A program made the translations under genes and the position numbers. A stretch of DNA of 64,000 nucleotides, from assembly GCA_022843265.1 (NCBI GenBank), contig JALHNZ010000003.1, positions 64,645 to 128,644 on the forward strand, read 5' to 3'. The DNA is from Gemmatimonadaceae bacterium. GTDB lineage: Bacteria; Gemmatimonadota; Gemmatimonadetes; Gemmatimonadales; Gemmatimonadaceae. The notes below the pieces were generated by a model that saw nothing but the letters and a program-made list of their open reading frames with translations, was not told where the DNA came from and did not search any database. Numbering within the stretch: position 1 is the stretch's first letter; every line of letters starts with the position of its first letter. Below, piece after piece: positions 1 to 64,000 of this stretch.

Positions 1-200
1 CCGCCGCCACCACTCCCGATGCCACCGCCCGGACTAACCGGGTCGCCAGCCGATCCCCCGCCACAGGCGCTGACCAGCAGCGCCGTTAACGAGGCGGCGC
101 CGGCCACCGTGAGGAAGCCCCGTCGATCAACAACTGGCGCGTCGGTCTGCAGTTGACCGTGCGAACTCGAAGGACTGCTGGAATCATCGGGTCTCGCCAT
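1..200 (-). CDS. Partial CDS (5' end only, gene continues left of the window): Tat-signal lipoprotein of unknown function
   Basis: Not in the ORF track because it runs off the window. Manual minus-strand translation from ATG at 198-200 gives MARPDDSSSPSSSHGQLQTDAPVVDRRGFLTVAGAASLTALLVSACGGGSAGDPVSPGGGIGSGGG. It has a twin-arginine motif RRGFL, a hydrophobic h-region and a lipobox LVSAC. Confidence 0.5.
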   Translation of the reverse strand, partial: MARPDDSSSPSSSHGQLQTDAPVVDRRGFLTVAGAASLTALLVSACGGGSAGDPVSPGGGIGSGGG

Positions 201-531
201 TGTGGCATCCAGGTTCGAAGGTGAGGACACAGTGGTCGCCAGGATACCCAGAGCAGGCAACCGGTTCACTAGCCGAGCAAACGCACGCTTCATATACGAA
301 GTGCCCGCGCCGCGCTCTCTGTTACGCGGCGGACCGAGGAATCGGATTTCTCAGCGCGGCGCGGCCACTGCTGCCTCATGTCTGCCGCAGCCACACGCAG
401 TGTGTTGCGTCGCATTTCGAGAGGTGAAGGGTTGGCGCGCGCGCGTCCTGCACCTACGTTCGTTTCATCGCACTGCGCCACGCTGTTGCGCCACCGCGCA
501 GTCAGTGCACCCCGTATTCGGAGAACGCCAC

Positions 532-1083
532 ATGACGATGACCAAACCAAGCGCTCGCAAGCTCGCCACGCAGGCGGAGTGGACGCTCGTTGAGGCAAGC
601 TTTGGCCCGGCGCTGAAGCAGATCACCGAAGGGCGGCTCAAGCAGAAGATTGTGCGTGCTCGAAAGCTGCAGGACAAGTACCGCGATCTTTCGAGGCGGC
701 AGCGTGGTGAGGCGCGTGGCAAGCGCCGCGCGAAGAGCACGCGCCCGGCCGCCGGCAACGCCAATACTGTTTTGAAGCAGGAGATGTTCGCCGAAGCGCT
801 GCAGCGGTTTGAGGAGCAGCTGCAGCGTCTGCACGACAAGGCCGCAAGCCAGGCGGCGCGGGCGGAAAAGACAAAGGCGAAGAAATCGTCAACAAAAAAG
901 GCTGTCACGAAGAAATCCGCAGCGAAGACGTCCGCCGTGAAAACGTCGGCGGTGAAAACGTCGGCGAAGCGCGCGCCCAGTGCGAGCATGTCCAATAAGT
1001 TGGCACGTACCGGGGTCACCAAGAAGCAGGCACACGTCGGCGCGCGCGGTCGTAGAACGCAGGCGCGTCGCGACAGCCGCTAA
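532..1083 (+). CDS. Basic Lys/Ala-rich histone H1-like / nucleoid-associated protein (hypothetical)
   Basis: ORF 202..1083. I chose the in-frame ATG at 532, preceded by GGAGA at 520-524 (7-nt spacing). The product is strongly basic with the tail KKSSTKKAVTKKSAAKTSAVKTSAVKTSAKRA. Confidence 0.6.
   Translation: MTMTKPSARKLATQAEWTLVEASFGPALKQITEGRLKQKIVRARKLQDKYRDLSRRQRGEARGKRRAKSTRPAAGNANTVLKQEMFAEALQRFEEQLQRLHDKAASQAARAEKTKAKKSSTKKAVTKKSAAKTSAVKTSAVKTSAKRAPSASMSNKLARTGVTKKQAHVGARGRRTQARRDSR
922..966 (+). repeat. 15-nt tandem repeat (two perfect copies plus one imperfect) encoding KTSAV repeats
   Basis: gtgaaaacgtcggcg occurs at 937-951 and again at 952-966. It is preceded by the imperfect copy gcgaagacgtccgcc at 922-936. 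The repeat is in frame within the basic protein gene. Confidence 0.85.
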
Positions 1084-1099
1084 GCCGCCTGGACCCTGC

Positions 1100-3352
1100 A
1101 TGAAGCCACTCGCCGCACTGTTCGCTGCCACGCTGATGACCGTTTTGCTGCAGCCCGTTGCGCTCGCTGCGCAGAAGCCCGTCGCGACGGCGGCGTCAAC
1201 TAACGCACGGTTGGTGCGTTCACTGAATGCCACCCGACTCTCCGGGCCGATCAGTCTCGACGGCGTGGTGGATAGCACTGAGTGGGCCGGCGTCGCACGC
1301 ACCGGCGATTTCATTCAGTATTTCCCATTCGACACCGCGCCGGCCAAGGCGCCGGTCGAGTGGATGATCGCGTACGACGACAACACCCTGTATCTCGGTG
1401 CCGTGCTGCATGAGTACCGCGAGGGGGGCTATGTCTCGGCGTCGTTGCGCCGCGACTATCGCGGCAGTGCCAACGATGGCGTCACGCTGGTGCTCGATCC
1501 GTGGCGAGATGGCACGACGGGCGTGTTCTTTGGTGTGAATCCGTACAACGTGCAGCGCGAAGGTCTTGTGGTAAACGGTGGCGCCTCAGGCGAAGACTTT
1601 GATCGGTCGTGGGACAACGTGTGGTCGAGCGCGACCTATCGCGGCGATGGCTATTGGTCCGTGGAAATGGCAATCCCGTTCAAAGCGCTACGCTTCAACG
1701 CCGGCGATAAAACGTGGGGCATCAACTTTTATCGGATCGATAGCAAGGCCAACGAGCGCACCACTTGGAGCCCCATTCCGCGGCAGTTTCAGGTGTACAG
1801 TCTTGCATACCTCGGGGAGTTGCACTGGGATCAACCCATTACGGCGCGTAGCGGCGGTTTTACGCTCATTCCGTACGCGGCGGGCGGTGCGACTCGACAG
1901 TTCGAGGCTGGACTCGCGCGGCAGTCGGACGGTGATGTCGGACTGGATGCTAAAGTGATGGTCACGCCGTCACTGAATCTCGATCTCACGCTGAACCCGG
2001 ACTTCTCGCAAGTAGAAGTCGACGAACAGCAAACCAATCTCGATCGCTTTGAGCTGTTCTTTCCCGAGCGTCGACAGTTTTTTCTGGAGAACGCCGACTT
2101 GTTCTCCGGATTCGGCTTTGACAATGCGCGCCCTTTTTTCTCCCGACGCATTGGCATCGCGATTGACTCAAGCACGGGGCAGAACGTACAGAACCGCATT
2201 ATCGGCGGCGCGCGATTGAGTGGACGACTCAGCGACGACTGGCGCATCGGCATGATGTCGATGCAGGCCGCGTCGGATGGCGCGATCGGTGTGGGCGCAC
2301 GGAACTACGCGGTCGCGGCGGTGCAACGACAGCTGTTCGCCCGCTCAAATCTGGCATTCATCGCGGTCAACGAGCAAAACACCGAGGGTGGTCCGCTCGA
2401 TCCGCGCCGCCCGAACGATGTCTCCGCGAGCCGGATGCTGGGAGTGGATTACAATCTGGCGTCGGCCGATGGCGCGTGGTTCGGAAAGTTCTTTCATCAC
2501 CAACAGGTGTCTGAGGGCGCTGACACCGACGCGTATTCTCACGGCGTGTCGTTGCAGCGTAACGCACCGCTATGGCGCGCGAGGTGGGAGCACCAGATCA
2601 TTGGCGACGGCTTTGATGCGCGCACGGGCTTTGTCCCGCGTCGCGGATTTCAGCGCATCAATCCCGAGCTCGAGTTCAGCCGGTTTCCGGCGAGCACGCC
2701 GATCAATCGGCATGTGCTTCGCCTGGAAGGAAATCTCACCTGGGATGATCCGTGGGGATTAACTGATCGCACGCTGTCCGGACGCTACGCGGCCGAGTTC
2801 CGCAACACGGGGCAGTTCAATCTCACGGCACGCTCGCGATACACGCAGCTGTTCGCCCCGTTTCGTCCTGTACGTGGCGATGGCCTCGCGTTTGCCGCGG
2901 GCGAGTCGTTTGAGCAGCCGGAAGTAGAAGCCAGTCTTACCACCGATCCACGCGAAGTGATTTCCGGAACGTTTCGTGTTCGAGGCGGCAAGTATTTCAA
3001 CGGCTCACTGCGCCAGATGTCCGGTTCACTCAACTACCGCTGGCGTCAGTACGCCACCGGCGCGCTCACGTGGAACGTCAACCAGATTGACCTCGCCCCG
3101 GGCTACGACGACGCGACGCTGTGGTTGGTGGGGTCACGCATTGATGTGACGTTTACAACAACACTCTTCTGGACCACGTTCACGCAGTACAACAATCAGT
3201 TCGACAATCTTAATGTGAACAGCCGGTTGCAGTGGCGATTCCTGCCGGCGTCGGACTTGTTCATTGTGTACACCGACAACTATGTGCCCGATGGCTTGCG
3301 CCCGAAGAATCGGGCACTGCTCGCGAAGGTGAGTTGGTGGGTGAATCTGTAG
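1100..3352 (+). CDS. DUF5916 / CBM9-like domain outer-membrane protein
   Basis: ORF 980..3352. The ATG at 1100 gives the signal peptide MKPLAALFAATLMTVLLQPVALAAQ. An N-terminal CBM9-like block (LDGVVDSTEWAGV..GDFIQYFPFD..YLGAVLHE) is followed by a long beta-rich region ending AKVSWWVNL. Confidence 0.7.
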   Translation: MKPLAALFAATLMTVLLQPVALAAQKPVATAASTNARLVRSLNATRLSGPISLDGVVDSTEWAGVARTGDFIQYFPFDTAPAKAPVEWMIAYDDNTLYLGAVLHEYREGGYVSASLRRDYRGSANDGVTLVLDPWRDGTTGVFFGVNPYNVQREGLVVNGGASGEDFDRSWDNVWSSATYRGDGYWSVEMAIPFKALRFNAGDKTWGINFYRIDSKANERTTWSPIPRQFQVYSLAYLGELHWDQPITARSGGFTLIPYAAGGATRQFEAGLARQSDGDVGLDAKVMVTPSLNLDLTLNPDFSQVEVDEQQTNLDRFELFFPERRQFFLENADLFSGFGFDNARPFFSRRIGIAIDSSTGQNVQNRIIGGARLSGRLSDDWRIGMMSMQAASDGAIGVGARNYAVAAVQRQLFARSNLAFIAVNEQNTEGGPLDPRRPNDVSASRMLGVDYNLASADGAWFGKFFHHQQVSEGADTDAYSHGVSLQRNAPLWRARWEHQIIGDGFDARTGFVPRRGFQRINPELEFSRFPASTPINRHVLRLEGNLTWDDPWGLTDRTLSGRYAAEFRNTGQFNLTARSRYTQLFAPFRPVRGDGLAFAAGESFEQPEVEASLTTDPREVISGTFRVRGGKYFNGSLRQMSGSLNYRWRQYATGALTWNVNQIDLAPGYDDATLWLVGSRIDVTFTTTLFWTTFTQYNNQFDNLNVNSRLQWRFLPASDLFIVYTDNYVPDGLRPKNRALLAKVSWWVNL

Positions 3353-3354
3353 GG

Positions 3355-3642
3355 TCACGGGCTGTCAGACTGGCCGCCGCGCCTTTCAAGGCCTCGCACG
3401 ATGCGCTCAACGGCTTCTCGGGGCAGGGTATCGTTTGCCACGAGTAATCGCGACAGTTCGGCCACAACGAGTTGCAGGTCTGTGACCTCACGTCGAAGCG
3501 TGACGAGTGCGTCATCACGCGATTGAAGCGTGGATCGCTGCTTGTTCAGCTGCGCGCGCAGGTGCGCTACATCTTCTTCGATGTCGTCCAGCGTAAACTG
3601 CTGACCAATGTCACCGAACAGCAGCATTGGGATCCAGCTCAT
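3355..3642 (-). CDS. Hypothetical small coiled-coil protein
   Basis: 95-aa ORF. Its ATG overlaps the stop of the upstream DUF4440 gene by 4 nt (3639-3642). The sequence is heptad-like (DDIEEDVAHLRAQLNKQRSTLQSRDDALVTLRREVTDLQLVVAEL). I recognised no family. Confidence 0.45.
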   Translation of the reverse strand: MSWIPMLLFGDIGQQFTLDDIEEDVAHLRAQLNKQRSTLQSRDDALVTLRREVTDLQLVVAELSRLLVANDTLPREAVERIVRGLERRGGQSDSP

Positions 3643-4067
3643 GAGATACCTCCATTGACTTCACGTGGCAAATCGTTCTGTGCGTCCGGATCGTTTATCG
3701 CACTCACATGACCCGCAACAACACGCCAGGCATCGTTGCGGCGTGCCCACACCCGAGTATAGCGAAAATCACCGGCGAACTCGGCCTCATGAAAGCGTCC
3801 GGCGAGGCGCGCTTGCAGGGCTACGACCACCACCTCGTCGGTTACGCTGATCCATTGCAGATTCCGCGGTTCATGAGACGTGAACTGCACCACGCAATCA
3901 CGATGCATCGCGAGATCGTCCGCTTTGGTGGCGAGAGCGCCGTCGGGTCCGGTGAACAGCAGCGCGTCGTCAATCAGTCGGTCCAGCGTCGTCACGTCGG
4001 AGTTCAACTGAGCCGCGCGCAGTTCAGATTCCAGCTGCTGAATGGTGTCTTCTATGTTCACGGTCAC
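3639..4067 (-). CDS. DUF4440 / SnoaL-like (NTF2 fold) protein
   Basis: ORF 3639..4187. The conserved domain begins about at IQQLESELRAAQLNSDVTTLDRLIDDALLFTGPDG and ends ..YTRVWARRNDAWRVVAGHVS. I chose GTG at 4065-4067; GTG at 4059-4061 or the upstream ATGs are also possible. Confidence 0.6.
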   Translation of the reverse strand: MTVNIEDTIQQLESELRAAQLNSDVTTLDRLIDDALLFTGPDGALATKADDLAMHRDCVVQFTSHEPRNLQWISVTDEVVVVALQARLAGRFHEAEFAGDFRYTRVWARRNDAWRVVAGHVSAINDPDAQNDLPREVNGGIS

Positions 4068-4190
4068 GAATGTTAGTAGGTGGAAAGAACGGCGCGAGTC
4101 CGTCAATGCGGTTAAGTTCTGCCAAGCATACCCGAGTGCCGGCAGCGACATCACAGCATCAGGTGAACGGCGCCGCCACGCCAGCAAGCA

Positions 4191-4895
4191 CTAGCGCGCT
4201 TCGTCCGCCCGCGGCACAGCGCCGGTCAAACGCGTCACGAATCGCTCCAGACGGGAAAAGAACTGCACGCGCACCAACGCGCGGTTACACCATCCCAGCG
4301 CAATGCAATAGTTGGATACGTACGGCGGCGCGTGATGCTCGGCGTGATGCGCATGGCTCATGAGCACGCCCCATCGCTGCAGTGCGTGCACGAACGCCGG
4401 CGGTGATGTCATATGGGCCCACTGGTGCACTTGATTGGTGGGCAGCGTTGTTGCTGCCAGTGCGATGATGAACGTGACGCATGCCTGTCCCGAAAAACTG
4501 TCGAGCGGAATCAGGAACGTCGCGGCGAGCACGGCGCTGACGATCGTGCCCACATCACCGTTCGTATCAATCCAATGGCGCGTGAGGAAGTCATCCGGAT
4601 TGATGTGGTGCACCCGAAACGGACGCAGCAGACGCTTGCCCAACACGGGCATCGCTTCGGATCCCCACGTATCCGCGCCCCAGTGCACGATCCCTGAGAG
4701 GAAATCGGCCACGAGCATTCCGGTGAGCCACAGGGGCAGCATCCACCACGACACTCCGCCGTGGGACTGCGCGAGTCGGGCAACATGCACACCTAATAGC
4801 AGCACGGCGGCAATGATCGAACAGAGCGCCACCGCTCGTGTCACGAGTCCGGGTGTTTCCAAAACCGGGAGCGGGTCGTGCGCAGCGTCTTGCAT
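4191..4895 (-). CDS. carF: PEDS1/TMEM189/CarF-family lipid desaturase (plasmanylethanolamine desaturase-like)
   Basis: Several blocks match my recollection of human PEDS1/TMEM189: IVHWGADTWGSEAMPVLGKRLLRPFRVHHINPDDF, IDTNGD, TNQVHQWAHM, HHAEHHAPPYVSNYCIALGWCN and LTGAVPRADE. It is a multi-TM protein with His-box clusters. Confidence 0.8.
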   Translation of the reverse strand: MQDAAHDPLPVLETPGLVTRAVALCSIIAAVLLLGVHVARLAQSHGGVSWWMLPLWLTGMLVADFLSGIVHWGADTWGSEAMPVLGKRLLRPFRVHHINPDDFLTRHWIDTNGDVGTIVSAVLAATFLIPLDSFSGQACVTFIIALAATTLPTNQVHQWAHMTSPPAFVHALQRWGVLMSHAHHAEHHAPPYVSNYCIALGWCNRALVRVQFFSRLERFVTRLTGAVPRADEAR

Positions 4896-4900
4896 GGCAA

Positions 4901-6055
4901 TCAGGAGACGTCTGGCGAACGCCGCCGAGGACGTATCGGATACACCAGCTGCGAGGCGAAACCGTCTGGCACATCACTCTCGTGAATGCCATAGCCTGCG
5001 GGCCAGGCGCCCGCGGGGCCGTAGTAGGTGCCGAACAACTTGTCGAGAAACGGAAAGTGCACGGCAAAGTTTTTGTCGATCGCTTCGTGCTCAATCGCGT
5101 GATGCCAATGATGAAAGCGCGGCGTCACAATCACGGACTCAACCCAACGCGGAAATCGCCAGGAGACATTGCTGTGAATGAACACCGCGTGTACGGATAC
5201 GAACACGAGATACGCGTACAGTGGCCCCGTATCGAACCCGAGAACAAACAGCGGCACAAACGTGAGGCCGCGCGTGAGCACAATGTCCACAATGTGCAAT
5301 CGGGAGCCGGCGAGCCAGTCCATTTCCGTGCTGGAATGATGCACGGCGTGAAACGGCCATAACCACTTCGATTTGTGAAAGAACCGATGAATGGTGTACT
5401 CGGCCAGATCCGCGACCAGCATGCATTGCAGAAACTGCAGCACCGCTGGTTGTGCGCGCACGGCGGATTGCAGCGCTGGATGAATCGCCCAGTCAAAAAA
5501 CACCTGTGCCGGCATGAGTGTCAGCAGCGTTGACACTTGCACGAGTAAATGGCTCACAAAAAAATAGATCGTATCCGTCGCCCAGCCGCGTCGAAAAACC
5601 GACTGCCCGCGTTTGTGCGGCCACAGTTTTTCGAGTGGCACAAACACAATCGCGAGCAGCAGCAGATTCAGCAGGAACCAGTCGAGGCCCAGGTACACGG
5701 GCGTCTTTGGCACCGCGCCCTCGTACGGAATGTTGCCGCCGCCGGCGAGTGCGGCCGCCATTGCCAGCACCACGCCTGCAATGCCCAGTGTTTTACGGCG
5801 ACGCAGCAACAGACTCAAGAAGCCGAGCAGGAAACCAGCGCCAATCACGAGCTGAATGGTCGTGCGCACAATCGGCATGGGCAGCACTGCACGCACATCC
5901 GGACTAGTCAGCAGCTCGGGTACATAAAAGCACACCACCGCGCCCACGGCCAGCACACCGAGGAACACCGAGATGGTACCACTCATCCATCCGGAGCCCA
6001 GGTGCGTGGGTTCGTCGTCTCCGAAGACGCGTGCTACACGATCGTCGAGATGCAT
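4901..6055 (-). CDS. Fatty acid hydroxylase superfamily (sterol desaturase-like) membrane enzyme with N-terminal multi-TM extension
   Basis: His boxes HRFFHKSKW, FHAVHHSS, HSN and FHHWHHAIEHE. The N-terminal ~180 aa are hydrophobic. The gene lies 5 nt upstream of the CarF-like gene on the same strand. Confidence 0.75.
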   Translation of the reverse strand: MHLDDRVARVFGDDEPTHLGSGWMSGTISVFLGVLAVGAVVCFYVPELLTSPDVRAVLPMPIVRTTIQLVIGAGFLLGFLSLLLRRRKTLGIAGVVLAMAAALAGGGNIPYEGAVPKTPVYLGLDWFLLNLLLLAIVFVPLEKLWPHKRGQSVFRRGWATDTIYFFVSHLLVQVSTLLTLMPAQVFFDWAIHPALQSAVRAQPAVLQFLQCMLVADLAEYTIHRFFHKSKWLWPFHAVHHSSTEMDWLAGSRLHIVDIVLTRGLTFVPLFVLGFDTGPLYAYLVFVSVHAVFIHSNVSWRFPRWVESVIVTPRFHHWHHAIEHEAIDKNFAVHFPFLDKLFGTYYGPAGAWPAGYGIHESDVPDGFASQLVYPIRPRRRSPDVS

Positions 6056-6064
6056 GCCGGTAGG

Positions 6065-6439
6065 TTATCGATGCTGATCAAAGAGGATCTGGTTCCCATC
6101 CGGGTCCATCACAACAAAGCTTGCCGGCCCCGTCGTGGTTTCGTCGGCTTCGGTGGCAAACGTGATGCCTTGCGCCTTCAAGGTTTTCTGGATCTCTCGC
6201 ACATCCGTAAACGCCGCGATGTCCTTTGCGTTGCTGTCCCATCCCGGGTTGAACGTGAGAATATTGACGGAGAACATTCCCTGGAAGAGACCGATGATCG
6301 TCTCGTCTTCATTCTTCAGGATCAACCAGTTCTGCGATTGATCGCCGCCGAACGCACGAAAGCCGAACGCTTCGTAGAACGCGCGAGACGCGGCGATATC
6401 CTTGACCGCCAGACTGACTGAGAAGGCTCCGAGTTTCAT
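6065..6439 (-). CDS. VOC family (glyoxalase/bleomycin-resistance fold) protein
   Basis: 124 aa, MKLGAFSVSLAVKDIAASRAFYEAFGFRAFGGD..FVVMDPDGNQILFDQH, a typical VOC fold signature. It lies 9 nt upstream of the FAH-family gene. Confidence 0.75.
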   Translation of the reverse strand: MKLGAFSVSLAVKDIAASRAFYEAFGFRAFGGDQSQNWLILKNEDETIIGLFQGMFSVNILTFNPGWDSNAKDIAAFTDVREIQKTLKAQGITFATEADETTTGPASFVVMDPDGNQILFDQHR

Positions 6440-6590
6440 GACCGGTCCGGTTAGGGTTTCGGGAGAATGTCGGCCAGATGGCGTCAGGTGGTGCCGATGG
6501 GGTATCCTGTGGCCGCTAGATCATGCGCTTTCAGCGCCGGAAGCACAACGCTCGCCGTTAACAAGGGCCGCGCTCGATCGTCATTCTATC

Positions 6591-7691
6591 ATGCGACATC
6601 ACGTCCGCGTGCTCATCCTCGCTGTAACCCTTGGCGCATGCGCCAGTTCGTCGACCGCACCCGAACAATCAGCCGGACCCACAGTCCCTGATCCGCGGTC
6701 GCAAGCGATGTATTTCCCGCCGTTGACCACCGATGCCTGGGAAACCGTTTCCCCCGCCGCCCTCGGGTGGGATACGGTCGCGCTGAACAATGCCCTCACC
6801 TTTGCCGGTCAACAGAAATCGACGGGCGTCGTGATTCTCTGGCGCGGGCGCATTGCCGCTGAACGGTACTGGAACGGTTGGACGCCAACGAAGGATTCGA
6901 TTATTGCGTCGGCCGGTAAAACCGTGACGTCGTTCCTGATCGGTCAGTTGCAGGAGCAGGGGCGTCTCGATATCTCACGCCCGGTGTCGGCGTACCTCGG
7001 CAACGGGTGGTCGCGCTCGCCTGTATCAGAGCCTCGCATCACCGTGCAGCATCTGCTGAGCATGAGTTCAGGGCTCGATGACTCACTGCGGTTTGTGCGA
7101 GAACCGGGAACACAGTTTTACTATAACAACCCGGCGTACTACCAAGCGTTCGAGCTGATTACGCGCGCCACAGGGCAAACCATGACCGCCGCGACAAGTG
7201 CGCTGTTGTGGAATCGCATCGGAATGCGTACGGCTTCGTGGCGCTTCAACATTGACACGGGCGAACCAGGCTTCGTGATGAGTTGCAGCACGCGTGACAT
7301 GGCGCGCTTCGGGCACCTGATCTTGAACCGCGGTCGCTGGGACACGCAGGTGCTGCTGTCCGATGCGTCGTACCTGAACGCGAGCGTGAACAGTTCGCAA
7401 TCGAGTAACCCGGCCTACGGATACCTGTGGTGGCTCAACGGCAAGTCATCCTATCGCACGCCTGGACCATACTGGCTGCCCAACGTGACGGGCGCCCTTA
7501 TTCCCAGTGCTCCAGCCGATCTGGTCGCGGCATTGGGCAAAGGCGACAAGAAAATCTACGTGATTCCGTCGCTGGAGCTTGTCGTGGTCCGACACGGCAA
7601 CGAGGCAGACGTAGCGGGCGGGAATCCATTGGCCATCAGCTCATTCGACGAACAGTTCTGGCAGCGACTGCGCGTCGCGCTCAGGTACTGA
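6591..7691 (+). CDS. Serine hydrolase (beta-lactamase / class C-like family) lipoprotein
   Basis: ORF 6402..7691. The ATG at 6591 gives the lipoprotein signal MRHHVRVLILAVTLGAC. There is an SxxK motif SAGKT, a YYNNPAY block, and WWLNG later in the sequence. Confidence 0.75.
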   Translation: MRHHVRVLILAVTLGACASSSTAPEQSAGPTVPDPRSQAMYFPPLTTDAWETVSPAALGWDTVALNNALTFAGQQKSTGVVILWRGRIAAERYWNGWTPTKDSIIASAGKTVTSFLIGQLQEQGRLDISRPVSAYLGNGWSRSPVSEPRITVQHLLSMSSGLDDSLRFVREPGTQFYYNNPAYYQAFELITRATGQTMTAATSALLWNRIGMRTASWRFNIDTGEPGFVMSCSTRDMARFGHLILNRGRWDTQVLLSDASYLNASVNSSQSSNPAYGYLWWLNGKSSYRTPGPYWLPNVTGALIPSAPADLVAALGKGDKKIYVIPSLELVVVRHGNEADVAGGNPLAISSFDEQFWQRLRVALRY

Positions 7692-7815
7692 CGGCGGACG
7701 CCGCGACGGTCGCCTCTCGTCGAAACGGCTTGAAGGTGTCGCAGAGGGACTGGTCCTCGGATTCCGGGGTACGCAGTTTGACGTGGGGGATGGTGCGTAC
7801 TCCGAACCAGATCAG

Positions 7816-9177
7816 ATGAGTGTACTTGGATGGATGACCGCAGTTGGCGCACTGCTGCTGCTGATGGCCTTGCTGTCAGCGTACGTCGAACGATTGCCAA
7901 TCTCGACATCGCTCATATACCTGCTGGTTGGTCTTGGGCTCGGCCCGCTTGGCTTCGGCCTGATGCGACTCGAGATCGAATCGCAGCGCGTCTGGGTGGA
8001 GACGATTACGGAGATTGCCGTGATCATCTCGCTGTTTGTGGGCGGGCTACGCTTGCGACTGCCCCTCAGGAACAGGACCTGGTTTGTCGCCCTCCGTCTG
8101 GCGGGACCGGTCATGATTTTCTCCATCGTCGGCGTGGCAGCCGCGGCGCACTTCTTGCTCGGCTTGCCGATTGCCGTGGCGTTGTTGCTTGGTGCCATCG
8201 TTGCACCGACTGACCCGGTGCTCGCCGCTGAAGTGGCGGTGCACGATGCCGAAGACCATGATCGTGTGCGCTACGGCTTGTCGGGTGAAGCCGGTCTGAA
8301 CGATGGCGCCGCGTTTCCCTTTGTCATTTTTGGTCTGGAGTTCATGCGTGCGGGCGGTCTTGATGCATGGGTGGGCGAATGGTTTCTCAGCCGCGTTGTG
8401 TGGGCGGTTCCGGCCGGAATCGCCATTGGTTATCTGCTTGGCACCGGCGTTGGACAGCTCGCCATAAGGATTCGCGCACGCAGTAGTCACGCGGCGGCGC
8501 CCAATGACTTTCTTGCACTCGCACTGATCGCCTTGTCGTACGTGGCGGCGGAGTACGCGCATGCATGGGGATTTCTCGCCGTATTTGCAGCCGGTGTTGG
8601 ACTGCGTCACGCTGAGGTGCGCGTAGTGCGCGCGTCGCCGCATCACGAACATGCAGATCTTTCTGATCCCATCGGCGCGCAAGCCGAGAATCACCCCCCA
8701 GCCGAAACACTCGTCAGTGCGCAGCACAGTGACGAAGCAAATCAACAACCCGCCATGGCCGCCGGTGTGCTGATCGCCGAAGCGTTGTCTTTCGGCGACA
8801 CGCTTGAACGCATGCTCGAGGTCTTCCTCGTCGTGCTCGTCGGCATCGCTGTGGCAAGCGTGTGGAGCTGGTCTGGCGCGCTCCTGGCCATGCTGCTGTT
8901 TGTGCTCATCAGACCGATCGCCACGTGGGTTTCCATGGCCGGATCGCGCACTTCACGGGCGCAGCGCTACCTGCTTGGCTGGTTCGGCATTCGCGGCATC
9001 GGCAGTTTGTATTACCTGAGTTACGCGCTCAATCACGGTGTGCCGAGCAGCGATGGCGAGCAGTTGGTCGGTCTGGTGGTCACCGTGATCGCGTGCAGCA
9101 TTGTGATTCACGGCGTGACGGTGACGCCGGCGCTGCAGTGGTACGAGCGATCGCTGGCGCGGCGAGTCGTCGCATAA
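7816..9177 (+). CDS. Cation:proton antiporter (CPA1, Na+/H+ exchanger family)
   Basis: ORF 7783..9177; the start is ATG 7816 or 7783. It has 10 or more TM segments, the blocks LGAIVAPTDPVLA and GEAGLNDGAAFPF typical of NhaP-type exchangers, and a central hydrophilic insert. Confidence 0.8.
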   Translation: MSVLGWMTAVGALLLLMALLSAYVERLPISTSLIYLLVGLGLGPLGFGLMRLEIESQRVWVETITEIAVIISLFVGGLRLRLPLRNRTWFVALRLAGPVMIFSIVGVAAAAHFLLGLPIAVALLLGAIVAPTDPVLAAEVAVHDAEDHDRVRYGLSGEAGLNDGAAFPFVIFGLEFMRAGGLDAWVGEWFLSRVVWAVPAGIAIGYLLGTGVGQLAIRIRARSSHAAAPNDFLALALIALSYVAAEYAHAWGFLAVFAAGVGLRHAEVRVVRASPHHEHADLSDPIGAQAENHPPAETLVSAQHSDEANQQPAMAAGVLIAEALSFGDTLERMLEVFLVVLVGIAVASVWSWSGALLAMLLFVLIRPIATWVSMAGSRTSRAQRYLLGWFGIRGIGSLYYLSYALNHGVPSSDGEQLVGLVVTVIACSIVIHGVTVTPALQWYERSLARRVVA

Positions 9178-9198
9178 TGCGTAGCGGTGCGATTGACA

Positions 9199-9275
9199 GT
9201 GACACGGTGGTGACCAATCGGTGACACGGATGACACGGTGGTGTGATCATCATTCTCCCGGATCGTGTGACACCG
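9199..9275 (+). repeat. Cluster of TGACACGG direct repeats in the antiporter-dgkA intergenic region
   Basis: tgacacgg occurs at 9200-9207, 9222-9229 and 9231-9238. The first and third copies extend to tgacacggtggtg. A variant tgacaccg lies at 9268-9275. Confidence 0.6.
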
Positions 9276-9368
9276 CGTCAATCAGACGCGGAGCGATTGA
9301 ACGAGCGGCGCGATTTTTTCATCCATTACGTCTCAGTGCCACCGACTGGCCGAGGTGAACGTATCCAT

Positions 9369-9842
9369 GTGTTGGTCCGCCCCAATCGGTCGCACGAAGG
9401 CGCTGCCTTGAGTACTGACACCATCGGCCAAGAGCCACTTCCGGCCGACGAAGCCAAGGCTCGTCGCGGTTTGGCGCACTTCAACGCGGCGCTTGGCTAC
9501 TCGCTCGCCGGATGGCGGCACGCCCTCAAGCATGAAGAGGCGATCCGGCAGGAGCTCGCCGTCGTCGGCGTGCTCACTGTCGCCTCCTTCTGGCTGCCGA
9601 TCGAGCCGCTCGAGCATCTCGTGCTCGTGCTGTCCATGGTGCTCGTGCTCGTCGTCGAACTGCTGAATTCCGCGCTTGAGGCAACGGTGGACCGCATTTC
9701 GCTCGTGCGGCATCCGCTCGCCGAACGAGCCAAGGACCTCGGCAGCGCGGCCGTGTTCACCAGTATTGGCATGGCCGCATTGACCTGGGCGGTGCTGGCA
9801 GGGCCGATCGCCTGGCAGTGGGTCAGAACGGCGACGCGCTGA
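9369..9842 (+). CDS. dgkA: Diacylglycerol kinase (DgkA family)
   Basis: ORF 9243..9842. The C-terminal 120 aa align with my recollection of E. coli DgkA (AALGYSLAGWRHALKHEEAIRQE, VELLNSALEATVDRIS, ERAKDLGSAAVF). The start is uncertain: GTG 9369, or TTG 9408 preceded by GAAGG at 9396-9400. Confidence 0.8.
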   Translation: MLVRPNRSHEGAALSTDTIGQEPLPADEAKARRGLAHFNAALGYSLAGWRHALKHEEAIRQELAVVGVLTVASFWLPIEPLEHLVLVLSMVLVLVVELLNSALEATVDRISLVRHPLAERAKDLGSAAVFTSIGMAALTWAVLAGPIAWQWVRTATR

Positions 9843-9945
9843 CCTGCACTCGGCTTGACGTCCCCGGTCCAAACAGCAACTTCGCAGCACCAGCGTGACA
9901 CCAGCCCGTGAACGGGATGAACAGCGATCGGTGAGGCGAGTCGAC

Positions 9946-10863
9946 ATGATGAGCACAGCCGGGAAGAGGATTCTGGTGATCGGAGCAACCGGCCAGCTTG
10001 GCGGAGCCGTGGCCAGGCGTTTGCTGGGTACTGGTCATCTCGTTCGCGCGCTCGGACGCAACCCGCAAAAACTTGCCGCGCTCGAAGCACTTGGCGCCGA
10101 GATAACTGCCGGTGATTTGCTCGATGCGAACTGTGTCATGAACGTGTGCGCTGATGTAGATCAGATTCTGACGACGGCGAACAACGCAATGGGCACGGGT
10201 GCGGCGAGTCCAAATCGCGTGGATCTTCGAGCGTACAAGAATGTGTGCCGTGCGGCGCGTGAACACCGCATATCGCGGATCGTGCACGTGTCCGCACAGG
10301 ACACGGGCGGCGCATCCTCACCCGTGGATTTTTTTCGCGTGAAGCACCAGGTCGACGAGCTCATCTGCGGGTCTCGTGTCCCGTGGGTCTTGCTCGCTCC
10401 AACAGTATTCATGGAAACGTGGATCGAGACGCTGATTGGCGACGCCGTACGGAAGGGCAAGCCGGTGATGTTATTTGGCGACGGCACGTCGCGCGCCAAC
10501 TTTATTGCCATCGATGATGTCGCCGAGTTCGCGCTACGAATTCTCGACGATCCGACCATTACAAACGAGGTGATCGACGTTGGTGGACCGAGCGTCTGTT
10601 CGTTTGCGGAGGTGACGACGCTGATCGAACGGCGTCTTGGTGCACCTGCCAAACGGCGACACATGCCCGTGCCGCTGCTTCGAGCGGGCTCGGTTGTGCT
10701 GCGGCCCTTCAGTGAAATCGGAGCCCGATTGATGGCGATGGGCTACTTCACGGCGACGTCAACGAACGCCTTCACCAACTGGCAACCGGCGGCGCAACGA
10801 TTTGGCGTGCAACCGATCACGGTCGAACAGTTTATCGAGAAGACGTTTGCCGTGCTGAGCTAG
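9946..10863 (+). CDS. NmrA-like / atypical SDR family NAD(P)-binding protein
   Basis: ORF 9895..10863. ATG 9946 gives MMSTAGKRILVIGATGQLGGAVARRLL, a Rossmann GxxGxxG motif. Length is ~305 aa. Confidence 0.75.
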   Translation: MMSTAGKRILVIGATGQLGGAVARRLLGTGHLVRALGRNPQKLAALEALGAEITAGDLLDANCVMNVCADVDQILTTANNAMGTGAASPNRVDLRAYKNVCRAAREHRISRIVHVSAQDTGGASSPVDFFRVKHQVDELICGSRVPWVLLAPTVFMETWIETLIGDAVRKGKPVMLFGDGTSRANFIAIDDVAEFALRILDDPTITNEVIDVGGPSVCSFAEVTTLIERRLGAPAKRRHMPVPLLRAGSVVLRPFSEIGARLMAMGYFTATSTNAFTNWQPAAQRFGVQPITVEQFIEKTFAVLS

Positions 10864-11049
10864 CTCGCGCTCGACCGTGCTCGGTTCTTCACGGTGCGCA
10901 ACGTAGTCGATCGGACGGACTAGGCGCTTTGGCTAATACGCTGCGGCGCGAACGCGCGCTACACTCCTGAAGAGTCCGATCTCGCTGTGGACCGTTGCGA
11001 CACTCTTGTCGCCCTTCATCGCGGGACAGCTCGCAACAGGAGCTACCAC

Positions 11050-11214
11050 ATGCCAACGATTTACATCGGCGCAGGCGTCAGTCTTGCGGGAATTCTTTTA
11101 CTCGCCGCCATGTGGCTTTCGAGCCGCGGCGGAGATGTTCGGTCGAGTCGTGATCCGGGGTATACACGTGATCGTGATGATCGCCTTGATGCCCAGACGC
11201 GTCGGACCATTTGA
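11050..11214 (+). CDS. Hypothetical small single-TM protein
   Basis: Part of ORF 10987..11214. ATG 11050 is preceded by AGGAG at 11038-11042 (7-nt spacing). The product MPTIYIGAGVSLAGILLLAAMWLSS has a charged tail. Confidence 0.4.
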   Translation: MPTIYIGAGVSLAGILLLAAMWLSSRGGDVRSSRDPGYTRDRDDRLDAQTRRTI

Positions 11215-11257
11215 TTGACGGATCGCTGCCGATGCAAGCGTCGCGGTGTTCGCACGC

Positions 11258-11296
11258 AGCGCGCGGCGGTGCGGCATTGTCCGCGCACCGCGCGCT
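11258..11296. terminator. GC-rich hairpin between convergent genes (candidate bidirectional terminator)
   Basis: The outer 9-bp stem pairs agcgcgcgg (11258-11266) with ccgcgcgct (11288-11296). There is additional inner pairing around the loop cattgt. No clear U-tract. Confidence 0.35.
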
Positions 11297-11307
11297 TCAG
11301 CAGCGAG

Positions 11308-13815
11308 TCATACCGCAATCACGTGCTTTGCTAAATACGGCGCGGTCAAGCTTGTAGGTGACGTCGCCACAGTTGCCGGAGTTCCCGTAGCAACAATCCG
11401 GCCGCCATCTTCTCCCGCGCCGGGCCCGAGATCAATGATCCAGTCACTGCTCGCGGCCGAGAACATATCGTGCTCAACCATGACCACGGTGTTGCCAGCA
11501 TCTACCAGTTGATGCAGGTGCGTGAGTAGCCGGTCAACATCTTCCGGATGCAGCCCCGTTGTTGGCTCATCAAGCACGTACAGTGTCGATCCTCGGGACA
11601 CACGCTTGAGTTCGCGCGCCAGCTTGATGCGCTGGGCTTCGCCTCCGGAAAGTTCAGTGGCTGGCTGTCCCAGTCGCAGGTAACCAAGCCCTACTTCCTG
11701 CAGCACAACGAGAGCGTGCAAAAGCAACGGATCGTCGCTGAAAAACGTGGTGGCTTCGTCTACCGTCAAGTGCAACACGTCGGCGATCGTCTTGTCGCGC
11801 AGGCGGACGTCCAGCGTTTGCGCGTTGTATCGCGAGCCGCCACACTCCGGACATGGTGAGTACACGCCAGGGAGAAAGAGCAGCTCAACAAACACGGCGC
11901 CTTGCCCTTCGCAGCGCGCACAGCGCCCCTTGGCCACGTTGAACGAGAACCGGCCGGCTGTGTAGCGTCGAGACTTTGCCAAGGGTGTCTCTGCGAACAA
12001 TCGACGCACAATGTCAAAGAGTCCGGTGTATGTAGCGAGATTGGATCGTGGCGTACGACCGATGGGTCGCTGATCGACCTGTACCAACCGCTTGATACGC
12101 GACGGATCAAATGTGACCGACCCGCGTGCCACGGTGAATGCACTGTCCGTCAACACTTCGTCTGGATCCGGCTGAATCACCTCTCGGCCGACCACATCGC
12201 CCACGAGTTGCGTGAGGGCATGCGTGACCAGACTGGACTTCCCGGATCCCGACACGCCAGTAACGGTGGTCAGCATGCCAATTGGGAATGACACGCTGAG
12301 ATCTTCAATGTTGTTGCACGTGACATCGTGCAACTCGATAAACGAATCTGTCGTGCGCACGCTCGGGTGATTGGCGCGCGTGTCGTTGAACAGGTGGCGC
12401 GCCGTCGCGGATTGATCGACCGACTGCAGGCCGTGCACTGGGCCGCTGTACAGCACGTTCCCGCCGTACTGACCCGCACCCGGTCCGACGTCCACCACCC
12501 AATCGGCACGGCGAATCACATCGAGTTCATGCTCAACCACAAACAATGAGTTGCCGGCCGCAATAAGTCGAGTGAACGCGCGCAACAAGGCCTCGGTGTC
12601 CGCCGGATGCAATCCCGCGGAGGGCTCATCGAGCACGTACACCACACCAAACAGGTTGGAGTGTATTTGCGTCGCCAGCCGCAACCGCTGCAGTTCACCA
12701 GGAGAAAGGGTGGGCGCCACGCGCTCGGGCGTGAGATAGCCCAGTCCCAGATCGAGCAATGCGCGCAGCCGTGATTGCATCTCGGGCACAATGCGACCGA
12801 TCACGGCTGCATGCTCCGCGTCTGTTGCCTGCGCCAGCGCATCGTGTTCGTCTAACAAGGTGTTCAAGCGATGCACCGGCAACCGCGCGAAGTCGGCAAT
12901 GTCGATGCCGGCAAACTTGACCTGCAGCGCCTCGCGCCGCAGCCGTTTTCCGCCACAGGCTTTACACGGGCGACTGATTAAATGTGCAGCTGCGCGCCGC
13001 CGGTGGTGCACGCTGCTGCTGTTTGCGAAGGTGTGCAACACATGGCGCTTGGCGCTGGTGAACGTGCCCATGTAACTGGGTTCGTCCTTCCGCCGCATGG
13101 CCTGCTTGACTTCCTTGCTGCTGAACCCCGCGTACACCGGAACTTGCGGCTGCTCATCCGTGAAGAGCAGCCAGCGTCGGTCGGCCGCCAAGAGACTCTT
13201 GAATGGCACGTCGATATCAAAGCCGAGCGTCACTGAAATATCGCGCAGGTTCTGTCCGTGCCATGCCACCGGCCACGCGGAGATCGCGCCCTCGCGAATG
13301 CTGAGCGATGGGTCGGGCACGAGGGATCGTTCGGTGACGGTGTGCACCTGGCCTTGTCCGCGACACGCGGGGCAGGCGCCCGCCGGGGTATTGGCGGAAA
13401 AATCGTCGGCGTGCAACGTAGCCGCGCCACGCGGATATTCGCCGGCGCGAGAATACAGCATGCGCACCAGATTCGAGATCGTCGTGATGCTGCCCACCGA
13501 AGAGCGCGGCGTTGCGGTTCCGCGCTGTTGTTGCAGCGCGATCGCGGGCGGCATGCCGTCCACCGAATCCACGTCTGGTGTGCCCAACTGATCAAACAGA
13601 CGTCGTGCGTACGGCGCTACGGATTCGAGATACCGTCGCTGAGCTTCGGCGTAGAGCGTGGCAAAGACAAGCGAGGATTTGCCAGATCCAGACACCCCGG
13701 TGAACACCACCAGCGCGTCGCGCGGAACGTCAACGTCCACGTTCCGAAGGTTGTGCTCGCGCGCACCTCGGATGGTGACGAAACCCGGTGTTGGGCCGAT
13801 CGGATCGTTGTGCAT
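11308..13815 (-). CDS. UvrA-like ABC ATPase, probable class II UvrA paralogue (UvrA2/DrrC-like)
   Basis: 835 aa with two ABC ATPase modules (GVSGSGKSSLVF and GVSGSGKSSLV Walker A; LSGGEAQRIKLA and LSPGELQRLRLA signatures). Zinc modules are CPACRGQG, CKACGGKR, CARCEGQG and CPECGG. It is shorter than canonical UvrA (about 940 aa). Confidence 0.8.
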   Translation of the reverse strand: MHNDPIGPTPGFVTIRGAREHNLRNVDVDVPRDALVVFTGVSGSGKSSLVFATLYAEAQRRYLESVAPYARRLFDQLGTPDVDSVDGMPPAIALQQQRGTATPRSSVGSITTISNLVRMLYSRAGEYPRGAATLHADDFSANTPAGACPACRGQGQVHTVTERSLVPDPSLSIREGAISAWPVAWHGQNLRDISVTLGFDIDVPFKSLLAADRRWLLFTDEQPQVPVYAGFSSKEVKQAMRRKDEPSYMGTFTSAKRHVLHTFANSSSVHHRRRAAAHLISRPCKACGGKRLRREALQVKFAGIDIADFARLPVHRLNTLLDEHDALAQATDAEHAAVIGRIVPEMQSRLRALLDLGLGYLTPERVAPTLSPGELQRLRLATQIHSNLFGVVYVLDEPSAGLHPADTEALLRAFTRLIAAGNSLFVVEHELDVIRRADWVVDVGPGAGQYGGNVLYSGPVHGLQSVDQSATARHLFNDTRANHPSVRTTDSFIELHDVTCNNIEDLSVSFPIGMLTTVTGVSGSGKSSLVTHALTQLVGDVVGREVIQPDPDEVLTDSAFTVARGSVTFDPSRIKRLVQVDQRPIGRTPRSNLATYTGLFDIVRRLFAETPLAKSRRYTAGRFSFNVAKGRCARCEGQGAVFVELLFLPGVYSPCPECGGSRYNAQTLDVRLRDKTIADVLHLTVDEATTFFSDDPLLLHALVVLQEVGLGYLRLGQPATELSGGEAQRIKLARELKRVSRGSTLYVLDEPTTGLHPEDVDRLLTHLHQLVDAGNTVVMVEHDMFSAASSDWIIDLGPGAGEDGGRIVATGTPATVATSPTSLTAPYLAKHVIAV

Positions 13816-13908
13816 CTCGCTTTGAGAATAGCACCCAAGTGATCGACGCGGCGATCCTGCGAAGGGATGATTTTATTGGCGCATGCTCTCGTGCCCGACC
13901 GATGACGC

Positions 13909-14895
13909 CTACTGGTGCATCTCCACCGCGATATTGCCCCGTTTCCGTCCCGTCTCCACGCGCGCGTGGGCTTCTGCAATGCGATCGAGTGGATAGCACG
14001 AGTCGATCATGGGTGTGAAACGCCCATCTGCCGCAATGGTCACGAGAGTTCGCAGATCCTCCGCGCGTTCCAGGGCCGGGCCGGCAATGATGCGATGCGT
14101 CGATGTTGTATTTACCCACGGGGCACGAAGCATCTCGGGAAGCGTGGCCAGCACCAACAACAATCGTCCACGCGGCGTAAGCGAATAGCGTACCCGCGCG
14201 TACGGCGCGTTGCCAACCGTGTCCACAATCACGTCGTACTGAATCCCTTCCAGTGCGAAGTCTGCGCGTGTGTAGTCGACAACGCGAGTCGCGCCGAGCT
14301 GCCTCATGACCTCGACGTTCGCACCGCTGCACACCGCCGTGACGTACGCGCCGGTGGCGACCGCGAGTTGCACCATCGCCGAACCGACAGCTCCCGACGC
14401 ACCGTTGATCAGCACGCGCTCGCCAGCGCGCAGCGTGGCGCGCCGGAAAAAATCCAGCGCGGTGGTGCCGCCAAACGCGAGCGCGGCGGCTGTGATGTAC
14501 GAAAGCGCTGCTGGCTTCGGTACCACGACAGTGTTGGCGTTCACGCAGCAGTACTCCGCGTGCGCACCAAGCTTTGCGCCGCGAAATGCCACCACCGCGT
14601 CGCCCACCGCAAAGTTGCGTACCGCGGCACCGATCGCGACGATATCGCCAGCCAGCTCACTGCCGAGAATCGGTTGACGCGGCACGCCAAAACCGAACGC
14701 GAGTTTTCCGGCGAACCCGAAACCGTACGGCATGCTGGCACTGCGAATCCGCCAGTCAGCCGACGACACCGTTGTGGCGCGCACGCGAACGAGCAGATCG
14801 TTCGGCCCGGGAATCGGTCGTGGCAGGTGCTCGATGGTCACCACATCGGGTGGACCGTAGCGTTGGACAACGGCCGCTTTCATCTGTGAGGTCAT
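13909..14895 (-). CDS. NAD(P)H:quinone oxidoreductase / zinc-type alcohol dehydrogenase family (MDR superfamily)
   Basis: ORF 13909..14925. I chose ATG 14893-14895, 2 nt after the stop of the upstream OMP gene. The sequence has MKAAVVQRYGPPDVV, the GASGAVGS Rossmann motif, and ends HARVETGRKRGNIAVEM. Confidence 0.8.
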   Translation of the reverse strand: MTSQMKAAVVQRYGPPDVVTIEHLPRPIPGPNDLLVRVRATTVSSADWRIRSASMPYGFGFAGKLAFGFGVPRQPILGSELAGDIVAIGAAVRNFAVGDAVVAFRGAKLGAHAEYCCVNANTVVVPKPAALSYITAAALAFGGTTALDFFRRATLRAGERVLINGASGAVGSAMVQLAVATGAYVTAVCSGANVEVMRQLGATRVVDYTRADFALEGIQYDVIVDTVGNAPYARVRYSLTPRGRLLLVLATLPEMLRAPWVNTTSTHRIIAGPALERAEDLRTLVTIAADGRFTPMIDSCYPLDRIAEAHARVETGRKRGNIAVEMHQ

Positions 14896-14897
14896 CG

Positions 14898-15638
14898 TCA
14901 CGGCGTTGGTGGCTTCCGTCTCCATGGGAGCGCGGTCGTGACTCCAATCTTGAACGCAAGAAGGTCGGCCTCGGAGCGTTTGATGTCAAAGCCGAGCGAG
15001 CCGTCGGGCTGGTCCGTGAGTCCGCCCTTGATGAGATACTCACGACGACCATTGCCCTGATACGCGACACCCAGATCAATCGACGTACTCGCACGCACCG
15101 GGACCTCGATGCCTACGCCGCCGCTCCAGGCCAGACCAGCATCGCCGAAGTTTTCATCGGCGGCCACGAGATCCGGGAGGATGCCGCCGCCGAGTCCGCT
15201 CACCGTGGCAAAGCGGCTCACGCCGATCAGACCATAGCCGTAGGTGCGAACTCGCCCAAGCGGGAGAGCGATCTGTGGCCCGACGCCGAACGAGACGATA
15301 CCGTTCGCGGTGGTAACGTTGACGGCCACGCGACAGCTCGGCGTGGTACCCAGGCAACTGCGCTGGCTCGCGTGCCCGTAGTTCAGCCAGCCGCCCTGGA
15401 GGCGGAGCGAGGCGAGACCGTACCGGTCGAGCCGCAGCAGCACATGCGCTTGCAAGCCTGCGGCGTTGTTGACGTTCTGTTTGAAATCGCCGACCGGCTG
15501 GCCGACATCAGCGGCCAGACCAATGTGCCAGCGCGGTATGACGATGGCGCTGGTGTCTGCGCCTTGCGGTCCTTCCTGTCCGGAAGCGGGGGCCGCGAGA
15601 GCCAGGAGCCCGGCGAGGGCGGTGATGTAGTGACGCAT
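14898..15638 (-). CDS. Putative outer-membrane beta-barrel protein
   Basis: Signal peptide MRHYITALAGLLALAAPASGQ. Alternating hydrophobic beta-strand patterns and Gly/aromatic-rich segments (YGYGLIGVSRF, GLAWSGGVGIEV, DLGVAYQG). Confidence 0.55.
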   Translation of the reverse strand: MRHYITALAGLLALAAPASGQEGPQGADTSAIVIPRWHIGLAADVGQPVGDFKQNVNNAAGLQAHVLLRLDRYGLASLRLQGGWLNYGHASQRSCLGTTPSCRVAVNVTTANGIVSFGVGPQIALPLGRVRTYGYGLIGVSRFATVSGLGGGILPDLVAADENFGDAGLAWSGGVGIEVPVRASTSIDLGVAYQGNGRREYLIKGGLTDQPDGSLGFDIKRSEADLLAFKIGVTTALPWRRKPPTP

Positions 15639-15666
15639 ACAGGGTGCAAAAGAGGGAAAACATGAA

Positions 15667-15698
15667 CTTACAGTGTACGACAGAACGTACGCTGTAAG
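15667..15698. promoter_or_regulatory. Candidate TetR operator (13-bp inverted repeat, 12/13 matches, 6-bp spacer)
   Basis: cttacagtgtacg (15667-15679) and cgtacgctgtaag (15686-15698) flank the spacer acagaa. The site lies in the 124-bp divergent region between the OMP-operon start (15638) and the TetR start (15763). Confidence 0.45.
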
Positions 15699-15762
15699 GT
15701 TAGCGCGGTCAAGCGCAATCGTCAGCTTGCCTTACTCCGTCAGTCGCTGTAGTGTCACACGC

Positions 15763-16416
15763 ATGCCCTCACCACGACGCGCGCCCCTGAGCCGCGATCG
15801 CATCTTGCGCGCCGCCATCAAGCTTGCAGACCGGCACGGTCTTGAGGCGCTGTCCATGCGACGCCTGGCCACGACACTCAAAGTCGAAGCAATGTCGCTG
15901 TACAACTACGTCGAGAATAAGGACGATCTGCTCGACGGCATGGTGGACGTGATCCTCGGTGAGATCATGCTGCCTACGCGAGGTGGTGATTGGAAAGCGG
16001 CGATGCGAGCGCGCGCGACATCGGCACTGGCCGTGATGACGACGCATCCGTGGGCGCCAATGCTCGTCGTATCGCGCATCAGTGTTGGTCCCAACAGGCT
16101 CAGCTACATCGATGCCACACTGGGCACGCTGCGCGAGGCCGGACTGTCGTGGTCGGAGACGGATCGCGCGTGGAACGCGATGGACAACTACATCTATGGC
16201 TTTGCGTTGCAGCAGCAGAACTTTCCGATAAATCCGGAAGACTATGCGTCAGCGGCGGCCAGCTACCTGCCGATGTTGCCCGCCGATCTGTACCCCTACA
16301 TGTACGAACTGTCCGCGCGTGTGGCAGACGGTTCGTATGATGGGATGCACGACTTCTCGTTTGGACTGGAACTGATCCTCGACGGATTGGAACGGCTGCG
16401 CAACGCACGCGGGTAG
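15763..16416 (+). CDS. TetR/AcrR family transcriptional regulator (TetR-C type C-terminal domain)
   Basis: ORF 15673..16416, ATG 15763. The HTH region is LSRDRILRAAIKLADRHGLEALSMRRLATTLKVEAMSLYNYVENKDDLL. Confidence 0.85.
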   Translation: MPSPRRAPLSRDRILRAAIKLADRHGLEALSMRRLATTLKVEAMSLYNYVENKDDLLDGMVDVILGEIMLPTRGGDWKAAMRARATSALAVMTTHPWAPMLVVSRISVGPNRLSYIDATLGTLREAGLSWSETDRAWNAMDNYIYGFALQQQNFPINPEDYASAAASYLPMLPADLYPYMYELSARVADGSYDGMHDFSFGLELILDGLERLRNARG

Positions 16417-16471
16417 GAGTGGCCCGCGTTATCGCGCAGCTGTGCCTCGCTGTAGCACAGACGCTGGCGGC

Positions 16472-16891
16472 TCATCGGATGGTGATGGATGCGGACGCGA
16501 TCTGCCCTCGGTCAGTCGCGACTACCAGCCGATACACACCAGCGTCAGCGATCGCCGCAGTGCCGTGGCGCGTGGCGCCGGGTTGAACCACGACCGCGCC
16601 GACAGGGAAGATTCCAAGGCACCCGCCGCCGCCATACACATCCCAACGTGTTCCGGACCGGCGTTCAACAGCAGGCGATGCGTCGTCACCGCAGCTGTTG
16701 GTGATGCGCAGCGCGGCGGTGCCGTCGTTCACGATCGTGTACGCGACGGCTGCGGCGGTGTTGGCTGCACGGGTGTACTCCGTTGCGCTGGTGCGAATGG
16801 CGATATCGCGATCAGGCTGCGTCGACGACCCGCAGGCGCTGCCAGCAAACGTCGCCAACGCAATCGTGCCGAGCACGCGTGTTGTAAACAT
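16472..16891 (-). CDS. Hypothetical lipoprotein
   Basis: ORF 16472..17068. ATG 16889-16891 gives MFTTRVLGTIALATFAGSAC (lipobox). The mature part is small and beta-rich. I recognised no family. Confidence 0.5.
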   Translation of the reverse strand: MFTTRVLGTIALATFAGSACGSSTQPDRDIAIRTSATEYTRAANTAAAVAYTIVNDGTAALRITNSCGDDASPAVERRSGTRWDVYGGGGCLGIFPVGAVVVQPGATRHGTAAIADAGVYRLVVATDRGQIASASITIR

Positions 16892-17149
16892 GGAGCACCT
16901 CACAAGCGTCTGGCGTGGAAAAGAAGCAGGCTTGTGTGTGATACACGCGACAACGCTGGTATGTCGCAGTGCGTGATATCGTCCTCCAGAAATCTGTGGA
17001 ATCGCTGATCGGTCAGGCGCAGGTCGAGCAGTGCAATTGAGCCACTCAGGCCTGCGTTTCCGCCTCATTCAGTGACGAGGATAAGATCGCCTCGGTCGCC
17101 CGACGTCGCCATGTGGCGCGTCAGCTCACCACGTTCACTGGAGATTGTC

Positions 17150-17803
17150 ATGCACGCGAACATTGTTTCACCGCACGCGGTTCGATACTCGCGCCTGTTG
17201 CTTGCCGCCGGTGCGCTGTTGGTCTCCGCCTGCGCGGGCGATCCGTCGGTGCCAAGCGGTCCCGACGCGGTTGCGCGTCGCAATGCCAGCGCAAATACGC
17301 AGGCCAGTGTGAATGCCGGTGTGAATGCACAAGGGACGTCCAACGCGAAACTGAACAAGGACCTGGCCGCGCTTCGAAGCGCCATGTCGCGACATCACAA
17401 CTTCGAGTATGCGCGCGATGAGGCCCAGTACAACTTCCTCTTCATGGACATGTGCATGGTCGATGACTCCGAAGAAAATCTTGGGGGCATGGGCCTGCAC
17501 TACGTGAACCTCGGCCTGCTCGATACCGAACTCGACGTGACGAAGCCCGAAGCGCTGCTCTACGAGCCTGGCCCTGGTGGCAAGCTGGTACTCGTCGCCG
17601 TGGAATACGCCATCCCGGCTGACCAGTGGACCAAGGATGAGCCACCGGTGCTCTTTGGTCAGGAACTCAAGGTCAACAGCTTCAACCTTTACGCCTTGCA
17701 TGTGTGGCCGTGGAAGAACAACCCACTTGGCGTGTTCGCGCCGTGGAATCCACGCGTGTCGTGCGAGTACTGGAATGCGGGCCACTCGGGTGTTCATCGC
17801 TAA
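17150..17803 (+). CDS. Hypothetical lipoprotein
   Basis: ORF 17072..17803. ATG 17150 is preceded by GGAGA at 17140-17144. The signal ends ..LLLAAGALLVSAC. I recognised no family. Confidence 0.55.
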   Translation: MHANIVSPHAVRYSRLLLAAGALLVSACAGDPSVPSGPDAVARRNASANTQASVNAGVNAQGTSNAKLNKDLAALRSAMSRHHNFEYARDEAQYNFLFMDMCMVDDSEENLGGMGLHYVNLGLLDTELDVTKPEALLYEPGPGGKLVLVAVEYAIPADQWTKDEPPVLFGQELKVNSFNLYALHVWPWKNNPLGVFAPWNPRVSCEYWNAGHSGVHR

Positions 17804-17823
17804 GCAACACCGCGATGCACGAA

Positions 17824-17846
17824 CCGCCGCTGATCATCAGCGGCGG
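17824..17846 (+). terminator. Perfect 23-nt palindrome (11-bp GC-rich stem) 20 nt after the stop codon
   Basis: ccgccgctgat c atcagcggcgg at 17824-17846, directly downstream of the 17150..17803 gene. The following sequence gctctgttcg is only weakly T-rich. Confidence 0.4.
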
Positions 17847-18037
17847 GCTCTGTTCGCCGTCGCATCAGTGCCTGTTGCCATCACGGACGTGGATGGGCCG
17901 ATACGGTCGCAGGTGTTTGCGCTTCGGGTACATGATGGCCATGTTTTCCCCCAGCGTCGTGCGTGAACGCGCCGGCGTGCGCGTTCTGCACAGATCAACG
18001 ATCCGTACGCGTGTCTCCGCCTCCACCTCACATTCGC

Positions 18038-19705
18038 ATGCCTCGATTCACACACGTCGCACTCCTGGTCGCCGTCTGCGTTGCTTCGCGCGCGGTTGAG
18101 GCGCAGCGAATGACCACGCTCGCCGGCCGATCGACGGTCTATGCGCCCAGCGCGATGATCGCCACGAGCCAGCCGCTAGCCTCCAGTGCTGGACTGCAGG
18201 TATTGCGTGACGGCGGCAATGCAATTGATGCGGCCGTTGCCGCCGCCGCGGTGCTGAGCGTGACGGAGCCACATATGACGGGCATTGGCGGTGACATGTT
18301 CGCCATTGTGTGGCTGGCCAAGGAGCAGAAGCTCGTTGCGCTCAACGCCAGTGGACGCGCCGGATCGCGCATGACGCTCGACGCGCTCAAGGCGCGCGGA
18401 TTCCGTGCCGGGTCGCAGCAGGGTGTGATGTCAGTAACCGTGCCTGGGGCGCTGGCGGGGTGGGATCTGCTCGTGCGCACACACGGCCGTCGTTCGCTCG
18501 CACAATCGCTGCAGCCGGCGATCGGCTACGCACGCGACGGCTTTCCGGTCTCGCCGATCATCGCCGCGCAGTGGGAAAAAGAAGAGGCGTTTCTCGAGCG
18601 CGATACGGCCGCTGCGGCCACGTATTTGCTGAACGGACGCGCACCGCGCGCCGGCGAGTGGTTTCGCAATCCCGATTATGCACGCACGCTGCAAACGATT
18701 GCCGACAGTGGCATCACCACGTTCTACGGCGGTTCAATCGGGCAGCGTATCGTATCGCATCTGTCAGCGCGTGATGGATTCATCACGCTCGACGATCTGA
18801 AGCAGAACACACCCGACTGGGTCACACCAATGTCGGCGACGTTTCGCGGATATCGGGTGTGGGAGCTGCCGCCGAGCAATCAGGGCATTGCCGCGCTTGA
18901 AATGCTGCGCATTCTTGAGCCGTACGACTTGCAGTCCATGGGTCACAACTCACCGTCGTACTTGCACCATCTGATCGAAGCGAAAAAACTGGCCTACGCC
19001 GACCTCGATCGTTTTGTCGGCGACGCCGATCATCTGGATATGCCTGCCGAACGCATGCTCTCTGACGAGTTCATCAACGAGCGTCGCAGCAAGCTGAATC
19101 CCACACGGGCGCAGGAGCGCGTGGATCCGGGGCCGCTGCGTACACAGAGCGAAACGGTGTATCTCACCGTAGCTGATGACGAAGGCAACATGGTGTCGTT
19201 CATCAACTCGATCTACGACTATTTCGGGTCAGGCATCGTGGTGCCGGGAACCGGCTTCGCGTTACACAATCGCGGCGCGGGGTTCACGCTCACCCCTGAT
19301 CTGCCAAACACGGCCGCGCCCGGGAAGCGTCCGTTCCACACGCTCATTCCAGGATTCGTGACACGCACGGTGAATGGACGCGAGCAGGCGTACATGAGTT
19401 TTGGACTCATGGGCGGTGGTGTGCAGGCGCAGGGGCACGTGCAGTTTCTACTCAACCACTTTGTCTTTGGCATGGACGTTCAGGCGTCCATCGACGCGCC
19501 ACGGTTTCGCCACTACGATGCGCAGCGTGTGGCGCTCGAAGCGCCCTTCAGTGATGCGGTGCGTACCGCACTCACGGGCATGGGGCACGTCCTGATTGAA
19601 CAACCGCCAGTCGCGTTTGGCGGGGCGCAAGCAATCATTCGATTGACGCGTGGCTACGCCGCCGGCAGTGACCCGCGTAAAGATGGGTTGGCGGTAGGGT
19701 ACTAA
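18038..19705 (+). CDS. ggt: Gamma-glutamyltransferase
   Basis: ORF 17963..19705. ATG 18038 gives the signal MPRFTHVALLVAVCVASRAVEAQ. GGT blocks are SQPLASSAGLQVLRDGGNAIDAAVA, TGIGGDMF, the autoprocessing region SETVYLTVADDEGNMVSFINS, and GLMGG. Confidence 0.9.
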   Translation: MPRFTHVALLVAVCVASRAVEAQRMTTLAGRSTVYAPSAMIATSQPLASSAGLQVLRDGGNAIDAAVAAAAVLSVTEPHMTGIGGDMFAIVWLAKEQKLVALNASGRAGSRMTLDALKARGFRAGSQQGVMSVTVPGALAGWDLLVRTHGRRSLAQSLQPAIGYARDGFPVSPIIAAQWEKEEAFLERDTAAAATYLLNGRAPRAGEWFRNPDYARTLQTIADSGITTFYGGSIGQRIVSHLSARDGFITLDDLKQNTPDWVTPMSATFRGYRVWELPPSNQGIAALEMLRILEPYDLQSMGHNSPSYLHHLIEAKKLAYADLDRFVGDADHLDMPAERMLSDEFINERRSKLNPTRAQERVDPGPLRTQSETVYLTVADDEGNMVSFINSIYDYFGSGIVVPGTGFALHNRGAGFTLTPDLPNTAAPGKRPFHTLIPGFVTRTVNGREQAYMSFGLMGGGVQAQGHVQFLLNHFVFGMDVQASIDAPRFRHYDAQRVALEAPFSDAVRTALTGMGHVLIEQPPVAFGGAQAIIRLTRGYAAGSDPRKDGLAVGY

Positions 19706-19736
19706 GCCAACGATCACGCCATCGGCAGCATCACCG

Positions 19737-19770
19737 GCAGCGTTACCGCTAGAGTTACCGGTAACGCTGC
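19737..19770. terminator. 11-bp stem hairpin between convergent ggt and the 565-aa gene
   Basis: gcagcgttacc (19737-19747) pairs with ggtaacgctgc (19760-19770). The loop is 12 nt. Confidence 0.4.
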
Positions 19771-19778
19771 TGAGAACG

Positions 19779-21476
19779 CTACTGACAGCGCGCCCAGGCC
19801 TCCAGTAATCGCGGGAGTCGTGCCAACTGATGCTGGTGCGTGCGTTCATTCAGCGCGCCCTTCGCACGCACAATTGCATCAAGCTGTCGCCGTTCTCCCG
19901 TTGGCCACGTTTCAAGATCCGGCACCAGATCGAGCGGGAGCGCCCACAGCTGATAGGCGGCCCGCTCGAGCTCCGATAACCCGCGCGACTCATCGCCCAG
20001 CAACACGCCAAGCACCCTCGCAAGCGCTTCGCGCTCCGCACGCGCACGATCGCCATCGTAGACATGCACCACGTGGCGCTGCACAATCCGCGTGAGCGCG
20101 GCCGTATCCAGTGTGGCCGTATTCGTCGTGGCGGTGTTTGGTGTGACCGACATCAACGGTGCAGCCGCACCGCCGCCTGCTTCGACGCGCAACTCAAGCC
20201 CCTCAGCCACCAGCGCACGCAACCGCGGCAACGGCACCGCGTACGTGCGGCGCTTGGCCAATCGCTCCGCTTCACGAGCCGCCGTTCGTTGCAGCAGCGC
20301 CGTCGTCGGGCGAAAACCGGCGCGGTAATAAAACCAATACGCGCCGCTCTTGAGGCCATCAGGATTCTGATGCCCAAGCTGATAGTTCTCCGCCTCGAAG
20401 CACGTCACGCCATACTCGTGATGATACAATCGCAACAACTGCGCAAAGAACCACGCCGATTCGCCGCCGCGCTGCGACGGAAAAACGTTGATGCCGATCT
20501 TTGATCGGTGCGGAAAAATCCACGCACCGCCGTATGCCAGCGGCACGCCATTACGAAACGCCATGAAGCCCACATAACTGTCAAATGGCAAACGATGGGC
20601 GAGGTCGAGCGAGAAAAGCGCGATCCGCAAGCCGCGCCCCATGTCGTGCAGCGTGACATCGCTGGCGTGCGTGATCGGATCAGTCTCACGTTGCATGGCG
20701 CACAGTACGGTGCGCGCCACATTGATCAGTTCATGTCGGGCCGTCGCGGACAGTGAAACGGACCGGCCGATTGGCTCGGCGAGCACCGACCTGACCTCCA
20801 CGTTTCGTTGCAGCGCGCCACGCTGCACAAAGGGCGCAGCGTGCGCTGCAAAAGCGGTGGTGAGTGCGCATCCCGCCTCGGGTGCAATGCGCACGTACAC
20901 ACGCAGTCGTGCGAAGAGTCCATCGCGCACAGTGTTACTCGTACACAGCAGATCCAGACGCGCAACGAGTTGTGAGAGTTGTGTGGTGCGACTCTCGCCG
21001 AATACGGCGGCCAGCATGTCGTCGGCGTTGCCTTCAAGCAGGTCGGCGGCTTCGATCTCGACCGGCAGCATCAGCATGCGCAGCACTTCGCGTATCGTTT
21101 CGACCTCGGTATCCAGTTCAGCGATCGACACGGCGCCGGGCCACCGCGCGAGCATCCAGCGCACGAGCGGCAATGAATAGTTCCCTTCGATCGGGGTGCC
21201 GGAAATGCCGCTGTTAAGAACGGCCCGCGCGTTGATGCCACTCACGCGTTCGTGTACGCGTGCAAGCTCCGCGCGCGCGAACGCATGCGTGCGCTCATCA
21301 CTTGGATTCGCCGTCACGAACAGCAAGAGATCGTGCCACTCGCGCAGTGTGCGCGCCGATCGAATGGGGCGTGTGGCACACAGCCGCAGCCGGTCCGCAC
21401 CGTCTGCCGCACCGCGGGCGAATGCACGGCGCATATCGAGCACGTCCACGGTGCGGAGCGCGGAGACCCCGCTCAT
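19779..21476 (-). CDS. Large hypothetical protein with central GNAT-like acyltransferase core
   Basis: 565-aa ORF with coding-like composition. INVFPSQRGGESAWFFAQLL resembles GNAT motif A (QxxGxS/A). YQLGHQNPDGLKSGAYWFYYRAGFRP resembles the GNAT C-terminal N..A..FY...GF motif. The flanking ~300 aa and ~130 aa are unrecognised. Confidence 0.55.
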   Translation of the reverse strand: MSGVSALRTVDVLDMRRAFARGAADGADRLRLCATRPIRSARTLREWHDLLLFVTANPSDERTHAFARAELARVHERVSGINARAVLNSGISGTPIEGNYSLPLVRWMLARWPGAVSIAELDTEVETIREVLRMLMLPVEIEAADLLEGNADDMLAAVFGESRTTQLSQLVARLDLLCTSNTVRDGLFARLRVYVRIAPEAGCALTTAFAAHAAPFVQRGALQRNVEVRSVLAEPIGRSVSLSATARHELINVARTVLCAMQRETDPITHASDVTLHDMGRGLRIALFSLDLAHRLPFDSYVGFMAFRNGVPLAYGGAWIFPHRSKIGINVFPSQRGGESAWFFAQLLRLYHHEYGVTCFEAENYQLGHQNPDGLKSGAYWFYYRAGFRPTTALLQRTAAREAERLAKRRTYAVPLPRLRALVAEGLELRVEAGGGAAAPLMSVTPNTATTNTATLDTAALTRIVQRHVVHVYDGDRARAEREALARVLGVLLGDESRGLSELERAAYQLWALPLDLVPDLETWPTGERRQLDAIVRAKGALNERTHQHQLARLPRLLEAWARCQ

Positions 21477-21570
21477 GGACGGCCCTCGGCCAGATGCCCG
21501 GCCGTGACAGCAACGGGATCCGGCGCACTGGTCACTCGCGTTCGTTCAACTATAACCATGGTGCAGCATA

Positions 21571-21605
21571 CACCTCCAACACCGGCCGCGCTGGTGTTGG
21601 AGGTG
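21571..21605 (-). terminator. 13-bp perfect-stem hairpin immediately downstream of the SDR gene stop
   Basis: cacctccaacacc (21571-21583) pairs with ggtgttggaggtg (21593-21605), with a 9-nt loop. It lies 1 nt from the stop at 21607-21609. No U-tract. Confidence 0.45.
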
Positions 21606-21606
21606 C

Positions 21607-22518
21607 TTACGTGAGACATCTGGTGATGCCATCTCGATATGACGTGGGCTGCAGTGCGTACGCCGCTTCGATCTTGCTGCTGTCGAATCGATAGTCATGA
21701 TCCAGCTGGTACATCATTTCCTGATTCTCGCGGATGACGGGCACAACCAATCCCATCAGCGAGAGCATCCACCCCGGCGCACGCTGCAACTTGTACGGCT
21801 GGCAAGCCAGTTCACACGCCAAGCGTACAAAACCGGCTCCGCTGAGCATCTCCCGGCTGGTGGGCAGGTGCCATGTGTGTCCGTAGGCTTGATCCGAGAG
21901 CCCCAGCGTGGCCACCGCGGAGCCGGCATCTGGCGTGTACGTGAAGCTGTGCACCGTGTCCGGGTTGCCGATCCACTGCGGAGATTTCTGGGCCTTGATT
22001 CGCTGAAAGACCGTTGCGTACGGGAAACTTTGTACCGCGCCCGGACCGTAAAAATCTGCCGCGCGTGCGATCAGCGCCTGCACGTTGCCGCTACGCATTG
22101 CTTCGAGCAGCAGCGTAGCGATTCGGGCGCGAACTTCACCCTTCTGGCTGTTCGGGTTAAACGGTGTGGTTTCCGTCATGACCCCCTGCACGTGACCGTA
22201 GGCGTAGACGTTGTCAAAAAACACCAGGCGCGCGCCGTGTTGTTGGCAGGCGTCAATGACATTCCGCATGACACGCGGCCATTGCTCCTTCCACGTGCTG
22301 GCCTTGTACGGCAGGCCGGCCACCAGATAGACCACGTCACTCCCGGCCACGGCGCTGGCGGTGGCCTGTGCATCGAGCAAGTCGGCGGCCACCGTCTCGT
22401 CGTTCGCGTTCACTGCACGGGGATGACGACTTACCTGTCGAATGCGGACAGCGGAGGAGGCAAGTGCGCGCGAGAGCTCGCGTGCAATGGTGCCATTGGC
22501 ACCGAGAATCGTATGCAT
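21607..22518 (-). CDS. NAD-dependent epimerase/dehydratase-like SDR family protein
   Basis: ORF 21607..22563. ATG 22516-22518 gives MHTILGANGTIARELSRAL (glycine-rich NAD motif). Length is ~303 aa. Confidence 0.7.
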   Translation of the reverse strand: MHTILGANGTIARELSRALASSAVRIRQVSRHPRAVNANDETVAADLLDAQATASAVAGSDVVYLVAGLPYKASTWKEQWPRVMRNVIDACQQHGARLVFFDNVYAYGHVQGVMTETTPFNPNSQKGEVRARIATLLLEAMRSGNVQALIARAADFYGPGAVQSFPYATVFQRIKAQKSPQWIGNPDTVHSFTYTPDAGSAVATLGLSDQAYGHTWHLPTSREMLSGAGFVRLACELACQPYKLQRAPGWMLSLMGLVVPVIRENQEMMYQLDHDYRFDSSKIEAAYALQPTSYRDGITRCLT

Positions 22519-22588
22519 GGTGTGCGGTGTGCTCGTGAGAGAACGACGGGGTCTCAGCGGCACCTACGGCGTTCTCGTCGGCTTCGTT

Positions 22589-22822
22589 TCACGCCACAAC
22601 CTCCCGTCGATCAGCCAGTCGCAGCTGGCCACTGCCCGGATGAGCCCGTTCGTTCGCGCCGAGACGCGAGCGGATGCACTCCGCGTCCTGCAAATGACCG
22701 GAGACAGCGGTACGCATGCGTTCGATCAATGCTTTCAGCGACGCGTCGTGAACCTGCGGCAGCAGCGACTGTTCAGTCACTGGGATGCGATTCCACGAAC
22801 AGCAACGCGGATTTGACAGCAC
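22589..22822 (-). CDS. Doubtful small ORF (hypothetical)
   Basis: 77-aa ORF in an otherwise ~340-bp gap. There is no motif, no SD and no signal. It is listed only because nothing else explains the gap. Confidence 0.2.
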   Translation of the reverse strand: MLSNPRCCSWNRIPVTEQSLLPQVHDASLKALIERMRTAVSGHLQDAECIRSRLGANERAHPGSGQLRLADRREVVA

Positions 22823-22900
22823 GCACTATTCGTCGAAGGATCGAAATCGGGGGGCATTCGCCTCTGCTCCCCGCGAGCGCGAATGACACAGTGATGGGCA

Positions 22901-23305
22901 TCAGAAGTACAATGCCGCGCGAATCGTAGCGGGCCCGAGCACGATGTTGGTGTTTGTCACAGCGCGCTCATCCGAACCGGCAGTATACGTTGACTTTCCG
23001 TATGTTGCCGAAAACCCGTAGGACGCGCCGAGCGACAGGTTGCGCGTCACCATCCATTGCGCGCCAACGTCGGAGAACACGCCGACACCATTGCCACGCT
23101 CGACCTCCGAGTTCGCGGTGCGCTGTCGTTCTACGCGCGAGTCGATCACCAGGGCGCCGACCGTGACATGTTGCACCATATTCTGCAGGAGCGGACGATA
23201 CCAACGGCTGCCGATCTGAAGCGCGATCCATCGGCTGTTCTGCAGGCTTGATGCGGCTACGAGTACGCCGCACGCAGCAGTGGACAACGAAGCGTATCGA
23301 AACAT
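22901..23305 (-). CDS. Short outer-membrane beta-barrel-like protein, paralogue of the C-terminal half of the upstream gene
   Basis: 134 aa ending ..ATIRAALYF (C-terminal Phe beta-signal). SRWYRPLLQNMVQHVTVGAL and FSDVGAQWMVTRNLSLGASY align with HRWYRPLTDHVAQHVTIGAL and FADVGALWFVTPRLSLGAAW of 23327..23965. Confidence 0.5.
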   Translation of the reverse strand: MFRYASLSTAACGVLVAASSLQNSRWIALQIGSRWYRPLLQNMVQHVTVGALVIDSRVERQRTANSEVERGNGVGVFSDVGAQWMVTRNLSLGASYGFSATYGKSTYTAGSDERAVTNTNIVLGPATIRAALYF

Positions 23306-23326
23306 GTCTATCGCTCGGAGAAATAT

Positions 23327-23965
23327 TCAGAAGTAGCGTGCGCCCTGCACGCGAACCTGTCCGAAGCGCAGTCTGGTTATTGTCGTTGACCTGGTCGCGT
23401 CTGCAGGCAGGAAACCGCCACGCGCCTTCTCGCGCGTGAAGGTCGCCTCTGTTGTCCAGGCCGCGCCGAGCGAAAGTCGCGGCGTAACGAACCAGAGCGC
23501 GCCAACGTCGGCAAAACCGCCTGCGCCCGACTCGGATTGCTCCAGGTTGGGCAGCGCGTCGGGCCCTGACGTCTGGCGCGTACTGGAGGCAAGCGCACCA
23601 ATCGTGACGTGTTGTGCCACGTGATCGGTAAGCGGGCGATACCATCGATGGCCAACGCGCACCTCGCCCCTGCGCAAGCTGGAGGATGCAGTGCCGACAG
23701 GAAAACCGTCGGAGTTCGTTTGATCGTCGCCACGGGTGTCGTTTACGGAAGCGCCCAGATATCCGATCCAGGCACGCGCCGGCGTGGAAAATCGCAGCAC
23801 GCCAAGGCTTTGATAACTGCTGCTGAGTGCGAATTCGGTGCCCCACTGACCGCGTCGGAAGGTGGTCGAATCGGGCTGTTGCGCATGGAGTGCATGCGGG
23901 GCAGCGAACACCACGATCGTTGAAAGCAGAGCAGCTCGCAGGCACGCTCGGGCGGGTCGGTTCAT
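23327..23965 (-). CDS. Outer-membrane beta-barrel protein (hypothetical)
   Basis: ORF 23327..24001. ATG 23963-23965 gives the signal MNRPARACLRAALLSTIVVFAAPHALHAQ. The C-terminus is ..RFGQVRVQGARYF. Confidence 0.6.
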   Translation of the reverse strand: MNRPARACLRAALLSTIVVFAAPHALHAQQPDSTTFRRGQWGTEFALSSSYQSLGVLRFSTPARAWIGYLGASVNDTRGDDQTNSDGFPVGTASSSLRRGEVRVGHRWYRPLTDHVAQHVTIGALASSTRQTSGPDALPNLEQSESGAGGFADVGALWFVTPRLSLGAAWTTEATFTREKARGGFLPADATRSTTITRLRFGQVRVQGARYF

Positions 23966-24082
23966 GCGACGACGGGGCAAAGACAGAAGGACTGCACTCA
24001 AGCGGTGCAGGGATGTCGAACCTTATTGTCCCGCAACCGGGACAATAGTTCCGTTGTCGACCGCAGCGTGCGCGTGTCCCTG

Positions 24083-24289
24083 CTAGGCGGCGCTCGCGTC
24101 GATCTCTTCCACGCTGACGTGCGGCAGATTGGCTTTAGCGGCCGCATGCTCAATCGTCATGCTGACAAGGTTGCCGTCCTTATCGAGATCAACGTACACG
24201 TTCTCGGAAATCTCGCGCGTCTCGTCGACACTCGCGTTGGAGAACTCCAGCAACGCCGTATCTGTGTCCTTGAAATATTTGACGTTCAT
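24083..24289 (-). CDS. DUF2283 domain protein (putative antitoxin-like partner)
   Basis: 68 aa, MNVKYFKDTDTALLEFSNASVDETREISENVYVDLDKDGNLVSMTIEHA, a typical DUF2283 pattern. Its ATG overlaps the upstream gene's stop by 4 nt. Confidence 0.8.
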   Translation of the reverse strand: MNVKYFKDTDTALLEFSNASVDETREISENVYVDLDKDGNLVSMTIEHAAAKANLPHVSVEEIDASAA

Positions 24290-24519
24290 GGCTTAAACCT
24301 TCGGTCGAAGAACGCGTTATGCACCGTCTCGCCGTCCGCGAGCAAAACGACGCGGAGGTATCGTGCTTCCTCTTGAATGTACACCCAACGCCGAATCCGG
24401 CCATCTGCCTGCACGGTCTCCGCGACCGGATGTTCGACAGCGAGACGGATCCATACGACGCGAATTCTTGCACGATCCGCTCGACGGCGGGTGTAGCTGA
24501 AATAATCGGTGAACTTCAC
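24286..24519 (-). CDS. DUF4258 domain protein (putative toxin-like partner)
   Basis: 77 aa, ..RIRVVWIRLAVEHPVAETVQADGRIRRWVYIQEEARYLRVVLLADGETVHNAFFDRRF, consistent with DUF4258. It is paired with the DUF2283 gene. Confidence 0.7.
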   Translation of the reverse strand: MKFTDYFSYTRRRADRARIRVVWIRLAVEHPVAETVQADGRIRRWVYIQEEARYLRVVLLADGETVHNAFFDRRFKP

Positions 24520-24660
24520 GGTATGTTCTTCTAAAGCAGGATGGACACCAGGCGTTCAACGGTTCCCCGGCACAGCCCAACGATACCGCAGAGCCGCCTG
24601 CTCGACTAACCATACGGCTGCACGCTCAACCACTCTGACTCCACCGCGAGCTGGTCCTCC

Positions 24661-25893
24661 ATGAACGTCCTCGTCCTCAACGCCGGCTCCGCTACACTCA
24701 AGTTTCAGGTTGTGCGCACCGATCACGATGCGATCGCTGCCGACACCGACGTCAAACTTGCGCGCGGTCAGATTGAACGCATTGGCGGTGAAGCCGTCAT
24801 CACCGTGCGGAGTCACGATGGCGTCTCGTCACGTCACACCGCGCCGCTGCGCGATATGTCGGCGGCGGTGGAGTGGTTGGTGGAGTGGGCGACCTCGGGC
24901 GCGGCAAATACGTCGCTGACGTCACGCGCCGAACTGCACGCGGTTGGACATCGCGTGGTGCACGGCGGCGAACGGTTTTCTTCGTCGGTGCGCATTACAC
25001 CAGGCGTCGCAATCGGCATCGAAGAGATGATCGAACTCGCGCCGCTGCACAACCCGCACAATCTTGCGGGCATTCGTGCCGCGCAGCGCGCACTCGGTGA
25101 GGGCGTGCCGCAAGTTGCCGTGTTCGATACCGCATTCCATCAGACGCTGGCGGAACACGCGTATCTCTACGCGATCCCGTATCCGCTGTATCGACGGCAC
25201 AAAGTGCGTCGCTACGGATTCCACGGGACGTCGCACCGTTCAGTCGCCTACCGCTGGCGACGGATCAGTGGCCTCCCCAAGTCTGACGTGCGCGTGATTA
25301 CGCTGCACCTCGGCAACGGATGTTCAGCGTGCGCGATTGTGGGTGGCGAATCCGTAGACACCTCAATGGGCTTCACGCCCCTCGAAGGGCTCGTGATGGG
25401 CACGCGTTCCGGCGACATTGATCCTGCCGTGCTCGATTTCATTGCCAGCAAGGAAGGACTGTCGTTGCCGCAGGTGGAAGCGCTGCTCAACTCGCAGTCA
25501 GGACTGCTCGGCGTGTCGGGATTAACAAACGATATGCGTGACTTGCTGGCCGAAGCGCGCGAACACAACGATCGGCGCGCCACACTCGCGATCGAGATGT
25601 TCTGTTATCGCGCGCGCAAGTACATCGGCGCGTATCTCGCCGCGATGGGCGGTGCCGATGCCGTGCTGTTCGCCGGCGGCATTGGTGAAAACTCGCCGGA
25701 GATTCGCGCCAGAATCTGCGATGGGCTGCAGTGGGCGGGACTGCACGTTGATACCAGTGCAAACGCAGCGCTGCATCACGGCAGGGAAGGGAAGTTCAGC
25801 ACGACCGAGTCAACGCTGCAGGCGTGGGTTGTGCCCACGGATGAAGAGCTGCTCATTGCGCGGGATGCGTATCGAACGGTGAGTCGGGGGTAA
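24661..25893 (+). CDS. ackA: Acetate kinase
   Basis: [77 protein letters not shown] and FAGGIGENS are all classic AckA blocks. Confidence 0.92.
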
Positions 25894-25910
25894 GCGACAG
25901 TCGCGCAGAA

Positions 25911-26192
25911 CTATCGATTCTTTTTCGGTAGATCGAATCCGTACATGCGTTCGCTGTCTTCTTCCACCACGAGCAGGCTGACGACCGTTCCCGGGAAGCC
26001 AAAGATGAAGCACACAATGCGCCAGCCGCTGGGGTTTCCCTGAGCGCGCATTGCTGCGTAAGAAAAATTCGCGAAGATCCAGACTGCGGAAGCGCCGGCT
26101 GTGCCGCCTTGCTCTGCGTCCTGCGCCAGCGCTGCTGATGGGGTTGTTGCAAGAAGTGCTGCCGCTTGCGCAGCGATTGCGCGTATTCGCAT
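25911..26192 (-). CDS. Hypothetical small secreted/membrane protein
   Basis: 93 aa. The signal-like N-terminus is MRIRAIAAQAAALLATTPSAALAQ, followed by two hydrophobic stretches (VWIFANFSY, IVCFIFGFPGTVVSLLVV). Confidence 0.4.
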   Translation of the reverse strand: MRIRAIAAQAAALLATTPSAALAQDAEQGGTAGASAVWIFANFSYAAMRAQGNPSGWRIVCFIFGFPGTVVSLLVVEEDSERMYGFDLPKKNR

Positions 26193-26279
26193 GTGTGTTC
26201 CCTGGGTGTTCGGTTCTCACTGTAACTGCGTTCAACGCAGAGACGCGGAGGCGCAGAGACTGCATGTTGAGGCGCGCGA

Positions 26280-26861
26280 TCAGTGCCCGCTTGCTGTCCT
26301 TGCGCCACGCACCACATACCGTAGGGCCACTGCTCCTGAACTCAACTCCTTTCGCCCCACCAGTTCCAAGTCTTTTCCCTTGGACAACCCGGCGAGCAGG
26401 CTCGGTCCGTGCCCCGCGATTCGCGGATGTACCAAAAACTCGTATTCGTCAATCAAGCCCAGCTCGGCAAGCGCCAATGGCAACGTCACGCCGCCCGTCG
26501 CAATGGCCCGGCCTGGTTCGCTCTTCAGCCGTTGGACAAACGCCGCGAGATCGCCGCGCACGAGTTCCGAATTCCAATCAACGCGCTGTATCGTGCTTGA
26601 TACGACGTATTTCTTTGCCGCGTGCATCGTGTGCGCAAACGGCTCCATCCAGTCGGGCATCCAATCGGGCCGTACGCCCGTCTCTGCAACCGGCCGCCAG
26701 GCTTCTTCCATCATGTTGTACGTCACGCGGCCGAGGATCATTGCATCAACATCGGCGATGCTCTTCGCGTGGTAGTGATGCATTTCTTCGTCTGGCGAAA
26801 CTGCGCGATGGTCGATGCAGCCGTCGAGCGTGACGTTAATGGAGTAACGAAGTGGTCGCAT
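26280..26861 (-). CDS. Dihydrofolate reductase family protein (RibD C-terminal domain-like)
   Basis: ORF 26280..26912, ATG 26859-26861. The sequence MRPLRYSINVTLDGCIDH..DAMILGRVTYNMM..IDEYEFLVHPRIAGHG is typical of this family. Confidence 0.8.
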   Translation of the reverse strand: MRPLRYSINVTLDGCIDHRAVSPDEEMHHYHAKSIADVDAMILGRVTYNMMEEAWRPVAETGVRPDWMPDWMEPFAHTMHAAKKYVVSSTIQRVDWNSELVRGDLAAFVQRLKSEPGRAIATGGVTLPLALAELGLIDEYEFLVHPRIAGHGPSLLAGLSKGKDLELVGRKELSSGAVALRYVVRGARTASGH

Positions 26862-26959
26862 GATATAACTCGAAAGGGGCGACGGCGGTAAGTTCAGCCG
26901 TCTGCGGTGCACGCTCTGTAAAGTCTATCGTCGCGCACTCACCTTTGCTGTCTCACTCC

Positions 26960-27979
26960 ATGCACATTCCGACCCGCACTACGGTGGCCATCCTGCTCGG
27001 TCTGGTCGTTGTGTCCGCCTGCCGAGTGCCCGCAGGCCGGACCGCCGATCGCCCGCACAAGGCCGTGTTCATTTTGCTCGACGGGATTCCGGCCGATGTG
27101 ATTGAACGCGTCAACACACCGGCGCTGGATGAGATTGCCGCGGCCGGTGGGTATACGCGGGCATATGTTGGCGGCGAGCGTGGGGGCCCAACGGAAACGC
27201 CCACCGTCTCGGCGCCAGGCTACATGAGCCTCATCACTGGTACATGGGCGAACAAACACAACGTGCGCGGTAACAGCAACCAGTCTCCGAATTACAACTA
27301 CTGGAACGTCTTCCGCATCGTTGAGTCCGCTGACGCGTCGCGTCAGACCGCGATTTTTTCCACCTGGCTCGACAACCGCACCGTGCTGCTCGGCGAAGGA
27401 CTTGCGGCGGCGGGCAATCTCACACTTGATCATGCGGTTGATGGTTTCGAAAAAGACACCATCGCGTATCCGCATGACAAAGAATCGCGATACATCAGAA
27501 CCATTGACGACCGCGTGACAACAGAAGCTGCCGCCTACATAACGATGAAGGGACCGGACCTCTCGTGGGTGTATCTGCAGCACACCGACGACATGGGCCA
27601 CGCGCACGGCGACAGCGACACGTTCTTTGCCTCAGTGCGTGAAGCCGATGCGCGAGTGGGGCGCATCTGGGAGGCGGTCAAACAGCGTCAGGCGCTGGGA
27701 GAGCAGTGGATGATCGTGGTGACCACCGACCACGGACGCGATGAACTCACGGGCAAGAACCACGGTCGGCAGTCAACACGTGAGCGCACGACGTGGATCG
27801 TGACAAATTCCGGCGAACTCGATGCACGCTTCACGAACGGAACGCCTGCGATTGTGGACATCGCGCCATCAATATTGCAGCACCTGCGCATTGCGGTGCC
27901 GGATGCCGTCGCGCAGGAAATGGATGGTGTGTCCTTTCTTCGCCAAGGATTTCCCGCTGCGCGCCGCGTCAGGAACTGA
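26960..27979 (+). CDS. Alkaline phosphatase superfamily enzyme (nucleotide pyrophosphatase/phosphodiesterase-like) lipoprotein
   Basis: ORF 26945..27979, ATG 26960. The lipobox is LGLVVVSAC. Metal/nucleophile blocks are FILLDGIPAD, TVSAPGYMSLITG, HTDDMGHAHG and VVTTDHGR. Confidence 0.75.
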   Translation: MHIPTRTTVAILLGLVVVSACRVPAGRTADRPHKAVFILLDGIPADVIERVNTPALDEIAAAGGYTRAYVGGERGGPTETPTVSAPGYMSLITGTWANKHNVRGNSNQSPNYNYWNVFRIVESADASRQTAIFSTWLDNRTVLLGEGLAAAGNLTLDHAVDGFEKDTIAYPHDKESRYIRTIDDRVTTEAAAYITMKGPDLSWVYLQHTDDMGHAHGDSDTFFASVREADARVGRIWEAVKQRQALGEQWMIVVTTDHGRDELTGKNHGRQSTRERTTWIVTNSGELDARFTNGTPAIVDIAPSILQHLRIAVPDAVAQEMDGVSFLRQGFPAARRVRN

Positions 27980-28060
27980 AACTTCAATCGCGAGTATTAG
28001 CACTGTTGTCCTGATTTCCGTCGTGCGCCCTGCGGCAACTTCAACAGCAAGAGCGTCCGA

Positions 28061-28813
28061 ATGATCGATAAAGAGTTTACCTCGAGTACAGTTGCCAAGC
28101 CCGCTGACGAGTTCGTCACACTCTGCGCGTGGACGCGTTCCGTTAGATACGAAGGGGAATGGATCAGCGTGGAGTCGTATCTGCAGCGCCGATACGGCGT
28201 GCGCACCAGCCACGGCATCTCTCCCAAGGGAGAGACGCTCATCGCCGCCGAGATCGCGCAGCTGACCACGAAGTCTGAAAACACGACGCAGAGCCAGCAC
28301 TCCGCGCTTACAAAACCGCGACGTCTGGCCGCGCTGAATGCCACAGGCCTTCTTGATAGCCCCAGTTCAACCGGGTTCGACCGACTCACCAGAATCGGTG
28401 CCCAGCTGCTCGGCGTATCGACCACCTTCATTTCGCTGGTCGACGAACATCGCGACTTCTACTTGAGCCACTGCGGCTTCGGTGAGCCGCTCGCGTCGTC
28501 ACGCCAGCTCACGGGGCAAACCTTTTGCCACTTTACGATCGAGGGCGAAGTGCCGCTGGTGATTCCGGATACACGCGCGCATCCCGTGTACCGGAATGTC
28601 CCAACGGTGGAATCGCTCGGCGTTGCCGCCTACCTCGGGGCGCCCCTCGTTCTGCTCTCCGGCGAAGTCATCGGGGCGTTTTGCGCGATCGACACGGTGC
28701 CTCACGCGTGGACGGATCTCCAGGTTCGGAATGCCGTCGACATGGCGAGCCTTGTGGTGTCTGAGATCGAACTCCGTCAGGCGTCCGTAGACACCCAGAA
28801 AGGGCGCGAGTAG
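28061..28813 (+). CDS. GAF domain protein with N-terminal degenerate Cys-motif mini-domain
   Basis: The GAF core is FDRLTRIGAQLLGVSTTFISLVDEHRDFYLSHCGF..FCHFTI..PLVIPDTRAHP..VAAYLGAPLV..GEVIGAFCAID. The N-terminus LCAWTRSVRYEGEWISVESYLQRRYGVRTSHGISPKG resembles the iCxxCkkiR..g.W..le.Y......SHGiCPeC module. Confidence 0.8.
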   Translation: MIDKEFTSSTVAKPADEFVTLCAWTRSVRYEGEWISVESYLQRRYGVRTSHGISPKGETLIAAEIAQLTTKSENTTQSQHSALTKPRRLAALNATGLLDSPSSTGFDRLTRIGAQLLGVSTTFISLVDEHRDFYLSHCGFGEPLASSRQLTGQTFCHFTIEGEVPLVIPDTRAHPVYRNVPTVESLGVAAYLGAPLVLLSGEVIGAFCAIDTVPHAWTDLQVRNAVDMASLVVSEIELRQASVDTQKGRE

Positions 28814-28845
28814 CGAGGGCGAACCCTTGCGACGATCCCGAAAAG

Positions 28846-28866
28846 GGGTTCCATTTTAAGGAACCC
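28846..28866 (+). terminator. Weak intrinsic-terminator-like hairpin after the GAF gene
   Basis: gggttcc (28846-28852) pairs with ggaaccc (28860-28866). The loop is attttaa and the hairpin is followed by tctt. Confidence 0.3.
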
Positions 28867-28882
28867 TCTTCGGGAGAAGCGC

Positions 28883-29566
28883 ATGCTGCGGACCGATTCG
28901 TTGCCGTACCTCTCAAGGCGCCTGCACGCGGCCACCGTGCGTGGCGCGGCCGCGTTCATGGCAGCGACTCTGTTGCTCGGGTGTGCATCGGGGCGCCAGC
29001 CGCTGCCCGCCACGCACGCTTCGGTGTCATCGCTGCCAGTAGACGGCGCGATTGCCTTCGGTGCGATCGATGAACTGGGCGCCAAGCCGGTAGTGCAGGT
29101 GCGTGACTTCTGGGGGCTGCGCACCGTGTCGGTCCTCGGCTTTTACGACGAGAATGCAACGTACGGGTTGCGCGCGGAAATCCGACCGGACGGAGATCTC
29201 ACGACGCCCCGCAGGCGTGGCGATCACCTGCTCTACATCAACAGCTTTGTAGTGGGCGCCAACGGTGGCTTCCGGCGTGCGTCAGTGGGTACGCGCGACA
29301 ATCCGCTGGTCGCCGGCTATCTGTTTGATCCGAACGCGTGCCTGAAGGGCCCGCCCTGTTCGCCCTACCAAAGTGTGACGCTCGGCATTCCCGACTCGGT
29401 GCTGCGAAACTCCCCCGACGGAATGGTGGTGCTGTTCGAGCGTCACACGCCAACGCAGTGGACCATTGTCTTGTCCGCCAAGATGGTTGCCACGTATCTG
29501 AACGCGGTTGACTCGGTATCGGCGGCACGTCGGGACATTCGATCGATGCGAGGTATCGATCGCTGA
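28883..29566 (+). CDS. Hypothetical lipoprotein
   Basis: ATG 28883 is preceded by GGGAGA at 28872-28877. The signal is ..AAFMAATLLLGCASG. I recognised no family. Confidence 0.55.
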   Translation: MLRTDSLPYLSRRLHAATVRGAAAFMAATLLLGCASGRQPLPATHASVSSLPVDGAIAFGAIDELGAKPVVQVRDFWGLRTVSVLGFYDENATYGLRAEIRPDGDLTTPRRRGDHLLYINSFVVGANGGFRRASVGTRDNPLVAGYLFDPNACLKGPPCSPYQSVTLGIPDSVLRNSPDGMVVLFERHTPTQWTIVLSAKMVATYLNAVDSVSAARRDIRSMRGIDR

Positions 29567-29616
29567 CGCTCGCGTTGGCCGTACCGAGTGCGCATCACCG
29601 TGGCGAAGAAGTGCGG

Positions 29617-29943
29617 TCAGTGATCCGCTGGATCAGGTGACGCCGGACCCGCTCGCGTGGGTGTAAAGGAAGGCGGGTCCGACGCCGGAAAGGAGTCGTC
29701 AGCGGCTTCGTCCACGACATCGCCCGGGTGCGCTTCGAGGAACTCCTCACCCGCCGCAAGATCCACCTGCTGCGCTTCGGCGGCGGCCCGACGTTCGCCT
29801 GCTTCGTCCGCGCTAATGAGCGCGTCGAGCTCAGCCGCGCCGGCCGACTCATTGTCTCCCGCGCTCAAATCGGTGGAAATCCGCCGAGCAACTGGATCCG
29901 GTTGCCCGCGCTGGCGCTGAGTTCGCTTGCTGTGAGAACGCAT
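29617..29943 (-). CDS. Small acidic hypothetical protein with C-terminal SFPASDPP motif
   Basis: ORF 29617..29979, ATG 29941-29943. The product is highly acidic and Ala-rich. It carries the motif DDSFPASDPPSFTP, which I recall from small stress-associated proteins of unknown function. Confidence 0.45.
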   Translation of the reverse strand: MRSHSKRTQRQRGQPDPVARRISTDLSAGDNESAGAAELDALISADEAGERRAAAEAQQVDLAAGEEFLEAHPGDVVDEAADDSFPASDPPSFTPTRAGPASPDPADH

Positions 29944-30054
29944 TGGACTGACCTCGTGATGTGAAGGTGCGCATATCATACGACGACGTTCATGAGGTCT
30001 GAATATCCCGGAAAGCGCGCGGCGAGAATATCGCTCTTTCGGGCTGAATACAAC

Positions 30055-30447
30055 CTATTCTGTGGTCTTGCCGTCAAAGTGCTCACTGTCAGCCTCAGCG
30101 TCCGCTCGCGTGTGGTGCACCACGCCGTCTCGGTGATTGGGCGGTGAGTAGAGAGTGTAGAGCTTGAGCGGAACGCTGCCCATATTGATGATATTGTGCT
30201 TCGCTCCAGCGGGCACGATGATGGCATATCCCGGCAGAAGAGCCGTGCGCACACCGTCCAGCATCGCCTCTCCGGTTCCGGCTTCGACGCGAAAGAATTG
30301 ATCCAGCGTGTGCACTTCCGCTCCGATCTCTTCTTGCGGCTTGAGCGACATGACCACGAGTTGGCAATGCTTCGCCGTGTACAACACGCGGCGGAAATCG
30401 GTATTCGTGACGGCGATGCTCTCAATGTCCTGTACGAACCCTTTCAT
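30055..30447 (-). CDS. Cupin domain protein
   Basis: 130 aa with the cupin motifs GAEVHTLDQFFRVEAGTGEA and IIVPAGAKHNIIN. Confidence 0.8.
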   Translation of the reverse strand: MKGFVQDIESIAVTNTDFRRVLYTAKHCQLVVMSLKPQEEIGAEVHTLDQFFRVEAGTGEAMLDGVRTALLPGYAIIVPAGAKHNIINMGSVPLKLYTLYSPPNHRDGVVHHTRADAEADSEHFDGKTTE

Positions 30448-30539
30448 GATGCTGCTCCGGCGTTGAACGACTGTTCCTTCACAACCCGCCGCGTCGTCGC
30501 AACGGCATCAGAGATGCACACTTCGTGGCGCCGCGCGCT

Positions 30540-31100
30540 TTACGGCGGCGTTCCAAGCGCCTCTGCAAAGTACCCTGCCACGTCAACGCGCAACACATCG
30601 TGCGCGCCTTTGGGTTGCCACTCCAGCACCGTTTCCGTAACCAGATCTTCGGTATTGCTTCGCACCACGCGGATGCTCCGACTCCAGCGGTCCACAATCC
30701 AATACTCCGCGACGCCAATTCGCATGTAAAATGCACGCTTCTGTTCGTGGTCGCGGCGTCGGGTCGTCGCAGAAAGGATTTCCACCACCAAAAGAGGCGT
30801 TGGCATCTCCGCCCACGTGTCCGGCAACGAACGCATCGCCGGTCGCACCACGAGATCGGGTTCAACTTCAGATCCCAGTGTGCGCACGACGGCATGCGGT
30901 GTGTAGACACGCCCAATGTGTTGCGACTGCACGTAAGGTACCAGCCGCGATAACAACGCCGCCGCCAGTTCCTCGTGCGCCGTAGAGGGAGCCGGCGTCA
31001 CGAACAGCTCGCCGTCAACCAACTCGTACCTGTTGCCGTCGTTGGGCAGACGATCAAGCTCGGCCAGCGTCCACGCACGTGTTGAAAGCGCCATAAGCAT
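30540..31100 (-). CDS. Uma2 family (DUF820) restriction-endonuclease-fold protein
   Basis: ORF 30540..31178; start ATG 31098-31100 or 31092-31094. Diagnostic blocks are WTLAELDRLPNDGNRYELVDGELFVTPAPSTAHEE, EVEPDLVVRP, PLLVVEILS and GVAEYWIVD. Confidence 0.8.
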   Translation of the reverse strand: MLMALSTRAWTLAELDRLPNDGNRYELVDGELFVTPAPSTAHEELAAALLSRLVPYVQSQHIGRVYTPHAVVRTLGSEVEPDLVVRPAMRSLPDTWAEMPTPLLVVEILSATTRRRDHEQKRAFYMRIGVAEYWIVDRWSRSIRVVRSNTEDLVTETVLEWQPKGAHDVLRVDVAGYFAEALGTPP

Positions 31101-31318
31101 GATCCGTGTGTCCTCGGTGATTGGGGTCGTGTGCGCATGAGCGAGTCTGCGCCATCGCATCGAGTTGACCGTCACCATTCTGCTGCGACCCCAATCAGCG
31201 TCACGCCAGCTTCCAAACGCTACGCTCGGCGACGGCGCCGAGTCAATGCGCTATCGCACGCGAGGCATAGTCAATCATGATGCTACACCACTCGAGGCTG
31301 GCTTGGTCGAGCGTTTCT

Positions 31319-31927
31319 CTATTGCTCAACCATCCTGCGTCGCCGGGCGACGGCGGCAATGCCTATGAGGCCGACCGCAGCGAGCGCGACGCCGGACGGT
31401 TCCGGTACAAGCGCGATCTGCCCGCGGATTTCACCACCGGGAAACGCTTCCGTGTGCAGGTTAACGTAGGTTGTACCCTCATCCATCCTGTCGAGCAGTC
31501 GGGCTTTTGCTAACGCAGCGGTACCGCCACTCGACATCACGAACGCGGCGTTGTACGTGGATGCGATGTCCAAATCGAACCAGGTATCATACGAGCCGCT
31601 TGTGGTACCGGGAAGTCCGGTGAAGCCGATCGCCACGCCGGCGTTGATGTCCGGTGTCGCGCAGCAATGGATATGGGCTGCCTCGAGCGGCGTCTGGAGA
31701 CCGTTCCACTGCATCGACACGTTTAACACATTGAGCGCAGGGCCACTGAGCGAGAAGAGCGCGAAGCCGGTGCCGGGCGATGCGTTGGGTGGCACCTCTC
31801 GCGCGCCGCTCATCTGCGCGACCCATGATTGCGCGCCAACGGGGGCGGTCGCCGAGGCGGCAAGCAAAAGGGCGATCGCGAGGCGGCCGAGCTGCGCAGC
31901 GGGCGCACGGGAGAGAAAGAACGGCAT
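31319..31927 (-). CDS. CHRD domain protein with C-terminal PEP-CTERM sorting signal
   Basis: ORF 31319..32053. ATG 31925-31927 gives the signal MPFFLSRAPAAQLGRLAIALLLAASATAPVGAQ. CHRD-like blocks are MSGAREVPPNASPGTGFALFSL, EAAHIHC and YVNLHTEAFPGGEIRGQI. The C-terminus VPEPSGVALAAVGLIGIAAVARRRR is a PEP-CTERM signal. Confidence 0.75.
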   Translation of the reverse strand: MPFFLSRAPAAQLGRLAIALLLAASATAPVGAQSWVAQMSGAREVPPNASPGTGFALFSLSGPALNVLNVSMQWNGLQTPLEAAHIHCCATPDINAGVAIGFTGLPGTTSGSYDTWFDLDIASTYNAAFVMSSGGTAALAKARLLDRMDEGTTYVNLHTEAFPGGEIRGQIALVPEPSGVALAAVGLIGIAAVARRRRMVEQ

Positions 31928-32071
31928 CGAACACTCCGGTTGGGATGTGGAGGCGGCATGCGAGGTATCGTTGCCCGCCTGGGTAATGAGGCGGGAGAAA
32001 AGCGCGAACAGGCTCATGTCGCTCGACAACTGACAAGTGTGCTGGATCGCCAATCCGGTGCATTTCGCATG

Positions 32072-32458
32072 CTATTTCTGCTGCGCAATCTGCAGCAGGT
32101 TGCCACACGTGTCATCGAACACGGCGGTAATCACCGGACCAAAGTCTGTAGGCGGCTGCACAAAATGCACGCCCTTTTCGACGAGCGATTTGTGCGTGGC
32201 GTGCACATCAGCCACGGCGAACGAGTTAAACGGAATCCCGTCTTCCACCAGCGCATTTTTGAACGGCGGCACCGCCGGATGCGACGACGGTTCGAGCACA
32301 ATCTCCGGACCATCCGCGCGATCGGGCGCCACCACAGTGAGCCACCGATGTTCGCCGAGCGGAATGTCGTGCTTTACCTGGAAGCCGAGCGTTTGTGTGT
32401 AGAAGTCAAGGGCTTTCGCCTGGTCGTCGACAAAGATTGAGGTGAGGGTGATGTGCAT
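32072..32458 (-). CDS. VOC family (glyoxalase-like) protein
   Basis: ORF 32072..32491, ATG 32456-32458. The sequence is MHITLTSIFVDDQAKALDFYTQTLGFQVKHD..AVFDDTCGNLLQI. Confidence 0.8.
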   Translation of the reverse strand: MHITLTSIFVDDQAKALDFYTQTLGFQVKHDIPLGEHRWLTVVAPDRADGPEIVLEPSSHPAVPPFKNALVEDGIPFNSFAVADVHATHKSLVEKGVHFVQPPTDFGPVITAVFDDTCGNLLQIAQQK

Positions 32459-32781
32459 GGGGGGAGTGTGTGGGAGGTGGGACTGAGCCAACGACTGGTG
32501 ATCAGCGAGAGCGGGGCGGGGTCCAGATCGTGATGCTTGCAGCGGCCGACCTTTCGCGTCCGCACAAGCCCGACTTCCTCAAGCACGGCCAGATGTTGAC
32601 TTACCGCTTGCCGACTGAGCGACAGGCCATGTTTCATGGTGAGCCGCGCGACGAGCGAGAAGAGCGTCTGCCCATTTTCTTCGCGCAGTTCGTCGAGCAA
32701 TGCGCGACGAGCGGGAGTGGCAAGGGCTTCGAAGATGTCGGTCACACGCTGTAAATAGGCAAGTGGCAGCTTGCATGTCAA
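32374..32781 (-). CDS. ArsR/SmtB-type winged-helix transcriptional regulator
   Basis: IFEALATPARRALLDELREENGQTLFSLVARL..LSRQAVSQHLAVLEEVGLVRTRKVGRCKHHDL. The 3' end overlaps the downstream VOC gene by 85 nt with a low-complexity tail. The start could be the GTG at VTDIF instead of the ATG. Confidence 0.7.
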   Translation of the reverse strand: MTCKLPLAYLQRVTDIFEALATPARRALLDELREENGQTLFSLVARLTMKHGLSLSRQAVSQHLAVLEEVGLVRTRKVGRCKHHDLDPAPLSLITSRWLSPTSHTLPPCTSPSPQSLSTTRRKPLTSTHKRSASR

Positions 32782-32853
32782 GGCGCGCGGAAAAGCTCAG
32801 ATCGAGGCGATTCGCGCCGGTATTCGCCATCGCCGCGCGCTAGTCACTCGCGC

Positions 32854-32902
32854 TTGACGCAGCGGTCGAGCAACGACTATTTTCAACCAGTCTTCAACCA
32901 GT
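32854..32902 (+). promoter_or_regulatory. Candidate promoter plus direct-repeat operator upstream of the phd/vapC pair
   Basis: TTGACG (32854-32859), an 18-nt spacer, then TATTTT (32878-32883). A 10-bp direct repeat ttcaaccagt lies at 32882-32891 and 32893-32902 (11-bp periodicity). GGAGGA at 32904-32909 precedes the GTG start at 32916. Confidence 0.3.
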
Positions 32903-32915
32903 TGGAGGATCGATC

Positions 32916-33164
32916 GTGGAGTCTATCGCTGCCTTTGACGCTAAAACCAGGCTGAGCGAGTTGCTTGATCGTGCCGCTAAAGGCGAGACCTTCGAGATCA
33001 CGAAGCACGGACGCCCCGTTGGCAAGCTGGGCCCACCCGATTCCGCGCGCGACCCGAAGGTGGTGGCCGAGGCCGTCCAGCGGCTGAAGGGCTATCGCGG
33101 CGCCCTCAAACGCATGGACCGCGACGATGTGGTGGGGCTCAAGCACGAGGGCCATCGCTTCTGA
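32916..33164 (+). CDS. Type II antitoxin, Phd/YefM family
   Basis: GTG start. The sequence MESIAAFDAKTRLSELLDRAAKGETFEITKHGRPVGKL is typical of the Phd/YefM N-terminus. The stop overlaps the vapC ATG by 1 nt. Confidence 0.8.
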   Translation: MESIAAFDAKTRLSELLDRAAKGETFEITKHGRPVGKLGPPDSARDPKVVAEAVQRLKGYRGALKRMDRDDVVGLKHEGHRF

Positions 33165-33574
33165 TGGCGGTGATTCCCGATGTGTCGGCCATACTCGCCT
33201 TGGCGCTCGAAGACGAGGACGCCTCGTTCGCCGAGTCGGTACTCGAGGCGATCGCCGCCGACGAAGCCATCGTGCCCACGCTGTTCTGGTTCGAGATTCG
33301 CAACGTGCTGCTCATGGCCGAGCGTCGCAAACGAATCGCCGCAGCGCAAACCACGGCCTTTCTCTCCGATCTTGCCCTCCTCACGTTCGCCGTGGACGAT
33401 TTACCACGCGAGGCTGCGGTGCTCGACCTCGCGCGGCGCCGGTCGCTCACGGTGTACGACGCGGCGTATCTTGAACTCGCGCTGCGTCGCAACGCGCCGC
33501 TGGCGACCCTTGATCAGGCACTGATTGTGGCCGCCAGGAAAGAGGGCGCCACCCTGTTCAAGCCCGGCAAGTAG
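33164..33574 (+). CDS. vapC: Type II toxin, PIN-domain ribonuclease VapC
   Basis: MAVIPDVSAILALALEDED..TLFWFEIRNVLL..LTVYDAAYLELALRRNAPLATLDQAL carries the PIN acidic residues D6, E and D. Confidence 0.85.
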   Translation: MAVIPDVSAILALALEDEDASFAESVLEAIAADEAIVPTLFWFEIRNVLLMAERRKRIAAAQTTAFLSDLALLTFAVDDLPREAAVLDLARRRSLTVYDAAYLELALRRNAPLATLDQALIVAARKEGATLFKPGK

Positions 33575-33596
33575 ACACGCACACATCGCCCCCGCA

Positions 33597-34133
33597 TCAG
33601 TCCGCGAACAGCTTCGCATACTCCTTGTGCAACTGTTGCCAACCGGCGGTCTTGAGCGCGTCCATTCCGGCAATGCGGCCAAGTGGAGTGCCCGCGAGCC
33701 AATGATCCAGAACGTCGAAGCACACATGCCAGCCCGCGGCTCCCATCGCGATGTAGCGGCGATCAATGCGTGTCCATAGGGTGAGCTGAGTTCCGGAGCC
33801 GTGCGGCTCCAACTCCCAGCGCATATCACTGCCGCCCCAGTTGTACACCAGCAGCCGAGGCGGCTCGGCGCGGAGCACCGTCGTCTCCGATTCCACAGGC
33901 GCACCGGCGTTCACGGTTGAGAGCTTCACTTTCGAGCCGGCAACCGCGAGGCTGCCGTTGGCATCAAACGGCGCCCACTCGCGCAGCTGCGCCGGGTCGG
34001 TCAGGGCTTGCCACACGAGCTCAGGCGCGTGTCGCAACTCGCGCGCAATGATCAGTCCCCAACTATCGCCGTCCTCGCGCAACACTCGCGCCTGACCGTT
34101 GGCGCTCGGTTCGTACTCATCGTGATTGCGCAT
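33597..34133 (-). CDS. SRPBCC family protein (AHSA1/START-like)
   Basis: ELRHAPELVWQALTDPAQLREWAPFD..LLVYNWGG..LRWELEPHGSGTQLTLW is typical of the Aha1-like SRPBCC family. Confidence 0.8.
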   Translation of the reverse strand: MRNHDEYEPSANGQARVLREDGDSWGLIIARELRHAPELVWQALTDPAQLREWAPFDANGSLAVAGSKVKLSTVNAGAPVESETTVLRAEPPRLLVYNWGGSDMRWELEPHGSGTQLTLWTRIDRRYIAMGAAGWHVCFDVLDHWLAGTPLGRIAGMDALKTAGWQQLHKEYAKLFAD

Positions 34134-34139
34134 TGGGCG

Positions 34140-34517
34140 CTACGCTCCCACCGGCGAGCGCACAAACCGACCGTACGCCACGAACGCGAGCAACAGCGCC
34201 ATGAGCACGCTGAACACGAGTGGATTCTCGGCCGAAAATCGCGTGGAGTAGCGCGCATAAAACATCGAAATTGCGAGCGCCTCGACGAGCATCAACACTG
34301 CAACCGTCGACGTGTGGTTGGGCAAGAATCGCATTGACGCAGGCAGCACCAGCAAGACACCGCCAGCAACCTCGATCACGCCAATGATCTGCCAGAGCAG
34401 CGGTGAAATCGCTGAAAACTGTGTGGTCAGTTGTGCGGCGCTGAACACTTTGTAACCACCGCCGGAAATGAGCAGCAGCGCAAGTATGGCCTGAGTGATC
34501 CAGAGCAGGATGTTCAT
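34140..34517 (-). CDS. DoxX-like membrane protein
   Basis: 125 aa with four TM segments. The N-terminus is MNILLWITQAILALLLISGGGYKVF. Confidence 0.7.
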   Translation of the reverse strand: MNILLWITQAILALLLISGGGYKVFSAAQLTTQFSAISPLLWQIIGVIEVAGGVLLVLPASMRFLPNHTSTVAVLMLVEALAISMFYARYSTRFSAENPLVFSVLMALLLAFVAYGRFVRSPVGA

Positions 34518-34544
34518 GAGTCGGGGAGTGGGAGTGGTGGTGGA

Positions 34545-34880
34545 CTACTTCTCAGCCGCGTCAGTCGCGGCGGCGGCTTGCACGCGGTCCAGATGACGCT
34601 CGAGCGCGTCGATGTGCGGCGTCCAGAACCGACGGAACGGTTCGAGCCAGCTGTCGAGTGACTGCAGCGGCTCGGGGCGCAGCCGGTAGCGGCGGCGCTG
34701 CGCATCAATAGTCGCTTCCACGAAGCCCGCCTCACGCAGCACGCGCAGATGTTTCGAGACGGCCGGCTGCGACATGTGCAGCCGGCGTTCGATGTCGCCT
34801 ACCGACTGCTCTTCGTTGAGCAGCAGTGCGAGAATGGCGCGGCGGTGGGGTTCGGCGAGGACGGCGAAGACAGATTCCAT
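34545..34880 (-). CDS. ArsR/SmtB family transcriptional regulator
   Basis: VFAVLAEPHRRAILALLLNEEQSVGDIERRLHMSQPAVSKHLRVLREAGFV. It is the first gene of an ArsR-DoxX-SRPBCC array. Confidence 0.85.
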   Translation of the reverse strand: MESVFAVLAEPHRRAILALLLNEEQSVGDIERRLHMSQPAVSKHLRVLREAGFVEATIDAQRRRYRLRPEPLQSLDSWLEPFRRFWTPHIDALERHLDRVQAAAATDAAEK

Positions 34881-34886
34881 GCCAGT

Positions 34887-34906
34887 ATATACGCAGTCGC
34901 GTATAT
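34887..34906. promoter_or_regulatory. 20-bp palindrome (candidate ArsR operator) 6 nt upstream of the arsR-type start codon
   Basis: atatacgc agtc gcgtatat at 34887-34906 has perfect 8-bp arms. It is AT-rich and could also contain the -10 element. Confidence 0.4.
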
Positions 34907-34942
34907 GCCTGTCAAGGCATGAAATCTCGGCGCTTTTAGTCT

Positions 34943-36247
34943 CTAGAGCATTGAGGACAGCAGCGTGGCAATCCCCAGAAAACTCGCGAAACCCACGATA
35001 TCAGTCACCGTGGTCAGAATAATTGACGAAGACTGCGCCGGATCCTGACCGACTTTGGTGAGACCCGTTGGTACGAGAACGCCAGCCACTCCTGCTGCGG
35101 CCATTGAGATCACCATCGACGCGCCGATCACCAGCGCGAGCCCCACAGAGCGGCTCCAGATCCACACCGCTGCCGACGTGGTGAGCGCGACGGCCACGCC
35201 ATTGAACAAGGCCACGCTCGCTTCCTTGCGCACGACACTCAACCACTGGCCAATGCGAATCTCACGCATGGCCAGGCCGCGCATTGTGACCGCGAGTGCC
35301 TGCGCGCCCGTGTTGCCCGATTGCCCGGCGACCACGGGCAACAACACAGCGAGAGCCGTGAATCGCGCGATCGTGTCTTCGAACACGCCCACCACCGACG
35401 CGGCAAGAAACGCCGTGAGCAAGTTGATCTGCAGCCACGGCAATCGTTTGCGCACGGCGAAGGAGACAGGTGACAGGGCACGTTCTTCGCGGTTGACGCC
35501 AACCATGGTGAGCATGTCCGCCGCGACGTCTTCCTGCGCGGTGAGTGCGAGCGTGTCATAACTCACCACACCAATCAGTCGGCCCTCAAAATCCACCACG
35601 GGCAGGCTTGTCAGTCGCCCTTTGGTGAAATGCTCAACCACTTCATCCTGCGGATCAATCGCCTGCACGGAGACCGATGGCTGCACCAGTGTTTCAACCA
35701 GCGTATCCGGATCGGCGAGCGCCAAGCGCTGCAGCGACACGGTACCTGTGAGAAAGCCATCGTTGTCAGTGAAAAACACGTCCGCCATGCGCTGTGTGCG
35801 GCCGGCTCGCAATCGCGTGAGTGCCTGCTGCGCGGTCGTACCAGGTGTCACGCCAATCGCGCGTGGATCCATGAGGCGACCGGCTGTTTCCGGCGGATAC
35901 TCGGCGATCATGCGAAGCTCACGAGTAAGGCCGGGCTCCAGTTGTGCAAGCAGCGCAGCACGCGGCTGCTTCTCAAGCCAGGCGAGCAGCGCCACCACGC
36001 GCACCGGATCCATCGCGCTCACCAGATTGCGACGCGCGTCTTCAGGCAGCAACAGCAGCACGTCCGCAGCAATTCGCGGCTCGAGTCGCTCCATGAGCGC
36101 AATGGCGTGACGCAGCGGTTCAGCGCGCACCAGTCGCGCGATTTCCTTGACGGGTAAATCATCGAGACGACGCGTCGCTTCGTCGGGGAACTCTCGCAGG
36201 AACGTCCGCGCCAACTTCTCGAAACCCGCGGCGGCGTCATTCTTCAC
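34943..36247 (-). CDS. mgtE: Magnesium transporter MgtE
   Basis: ORF 34943..36535. The part upstream of 36247 overlaps the preceding gene in another frame, so I chose GTG at 36245-36247. The product has an MgtE N-domain (LLLLPEDARRNLVSAMDP), a CBS pair, and a C-terminal TM domain with GNTGAQA and ..DIVGFASFLGIATLL. Confidence 0.85.
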   Translation of the reverse strand: MKNDAAAGFEKLARTFLREFPDEATRRLDDLPVKEIARLVRAEPLRHAIALMERLEPRIAADVLLLLPEDARRNLVSAMDPVRVVALLAWLEKQPRAALLAQLEPGLTRELRMIAEYPPETAGRLMDPRAIGVTPGTTAQQALTRLRAGRTQRMADVFFTDNDGFLTGTVSLQRLALADPDTLVETLVQPSVSVQAIDPQDEVVEHFTKGRLTSLPVVDFEGRLIGVVSYDTLALTAQEDVAADMLTMVGVNREERALSPVSFAVRKRLPWLQINLLTAFLAASVVGVFEDTIARFTALAVLLPVVAGQSGNTGAQALAVTMRGLAMREIRIGQWLSVVRKEASVALFNGVAVALTTSAAVWIWSRSVGLALVIGASMVISMAAAGVAGVLVPTGLTKVGQDPAQSSSIILTTVTDIVGFASFLGIATLLSSML

Positions 36248-37145
36248 GTTCTGTCTCTGTCTCTGTCTCTGGCTCTGGCTCTGGCTCGCTGGCCGTGGGA
36301 CGTGACAGGTCCCGATTCGGCAGCGCCGTTGCTGACAGACCGGCCACCATGCCACTGGTGCCAAGCTGGAAGAGTTCGGCCAACGCGCCAGCCGTGACAT
36401 TCGCCGGTGCAGGACCGGTCTTGTTTGCTTCTCGCTCGAGCCGACGAAGCGTTTGATAGCGAATCGCCCCCAACAGCCGATCGTCGTCGTCCACGACAGG
36501 CAGCGCATGAAAGCGCTGCCATCCCGCATGGTCACGCACGAGCGCGACCGGCGCGTTCACGTGTACACGATCAACCTCGCGATGCATTGACACGCTCAGC
36601 GGCTCGCGCGCTCGTGCCAGCATCAGCTCCGGAATATCGAGCACGCCAACGAGGCGTTGCTCGCGGTCCACAACGTACACGTAGTAAAGCAGATCGCGTG
36701 CGGCGCGAACCAGCCGTGAACGCGCGTCTGCCACAATCACATCGTCAGGCAAACGGAAGATCGACGGGTCCATGATTGCGCCTGCCGTGCCGATCTCATA
36801 CGGCAGCATGCGCACAATCGGATCGCGCACGCTGATCGGAAGCGCATCAAGCACTGGACTCCGGTCATCTGGCATCATGACCCGCACGATACTGGCGGCA
36901 TCGTCAATCGTAAGCTCTGCAATCACGGCAGACGCCGCAGTTGCCCGGCCTGCTTTTGCGAGATAGCTCAGGCATTCCGCCGCGTACGGAATGTTCATGT
37001 CGTGCAGCACCTTCGCGGACACGGCTGCGGGCATTTCGTGCAACACGGCGGCCGCGTGCGCGACAGGCATGCGTTCGAGCGTCATGGCGGCGCGCGCCGA
37101 GTGCGTCTCGAGAAACGCGCGGGCCAACCGGCGTTCGGCAATCAT
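36237..37145 (-). CDS. Soluble MgtE-like sensor-domain protein (MgtE N-domain plus CBS pair, no TM domain)
   Basis: 302 aa with an MgtE_N-like helical region (AAVLHEMPAAVSAKVLHDM). The CBS-pair-like region is GAIMDPSIFRLPDDVIVADA..VYVVDREQRLVGVLDI..ALPVVDDDDRLLGAIRY. It ends in an acidic tail SEPEPEPETETETEREE and has no hydrophobic segments. Confidence 0.65.
   Translation of the reverse strand: MIAERRLARAFLETHSARAAMTLERMPVAHAAAVLHEMPAAVSAKVLHDMNIPYAAECLSYLAKAGRATAASAVIAELTIDDAASIVRVMMPDDRSPVLDALPISVRDPIVRMLPYEIGTAGAIMDPSIFRLPDDVIVADARSRLVRAARDLLYYVYVVDREQRLVGVLDIPELMLARAREPLSVSMHREVDRVHVNAPVALVRDHAGWQRFHALPVVDDDDRLLGAIRYQTLRRLEREANKTGPAPANVTAGALAELFQLGTSGMVAGLSATALPNRDLSRPTASEPEPEPETETETEREE
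36251..36286. repeat. Hexanucleotide tandem repeat (CTGTCT)x3 (CTGGCT)x3
   Basis: Read directly: ctgtct x3 at 36251-36268 and ctggct x3 at 36269-36286. It encodes the EPEPEPETETET tail of the upstream gene. It sits immediately 5' of the proposed mgtE GTG start on the coding strand. Confidence 0.9.
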
Positions 37146-37972
37146 GCGGGCTCTCGTTTGATGAGCAACATCGCCGGCATCTCACTGAACTGCTTGGCTG
37201 GTACAATCATTCGTCCGTCCGGCACATCAAGCACGACCGTGGTCGCAGTGAGTTCGGCGATCACCCCTTCCACGTCACCAATGCGCACCGACTGCCCGAC
37301 CTCGAACGATTTTCGGAGATAGTGTGATCCGATAATGTTGGCGATCGCGGTGCGTGCACCGAGTCCGAAGGCGAGTGCAAATCCACCGAGCAGCGCCGCG
37401 AGTGCCACGGAGAAGAACGCGGTGAGTATGGCGATGTCGACACCGAGCTCGCCCATCGCAATCAGCACGGCCGACGTGACGATGCCAATGCGCACCAACT
37501 GGCCTAGTCCCAAACCGAACGAACTGCCGGCGCCGCTCGCGGTGGCCGTGATCGCACCGCGCACCAGACTGCCAACCACCAGACCAACAATCAGGATCAA
37601 CGCGGCCGCGAACACGCGCGGCACAAAGAGCGAGAAGCTGGCCACGACAGACGTAAGCAGCGGCAGCCCGAGTGCATCGGCGGCGGTGGCAATGAAAAAC
37701 AGCAGCACACCCCAGAACACCACACCGCCGATGATGTTGCCGACTGGCCGTTCGCGTGCGATACCACCGAACGATGTGCGGAACGCACGCCCGGGCACCG
37801 CGCGCTCGATGGCATTGACAATGCGCACGGCCAGCATGCGACCAAGGAATGCGAGCAGCACACCGAGTGTGAGCAACACGGCGGCGGCCACGATGCGCGG
37901 TTGATTGGTGGCCAGCCACTGTCCCACGTCGCTGGCCGACTGCTGCACGTCATCGACGATTGCCGCTTGCAA
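37142..37972 (-). CDS. CmpX-like / MscS-family mechanosensitive channel-related membrane protein
   Basis: 276 aa with repeated conserved-TM-helix-type segments. The C-terminal beta-domain is FEVGQSVRIGDVEGVIAELTATTVVLDVPDGRMIVPAKQF. The stop overlaps the next ATG by 4 nt. Confidence 0.65.
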   Translation of the reverse strand: MQAAIVDDVQQSASDVGQWLATNQPRIVAAAVLLTLGVLLAFLGRMLAVRIVNAIERAVPGRAFRTSFGGIARERPVGNIIGGVVFWGVLLFFIATAADALGLPLLTSVVASFSLFVPRVFAAALILIVGLVVGSLVRGAITATASGAGSSFGLGLGQLVRIGIVTSAVLIAMGELGVDIAILTAFFSVALAALLGGFALAFGLGARTAIANIIGSHYLRKSFEVGQSVRIGDVEGVIAELTATTVVLDVPDGRMIVPAKQFSEMPAMLLIKREPA

Positions 37973-37992
37973 CTGAGTGTCCTCCCGTTTCG

Positions 37993-40263
37993 CTACTTCA
38001 GAATCGCAATCGCCCGCTCGAGCAACTCATCGCGTCCGGCACGAATGCCCGCCAGCGATGGCTCAAGCGGAATGTCGGGCCCCACACCACGCATGTGAAA
38101 CGGCGCCGTGCCATCGTGACGCGTCACGCGCATGCCCGTAAAGATGATCGAGAAGCCGCCCGGAACCGTGAAGTCGGTGATGTTTCCGTTGGCGCCCGCC
38201 GTAGTGCTGCCAATGATTGTGCCGAGTTTGTGGTCGCGAACATAACCCATCACAGATTCGGCGTAGCTGATGGCGCCTCCGTTGGTCAGGAACACACGCT
38301 GGCCGCCAATGTGTGGTGTGGACGGCTGGACATTCCAGCTCAGACTCATCCAGGTTGCGACCTCTCCGAACGGCCGAGTCATTCGTGCGATGTGCATCCA
38401 GCGATCGGTGGGTGCTTCTGCTTCGCGCATGAGGTACGGCAACACGGCCGCGCCGGCGTCTGTTGGATAGCCGCGCAAATCAAACACCACGCCTCGCGCT
38501 TTCGACAGCGTTGCGAGCATCGGGCCGAGCTGCGCGGCGCGAATGCGCGTGATATCAACGTACCAGATACCCGGCTGCAGCTCCGCGATGCTATCGGGAC
38601 GCGGCTCCACAGCGCGTGCGGCACTCGTCTCGCATCGCACGTTCGCAACGCGCGTGTCACCGTTGGGTGACTGAATGTTGAGCGAGACCGTGGCATTGGG
38701 GCTGCACAACGTCATAGCGCTCGCGGCGCGCGACTGCCGCCACTGCGGCGTGCCCGACGAGTGCTGCATTTCTTTATCCAGGCGCGCGGTTGCCGACTCG
38801 CCATCGATCGTCTTCACAATCGAGCCCACGCGGACGTCATCATTACGGCTCGCGATCACGACCAGCTGATTGTTGAGCACGCGAAACTGGAGAGGAAGCA
38901 GCGCGACATTCGCTCGCACCGCCACATCGTTCACATTGCCGTGACCATCGCGAATATCGGCCACAAGCAGGCGCAGCGCATCACGTCGCGCTTCACGTGA
39001 CTCGGCGGTGGTGAGCGCGGTCGTGAGATGCGGCAGCAAACGATCGTTCCAGTTCACTCCGATATCCGCCCAGTAAGGATAGAAGTGGCGGAACACATTC
39101 CATGCGACGACGGCATCCGCTAACCGAACGTCGATATCGTTCCGTGCTGCCGGATTGGCGACGCTGGCGAGTGTGGCACGCAGACTTGCAAGCTGCGCGG
39201 ACTCGGTGCGTGCCTCGGCATCGGTGAGCGACAAACGCACCCGCGCCGTCAGGCCGCGCGTAAGTTCGACCGTTGCAAACGCACCAGCAATCGGCGTGTT
39301 GAACCCATCGGTGGCCCTGGCCGGTGATTCCGGGCGCGCCGTTGCTGTGGATGACGCAATGCGCAGATAGCGCTCTCCGTCAGCAGCGCCGCCGCTCACT
39401 CGTGAGAATGCCGTGGGTGAACTCTGGCTCCACGTCGGGGCACCCGTTGCGGGCGCTTCAAAACTGGCGTCGCGAATATCGAGCGGGCCCCATGGTCCGC
39501 CATTTTCGCGCACGGAGAGTTCCACCGCGTCAACGTCCATCGTCATGTCGCCCACCATCAGCGCGCCGAACACAATGCGCGTTGCGTCGGACGCGATAGG
39601 TCCTTCAATCACATACTCGCGCCACGCCGTATCGCGCACGGGTCGGTCCTGCATGTTGTCGAAAAAGCCCATCGCCCCGCCGGTGCGGTCGACACGTAAC
39701 CAGAGACCACCCGACCCCAGTGATTCCCGGTTGCCGACACGAACGCGCGCGCGCAACCGCACCGATTTGCCACGCAACGAATCGGCGGCGACTGACTGCG
39801 TGAGAATGGCCGGCGCCGCTGGTGCCGCCGCCATGCGCGTGACGCGATTCATTCGCGTGGCGGCGTACGCACCCCCCGGCATGTTGGTCAGCGCCGCTCC
39901 CTGATAGTGCCACGCGATCAAACTCGTGTCCCGCTGCGTGCCCTGCGCACGTGCCGGTAGCGATGTGCCGATTTCGATACCCGGCCCCAACGGGACAAAC
40001 AATTCCTTCAGTGTTGCTTCGAGAATGGCCGGAGTACTCGCGGTTCGCACGCGACGCACACCTTCAACGGCGAACCGATTCCAATCGAGCACCGCCGCCG
40101 CATCACTGGGATAAAACCAGCGTGCGACTCCGTACAGGTGTGCAAACGCGGCCACGTTCTGGGTCTCCTGCTGCGCGAAAAGCGGCGTGCTGGTGAGCAC
40201 GGCCACAACAAGTGCACGGCGGGCTCGACGGAGCTGTGTGCGAGTCATTGCAGTCGTCAGCAT
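37993..40263 (-). CDS. S41 family peptidase (tricorn-core / tail-specific protease-like), secreted
   Basis: The signal is ..ALVVAVLTSTPLFAQQ. The C-terminal S41 blocks are VVFDLRGYPTD, VFLTNGGAISYAESV, TIIGSTTAGANG and GVGPDIPL. Confidence 0.7.
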   Translation of the reverse strand: MLTTAMTRTQLRRARRALVVAVLTSTPLFAQQETQNVAAFAHLYGVARWFYPSDAAAVLDWNRFAVEGVRRVRTASTPAILEATLKELFVPLGPGIEIGTSLPARAQGTQRDTSLIAWHYQGAALTNMPGGAYAATRMNRVTRMAAAPAAPAILTQSVAADSLRGKSVRLRARVRVGNRESLGSGGLWLRVDRTGGAMGFFDNMQDRPVRDTAWREYVIEGPIASDATRIVFGALMVGDMTMDVDAVELSVRENGGPWGPLDIRDASFEAPATGAPTWSQSSPTAFSRVSGGAADGERYLRIASSTATARPESPARATDGFNTPIAGAFATVELTRGLTARVRLSLTDAEARTESAQLASLRATLASVANPAARNDIDVRLADAVVAWNVFRHFYPYWADIGVNWNDRLLPHLTTALTTAESREARRDALRLLVADIRDGHGNVNDVAVRANVALLPLQFRVLNNQLVVIASRNDDVRVGSIVKTIDGESATARLDKEMQHSSGTPQWRQSRAASAMTLCSPNATVSLNIQSPNGDTRVANVRCETSAARAVEPRPDSIAELQPGIWYVDITRIRAAQLGPMLATLSKARGVVFDLRGYPTDAGAAVLPYLMREAEAPTDRWMHIARMTRPFGEVATWMSLSWNVQPSTPHIGGQRVFLTNGGAISYAESVMGYVRDHKLGTIIGSTTAGANGNITDFTVPGGFSIIFTGMRVTRHDGTAPFHMRGVGPDIPLEPSLAGIRAGRDELLERAIAILK

Positions 40264-40281
40264 GGAGTTGATTGCGAGCTG

Positions 40282-43200
40282 TTAGTTGTTCGTGGCACGC
40301 GTTGATGCCGCGCATCCTTCGGTCTTTTCACACGTTGCGTCCACCGGCACCAGGCCGAGCCGAGCGAGGTGTGCATTGACGGCGCTGAGATCGTTCTTCA
40401 TCACGGCATCAAGCTCCGTAAGGTACCCTGCCAGCTCATCGCGCAAAATGCCGTAGATCTCCGGCATGTACGTGCCCGGCGGACCGTCGCCACGCTCTGA
40501 CATGGACAACAAGTTTGCCAACCGGTTGTTCACGCGAATCGGATAGTTGAGCGGGTCCTGTCCGCTCTGGTTCTTCACCTGATAAATCTTCTGCTCTACG
40601 TCTGAGGCCTTACGCACGAGCTCGTCCGCGCTGCGCGTGAGCGCACGATCATTTGATTTCGTGAGTCGCTGCGCGACCTGCGCCTTCACGCGACGAATCG
40701 CGATCACGGCCTGATTTGCTTCGGTGGTTTTGTCACGCACCATGCGTCCGAACTGATACTGCTTGTGGAGATCGCTATCGCTGACATCCGCAATCAGCGG
40801 GTTCCGCTGCACTGTGAGCGGTGCGGACATGGTTTGTCCGTCGACTGAGAGACGCATCGTGTAGCGACCCGGCGGCACAACCGGACCATTCAACCCGGCG
40901 CCCCACAAAATCATGCCGGGAAAACCAACGATCGGATCCGTACGCAGGTCCCACGCAAAGCTGTTCAGCCCTGCACGATTGGGTAGCCAGCTGACGCGTC
41001 CGCCGCGACGTCCACCACCTTGTGCTGCCTGCGCCGCCGAGTCTGCGCGCGACGTGTCGATTGAAAACGCGCGCAGCACTGCGCCGGTTGAGTCTGCGAT
41101 TTCGAGACGCGCGCGCGCCGCCGGCTTGGCGAGTGTGTAGCTGATGTTCGCACCATTTGTGGAGCGCAGCGCCGGAGGTGGCGTGAACAGATGATTCGCC
41201 GCGGCATTGAGCGACGGCGTCCATTGACGGAGCGGACCAATGTTGTCGAGAATCCAGAAGCCACGACCATGGGTGCCGATCACCAGCTCATTCGCTTCCA
41301 CAATCAGGTCTGCTACGGGCGTGGATGGCATGTTGAGTGACAAGTCACTCCAACTTGCGCCATCATCGTACGAAATCACCACACCGCGCTGCGTGCCGGC
41401 GTACAGCAAACCGCGACGCGTGGGATCTTCACGCACCACATGCACGTACGCATCTGGCGCGATGCCTTTGGTGATCGTCGTCCACGTGGCTCCGTAATCA
41501 GTGGTGCGAAAAATGTACGGCGCACGATCGTTGAGCAGCGGACGGCGAACCGACACATACGCGGTGCCGTCGTCAAATACCGACGCGTCAATCTGACTCA
41601 CGCGGCCGAAGTCCGGCATGTCGTTGGGCGTCACGTTGGTCCACGTCTTGCCGCCGTCACGCGTGACATGCACCAGACCATCGTCGGATCCCGTCCAGAT
41701 AATGTTGGCGTTTCGCTTGCCGGGTCCAACCGCAAAAATCGTGGCGTACACTTCGGGGCCGTTCATGTCGCCGGTGATCGGTCCGCCGGACGGGCCGAGT
41801 GTAGACGGATCGTGTCGTGTGAGATCAGGGCTGCGGTTGGCCCACGTGAGACCACCGTCGGTGGTGCTCCACAGTCGCTGTGATGAGACGAACAACAGCT
41901 TCGGATCGGCCTGCGAGAAGATGATCGGGAACGTCCACTGCCAGCGTTCACGAATCGCACTCGCCGGTTCGCCTGAATAGAACCACGGATACGGATTGAC
42001 TTCGCGGCTGAATCCCGTGCGACGGTTGTACTTGTCGAGATAACGACCGTTGTTAGTGCCGGCGTAGAACACGTCGACATCCAGCGGATCAGGTGCGATG
42101 TAACCCGGCTCACCACCACCCACCTGATACGACACCGCCATGCCCCCCTGCGTGATGTCCACGTTGCGTGCACTGTCAGTGCGCGCGTTCCGCGCCGCGT
42201 TGAAGCGCGCCAGATTCCAGTCACTCGGCACACACAGCGTGGAGTTGTCTTGCTGCGACGCGCACACGTGAAACGGCTGATGCTTGGTGGTGATCACGTG
42301 ATACCACTGCTCAGTGGAGAAATCCTGCTCAGTGTACGCACCGCCGGTATTCATGGTGACCGTGCCACCACCATCGTTGGCCACGACAAGGTGCGCGGGA
42401 TCGGCCGGATCAATCCACAGATCGTGAAAGTCGCCGTGCGTGCCTTGTCCGATCGATCGCAGCGTTTTGCCGCCGTCGGTTGAGCGAAAGAACGACACGT
42501 TCTGCACGTACACCACATTCGCATCCTGATGATCCGCGAACAGGTGCGTGTAGTAGAATGCGCGCTGACGAATGGAACGGTCGCTGTTCACCAACTCCCA
42601 CGACGCGCCGGCGTCATTGCTGCGAAAGAGCCCGCCGTTTTCATGTTCAATGAGCGCGTACACACGATTCGGATCCGCTGCCGTGACCGCGACACCAATG
42701 CGACCAACCAAACCCTTGGCCGGCAGTCCCTTGTTGCGTGTGAGCTCCTTCCACGTTTCGCCACCGTCGGTGCTCTTGTACAAACCGCTGCCCGGCCCAC
42801 CGCTCGACATCTGATATTCCTTGCGGTAGGCCTCCCACAGTGCCGCGTACATCACATTGGGATTCTTGCGGTCAATGGCGATGTCAACGGCCCCCGTCCT
42901 TGCATCGCGGAACAGCACACGTCGCCAGTTCTTCCCGCCGTCGGTGCTCTTGAACACACCACGTTCAGTGCTCGGCACACTGTACTGACCAAAGGCCGCG
43001 ACAAACACCACGTCGGGATTGGTGGGGTGAATGCGAATCTTCGAGATCGCGTCGACCGAACGAAATCCCATGTGTGTCCATGTTTTGCCCGCGTTGCCGC
43101 TGCGGTACACACCGTCGCCCGGCATGATGTTGCCACGAATGGCCGACTCGCCCATGCCGATGAAGACAACATCGGGATTAGATTCGCTCACGGCCACCGC

Positions 43201-43521
43201 ACCAACAGAGGCGCTGTTGATCTGCCCATCGGTGACGGGCACCCACGTTTGTCCGCTGTCGACCGTCTTCCAGAGGCCACCGCCTGTGGCGCCGAAATAC
43301 GCTTCATTCCGGCGACCGACGACGCCGCTCGCGGCAATCGAGCGTCCGCCCCGACCGGGACCAAGGTTTCGCCAGCGATAGTTGCGCAGCAGCGCCGAGT
43401 CCGGGTCGGCGCGAACTGCCGTCGCCGGAGTCGCGTGCGAGGATTCGGGGAGTCCAGCGGTGCCAGCCCAAAGCGAGGCGGACGCGATGGCAATTGTCAG
43501 AAGGGGACGGATGGCAGTCAT
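40282..43521 (-). CDS. Sortilin/VPS10-like BNR (Asp-box) repeat protein, secreted
   Basis: ORF 40282..43644, ATG 43519-43521. It has at least 10 Asp-box repeats (SxDxGxTW), including VDSGQTW, SGNAGKTW, STDGGKNW, STDGGETW, SNDAGASW, TTDGGLTW, TRDGGKTW, TTDYGATW and YDDGASW. Confidence 0.75.
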   Translation of the reverse strand: MTAIRPLLTIAIASASLWAGTAGLPESSHATPATAVRADPDSALLRNYRWRNLGPGRGGRSIAASGVVGRRNEAYFGATGGGLWKTVDSGQTWVPVTDGQINSASVGAVAVSESNPDVVFIGMGESAIRGNIMPGDGVYRSGNAGKTWTHMGFRSVDAISKIRIHPTNPDVVFVAAFGQYSVPSTERGVFKSTDGGKNWRRVLFRDARTGAVDIAIDRKNPNVMYAALWEAYRKEYQMSSGGPGSGLYKSTDGGETWKELTRNKGLPAKGLVGRIGVAVTAADPNRVYALIEHENGGLFRSNDAGASWELVNSDRSIRQRAFYYTHLFADHQDANVVYVQNVSFFRSTDGGKTLRSIGQGTHGDFHDLWIDPADPAHLVVANDGGGTVTMNTGGAYTEQDFSTEQWYHVITTKHQPFHVCASQQDNSTLCVPSDWNLARFNAARNARTDSARNVDITQGGMAVSYQVGGGEPGYIAPDPLDVDVFYAGTNNGRYLDKYNRRTGFSREVNPYPWFYSGEPASAIRERWQWTFPIIFSQADPKLLFVSSQRLWSTTDGGLTWANRSPDLTRHDPSTLGPSGGPITGDMNGPEVYATIFAVGPGKRNANIIWTGSDDGLVHVTRDGGKTWTNVTPNDMPDFGRVSQIDASVFDDGTAYVSVRRPLLNDRAPYIFRTTDYGATWTTITKGIAPDAYVHVVREDPTRRGLLYAGTQRGVVISYDDGASWSDLSLNMPSTPVADLIVEANELVIGTHGRGFWILDNIGPLRQWTPSLNAAANHLFTPPPALRSTNGANISYTLAKPAARARLEIADSTGAVLRAFSIDTSRADSAAQAAQGGGRRGGRVSWLPNRAGLNSFAWDLRTDPIVGFPGMILWGAGLNGPVVPPGRYTMRLSVDGQTMSAPLTVQRNPLIADVSDSDLHKQYQFGRMVRDKTTEANQAVIAIRRVKAQVAQRLTKSNDRALTRSADELVRKASDVEQKIYQVKNQSGQDPLNYPIRVNNRLANLLSMSERGDGPPGTYMPEIYGILRDELAGYLTELDAVMKNDLSAVNAHLARLGLVPVDATCEKTEGCAASTRATNN

Positions 43522-43702
43522 GACACGACAGGAGGGAGGGCGGGAGGACGGGCCGACACGTTGCAACGGTCCTGACGCCAACCATAGCTCGGCGGTCTGC
43601 TGCAGCGCCAGCGGACGTCGCGTACGGCCACGCTGCTCGCGCACCGCACGAACTCGGCCTATACTCGTGACACCCGATCAAATCCTTGCCCCGGAGTGAA
43701 GT

Positions 43703-45796
43703 ATGCGCCGCCTGCTCGCGCTCGCCCTTCCGACACTGCTGTGCACCGTGCTCGCGCCTTCGCGCGCGTCGGCACAAGCGCGCACACTAACTGCCGCTGA
43801 CATTTTTCACATGGAGTACGCGACGGACCCCGCTATTTCACCCGATGGCGAATGGGTGGCGTACGTTCGGCGCTGGAGCGATCCGATGACGGATCGGCGC
43901 TACAGCAACATCTGGGTGGTGAAGAGCGACGGCAGCGGGCATCGCGCGATTACCTCGGGCAAATACAACGAAACCTCGCCCGTGTGGTCGCCAGACGGAC
44001 AGCGACTCGCGTTCGTCTCCGATCGCGGTGATCGCCCGCAACTGTGGGTGCGTTGGATGGACACCGGTGACGCGCTCGCGATCACCAACGGCAGTGATGC
44101 ACCGAGTGCGCCCGCGTGGTCGCCCGATGGCAAGCAGCTCGCGTTCTTCAAGCTGGTGCCGCAGCCCGCGCTGGTTGTTGGCACACCACTGAAGCCGCCC
44201 GCGGGCGCCACGTGGTCGGCCGCGCCCAAGTACACGGATCGCCTGGTATTCCGACAAGATCAGATTGGCGAACTTCCCACCGGTTTTGTGCACGCCTTTG
44301 TCGTGCCGTCTGAAGGTGGCACACCACGGCAGGTCACCAGCGGCGACTTTCATCACGGCGGGCAGGTGTTTGGTGGCGGTTCGCTCGTGTGGACGCCAGA
44401 CGGCGCCGAGCTCGTGATGCCAGCGCGACGTGGTGACAATCCGGAATGGAATGCGCGGGAAACTGACGTGTACGCGTTTGCCGTGAGCAATGGCAACGTG
44501 CGACAACTCACCCAACGATTCGGCCCTGACATGAGCCCGGCGGTTTCGCCCGACGGCCGACTCATTGCGTATGTCGGGTACGACGATCGCAAGCAGGGCT
44601 ATCAGAACACGCTGCTATACGTCATGAATCGCGATGGCAGCGGCGCGCGCGCTATTTCCGAGAAGATGGATCGCAGTGTGTCGAGTCCGGTGTGGAGCAG
44701 TGATGGGCGCGCCGTGTACGTGCAGTTTGACGACGAGGGCAACACCAAAGTGGCGCGTATGTCACTTGACGGCGCATGGACCGTGGTGGCGCGCGATCTT
44801 GGCGGTGGCAACTCCGCCTACAGTGGCGGCAGCTTTTCGGTATCACGCAATGGCAGCATTGTCGTGACCGCGAGCACACCCACGATTCCGTCTGAACTGA
44901 TGTTGTTGCGAGCGCCGTCAAAGGAGCCGTCAACCGCGCGTAACAGCGCGCCACCACCGCCGGTCACACTCACCGCAATCAACGCCGATGTGCTCGCGGG
45001 CAAAACGCTCGGCGCTGTAGAAGAAATCTGGTACGAATCGTCGAAAGACAAACGCAATATTCACGGCTGGATCATCAAACCACCCAACTTTGATCCGTCG
45101 CGCAAGTACCCGCTCATCCTTGAGATTCACGGCGGACCGTTTGCCAACTACGGCGATCGCTTTGACGAAGAAAAACAGATCATGGCGTCGGCCGGTTTTG
45201 TGGTGCTCTACACCAATCCGCGCGGCAGTACGAGCTACGGTGAAGAGTTTGGCAATCTCATTCACCACACGTATCCGGGCGACGATTTTTACGATCTCAA
45301 CGCCGGCGTTGATGCGGTGATTGCGAAGGGCTACATCGATGAGCACAACTTGTACGTGACCGGTGGCAGTGGCGGCGGTGTGCTCACCGCGTGGATGATC
45401 GGACAGACCGATCGTTTCCGTGCTGCGCTCGCGTTTTATCCGGTGATCAACTGGGAGAGTTTTGCACTCACGGCAGACATGGCACCGAGCGCGGTGAACA
45501 ACTGGTTTCCCGGATTTCCGTGGGATCACCCGGAGAATTATGCCAAGCGTTCACTGCTGTCGGTTGTAAAGAATGTGAAGACGCCAACGCTCATCATGAC
45601 CGGCGAAGAAGACTACCGCACACCCATGTCGGAGTCGGAGCAGTACTACAAGGCGCTCAAAATGCGCGGTGTGCAGTCGGTGCTGGTGCGTGTGCCTGAT
45701 GAACCGCACGGGATTCGTCGTCGTCCGAGTCACGCCGCGTCGAAGCTGACCACGCTGGTGGGATGGTTCGAAAAGTATCGCGCGACGGTGCAGTAG
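43703..45796 (+). CDS. S9 family serine peptidase (prolyl oligopeptidase/acylaminoacyl peptidase-like) with TolB-like beta-propeller
   Basis: The signal is MRRLLALALPTLLCTVLAPSRASAQ. PD40-like repeats are ISPDGEWVAYV, WSPDGQRLAFV, WSPDGKQLAF and VSPDGRLIAYV. The nucleophile elbow is VTGGSGGG, and the catalytic Asp/His region is GEEDYRTP..VPDEPHG. Confidence 0.85.
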   Translation: MRRLLALALPTLLCTVLAPSRASAQARTLTAADIFHMEYATDPAISPDGEWVAYVRRWSDPMTDRRYSNIWVVKSDGSGHRAITSGKYNETSPVWSPDGQRLAFVSDRGDRPQLWVRWMDTGDALAITNGSDAPSAPAWSPDGKQLAFFKLVPQPALVVGTPLKPPAGATWSAAPKYTDRLVFRQDQIGELPTGFVHAFVVPSEGGTPRQVTSGDFHHGGQVFGGGSLVWTPDGAELVMPARRGDNPEWNARETDVYAFAVSNGNVRQLTQRFGPDMSPAVSPDGRLIAYVGYDDRKQGYQNTLLYVMNRDGSGARAISEKMDRSVSSPVWSSDGRAVYVQFDDEGNTKVARMSLDGAWTVVARDLGGGNSAYSGGSFSVSRNGSIVVTASTPTIPSELMLLRAPSKEPSTARNSAPPPPVTLTAINADVLAGKTLGAVEEIWYESSKDKRNIHGWIIKPPNFDPSRKYPLILEIHGGPFANYGDRFDEEKQIMASAGFVVLYTNPRGSTSYGEEFGNLIHHTYPGDDFYDLNAGVDAVIAKGYIDEHNLYVTGGSGGGVLTAWMIGQTDRFRAALAFYPVINWESFALTADMAPSAVNNWFPGFPWDHPENYAKRSLLSVVKNVKTPTLIMTGEEDYRTPMSESEQYYKALKMRGVQSVLVRVPDEPHGIRRRPSHAASKLTTLVGWFEKYRATVQ

Positions 45797-45804
45797 GTCG
45801 CGGG

Positions 45805-46818
45805 GTGAGCGCCAACAAGAGCAAACGGTGGTGGTGGATCGGAGCGCTGCTCGTTCTGGTCGTCACCGTTGTCGCGGGACCACGCGCGCAGGTGACCACC
45901 GCAGTAGTTCACGCCACCGAGTCTCGCTGGCCCACCGATTTTCGCGCCTGGCACGAATGGCTTGCGACACGAGAACGCAACGCTGGTGTCACCGACACCG
46001 CCAACGCCGCGCGCGTAGTGTTCGCCAACGGCGATACAATGCCGGCACGTACGGCCTGGAGCGTGGTGTACCTGCACGGTTTCTCCGCAACGCGACAGGA
46101 GACCGCACCGCTCGCCGAGCTGGTCGCGCAACAACTCGGGGCCAACTTGTTCGAGGCGCGTCTGCGCGGGCACGGTCTACCCGGCGATTCCATGGGTGTT
46201 GTCACAGCCGAAGACTGGCTACAGGATGCGCAGTTCGCGCTCGACGCTGGTCGCCAACTTGGTGACTCCATCCTGGTGATCGGGACATCAACCGGCGGCA
46301 CGCTTGGTGTGTGGCTGGCCACGCTGGCGCGCGAACAGCGCGCGGGACTCGCGGCGCTTGTGCTTGTGTCGCCCAACTTCGGCCCCAAGGACAAGACCGC
46401 TGCCGTGCTCACGTGGCCGTGGGCGCAACAGCTGCTGCCTCGGTTCATTCCGTATCGCGAATGGACGCCGCGCAACGAGGAACAAGCGCGCTACTGGACG
46501 GTTCGTTATCCGTCAACGGCGCTGTTTCCCATGCAGGCGTTAGTGGCACATGTGCGCGCGCGTGCGCTCGACGAATACGACACGCCAACGCAAGTGTTCT
46601 ACAATGCGAATGACGAAGTGGTTGATGCGGAACGCATTGCGAACTGGTTGGACGCTGTGGCTGCACGCACGAGCGCACGACTGCAACAGATTCGCATTGC
46701 GCCGTTGGCCGATGAAGACGGCCATGTGCTGGCCGGCCGCATTGTTTCGCCAAGTCAGACCGCACCAATACGCGATAGCATCGTGGCATTCGTGCGGGGC
46801 ATGAATTCGGGCCGCTGA
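45805..46818 (+). CDS. Alpha/beta hydrolase
   Basis: ORF 45763..46818. GTG 45805 lies 9 nt after the S9 stop and gives a TM/signal segment KRWWWIGALLVLVVTVVAG. The sequence has VVYLHGFSAT and the nucleophile elbow GTSTGG. Confidence 0.7.
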   Translation: MSANKSKRWWWIGALLVLVVTVVAGPRAQVTTAVVHATESRWPTDFRAWHEWLATRERNAGVTDTANAARVVFANGDTMPARTAWSVVYLHGFSATRQETAPLAELVAQQLGANLFEARLRGHGLPGDSMGVVTAEDWLQDAQFALDAGRQLGDSILVIGTSTGGTLGVWLATLAREQRAGLAALVLVSPNFGPKDKTAAVLTWPWAQQLLPRFIPYREWTPRNEEQARYWTVRYPSTALFPMQALVAHVRARALDEYDTPTQVFYNANDEVVDAERIANWLDAVAARTSARLQQIRIAPLADEDGHVLAGRIVSPSQTAPIRDSIVAFVRGMNSGR

Positions 46819-46859
46819 ATCATTCAGCACAATCGAGACGACCTCGACCAGCAGGCAGT

Positions 46860-46910
46860 CTGATTCGGCCATCCCAGCCCTCGGCTCCTGGGCTGGGATG
46901 GCCGAATCAG
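46860..46910. terminator. Perfect 20-21 bp stem hairpin between convergent genes
   Basis: ctgattcggccatcccagcc (46860-46879) pairs with ggctgggatggccgaatcag (46891-46910). A c/g pair extends the stem to 21 bp with a 9-nt loop. No U-tract on either side. Confidence 0.5.
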
Positions 46911-46947
46911 GAACTGCAACGAATGTACAGCGCTGCGGCAATCCGGC

Positions 46948-49206
46948 TTACGGCAACTGACCGATGTGTTCAAGAAGCGCACGGTACGACGGATTTTCGC
47001 GCAGCTTGCGAAACGCCGGCCGCGATGACACCCACACGAGATCGCTCGCGTGTTCATCGAGACTCTGCTGCAAGCGTGCCAGCGCACCGGGCGTATCGCC
47101 CAATGCCGCCAGAATCTCGGCGCGTGATACCTGCGATACGTACCGCGTTCGCGCGCGGGCATCCAGGTCGGCCAGAATCGTTGTCGCTGCGTTCGTATTG
47201 CCGGCATTGGCCTGCACCACGGCACGGAACGCCAGCGGCTCAACACTGTCGCCGAGAATTGTGGACGCCGTCGACAAACACTCAAGCGCCAGCGTGACTT
47301 CACGCTGCGCATCGAACGCGCGTCCGAGAAAGTAGTGCGCCATGCCAAACTGCGGATCGCGCTCCAGCACCGCGCGGAACGAGCGAATCGCGGCCAGCTG
47401 GTTGCCTTCGGCGTGAAACGACACGCCAATGCTGGTGGCGATCACCGGGGAGAGCGGATCGAGTGCGCTGGCACGCGACAGATGCTCACGCGCCTCTTCG
47501 AAGCGACGCTGTGGCACCAGCAGGTTCATGGCGTACGACTGCAATGCCGTGGCCGTTGCCTGCGGCGCGTTGACCGCGAGTTCAAAGTCGGATTCAGCGT
47601 TCGTATTGGCCCAGTCGTGCAGTGCGCTTACAGATGCGCGGGCGACCAATGCATCGGTATAGCCGGGGCGCAGCGCGAGTGAACGCTCGGCCGCAACCAG
47701 TGCGCGCTGCATGAACGGCGTGGGGGCCTCAATGCCGTACACAGCAAGCGTAATGCAGGCTTCCGCCAACGCGGCGTGCGCGGCCGCGAACGCGGGATCG
47801 CGCTCAACGGCGCGCTGCAACAGGTCAACACTGCGCCGCAATGCATGCGCTGTGCGCTGGTTCCAGCAAAAGCGACCTTCGAGAAACAACTCGTAGGCCT
47901 TCATGTCGTTGGTTGACGCCACCACCACCTGCTTGGCACGCGGACGCAGCGTGCCCTCAAGCGAGACCACAATGCTGTGCGCGATTTCATCCTGCACCGC
48001 AAACACATCGATGAACTCGCGTTCGTATCGCTCGGACCAGCGTTCAAAGCCCGTTCGCGTGTCGATCAGGCGTGCCGTGATGCGCAAGGTATTGGAATGC
48101 CGGCGTACACTGCCTTCGAGCACCGACTCGACCTTCAGCGCGCTGCCGATGTCGCGCACATCCACGTCAGTTTTGCGGAACCGAAACGACGACGTACGCG
48201 CCACCACACGCAACCCACCCTTTTGCGCGAGCGCATGAATGAGATCGTCGCTGATCCCTTCGCTCAAATATTCGTCGGATGTATCGCCGCTGAGATTGGC
48301 AAACGGCAGCACCGCAATGGACGGCGCGACGGCGGTGTATTCGCTCGTGGTCAAGGGAATAGAGACCGTGGTGCTCCCGTCTCCTTCGAGGTCCGCCAGC
48401 AGACTGGTGATGTCGGGATAGCGCAGTGTCACATCACGCAACAATCCGCGGCGCAGCACCGCGGGCACGTGCGATGGGATGCCGCCGTCTATCAAGGTCA
48501 GCACCGGCGCTTCTTCGTGGTTCTTGCGCACCATCATGGCCATCGGCGACAGATCAGTCCACGGCGTCCGTCCGCTCAACATCTCGTAGGCGACGCTGGC
48601 CAACGCGTACACATCGGTGCGCTCATCAATGTCTTCTTCGCCGAGTGCCTGCTCGGGACTCATGTACTCCGGGGTGCCAATGCCGTGCCCTTCGAGCGTG
48701 AGACGCTGGCCGGCCGTTGACATCACCCGCGCAATGCCGAAGTCGGCCACCACGGCGTGCCCTGCAAAGAAGAGAATGTTCTCGGGTTTGATGTCGCGGT
48801 GCAACACGCCGCGCCCGTGCGCGAACGTGAGCGCATCGCCTACTTCGCGCAAAATGCCGAGGGCCACAGACCACGGCAGTGCGTGCTCACGATCGAGACG
48901 GCCACGCAGCGTTTCCCCTTCCACGTACGGCATGGTAAAAAACAGAGCGCCGTTGGCTTCGCCCGAATCGTAGACCGACAGAATATTGGGGTGCTGCAGT
49001 CGGGCCGCGGTCTCGATTTCGCGCGCGAACCGCTGGCTGTCGCCCTCTTCGCCAAAGCTGGCGCGCAACACCTTGACCGCCACCGGCCGGCCGTGTCGCA
49101 GGTCGGTGGCCAGATACACGTTTGCCATGCCGCCGCGACCGATCAGCCGATGCAGGTCGTAGCGGTCTTTCAGGGCCGTGCGAAGTGCAACAAACGACTC
49201 GTCCAT
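46948..49206 (-). CDS. Ser/Thr protein kinase with TolB-N-like and TPR C-terminal region
   Basis: Hanks kinase blocks are LIGRGGMANVYLA, VAVKVL, HRDIKPENILF, DFGIA and GTPEYMSPEQ. These are followed by IAVLPFANLSGD..GISDDLIHAL and TPR-like repeats. Confidence 0.85.
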   Translation of the reverse strand: MDESFVALRTALKDRYDLHRLIGRGGMANVYLATDLRHGRPVAVKVLRASFGEEGDSQRFAREIETAARLQHPNILSVYDSGEANGALFFTMPYVEGETLRGRLDREHALPWSVALGILREVGDALTFAHGRGVLHRDIKPENILFFAGHAVVADFGIARVMSTAGQRLTLEGHGIGTPEYMSPEQALGEEDIDERTDVYALASVAYEMLSGRTPWTDLSPMAMMVRKNHEEAPVLTLIDGGIPSHVPAVLRRGLLRDVTLRYPDITSLLADLEGDGSTTVSIPLTTSEYTAVAPSIAVLPFANLSGDTSDEYLSEGISDDLIHALAQKGGLRVVARTSSFRFRKTDVDVRDIGSALKVESVLEGSVRRHSNTLRITARLIDTRTGFERWSERYEREFIDVFAVQDEIAHSIVVSLEGTLRPRAKQVVVASTNDMKAYELFLEGRFCWNQRTAHALRRSVDLLQRAVERDPAFAAAHAALAEACITLAVYGIEAPTPFMQRALVAAERSLALRPGYTDALVARASVSALHDWANTNAESDFELAVNAPQATATALQSYAMNLLVPQRRFEEAREHLSRASALDPLSPVIATSIGVSFHAEGNQLAAIRSFRAVLERDPQFGMAHYFLGRAFDAQREVTLALECLSTASTILGDSVEPLAFRAVVQANAGNTNAATTILADLDARARTRYVSQVSRAEILAALGDTPGALARLQQSLDEHASDLVWVSSRPAFRKLRENPSYRALLEHIGQLP

Positions 49207-49307
49207 AGGTGAAAGTTACACTGGCCGAAAGTTTGGTGTGCAAGCTCGCTCAATGACCTCGCGCACCCTACATTCTGCGCACCCTGAGCACACTGGAGCG
49301 GTGACTG

Positions 49308-50564
49308 ATGGACCCACGATGGGCGGACGATGCGTTCCTGGACGAGCTGCGCGCGCACACTGACGCCGCGGCAGACGCGTGTGTGGCGGCGCTGGATGTC
49401 CACAAAGACTACGCCGACCTGTTCAAACAGGCGGTCGCCAACGATTCGGTGCTTCCGGCCGACGCGCCCCCGGCGCTGCGTGAGTTTTTTGCTACCACCG
49501 ACAACCAGCTCTGGCTGGAGACGGATCGCGATCGGTTTCCCGACGGACTGGATCATGAGCGCCTCAAACGGGGCGAGCGCGTTTATCTCGATCACGCGTT
49601 TTTTGCGTCGGTCGTACTGCTCGCGAAGTCGCTGCCCGAAGGGTACGCCGCGCCGTGTTTGTCGAGTCTGCTGAATCTGTCCGGGAATCTTCGCACGGAG
49701 CCCTACCGTCGTCTGCTGGGCGTGCTGCAGCTGGTCGTCGATGTCTCGTCGGTCGATGGGTTCGACAAGAGTGGACGTGCACTGGCGGCCGCTCGGCAAG
49801 CGCGGTTGATGCACGCGGGCATTAGACGATTCGCACCCCGAATGCTGCCGAACTACGTGACGATGTACCGCGGCGCGCCGGTCAACTTCGAAGACATGCT
49901 CGGCACCATCATGGGGCTTTCGCTGCTCGTAATTGACGGTTTGCCACGATTGGGAAACGCGTTGTCCGACCAGGATGCGGGCGACTACTACTACCTGTGG
50001 CGCGCGTTCGCGGTGGCCATGGGCATTCATCCGCCGGGCGAAGAAGGCAGCGCCGCATGGGTTCCGGCCACCATCGAAGAAGCGCGCATTTTCTACCAGT
50101 CGTACGAGCGTCGGCATTATGAGCACGACCCGGCGAAGAACCCTGACGGGGTCGCGCTGGCGCAGGAGAACCTGGCAATGCTGCAGCATTTGTTGCCCGG
50201 ACCACTGCGTTTACCGGGACTGCGCCTGATACCCGATTTTTTCATGACGCAGCTCATCGGCGATGAAGGCTGTCGTCGCGTGGGACTCACACCGCATCAC
50301 GTGCCCTACGGCCTGCACGGCGTGGCGGTTGGTATTGTGAGCGGTCTGGTTGGATTAGGTCGATGGTTTGACCGCCACGACCCGGGCGGTACGCTGCATC
50401 CCACTATTTCCACGATGCTGCTTCAGGATATGATCAAACGCGAGTACGGCGGGATCGTGACGTTCGAAATTCCGGAATCGATCACACAGGTTCAGGATCT
50501 TGTGCGGAAACGGCGTGCCGATGCCGAAAGAGCAGCAAATACATCGCGTCCAGCAGCACTGTGA
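49308..50564 (+). CDS. Probable MpaB/DUF2236-family oxygenase-like protein
   Basis: 418 aa. LLAKSLPEGYAAP, LRTEPYRRLLGVLQLVVDV, ARQARLMHAGIRRF, GAPVNFEDMLGTIMGLSLLVIDGL and YYYLWRAFAVAMGI resemble my recollection of DUF2236/MpaB family blocks. The 3' end overlaps the convergent gene by 83 nt. Confidence 0.5.
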   Translation: MDPRWADDAFLDELRAHTDAAADACVAALDVHKDYADLFKQAVANDSVLPADAPPALREFFATTDNQLWLETDRDRFPDGLDHERLKRGERVYLDHAFFASVVLLAKSLPEGYAAPCLSSLLNLSGNLRTEPYRRLLGVLQLVVDVSSVDGFDKSGRALAAARQARLMHAGIRRFAPRMLPNYVTMYRGAPVNFEDMLGTIMGLSLLVIDGLPRLGNALSDQDAGDYYYLWRAFAVAMGIHPPGEEGSAAWVPATIEEARIFYQSYERRHYEHDPAKNPDGVALAQENLAMLQHLLPGPLRLPGLRLIPDFFMTQLIGDEGCRRVGLTPHHVPYGLHGVAVGIVSGLVGLGRWFDRHDPGGTLHPTISTMLLQDMIKREYGGIVTFEIPESITQVQDLVRKRRADAERAANTSRPAAL

Positions 50565-51210
50565 TGGCGCACAGCGACAACAGAAAGTGATTGGACGGAT
50601 ACACGAGCATGCAGAATAGCGCGCCGCATGTGTTGCCGAGCAGCTTGGCCCAGCCAACGGTGAGCGAGTATTGGCTGGCGTGTACTTCAGACAGTTCGAC
50701 CAGCACGTACAACGTGGACATGAACAGCGCGACAACAAACATGGAAATCATGCCGTTCGATGTGTCGTACGGCTGATACGAAAAAAGCGATTGATCCGGT
50801 GCGTATGACTGGTAGGGTTGGTACGCAAACAGATACACAAGAATAAGCCAGCACAGATAACTCGCCACGAGCCCCGGTGCAAACCAGCGTCGCACTTCGG
50901 GAAGACGCACGTGACGCGCGCCGTACAACAGCGTGTAGCCAAACACCGTTGCGGCCACGAGCAGCGCGCCTCGATTCAGCCATACGAACAGCGTGCCCAG
51001 ATCCGTTCGGTAGAGCAGTCCCCAGGTGGTGATCCACGCCAGATTGCTTGCGACTGCCGCTGCCGGGATCTCCACCACACCATGCGCACGCATGTTGCGG
51101 AACACCATCACAAACGCAACCGCCCAGGCCGCATAACCGGCCAGCAAGAACAGCAACGGCGTCATCGCATATACCGAGGTGTTCAGCAGCATATCGCTCC
51201 CGGTGTTCAT
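50482..51210 (-). CDS. Integral-membrane Pyr4/PaxB-like terpene-cyclase-family paralogue A (motif Glu replaced)
   Basis: 242 aa with ~7 TM segments. VEIPAAAVASNLAWITTWGLLY carries NxAW but Ile replaces Glu. YGARHVRLPEVRRWF and C-terminal CAITVLLDAMYLLLF (Asp retained) are also present. It is paralogous to 51207..51908. Confidence 0.6.
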   Translation of the reverse strand: MNTGSDMLLNTSVYAMTPLLFLLAGYAAWAVAFVMVFRNMRAHGVVEIPAAAVASNLAWITTWGLLYRTDLGTLFVWLNRGALLVAATVFGYTLLYGARHVRLPEVRRWFAPGLVASYLCWLILVYLFAYQPYQSYAPDQSLFSYQPYDTSNGMISMFVVALFMSTLYVLVELSEVHASQYSLTVGWAKLLGNTCGALFCMLVYPSNHFLLSLCAITVLLDAMYLLLFRHRHAVSAQDPEPV

Positions 51211-51908
51211 GTTGCCACCTGCGCACTCGTTGCCGCGTCACGCTCATCTCGCTGCGATGGACGGCGTGTATGCAACAGCGCGATGTACACGACATCCAGA
51301 AACAGCGTGATGCCGCACAGGCTCAGCAGAAACAGATTATCTCGACTCATGATGAGCGCAAAGACGCTGAGCAGTCCTGTGCCGATCATTTTGCTCCATC
51401 CCACCAATGGCGAAAAGTCGAGCGCGTTGCCCTGTAGCAGGAGCACGATATACAACGCCGACATCATCACATTGAGCACGTAGCCGGTGAGTGCGCCGTA
51501 TCCATTGTCGTAGCCGCCCGACACAAAGAAGTAGATCACCACGCCCCACGCGAGAATGCCAAAGGCCAACGCGGGTTTGAACCAGCGCCGCAAGTGCGGA
51601 TTGGCAATCTGCTTATGTCCGTACTTGAAGGTGGCGTACGTGATGAACACATCCTGCACGCACCACAGCGCGTAACCAACCGTGAACGCGAAACCCATCG
51701 TGGAACCAAAGATGAACCCCCAGACAAACTCCCACGCAATGTTGGCCGCGACGGCCGCCGCGGGAATCTCAACGACCTTTCGTTTGACGATCGTGATGGC
51801 CGTGCCGATGTAGGCAACCACCCATCCAATGCAACCGGCCGCAAACAGAATCAGCTGCGGGATCGTAAAGTCAACGGTGTTGAACCACGGCTGTGTGAGC
51901 GTGAACAT
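51207..51908 (-). CDS. Integral-membrane Pyr4/PaxB-like terpene-cyclase-family paralogue B
   Basis: ORF 51207..52037. ATG 51906-51908 shares 1 nt with the upstream gene's stop. GCIGWVVAYIGTAITIVKRKVVEIPAAAVAANIAWEFVWGFIFG matches the recalled GW..NY.G..Y....D..YGM.I.PL..N.AWE[FI]VY block of Pyr4/PaxB. ITYATFKYGHK and CGITLFLDVVYIALL are also present. Confidence 0.65.
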   Translation of the reverse strand: MFTLTQPWFNTVDFTIPQLILFAAGCIGWVVAYIGTAITIVKRKVVEIPAAAVAANIAWEFVWGFIFGSTMGFAFTVGYALWCVQDVFITYATFKYGHKQIANPHLRRWFKPALAFGILAWGVVIYFFVSGGYDNGYGALTGYVLNVMMSALYIVLLLQGNALDFSPLVGWSKMIGTGLLSVFALIMSRDNLFLLSLCGITLFLDVVYIALLHTRRPSQRDERDAATSAQVAT

Positions 51909-54900
51909 CAGGTCGCTGCTGCCTTGGCGGTAAGAAGTGTCTGCAAACTGCGAGCGGCGCGATGCACCAGCATGGGAGCTTGCCTGGCGCTGGCGCGTGA
52001 GACCGCCAACTGCAGGCTGATCTCGGCGGCGTCCCACTGCCCCGTGTCGCGCAGAATCTCTCCGCGCAGGCGCGCCAGCTCAGCATCCCAGTTGTGTTCA
52101 CCGGTTTCAAGCATAAGCCGGTCGGCATCGTCGAGTGCTTCCAGCGCCGCGCCATGGCTGCCGCTTCGCCAGTGCGCCTCGGCCAGCAACCAGAAGAAGT
52201 GCGTGGTGCCAATTTTTGACCCGCCCATAAGAAACATCTGCAGCGACGAGGCAATGGCAGACGCATCGTTGCGCGCCCACCCCAGATATGCCGCGGCGAC
52301 CGGGGCAATAAACAACCCGTACTGTTCCGCCAGCTCAAGCGTCTTGCTTCCGTGCAGTATGACGGCCTGACGATCTCCCTGCGCGGCTGCTACCCAGCAC
52401 GCAGAGGTTTCCGCAACGGAAAGGCTGAACGGGTGATTGATGCGCGCAGCTTCTTTCAGTGCGAACGCTTGCAAGCGTTCGGCTTCGGCCACGTCGTCCA
52501 TCATCCACGCACATTCGGAGGCGAGCGACGCGGCCGCCACCACGATATCGAGCGCCGTGTACACGCGGGAATGTTGCACTCGATCGGGATAGTCCATGGC
52601 CAGCACGGCATGCAAATGCTCGCGCGCGGCGGGAAAGTTGCCGAGGAAACGGTGCGTGGAGCCGACGCAGTACAGCGCCTCCATACGCAACTCGCGCGCG
52701 CCGTTTTCGGAAATGCGCATAAGCCGTTCGGCCAGCTCGAACGCGCGGGGCAGATTACCCGACACGTACGTGGACACCCACAGCCCCACAATTACCCAGA
52801 ACAGTTCGTCTGCGTCATCAAGACGCTCGCAAATTTCGTTGGCGTGCGCATACGCGGCCACAGTTTCCGGCGCGGCGTACCCACGCGTTGAGGAATACGC
52901 GGTGGCCAGCATGGTTAGGGTGCGCAGTTCCAGCGGATCACGCTGCGGCCCGGAGGGCAGGGACTCGATCAGGGTGTGCGCGCGCTTGAGCTGTGACATT
53001 GCCTCGAGCAACGCCGACCGTTCCATGGCGCGCATGCCCGCCCGGGTCCAGGCGTGTACCGCGTCGTGCGTGCGCCCCGCTTCGGCCAGGTGATGCGCCA
53101 CCAACTCCGGTTGCTGTTCGGCCAGCGCTGCAAACTGTGTTTCAATGACCGTGGCTACGCGATCGTGCAGCACTCGACGCGTACTGCGCAGCAGCAGCGC
53201 GTAAGCCGCTTCCTGAATGAGCGCGTGTTTGAACGTGTATGTGGCGTTGGGTGCACTGCCGCGCTGATAGAGCAGTTCCGCATCTACCAGCACCGCGAGC
53301 TGTTCACGCAGTGTGGGTTCGTCGTATTGCGACACTGCCAGTACGAGATCATATCCAAAGTTGCGCCCCAGTACGGCGCCCACTTGGGCAATGTCTTTTG
53401 CATCACCCAGGCGATCGAGGCGCGCCAGCAGCGAGTCCTGGAGCGTTTCCGGCACTTCCATCAAATGCACCAACGACGCGGCGTCCACCCGCGCTCCACC
53501 TTCGACCACGCCGAGCTCCAGCATCATGCGCGTGAGCTCTTCCGCGAACACCGGAATGCCATCGGTTTTCTGTACCACCTGTGTGATCAGTGCAGCCGGC
53601 AACTTTTTATCGCCCGCCAGCTGCGTGATCAACGCGCGCACATCCTGATCACTCAATCGCGACAACGTCAGGTGCGACACATGCGATCGGGAACGCCACG
53701 GCACGGTAAAGTCTGGGCGAACGGTGAAGATGGTCAACAAGCCGGGCACAGGCGGCTGCTCCACAAGCAACGTGAGAAACTCCAACGTTGACGGGTCGGC
53801 CCAGTGGAGATCTTCCATCACCAACACCAACGGCTTGCGCTCGGCCGCACGCACCAGCACTTGCACTACCATGTCGAGCGTGCGCTGCTTCCGCACGTGG
53901 TTTTCAATGTGCGTGCGCGGGTAGTCGGCGCTCAGCGGTGTGGAAAGCAGCGGCGCGAGCAGCGGAACAGCCGCGTGTTTGTCGAGCGCCAGCTCGGCAA
54001 CAAATGCTTCGATCAATCGCAGGCGTTCGTCGGGGGTTGCCTGATCATCAAATCCGATCATGCCTTCCAGCATATCGGCCACCGGCAGCAGCGCGCTGCT
54101 TTGATGCACCGCCGCAGAGCGTCCCACAATGCACGTGAAGCCCTCTTCCTGTGCCCGCATGCGCGCCGCTTGCACCAGACGTGACTTGCCGACACCCGCT
54201 TCGCCGCTCAGCAACACAATGAAGCCGTTGCCCTCGCGCGTGGCACTGAGTCGGCGCGTGAGCAGCCCCAGTTCTTCGTCGCGTCCGATCAGCGGGCTGA
54301 GTCGCCGCGCGTCATCGAGCTCAAATCGTCCGCTCCGGCGTGCCTCGCGCAGCACCTGATACACCGTGACCGGGCGCGACACACCGCGCAGTTCTTTGGT
54401 GCCCAGATCATCGAGCTCAAACCAGCCCTGCAACAATCGCTGCGTTTCACCCGAGAGCAGAATGCCATCGGGCTCGGCAATGCTTTGCAGTCGCGCCGCG
54501 ATGTTTGGTGTGGAGCCGAGTGCGAGTCGCTCGCGTGTGGAACCACCGCCCACTTCGCCGGCCACGACTGATCCGGTGTGAATGCCAATGCGCACCGACA
54601 GCGCACCGGCGCCGGTGGCGGCCACGGTGCGTGCGTTCAGGGCGCGCATGGCGTCGAGAATGCCAAGGGCGGCCAGGGCCGCGCGTCGCGCGTCGTCTTC
54701 GTGTGCCTGCGGAAAGCCGAAATACACCAGCAGTCCGTCGCCCAGATACTGCGCAATGTGTCCGTCAAATCGTGCAATCGCTTCGGCGCAGGCGAGCTGA
54801 TATTCGCGCACGAGATCGCGGTACACTTCGGCGTCGAGGTGATCGGCCAGCGAGGTTGAGTCTACCAGATCGCAGAACAGCACCGTGAGCTGGCGTCGTT

Positions 54901-55267
54901 CGCCGTCGGCCCGATCGAGGCGAAACTCCGGGAGTGTGCTGGTGGGGGCAGAGGCGACAGGCTCCGCTGATGCCGCTGCGGGAGCGAACGGCGCGGCTGT
55001 TTCCGCGGCCTTGCCCGGAACGGCCGATGCGAGGCTTTCGCCACACCCACCGCAGAACTTGAACGTGGCGGGGTTTTCAAAGCCGCACGCGGCGCAGGAG
55101 CTGGGCAAACGCGTGCCGCATCCACCGCAGAAGCGCATGGCCGCGGAGTTTTCAAAGTCGCATGACCCGCAACGCTTAATCACCGGTTTACCAGCCGAAT
55201 GTGGTTGGTCGCTTCTAGATGAGCTCGGCGAATCTACAGGCTGCGGGTGTGGCGGGCCAGACGGCAC
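51908..55267 (-). CDS. Double zinc-ribbon + class III adenylate/guanylate cyclase + STAND P-loop ATPase + TPR signalling protein
   Basis: 1119 aa with a GTG start at 55265-55267 (uncertain). Zinc ribbons are CGSCDFEN..FCGGCG and CAACGFEN..FCGGCG. Cyclase blocks are RQLTVLFCDLVDST, IAQYLGDGLLVYFG, VRIGIHTGSVVAGEVG and GSTPNIAARLQS. The Walker A is LSGEAGVGKSRL and the Walker B-like block is LVLVMEDLHWAD, followed by a long TPR-like C-terminus. Confidence 0.85.
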   Translation of the reverse strand: MPSGPPHPQPVDSPSSSRSDQPHSAGKPVIKRCGSCDFENSAAMRFCGGCGTRLPSSCAACGFENPATFKFCGGCGESLASAVPGKAAETAAPFAPAAASAEPVASAPTSTLPEFRLDRADGERRQLTVLFCDLVDSTSLADHLDAEVYRDLVREYQLACAEAIARFDGHIAQYLGDGLLVYFGFPQAHEDDARRAALAALGILDAMRALNARTVAATGAGALSVRIGIHTGSVVAGEVGGGSTRERLALGSTPNIAARLQSIAEPDGILLSGETQRLLQGWFELDDLGTKELRGVSRPVTVYQVLREARRSGRFELDDARRLSPLIGRDEELGLLTRRLSATREGNGFIVLLSGEAGVGKSRLVQAARMRAQEEGFTCIVGRSAAVHQSSALLPVADMLEGMIGFDDQATPDERLRLIEAFVAELALDKHAAVPLLAPLLSTPLSADYPRTHIENHVRKQRTLDMVVQVLVRAAERKPLVLVMEDLHWADPSTLEFLTLLVEQPPVPGLLTIFTVRPDFTVPWRSRSHVSHLTLSRLSDQDVRALITQLAGDKKLPAALITQVVQKTDGIPVFAEELTRMMLELGVVEGGARVDAASLVHLMEVPETLQDSLLARLDRLGDAKDIAQVGAVLGRNFGYDLVLAVSQYDEPTLREQLAVLVDAELLYQRGSAPNATYTFKHALIQEAAYALLLRSTRRVLHDRVATVIETQFAALAEQQPELVAHHLAEAGRTHDAVHAWTRAGMRAMERSALLEAMSQLKRAHTLIESLPSGPQRDPLELRTLTMLATAYSSTRGYAAPETVAAYAHANEICERLDDADELFWVIVGLWVSTYVSGNLPRAFELAERLMRISENGARELRMEALYCVGSTHRFLGNFPAAREHLHAVLAMDYPDRVQHSRVYTALDIVVAAASLASECAWMMDDVAEAERLQAFALKEAARINHPFSLSVAETSACWVAAAQGDRQAVILHGSKTLELAEQYGLFIAPVAAAYLGWARNDASAIASSLQMFLMGGSKIGTTHFFWLLAEAHWRSGSHGAALEALDDADRLMLETGEHNWDAELARLRGEILRDTGQWDAAEISLQLAVSRASARQAPMLVHRAARSLQTLLTAKAAAT

Positions 55268-55317
55268 GGTCGGAACGCCCGCGCGAACCCATCGGACCTC
55301 AGCGGGGTTCGTAGCGC

Positions 55318-56193
55318 ATGACTCATCGCTTCATCAGCAAAACATTCGCCGCGGCGGCGGTCGTTCTGCCGCTTGTGCTCGGCGGCTGCGCCTCGCTGGC
55401 GCTGGGCGCCGCCAATCTTATCGAGAACGGCAACGCGCCCTCCACTGAACTCGCGTACGGTGACGGGGCGCGTCAACGGTACGATGTGTATCGCCCGGTC
55501 GGAGCTAGTGGGGAGCTGCTTCCTGGTCCGCTGCCCGTGGTCATTTTTGTGCATGGCGGCAGTTGGGAAACGGGAGACAAGGGCTCGTATCGGTGGGTGG
55601 GGCAGGGCATCGCGGCGCAGGGATTTATTGCGGTGTTGCCCAACTACGGCCTCATGCCGGAGCGTCGCTTTCCAGGGTTTGTCGACGATGCCGCGCGTGC
55701 CGTTGCGCATGCCCGCACGCAGCTCACCGCGTGGGGCGGCGACACGTCGCGCGTGGTGCTGATGGGGCACAGCGCCGGTGCGCACATTGCGGCGCTTGTA
55801 GCCTACGACGCTCGGTATCTGGCCGCGCACGGGCTCACGCCGCGCATGTTCTCTGGTTTTGTGGGGCTGTCGGGTCCGTACGATTTCATCTTCGACACGG
55901 AGCTGCTCCAGCGCACGTTCTCAGGTACCGCCGCACAGGAGTATGATGCGTTGCCGGTGCATTTTGCATCGCCCCAGTCGCCGCGCACGCTGCTCGTGAT
56001 GGGACGCGATGACAGCACCGTCAAACCCCGCAACACACACGCGCTCGCTGCGCGGCTCGGCCAAGTGGGCACACCGTTTGACACGCTGTGGGTCGACGGA
56101 ACACACGGCGTATCCGTCAGTGCGTTTGCGCGCCACAATCGTGGTGACAGTGAGATCCTGCGACGCGTACGGGAGTTTGTGTTGGCGCGTTAG
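55318..56193 (+). CDS. Alpha/beta hydrolase (esterase/lipase-like) lipoprotein
   Basis: The lipobox is LPLVLGGCAS. The oxyanion block is VIFVHGGSWETGDK and the nucleophile elbow is LMGHSAGAH. Confidence 0.75.
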   Translation: MTHRFISKTFAAAAVVLPLVLGGCASLALGAANLIENGNAPSTELAYGDGARQRYDVYRPVGASGELLPGPLPVVIFVHGGSWETGDKGSYRWVGQGIAAQGFIAVLPNYGLMPERRFPGFVDDAARAVAHARTQLTAWGGDTSRVVLMGHSAGAHIAALVAYDARYLAAHGLTPRMFSGFVGLSGPYDFIFDTELLQRTFSGTAAQEYDALPVHFASPQSPRTLLVMGRDDSTVKPRNTHALAARLGQVGTPFDTLWVDGTHGVSVSAFARHNRGDSEILRRVREFVLAR

Positions 56194-56285
56194 TCAGGCA
56201 CTGTGGTCGTGTAGCCGCGAGGGCCAACGACGATTCGAGAGCTACCGCCGACTGCGCAATGGTGCAGCACGCCGCATCTAATGCG

Positions 56286-57161
56286 TCACCGTCTTGGAAC
56301 CAGCCGTAGCTGATGCGACAAAAACGGCGTCATCTCTGCTTCAAAGAGTGGCACGTTGTTCCATGCCGCGTGTCCCTGGCCCGTGAGCGTCACGAGGCGA
56401 TGCGTGACGCCAACTTGTGCGGCGCGTGCCACCAACTGCTCAGCCTCAACGTACGGCACCGTCGTGTCTTCCGTGCCGTGAAAAATGAGCACAGGCGGAT
56501 CACCCGCCTGCATGACGGAGTCTGCGGCACCAGGGAGACTGCCCCAGAAATTCACGACGGCCACCACATCTGACGAGAACCCCGGGTTTCCGCTCATGCC
56601 TTCGCCCCACGCATTTTCGTAGGCCGCGAACAAGGCCGTGATGCCGCCCGCTGAACTTCCCACCACGGCAATCCGCGATGTATCCAGTTTGAGTGCGCTG
56701 CGACTGGCGCGCACCCAGCGTACTGCAGCGCGTGCATCATGCACCGCGTCACGAATTCCGCTCATGGGATCAGCGTTGAACGCCGTTGGCGAGCGCAGTC
56801 GATAACTGATGGACACGCTCACGTAACCGCGAAGCGCCATCGATCGCGCGAGCCTTGGGATCTGCCCATCAGTTCGTGTGCCGGAGACAAATCCTCCGCC
56901 GTGGATCCACACCAGCACCGGACGCGCTGAGGCGGTGTCTCCGGTGGGTGTGTAGAGGTCGAGCAGCAACGGCGCGGGGCTTGTGCCTCCGGCGGGCACA
57001 GATGCGCCGTAGGTGATGCCGGTTTGCGTGGTCGCGGCGTTAAACACCGTGTCGACGTAGCGCGTTTTTTCCTGTACGTCGTCGAGCGGCACCGTGGCTG
57101 ACGACGTGCAGGCGGCAAGGGCAGCGACAACAGTAACCAGCACGGGACAACGGTATCTCAC
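56286..57161 (-). CDS. Alpha/beta hydrolase (carboxylesterase, fold-3-like) lipoprotein
   Basis: GTG start 57159-57161. The lipobox is VVAALAAC. Blocks are VLVWIHGGGFVSG, VVGSSAGG and the His region LTGQGHAAW. Confidence 0.75.
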   Translation of the reverse strand: MRYRCPVLVTVVAALAACTSSATVPLDDVQEKTRYVDTVFNAATTQTGITYGASVPAGGTSPAPLLLDLYTPTGDTASARPVLVWIHGGGFVSGTRTDGQIPRLARSMALRGYVSVSISYRLRSPTAFNADPMSGIRDAVHDARAAVRWVRASRSALKLDTSRIAVVGSSAGGITALFAAYENAWGEGMSGNPGFSSDVVAVVNFWGSLPGAADSVMQAGDPPVLIFHGTEDTTVPYVEAEQLVARAAQVGVTHRLVTLTGQGHAAWNNVPLFEAEMTPFLSHQLRLVPRR

Positions 57162-57223
57162 GAGGCTGCCTTGAACAGAAGTGGTGTACGTACGTTCGAA
57201 GAGGACGTATTCGCCATCGCCTC

Positions 57224-59638
<2,415 letters not shown>

Positions 59639-59711
59639 GTGGATCGGTGAAACAAGGACTCCGAGCAGTGCTGCGCAAGAGCGCGGGTGCGCGCGGTGCT
59701 ACTTTTCAAAC

Positions 59712-60638
59712 GTGAATCGACGTCGACTGATCTTGTTGGTCGTACTGCCGGTGGCCCTGATCGCAAGCGCCATCCTGCTGTACACACCAGACGCCTCGCG
59801 CAGTGCGCTTGAGGCCCGGTATCTCGAAAGCCCCGCACAGCTGCGCACCATCGCGGGCATGACCGTGCATGTGCGCGACAACGGACCGCGCGATGCACCC
59901 GCGCTCATTCTCTTGCACGGCATGGGCGCGAGTCTGCATACGTGGGAGCCGTGGGCGCACGCGCTCGCCGACAGCTTTCGTGTGATTCGCTTTGACTTGC
60001 CGGGACACGGTCTCACGCCAGCGGATCTCACGGGTGACTACCGCGACGCGCGCAGCCACGAGATACTCGCGGCGCTCATGGACACGCTCGGCGTGACACG
60101 CGCTACGCTGATCGGCAACTCGATGGGCGGCCGCATTGCGTGGTCCTTTGCGGCTGAACGTCCGGAGCGCGTGGAGAAACTCGTCCTCATTTCGCCCGAC
60201 GGTTTTGCCAGTCCGGGCTTTGCGTACGACACACCCGCCGAAGTGCCCGCGTCGATGGGACTGATGCGTTATGTGTTGCCCAGGTGGATGCTACGCATGA
60301 CGCTGGCGCCGGCGTATGCGGATCCGGCGGTGATGACGGATAGCCTTGCCGCGCGTTATCATGATTTCCTGATCGCTCCGGGTGCGCGCGTGGCGATGCT
60401 GGATCGAATGCGACAGACGGTGCTCACGGATCCGGTGCCGCGGTTGCGAAGCATTCAGGCGGCGACGTTGCTGTTATGGGGCGAGAAGGATGCGATGATC
60501 CCGATCAGAAACGCGCAGGATTATCTGGATGCGATGCCGAACGCGCGGCTGGTGCGGCTGCCGGGGTTGGGGCATTTGCCGTTTGAGGAGGCGCCGGTAG
60601 CGGCATTGCCGCCGCTGCGCGGGTTCCTGAAAGAGTAG
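59712..60638 (+). CDS. Alpha/beta hydrolase
   Basis: ORF 59619..60638. GTG 59712 gives the TM/signal segment NRRRLILLVVLPVALIASAILL; ATG 59637 is an alternative start. Blocks are LILLHGMGASLHTW, the nucleophile elbow GNSMGG, and GLGHLPFEE. Confidence 0.75.
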   Translation: MNRRRLILLVVLPVALIASAILLYTPDASRSALEARYLESPAQLRTIAGMTVHVRDNGPRDAPALILLHGMGASLHTWEPWAHALADSFRVIRFDLPGHGLTPADLTGDYRDARSHEILAALMDTLGVTRATLIGNSMGGRIAWSFAAERPERVEKLVLISPDGFASPGFAYDTPAEVPASMGLMRYVLPRWMLRMTLAPAYADPAVMTDSLAARYHDFLIAPGARVAMLDRMRQTVLTDPVPRLRSIQAATLLLWGEKDAMIPIRNAQDYLDAMPNARLVRLPGLGHLPFEEAPVAALPPLRGFLKE

Positions 60639-60650
60639 TAGCGCGCGAGT

Positions 60651-61364
60651 CTAGCGTTTTTCAGCGGCGACGTCTTGCATCGCCCGCACAATCGCAGGGA
60701 TGTCACGGTTTGCGAAAAGCCCCTGGCCAAAGAAGCCCACGTGCGCAACGCATGTGTTGCCGTTGGTCGCGATGTCGACAGGCTTGTTCAGCCCCGGAAC
60801 GGAATGCCAAGCCTTCGGGTCGATTGAGAAGATATCGGCCGCTTTCGACTTGGTCAGAATCCCGTAAGCGACAACGAACTGAACCGGATTCCTCTGCACG
60901 AACTGCCGCAACAATGCGAGGCGACGAAGCCACATCTCATCGGTCGTCAACTCGGGTGCGCCCGGAAGTCGAGTAGACCGGCCGCGCCTAGGATACGGAA
61001 AACATTCCATCAAGAACGTTGTTCCGTGCGAGCGACCGAGTTCGTTTCGCCAGTAACTACTCCATGCGTTGTGTTCATCCCAGAATGCGGATCCTGCCAG
61101 AGCGAGCGCAAATCGTGCTGCAGTATTCCACTGCTGCACCGGATTTTTGTGCGATTCCGCGAACGGATTGTAGCAGCCCGCGCTGGCGAGGACATGTTCG
61201 TGTGCGAAGCGCAGATCTTCGACATGCCGAAAAGATGCGCGCGCCGCAAGGTTGCGCTCTCCTTCGTCGGCCCGTTCCTCCAAGCCGAGGAATAGCAGCT
61301 CGATAGGGCCGTTCGGTCCGTAGCCGATGAAGTCAACGAGTGCGTTCCAGTCAATCTTCGGCAT
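60651..61364 (-). CDS. Hypothetical protein (orphan, lower GC than surroundings)
   Basis: ORF 60651..61508. ATG 61362-61364 is preceded by a strong SD, AAGGAG (plus-strand ctcctt 61371-61376). This start also removes the overlap with the upstream membrane-protein gene. I did not securely recognise any family. Confidence 0.55.
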   Translation of the reverse strand: MPKIDWNALVDFIGYGPNGPIELLFLGLEERADEGERNLAARASFRHVEDLRFAHEHVLASAGCYNPFAESHKNPVQQWNTAARFALALAGSAFWDEHNAWSSYWRNELGRSHGTTFLMECFPYPRRGRSTRLPGAPELTTDEMWLRRLALLRQFVQRNPVQFVVAYGILTKSKAADIFSIDPKAWHSVPGLNKPVDIATNGNTCVAHVGFFGQGLFANRDIPAIVRAMQDVAAEKR

Positions 61365-61420
61365 AGCGCCCTCCTTCGTAGCCAACGAATCGCCTTTGCT
61401 TCGTAGCGAACGCGCGCCCC

Positions 61421-61837
61421 CTACTTCAACCCACCCCGCGCCCGCGCCACGCGCCCACCGTACCACGCGCTCGGCAGCGGCACCAGCACACTCGCCACCA
61501 TCATCCAAATCGGATGCGGCAACTGCACAAGATTGATGATCACGAGCACCAGGCTGATCTGACCAATCACGAGGGCGGGCATCAGCCCACGATTCGGCGC
61601 AAGCTTTGACGCAACAAAACCACCGCCAAAGTTGCCGGCCGCATACGACAGCAGCACCATCAACAGTGCGGTGACTGGTACGCCGCCACCGGCGAGGTAA
61701 TCACGCATCTGCACCATGTCGCTCGCGTTGAGTCCGGGCGGCAGCGGGTGTAACAGCGTGCTGGCAAACTGCACACCGGCCACCAGCGCGGTGTGCACGA
61801 TGAGGCCAATCAGCAGGGCAAAGAGAAGACGACCCAT
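61421..61837 (-). CDS. Hypothetical small membrane protein (about 4 TM)
   Basis: ORF 61421..61906; start ATG 61835-61837 or 61847-61849. The sequence is MGRLLFALLIGLIVHTALVAG.., ..LLMVLLSYAAGNFGGGFVASKL.., ..ALVIGQISLVLVIINLV... Confidence 0.5.
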   Translation of the reverse strand: MGRLLFALLIGLIVHTALVAGVQFASTLLHPLPPGLNASDMVQMRDYLAGGGVPVTALLMVLLSYAAGNFGGGFVASKLAPNRGLMPALVIGQISLVLVIINLVQLPHPIWMMVASVLVPLPSAWYGGRVARARGGLK

Positions 61838-62146
61838 CTGAACTCCCATCAAAAGATGCAGGCAGTCAGCGCGCCGGTATGAAGCGCCGAGCTCTCCCGT
61901 CAGCATTCAATGTGCGTTGTTGTCGAATCATGGGGTAAGGCTTCTGGGATGATTTCAGCGCCGCCTCACGCCCAAATCGCGAGATCAGGCCACAATCCGC
62001 CCATGGTTGAGCTCGCCATTCGCCGATCTGAACGTTCCCTCGCACTGCCCTTGCCGCTCTTGAAACTTACGTCGTAAGCGCACGTAACGTACGATGTAAG
62101 TAATCGATCGGTCACGTTCGTTTCGTCGCGTCCCACACCCCGTCCC

Positions 62147-63097
62147 ATGCCTTTCGTCCCCATGCGTTCCTTGAGCCGCCCGATCATCGCGCTGCTTCTC
62201 TGCACTGGAGTCTTCACCACCGGTCTTCTCACCACCCCCAGGCGCCTCGTGGCGCAGCCCTCCGCCATGGCTGACGATGCGTTGCAACACCCGAACGGTG
62301 TCAGCAGCTCCGCAGCGGTTGCGCACTCGCAGACCTGCGACGCCACGTTCAGTCGGAAGGGCAACGTCATGACCGGGCTGAAGTTCACCGCGATGTCGAG
62401 TGTCGCGGACCTCTCTACACCCGATGCGATCAAACAACTGCGCGCGATTGTGATCGCGCGCGGCTACGATGTGCTCGCTACCGAGCCCGAAGCCGGAGAT
62501 TTGCTGTTGGAAATGCCGCAATCGGCGAGTCAGCGGTCGTTCGGCATCGTGGCCAAGGCCACGTCTGAAGGCACCGTGACAACGGTGCAGATGCAGGCCA
62601 GTTTGCGCCGCGGCGCCTCGGCCGATAACGACGTGGTGAAGACCGAGCTCTGTGGCATGCTCACCGAGCTGAAAGGCGGTGACGCCGGCAAAGCTGCCGC
62701 GAACGCGGAGCCGAGCTCGGCCGGCAATGCGCCAACGGTACTGAATGCGCAAATACTGGCCGACCGGTTGTCGAGTGAGCGGGACAAAAACGTGAACGAG
62801 ATTCCGCTGCGCTACAAGGATCGCATGTTCACGCTCGATGGCGTGGTGGCGTCGGTGATACGTGACGGCGAGAGTTACAGCGTGATTTTTGACATTACAC
62901 CGTGGGAAAAGAAGGCGGTGCGTTTGCCGGGTGAGTCGCGGACCAAAACCGACATCGTCTGCCTGCTCGCATCAGGCCAGTCGGTCTTTGCGTTAACGCT
63001 CAAGCCCAAGAGCAAAGTGACGCTGACGGGCACCTTCCGTGAGTACCGCCAGTTCCCGTCAACAATGTGGCTGGCGGAGTGCAAAGCCGTGAAGTAA
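62147..63097 (+). CDS. Hypothetical secreted protein with C-terminal OB-fold-like (tRNA_anti-like) module
   Basis: The signal/TM is MPFVPMRSLSRPIIALLLCTGVFTTGLL. The C-terminus YKDRMFTLDGVVASVIRDGESYSVIFDI..VCLLASGQSVFALTLKPKSKVTLTGTF resembles OB-fold tRNA_anti-like domains. Confidence 0.5.
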   Translation: MPFVPMRSLSRPIIALLLCTGVFTTGLLTTPRRLVAQPSAMADDALQHPNGVSSSAAVAHSQTCDATFSRKGNVMTGLKFTAMSSVADLSTPDAIKQLRAIVIARGYDVLATEPEAGDLLLEMPQSASQRSFGIVAKATSEGTVTTVQMQASLRRGASADNDVVKTELCGMLTELKGGDAGKAAANAEPSSAGNAPTVLNAQILADRLSSERDKNVNEIPLRYKDRMFTLDGVVASVIRDGESYSVIFDITPWEKKAVRLPGESRTKTDIVCLLASGQSVFALTLKPKSKVTLTGTFREYRQFPSTMWLAECKAVK

Positions 63098-63117
63098 CGG
63101 TCACGGGCTCGCGCCGC

Positions 63118-63558
63118 CTACGACGTCCGCGTCAGCGGATTGCGCACCGTCAATCCGCCAAACCGACTGAAGTCGCGATCCGCGCTCCAGAGCTCCGCGA
63201 CACCATGGTTCACACACAGCGCGGCGATTCGGCCGTCGTGAACCATGGGGCCGGCAACCTTGCCTCGGAGCGCTATCTCGCGAAGGGTGACCCAGTAACT
63301 CGGCGATTCGCCGAGCAGGGTGACGGTGGGTGACTCGAGCCACGCGTCAACCTGATCGCAGGCACGGGCCAGTGGAGTGGGCGGCGCGAAGATGCGTGGG
63401 TGTGTGACAACGGCGAGAAACTCGTGCACACACGGCCACGGGATGGCCCATGGCGCAGCGCCGTTGGCGAGCCCCGCCACAACCTCCGCGGCCGCCGCAT
63501 GCCACTCGGAATCCGCACGGTGCGCGTACACGAGAATGTTCGTGTCGACCGCGATCAT
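63118..63558 (-). CDS. vapC: Type II toxin, PIN-domain VapC family
   Basis: MIAVDTNILVYAHRADSEWH..CVHEFLAVVTHPRIF..VHDGRIAALCVNHGVAELWSADRDFSRF carries the PIN acidic residues. Confidence 0.8.
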   Translation of the reverse strand: MIAVDTNILVYAHRADSEWHAAAAEVVAGLANGAAPWAIPWPCVHEFLAVVTHPRIFAPPTPLARACDQVDAWLESPTVTLLGESPSYWVTLREIALRGKVAGPMVHDGRIAALCVNHGVAELWSADRDFSRFGGLTVRNPLTRTS

Positions 63559-63803
63559 CCGCCGCGCCCGCTGTAAATCTCGGCGGCGACGTCGCTCCAG
63601 TCGGCAAGAGAAACACCGGGCTGCAGTCCCTTGCCCTTGAAGCTGGCGTCGCGCAGCTGAAAGCGCGCGCGGCGAGCGCGACGCTGGGCCAACACCGTGC
63701 GGAGCCCCTCTTCGACCAGCGCGCGAACGGTGACACCTTCGCGCGCGGCCGTCGCGCGGGCCTGGTCGAGCAGGGCGTCCGCAATATCGATGGTTGTCTT
63801 CAT
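63555..63803 (-). CDS. vapB: Type II antitoxin, VapB-like (DUF2191/RHH-type)
   Basis: ORF 63555..63983, ATG 63801-63803. The sequence is MKTTIDIADALLDQARATAAREGVTVRALVEEGLRTVL. The stop overlaps the vapC ATG by 4 nt. Confidence 0.75.
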   Translation of the reverse strand: MKTTIDIADALLDQARATAAREGVTVRALVEEGLRTVLAQRRARRARFQLRDASFKGKGLQPGVSLADWSDVAAEIYSGRGG

Positions 63804-63840
63804 ATGGGTAACAATATTAGCGTGCCCATATCTGTTGCAA
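63802..63840 (-). promoter_or_regulatory. Candidate promoter and inverted-repeat operator of the vapBC pair (possibly leaderless transcript)
   Basis: On the minus strand, TTGCAA (63835-63840) is followed by TAATAT (63814-63819, 15-nt spacer) or TATTGT (63811-63816, 18-nt spacer). A 7-bp inverted repeat atatggg (63802-63808) / cccatat (63825-63831) brackets the -10 and overlaps the ATG. Confidence 0.3.
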
Positions 63841-63844
63841 GGTA

Positions 63845-64000
63845 TTAGAACGCCACCCCCCACCCAATCACCGCATACCCGGGGATGGTTGGCGTTTCCC
63901 ACGCTTGTGTACGCGACACACCCACACGCACCACCAGCTCGTGGCGTCCCATCGTGCGGCCCATCAGGGCGCCAAGTCCCCATGTGCCGCCGTTGTCGAG
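63845..64000 (-). CDS. Partial CDS (3' end only): C-terminus of an outer-membrane beta-barrel protein
   Basis: Not in the ORF track. Manual minus-strand translation gives ..LDNGGTWGLGALMGRTMGRHELVVRVGVSRTQAWETPTIPGYAVIGWGVAF, then stop TAA (63845-63847). The terminal aromatic Phe and alternating pattern are typical of an OMP beta-signal. Confidence 0.45.
   Translation of the reverse strand, partial: LDNGGTWGLGALMGRTMGRHELVVRVGVSRTQAWETPTIPGYAVIGWGVAF

Follow-up and report, generated by a model that had tools for sequence, protein, structure and literature searches.

Pyr4-family membrane proteins in a conserved bacterial gene neighbourhood with an MpaB/Lcp-family oxygenase and signalling proteins: a possible lipid-sensing module

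What would link a protein built from a nucleotidyl cyclase and a STAND NTPase to membrane proteins resembling the terpene cyclases of meroterpenoid pathways? The question is raised by a locus of a Gemmatimonadaceae bacterium (GenBank assembly GCA_022843265.1, contig JALHNZ010000003.1), in which such genes overlap each other within the window, that is, the whole stretch of 64,000 nucleotides analysed here. A first-pass annotation of this DNA had suggested that the membrane proteins either process a housekeeping lipid or are effectors of the STAND protein. Our analysis shows how the genes are built, to which families their products belong, which active-site residues are kept, that the neighbourhood is conserved across phyla, and that domain fusions occur. 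We give an even chance to the reading that the locus is one case of a widespread, uncharacterised three-part module, in which a lipid is processed and then reported to a signalling protein.

Organization of the locus

Three genes on the minus strand, denoted g1 to g3, form the core of the locus and are accompanied by two further genes:

46948 to 49206, minus strand: Ser/Thr kinase-TPR protein (Pfam Pkinase, 8.8e-44)
49308 to 50564, plus strand: MpaB/Lcp-family haem oxygenase homologue, 418 aa (PF09995)
50482 to 51210, minus strand: g3, 242 aa (ORF list)
51207 to 51210, minus strand: ATGA junction of the g2 stop and g3 start, 4-nt overlap
51207 to 51908, minus strand: g2, 233 aa counted from the ATG (ORF list, Pfam)
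51906 to 51910, minus strand: TGATG junction of the g1 stop and g2 start, one base in common
51908 to 55267, minus strand: g1, 1119 aa, GTG start (ORF list)

Both overlaps described by the first-pass annotation can be read directly in the sequence. Base 51908 is common to the TGA of g1 (51908-51910) and the ATG of g2 (51906-51908), in the context GACC TGATG TTC, and the ATG of g3 (51208-51210) overlaps the TGA of g2 (51207-51209) in the context GCAAC ATGA AC. In a 70%-identical relative (locus L001), the 4-nt g2/g3 overlap is identical, and g1 and g2 are separated by 8 nt. Many operons have stop and start codons that overlap in this way, so that the junctions by themselves are unremarkable; what stands above chance is the recurrence of the gene neighbourhood across phyla rather than the junctions. 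Given the overlaps, the three proteins appear to be made together, and they may belong to one complex. The oxygenase gene is convergent with g3, overlapping it by 83 nt, and divergent from the kinase-TPR gene. The latter occupies the equivalent position in three relatives (L001, L006 and L007), is conserved only within the Gemmatimonadota loci, and may be associated with the module.

A Pyr4-family protein and its diverged paralogue

Judging from its sequence, g2 is a true member of the Pyr4 family. It matches Pfam PF25129 (Pyr4-TMTC) with 64.7 bits against a gathering score of 27 (E 1.3e-17), and the profile of its bacterial relatives aligns to that of 14 fungal Pyr4-family proteins, including the Swiss-Prot entries NodB and DpmaB, with 98.3% probability (hhalign, E 2.6e-14). 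The NIAWE and LD..Y blocks, which the first-pass annotation had matched to the fungal cyclases, coincide with the Pyr4 active-site residues E63 and D218: E60 of g2 aligns to E63, which is invariant in the fungal family (N-x-A-W-E motif), and D205/Y208 align to the fungal D218/Y221 (L-D-x-x-Y). E60 is invariant among 41 bacterial relatives of g2, and in a few relatives Asn replaces Asp at the D205 position. Besides these two acids, g2 has E47, D86 and D134, which are conserved in its clade. The AlphaFold2 model (pLDDT 94.8, pTM 0.87) consists of seven long helices (residues 16-43, 50-67, 73-100, 110-130, 139-159, 167-187 and 192-232), in line with the seven transmembrane helices found in family members of about 230-250 aa. 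Membership in an enzyme family is no proof of cyclase activity for the g2 clade, and we refer to g2 as a predicted cyclase.

The proposal that g2 and g3 are Pyr4-like paralogues holds insofar as the two proteins align throughout (30% identity, BLASTP E 6e-37), but g3 is no equivalent cyclase. It gives no Pfam match on its own and lacks both the E63-equivalent Glu (AWEF changed to AWIT) and the clade-invariant D86; the same Glu is also absent from the second copies in the two closest relatives of g3. Retained are E47, D149 and D221 (g3 numbering), corresponding to E47, D134 and D205 of g2, with D221 being invariant among second copies, and g3 carries a 15-aa YQP-rich insertion. Because the catalytic Glu is missing, g3 most likely serves g2 as a partner subunit without catalytic activity of its own.

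A haem oxygenase homologue next to the membrane proteins

The first-pass annotation noted the lack of an epoxidase and overlooked the oxygenase gene, which proved to encode the most conserved partner of all. Its product matches PF09995 (3.2e-11, 44.2 bits against a cutoff of 23) and, in phmmer searches, the latex-clearing protein structures LcpK30 5o1l/5o1m (2-3e-7). H169 aligns to the proximal haem ligand H198 of LcpK30 and R135 to R164; K167 of Lcp is not conserved. An RR motif of the kind expected for the Tat secretion of Lcp is missing from the acidic N-terminus (MDPRWADDAFLDEL), and a hydrophobicity scan found no transmembrane or other hydrophobic segment and no signal sequence in the protein. 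Since it has neither a twin-arginine signal nor a hydrophobic segment, the oxygenase is predicted to be cytoplasmic.

The cyclase-STAND protein

The domain set that had been proposed for g1, namely, two zinc ribbons, a class III cyclase, a P-loop STAND NTPase and TPRs, was borne out by Pfam matches and motif positions:

55040 to 55171, minus strand: double zinc ribbon, aa 33-76 (PF12773 DZR, 2.7e-8)
54356 to 54895, minus strand: class III cyclase domain, aa 125-304 (PF00211 Guanylate_cyc, 2.2e-21)
53732 to 54295, minus strand: AAA_16 STAND NTPase, aa 325-512 (PF13191, 3.6e-22)
51911 to 53410, minus strand: C-terminal helical/TPR region, aa ~620-1119 (TPR_12 and TPR_2 matches)

The zinc ribbons comprise four CxxC pairs (C33/36, C47/50, C58/61 and C72/75). 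As is typical of STAND proteins, a repeat arm, with TPR matches extending up to residue 1091, follows a P-loop NTPase in which both Walker motifs are present (A, GEAGVGKS, 355-362; B, LVLVMED, 480-486). The TPR region is kept in the orthologs (29-65% identity) and is presumed to be a sensor or partner-binding arm. No transmembrane segment was predicted in g1 by the hydrophobicity scan, and no DNA-binding domain was detected in the Pfam scan.

Aligned to CyaB of P. aeruginosa (3r5g, 6e-25), the cyclase has both metal residues, D133 (FCD133) and D177 (LGD177G), and the transition-state residues N255 and R259 (PN255IAAR259). To this extent, the earlier impression of a catalytically intact cyclase stands; the base-specifying pair, by contrast, is Q173 and L248 and corresponds neither to the canonical Lys/Asp(Thr) for ATP nor to Glu/Cys for GTP, so that even the nucleotide is uncertain. 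In the ortholog alignment, the equivalents of D133, D177, N255 and R259 are kept in Gemmatimonadota and lost in several Acidobacteriota. As the cyclases of these acidobacterial STAND proteins lack the metal Asp and Asn residues, a cyclic nucleotide cannot be a universal output. Over model positions 270-1267, g1 aligns to NCBIfam TIGR03903 (1e-169), with 566.9 bits being below the cutoff of 705.75, and it lacks the kinase part of the model.

Conservation of the neighbourhood across bacteria

We surveyed 52 species-representative loci from about 8 phyla, which were retrieved by a peptide pattern from this clade, so that the counts describe the clade and not all bacterial Pyr4-like proteins. The most constant partner is the MpaB-like gene, located at most 2.3 kb from the Pyr4-like gene in 42 loci. 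In eight others, including some Bacteroidota, an amine-oxidase-family flavoenzyme is encoded directly upstream in its place; in NCBIfam the latter comes nearest to HpnE, zeta-carotene desaturase and phytoene desaturase, in each case under cutoff. Neither enzyme is encoded in the two remaining loci. An adjacent signalling protein is encoded in at least 45 of the 52 loci. These partners have interchangeable outputs and comprise proteins with the architectures cyclase-AAA_16-TPR, with or without an N-terminal Pkinase domain, AAA_16-TPR, and Pkinase-AAA_16-TPR-GAF followed by PP2C or cyclase, as well as multi-transmembrane sensors to which a histidine kinase, PP2C or cyclase is fused. If the Pyr4-like genes are set aside, the oxygenase family and the merged signalling/TPR cluster are the only recurring neighbours.

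The synteny of the cyclase-STAND gene with the membrane genes extends to other Gemmatimonadota, to Acidobacteriota, where a kinase domain is fused to the g1 ortholog, to a metagenome-assembled genome labelled Deltaproteobacteria (L019) and to a metagenome contig (L058). Of the findings that the first-pass annotation had named as refuting its reading, neither the lack of a significant profile match to Pyr4-type cyclases nor a lack of synteny in other genomes was observed. Independent gene calls confirmed the trio in Caldithrix and other contigs. Four Acidimicrobiia loci (L049-L052) have the Pyr4-like gene, accompanied by the oxygenase in three of them, and no adjoining signalling gene. Overall, the module keeps its compact form over a span that reaches from Gemmatimonadota to Bacteroidota, Calditrichota and Acidimicrobiia.

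Domain fusions and the direction of signalling

In several genomes, the Pyr4-TMTC domain is itself part of a signalling protein. It is N-terminal in three proteins that end with a class III cyclase (P0216, P0289 and P0290, the latter located on a 3.15-Mb contig) and in others that end with HisKA-HATPase, GGDEF-EAL or PAS-REC domains. Between the two ends, the fusions to signalling domains have a middle domain of about 250 aa that is homologous among them (21-41% identity), and, for this reason, they are not assembly artefacts. An MpaB-like gene lies directly upstream of the TMTC-cyclase fusions, and one protein (P0206) is a TMTC-MpaB fusion. Because the Pyr4-like domain is placed N-terminal to the signalling outputs, it is favoured as the input side, rather than as an effector of the STAND sensor as the first-pass annotation had considered. 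It is solely from this domain order that we infer the direction of information flow, from the 7-TM protein to its partner.

A putative lipid-based sensing module

The module is located next to signalling proteins, or fused to them, and not next to genes of terpene biosynthesis, which points to lipid-based sensing by a system not yet described; we found no published description of such a system in the literature. Its parts would be a cytoplasmic MpaB/Lcp-type haem oxygenase, for which an HpnE/phytoene-desaturase-like flavoenzyme would substitute in some Bacteroidota, one or two Pyr4-family 7-TM proteins with a predicted intramembrane Glu/Asp active site, and a signalling protein. The oxygenase and then the membrane cyclase would act sequentially on an endogenous membrane isoprenoid, with a polyprenyl quinone tail, a carotenoid or a squalene-type lipid as candidate substrates, the putative chemistry being oxidative cleavage or oxidation of a C=C bond followed by acid-catalysed cyclisation. 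The partner would then respond to the occupancy or the product of the 7-TM protein; in the window this partner would be g1, converting a lipid cue into a cyclic nucleotide.

More specifically, the Pyr4-type 7-TM fold might have been recruited as an enzyme-derived sensory input which, together with an O2-dependent haem oxygenase, derives a cyclised lipid signal from a bulk membrane isoprenoid (carotenoid, quinone tail or squalene-like lipid), with the signal or the catalysis itself switching cyclases, kinases, phosphatases or c-di-GMP enzymes. This version is put forward tentatively, and we regard it as possible but somewhat doubtful. If true, it would define an unrecognised family of lipid signalling, apocarotenoid- or quinone-derived, reporting the oxygen, redox or photo-oxidative state of the membrane in several phyla.

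Alternative explanations

The wiring could also be reversed, with the STAND/cyclase protein sensing a cytosolic cue via its TPR arm and the membrane proteins and oxygenase being regulated outputs that remodel membrane isoprenoids, an arrangement that would cover the effector role considered earlier. STAND proteins typically sense by C-terminal repeats and act by N-terminal effector domains, g1 is the first of the co-transcribed genes, and the conserved synteny is in favour of this wiring too. We nevertheless consider it unlikely: every fusion has the Pyr4-like domain at the N-terminal membrane position usual for inputs and the histidine kinase, cyclase or GGDEF-EAL at the C-terminus; the combination of very different outputs with the same neighbour is what is expected if the neighbour supplies the signal; and none of the domains of g1 is known to have a membrane enzyme as its target.

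Less probable still is a cryptic meroterpenoid or terpenoid pathway, in which a natural product with its backbone genes at another site would be modified by the Pyr4-like cyclase and the oxygenase, with g1 as the pathway regulator, like the TOMM-type kinase/cyclase proteins annotated near RiPP clusters. All characterised Pyr4-family enzymes are biosynthetic cyclases, MpaB trims the farnesyl chain in mycophenolic acid biosynthesis, and g1 resembles TIGR03903. However, as the first-pass annotation had remarked for prenyltransferases and classical terpene synthases, terpenoid backbone genes are lacking: no polyprenyl synthase, UbiA/ABBA prenyltransferase, terpene synthase or PKS gene was found within about 15-20 kb of the module in the window, and no prenyltransferase, polyprenyl synthase, terpene synthase or PKS is conserved nearby across the 52 loci. 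Unlike sporadic biosynthetic gene clusters (BGCs), the compact module is conserved over phyla, and g1 has no DNA-binding domain. Furthermore, Kakumu and Helfrich excluded 843 of 1107 bacterial Pyr4-like genes for want of BGC-type neighbours.

We judge it slightly more improbable again that the 7-TM proteins are not enzymes but transporters or receptors, similar to SWEET, PQ-loop or KDEL-receptor proteins, which would move or bind a small molecule made by the oxygenase. In the structure comparison that had been proposed for the membrane proteins, the best PDB Foldseek matches of the g2 model were indeed SWEET transporters and KDEL receptors (TM-score about 0.55), but they fall short of significance (best E 4.8e-3, 12-15% identity), with no Pyr4-family structure among the PDB matches, whereas the sequence profiles firmly assign g2 to the Pyr4 family, and both of its catalytic acids are invariant apart from the few Asn substitutions described above. 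Finally, an anti-phage system of the Pycsar or STAND type, with an infection-triggered cyclic nucleotide and membrane-disrupting transmembrane effectors, is highly improbable, for although g1 is a STAND NTPase and its cyclase domain matches PADLOC PycC models (best 2.3e-19), these matches stem from the homology of class III cyclases in general, and no PADLOC defence model is matched by g2, g3 or the oxygenase. The partners are conserved enzymes whose active sites are intact, many orthologs have a degenerate cyclase domain, and the neighbourhood is vertically conserved within phyla, outside any variable island.

Comparison with known systems

With the Pyr4/PaxB/AusL-type cyclases (PF25129), of which XiaH, TylF, GroF and ZigF of the zig cluster are bacterial examples, g2 shares the sequence family, the 7-TM architecture and the acids equivalent to E63 and D218. 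The identity between the g2 family and the fungal family is 18% over aligned columns (hhalign), and the acids E47, D86 and D134 are specific to the g2 clade; where g2 has D86, the fungal family shows an invariant Asn. The known cyclases are found in meroterpenoid clusters with a prenyltransferase or polyprenyl synthase, whereas g2 lies outside any BGC and none of the usual prenyltransferases or epoxidases is encoded close to it. Members of its clade have an MpaB/Lcp oxygenase and a signalling protein as partners, and some genomes join them to signalling domains in one polypeptide.

Characterised members of the MpaB/MpaB' and Lcp family (PF09995/DUF2236) cleave isoprenoid C=C bonds with O2. The oxygenase of the window shares the profile match above cutoff and the equivalents of the haem His and R164; Lcp is secreted via Tat, whereas the oxygenase has neither a twin-arginine signal nor a hydrophobic segment, and by alignment it resembles LcpK30 only distantly (E about 2e-7).

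Mycobacterial proteins of the Rv0386 type are cyclase-ATPase-TPR proteins, and Rv0386 likewise has Gln at the Lys position. The cyclase-AAA_16-TPR core of g1 is common to the Rv0386-type proteins and TIGR03903, the "TOMM system kinase/cyclase fusion protein" family, compared to which g1 scores under the cutoff and lacks the kinase; there are no TOMM genes near g1 in the window. What sets g1 apart from other multidomain cyclase-STAND proteins is the absence of a LuxR HTH, the two zinc ribbons at its N-terminus and its translational coupling to predicted membrane enzymes. Its likeness to Pycsar is confined to the generic cyclase domain, with no adjacent effector recognised by defence models. A parallel to the fusions is offered by the membrane-associated sensor (MASE-type) input domains of bacterial histidine kinases, cyclases and GGDEF proteins, which share with the Pyr4-like domain the N-terminal membrane position and the interchangeable outputs; the Pyr4-like proteins differ from these in belonging to an enzyme family with catalytic residues and, in the window, in being a separate polypeptide.

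Gene organization of the module

The module consists of three minus-strand genes, here g1, g2 and g3, and a plus-strand gene for a homologue of the MpaB/Lcp-family haem oxygenases:

51908-55267, minus strand: g1, 1119 aa, GTG start, zinc-ribbon/class III cyclase/STAND/TPR protein
51207-51908, minus strand: g2, 233 aa counted from the ATG, Pyr4-family 7-TM protein
50482-51210, minus strand: g3, 242 aa, Pyr4-family 7-TM protein
49308-50564, plus strand: MpaB-like oxygenase gene, convergent with g3

ORF coordinates and sequence bear out the junctions reported in the first-pass annotation: base 51908 is common to the g1 TGA (51908-51910) and the g2 ATG (51906-51908), and the g3 start overlaps the g2 stop in the ATGA at 51207-51210. 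A promoter and terminator consensus scan of positions 49000-55700 found nothing above chance inside the g1-g2-g3 block, and GC3 is ~0.71-0.72 in all three genes, matching the remainder of the window. The 3′ ends of g3 and the MpaB-like gene overlap by 83 nt (50482-50564), an arrangement that may have antisense or transcription-termination effects; a 59-nt overlap (9327-9385) occupies the equivalent position in the 70%-identical relative L001.

The flanking ~15-20 kb to either side code for hydrolases, peptidases, two Ser/Thr kinase-TPR proteins, a channel and MgtE, with no terpenoid backbone enzyme among them. The initial statement that prenyltransferase, epoxidase and terpene synthase genes are lacking nearby holds for the backbone enzymes, but it overlooked the MpaB-like oxygenase gene. 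The two kinase genes are paralogues of Ser/Thr kinase-(FlgO/TolB-like)-TPR type (46948-49206 and 57224-59638), the former divergent from the MpaB-like gene, as also in L001 and two other related loci (L006, L007). Four alpha/beta-hydrolase genes of BD-FAE/esterase types surround the module (45763-46818, 55318-56193, 56286-57161 and 59619-60638); a lipid-related role is possible, but the arrangement is probably incidental, because L001 does not share it. Two possibly cNMP-related genes, one for a type I phosphodiesterase/nucleotide pyrophosphatase (26945-27979) and one for a GAF domain standing alone (28061-28813), lie ~23 kb from g1, too distant to be tied to it.

Pyr4-type membrane proteins

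The g2 product matches the Pfam family of Pyr4-like transmembrane terpene cyclases (PF25129; 64.7 bits against a cutoff of 27), and a domain of this type is present in all 95 relatives found, none of which (0/95) carries a functional name. An AlphaFold model built from 41 relatives (mdaee3e927d9d; pLDDT 94.8) consists of seven long helices. A PDB sequence search with g2 returned only noise (photosystem I PsaF, E 0.08), and Foldseek comparison of the model with the PDB did not find a Pyr4-type structure. The nearest folds were those of 3+1+3 seven-helix SWEET, KDEL-receptor and pyruvate-carrier proteins, with SWEET and the KDEL receptor as top matches (TM-score ~0.55, not significant), hinting at a possible distant relationship between the Pyr4 family and PQ-loop-type transporters.

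Given that Foldseek could not confirm family membership, we turned to profile-profile comparison. Fungal members (P0096-P0137, including Swiss-Prot NodB and DpmaB) were fetched with a Pyr4 sequence that served as a probe only, the conclusions resting on the database proteins returned. The bacterial g2 profile matched the fungal Pyr4 profile with 98.3% probability (E 2.6e-14, 198 columns), with N56-x-x-W59-E60 of g2 aligned on the fungal invariant N59/W62/E63, and D205/Y208 on D218/Y221. The active-site residues of Pyr4 have been published as E63 and D218 (PMC6486709). Together with the Pfam match, this comparison substantiates the Pyr4/PaxB-type homology proposed from motif blocks, of which NIAWE and LD..Y fall on the two active-site positions. 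E60 is invariant among the 41 bacterial relatives; E47, D86 and D134 are kept within the bacterial clade and not in fungi, where the D86 position is an invariant Asn.

The pairing of g2 and g3 as Pyr4-type paralogues stands with a qualification: they share 30% identity (E 6e-37), but g3 reads AWIT in place of the AWEF of g2, without the active-site Glu, and has also lost D86. Besides g3, both residues are missing only from the second copies of the two closest relatives (L001 and L005); second copies from other Gemmatimonadota, Acidobacteriota and Bacteroidota retain them. Hence g3 is a recently degenerated copy, most plausibly a non-catalytic partner. A 15-residue Y/Q/P-rich lineage-specific insertion, YQPYQSYAPDQSLFSYQPY, is located in its TM4-TM5 loop (aa ~133-147) and is not present in the other aligned copies.

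The cyclase-STAND-TPR protein and the oxygenase

Pfam domains and motifs agree with the composition first described for g1, namely, a double zinc ribbon (aa 33-76, all four CxxC pairs present), a class III cyclase (aa 125-304, E 2.2e-21), an AAA_16 STAND NTPase (aa 325-512, E 3.6e-22; Walker A GEAGVGKS, Walker B LVLVMED) and TPRs extending nearly to the C-terminus, with no TM segment predicted. Alignment to Pseudomonas aeruginosa CyaB (3r5g, E 6e-25) places the metal-binding aspartates at D133 and D177 and the transition-state Asn/Arg at N255 and R259, so that the cyclase looks catalytically competent, as initially suggested. However, the base-specifying positions, Gln173 and Leu248, are neither Lys/Asp(Thr) nor Glu/Cys, and nucleotide specificity is therefore not readable from the sequence.

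The MpaB-like protein matches MPAB_Lcp_cat (PF09995; 44.2 bits against a cutoff of 23) and can be aligned with LcpK30, a rubber oxygenase (5o1l/5o1m, E ~2e-7), with the proximal haem ligand H198 and R164 of LcpK30 corresponding to H169 and R135. Neither a hydrophobic segment nor a Tat-like N-terminus is present, which points to a cytoplasmic enzyme resembling fungal MpaB and not to a secreted one that degrades rubber. Characterised MpaB/Lcp family members use O2 to cleave isoprenoid C=C bonds. A preprint on ‘cytochrome P422’, considered as DUF2236 literature, was rejected as it concerns DUF6875.

Conservation of the neighbourhood

One genome from each of 185,579 species was scanned with a peptide pattern taken from the g2 clade, and the resulting counts describe that clade only. 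This yielded 52 loci with g2 relatives in Gemmatimonadota, Acidobacteriota, Bacteroidota (among them the culturable Hymenobacter setariae Fur1, L033), Ignavibacteriota, Acidimicrobiia, Fibrobacteria and a few Proteobacteria. Neighbours were counted from tblastn matches to window proteins and domain probes, because greedy calling of the longest ORFs gave spurious antisense ORFs in high-GC loci. An MpaB-like gene lies within 2.3 kb of the Pyr4-like gene in 42 of the 52 loci, and in eight Bacteroidota loci a flavin amine-oxidase-family protein of 560-660 aa replaces the oxygenase directly upstream. In NCBIfam, this flavoenzyme most resembles HpnE, zeta-carotene desaturase and phytoene desaturase, in each case distantly and below cutoff; a C-terminal membrane anchor is seen in L022 (6226-7974), L045 (4521-6191) and the six other Bacteroidota loci. 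Only two loci lack both enzymes, and 14 carry a second Pyr4-like copy. When neighbourhood ORFs of the 52 loci were clustered, only the oxygenase and a merged signalling/TPR cluster recurred besides the Pyr4-like genes; no prenyltransferase, polyprenyl synthase or terpene synthase was recurrent.

A signalling neighbour is present in at least 45 of the 52 loci, counting HisKA_2 kinases missed by the probes; the remainder are mostly contigs that end early and Acidimicrobiia. The position of this partner is constant and its kind variable. Gemmatimonadota encode the cyclase-AAA_16-TPR protein seen in the window, and in Acidobacteriota this core is preceded by a Ser/Thr kinase domain (for instance, the 1435-aa Pkinase-DZR-cyclase-AAA_16 protein of L004). 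The neighbourhood conservation asked about at the outset was found in both phyla. Directly downstream of the Pyr4-like gene, Bacteroidota and Ignavibacteriota encode Pkinase-AAA_16-TPR-GAF-PP2C, Pkinase-AAA_16-TPR-GAF-cyclase, AAA_16-TPR alone, or a multi-TM domain, whose weak similarity to MASE7 is below cutoff, joined to a HisKA/HisKA_2 histidine kinase, PP2C or class III cyclase. Five Acidobacteriota g1 orthologues (L004, L011, L012, L017 and L055) have lost the metal-binding Asp and the Asn of the cyclase domain, which appears to be a pseudo-cyclase kept as a structural module; the conserved core of the partner is thus STAND-TPR and not cNMP synthesis. These five also bear the N-terminal Ser/Thr kinase.

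Independent gene calls confirmed the trio of Pyr4-like, MpaB-like and signalling genes in another three instances: a Caldithrix MAG (REC-PP2C, MpaB-like, Pyr4-like, Pkinase-AAA_16-TPR), the metagenome contig L058 (Pyr4-like, TonB receptor, DZR-cyclase-AAA_16, MpaB-Patatin) and a marine contig. In L058 (12289-12705 and beyond; 6722-8821), the oxygenase domain is part of a 1255-aa MPAB_Lcp_cat-Patatin lipase protein and the TonB-dependent receptor gene directly follows the Pyr4-like gene.

Fusions to signalling and oxygenase domains

Among 1.84 billion cluster representatives, exhaustive searching with a profile detected 1,183 family members at E≤1e-3, of which 716 reached E≤1e-10 and 129 E≤1e-30. 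The clade comprises ~1,200 representatives at 50% identity, including Gemmatimonadota, Acidobacteriota, Bacteroidota, Ignavibacteriota/Chlorobiota, Calditrichota and Acidimicrobiia. Several top hits are long proteins with an N-terminal Pyr4-like transmembrane terpene cyclase (TMTC) domain and, at the C-terminus, a class III cyclase (P0216), HisKA-HATPase (P0178, P0225), GGDEF-EAL (P0208), PAS-REC (P0234) or, via an Ala/Pro-rich linker, MPAB_Lcp_cat (P0206). The five signalling fusions with retrieved sequences (P0216, P0178, P0208, P0234 and P0209) share a homologous middle domain of ~250 aa (residues ~230-480; 21-41% identity), which rules out frameshift or assembly artefacts. This cytoplasmic, unannotated domain, also noted for L060-L062, links TMTC to the cyclase, histidine kinase, GGDEF-EAL and PAS outputs; Pfam gives no match for it, and neither the window nor the other loci encode a homologue.

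Two further TMTC-cyclase fusions (P0289, P0290) show 46-53% identity; one of them, P0290, has nine member sequences and comes from a Chlorobiota MAG, on a contig of 3.15 Mb. In the genomes of these fusions, an MpaB-like gene is immediately upstream of the fusion gene, which TPR-cyclase genes flank. On visual inspection, the W-E Glu and the D..Y Asp are retained in the fusion sequences that were retrieved. Apparent fusions of TMTC to TonB-dependent receptors (P0157, P0272) are probably merged calls of adjacent genes (cf. L058) and were left out of the evidence.

A putative isoprenoid-sensing module

Adjacency in 42 of 52 loci, replacement by an isoprenoid-desaturase-like enzyme and direct fusion indicate that the oxygenase and the 7-TM protein almost certainly act together, and a functional link of this pair to signal transduction is evident from the many adjoining signalling architectures and from the direct fusion of several output domains. 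The mechanism proposed here is inferred from the genomic context. In bacterial signalling proteins, an N-terminal membrane position is usual for input domains, and TMTC occupies this place in the fusions, which favours the 7-TM protein as the input, acting via its substrate or product, with g1 as the transducer that would make a cyclic nucleotide. The main rival is the reverse wiring, with the STAND/cyclase protein upstream and the membrane proteins as its outputs; gene adjacency is compatible with both directions, and it is the fusion topology that speaks for the 7-TM protein as input.

Both enzyme families include characterised members that act on aromatic-head prenyl chains or polyisoprene, making polyprenyl quinones and carotenoids the obvious candidate substrates. 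As backbone biosynthesis genes do not accompany the module, the substrate would be an endogenous membrane isoprenoid; a cryptic natural-product pathway, to which the family's known chemistry might point, is the rival on this count. A transporter or receptor without catalysis would fit the nearest folds of the g2 model, to be set against the retained active-site positions. Anti-phage defence is the weakest alternative, its PADLOC matches reflecting generic cyclase and kinase similarity only.

If this function is true, the module would connect membrane isoprenoids with second messengers and protein phosphorylation by a new route, and would provide a candidate ligand class for the many orphan kinase/cyclase-STAND-TPR proteins of soil bacteria and a new membrane input domain for signal-transduction censuses.

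Comparison with known systems

To our knowledge, Pyr4-type cyclases have been studied solely as natural-product enzymes. The only survey of bacterial Pyr4-like cyclases that we found (Kakumu and Helfrich, JACS 2026; PMC13307353) started from 1107 sequences and retained only the 264 that have terpenoid genes at a distance of up to 20 kb on either side, dropping 843 (about three quarters); its SI regards standalone loci as ‘unlikely involved in meroterpenoid biosynthesis’ and makes no mention of MpaB or DUF2236. Full-text searches of open-access papers, a scope in which absence is not proof, gave no account of an association of Pyr4-like/PF25129 with MpaB/DUF2236/Lcp, in line with the first-pass remark that a described system of this architecture is not known. 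Our results show that at least one large clade of genes without terpenoid context is not orphaned, having a constant oxygenase partner together with a signalling partner and being sometimes fused to each.

The nearest curated family to g1 is TIGR03903, ‘TOMM system kinase/cyclase fusion protein’ (1e-169, yet under cutoff). Unlike that family, g1 has no kinase part, aligning to model positions 270-1267, and TOMM genes are absent nearby. Overall, we regard the system as a new variant assembled out of known families, in which an oxygenase and a membrane cyclase form a pair that is coupled to signalling.
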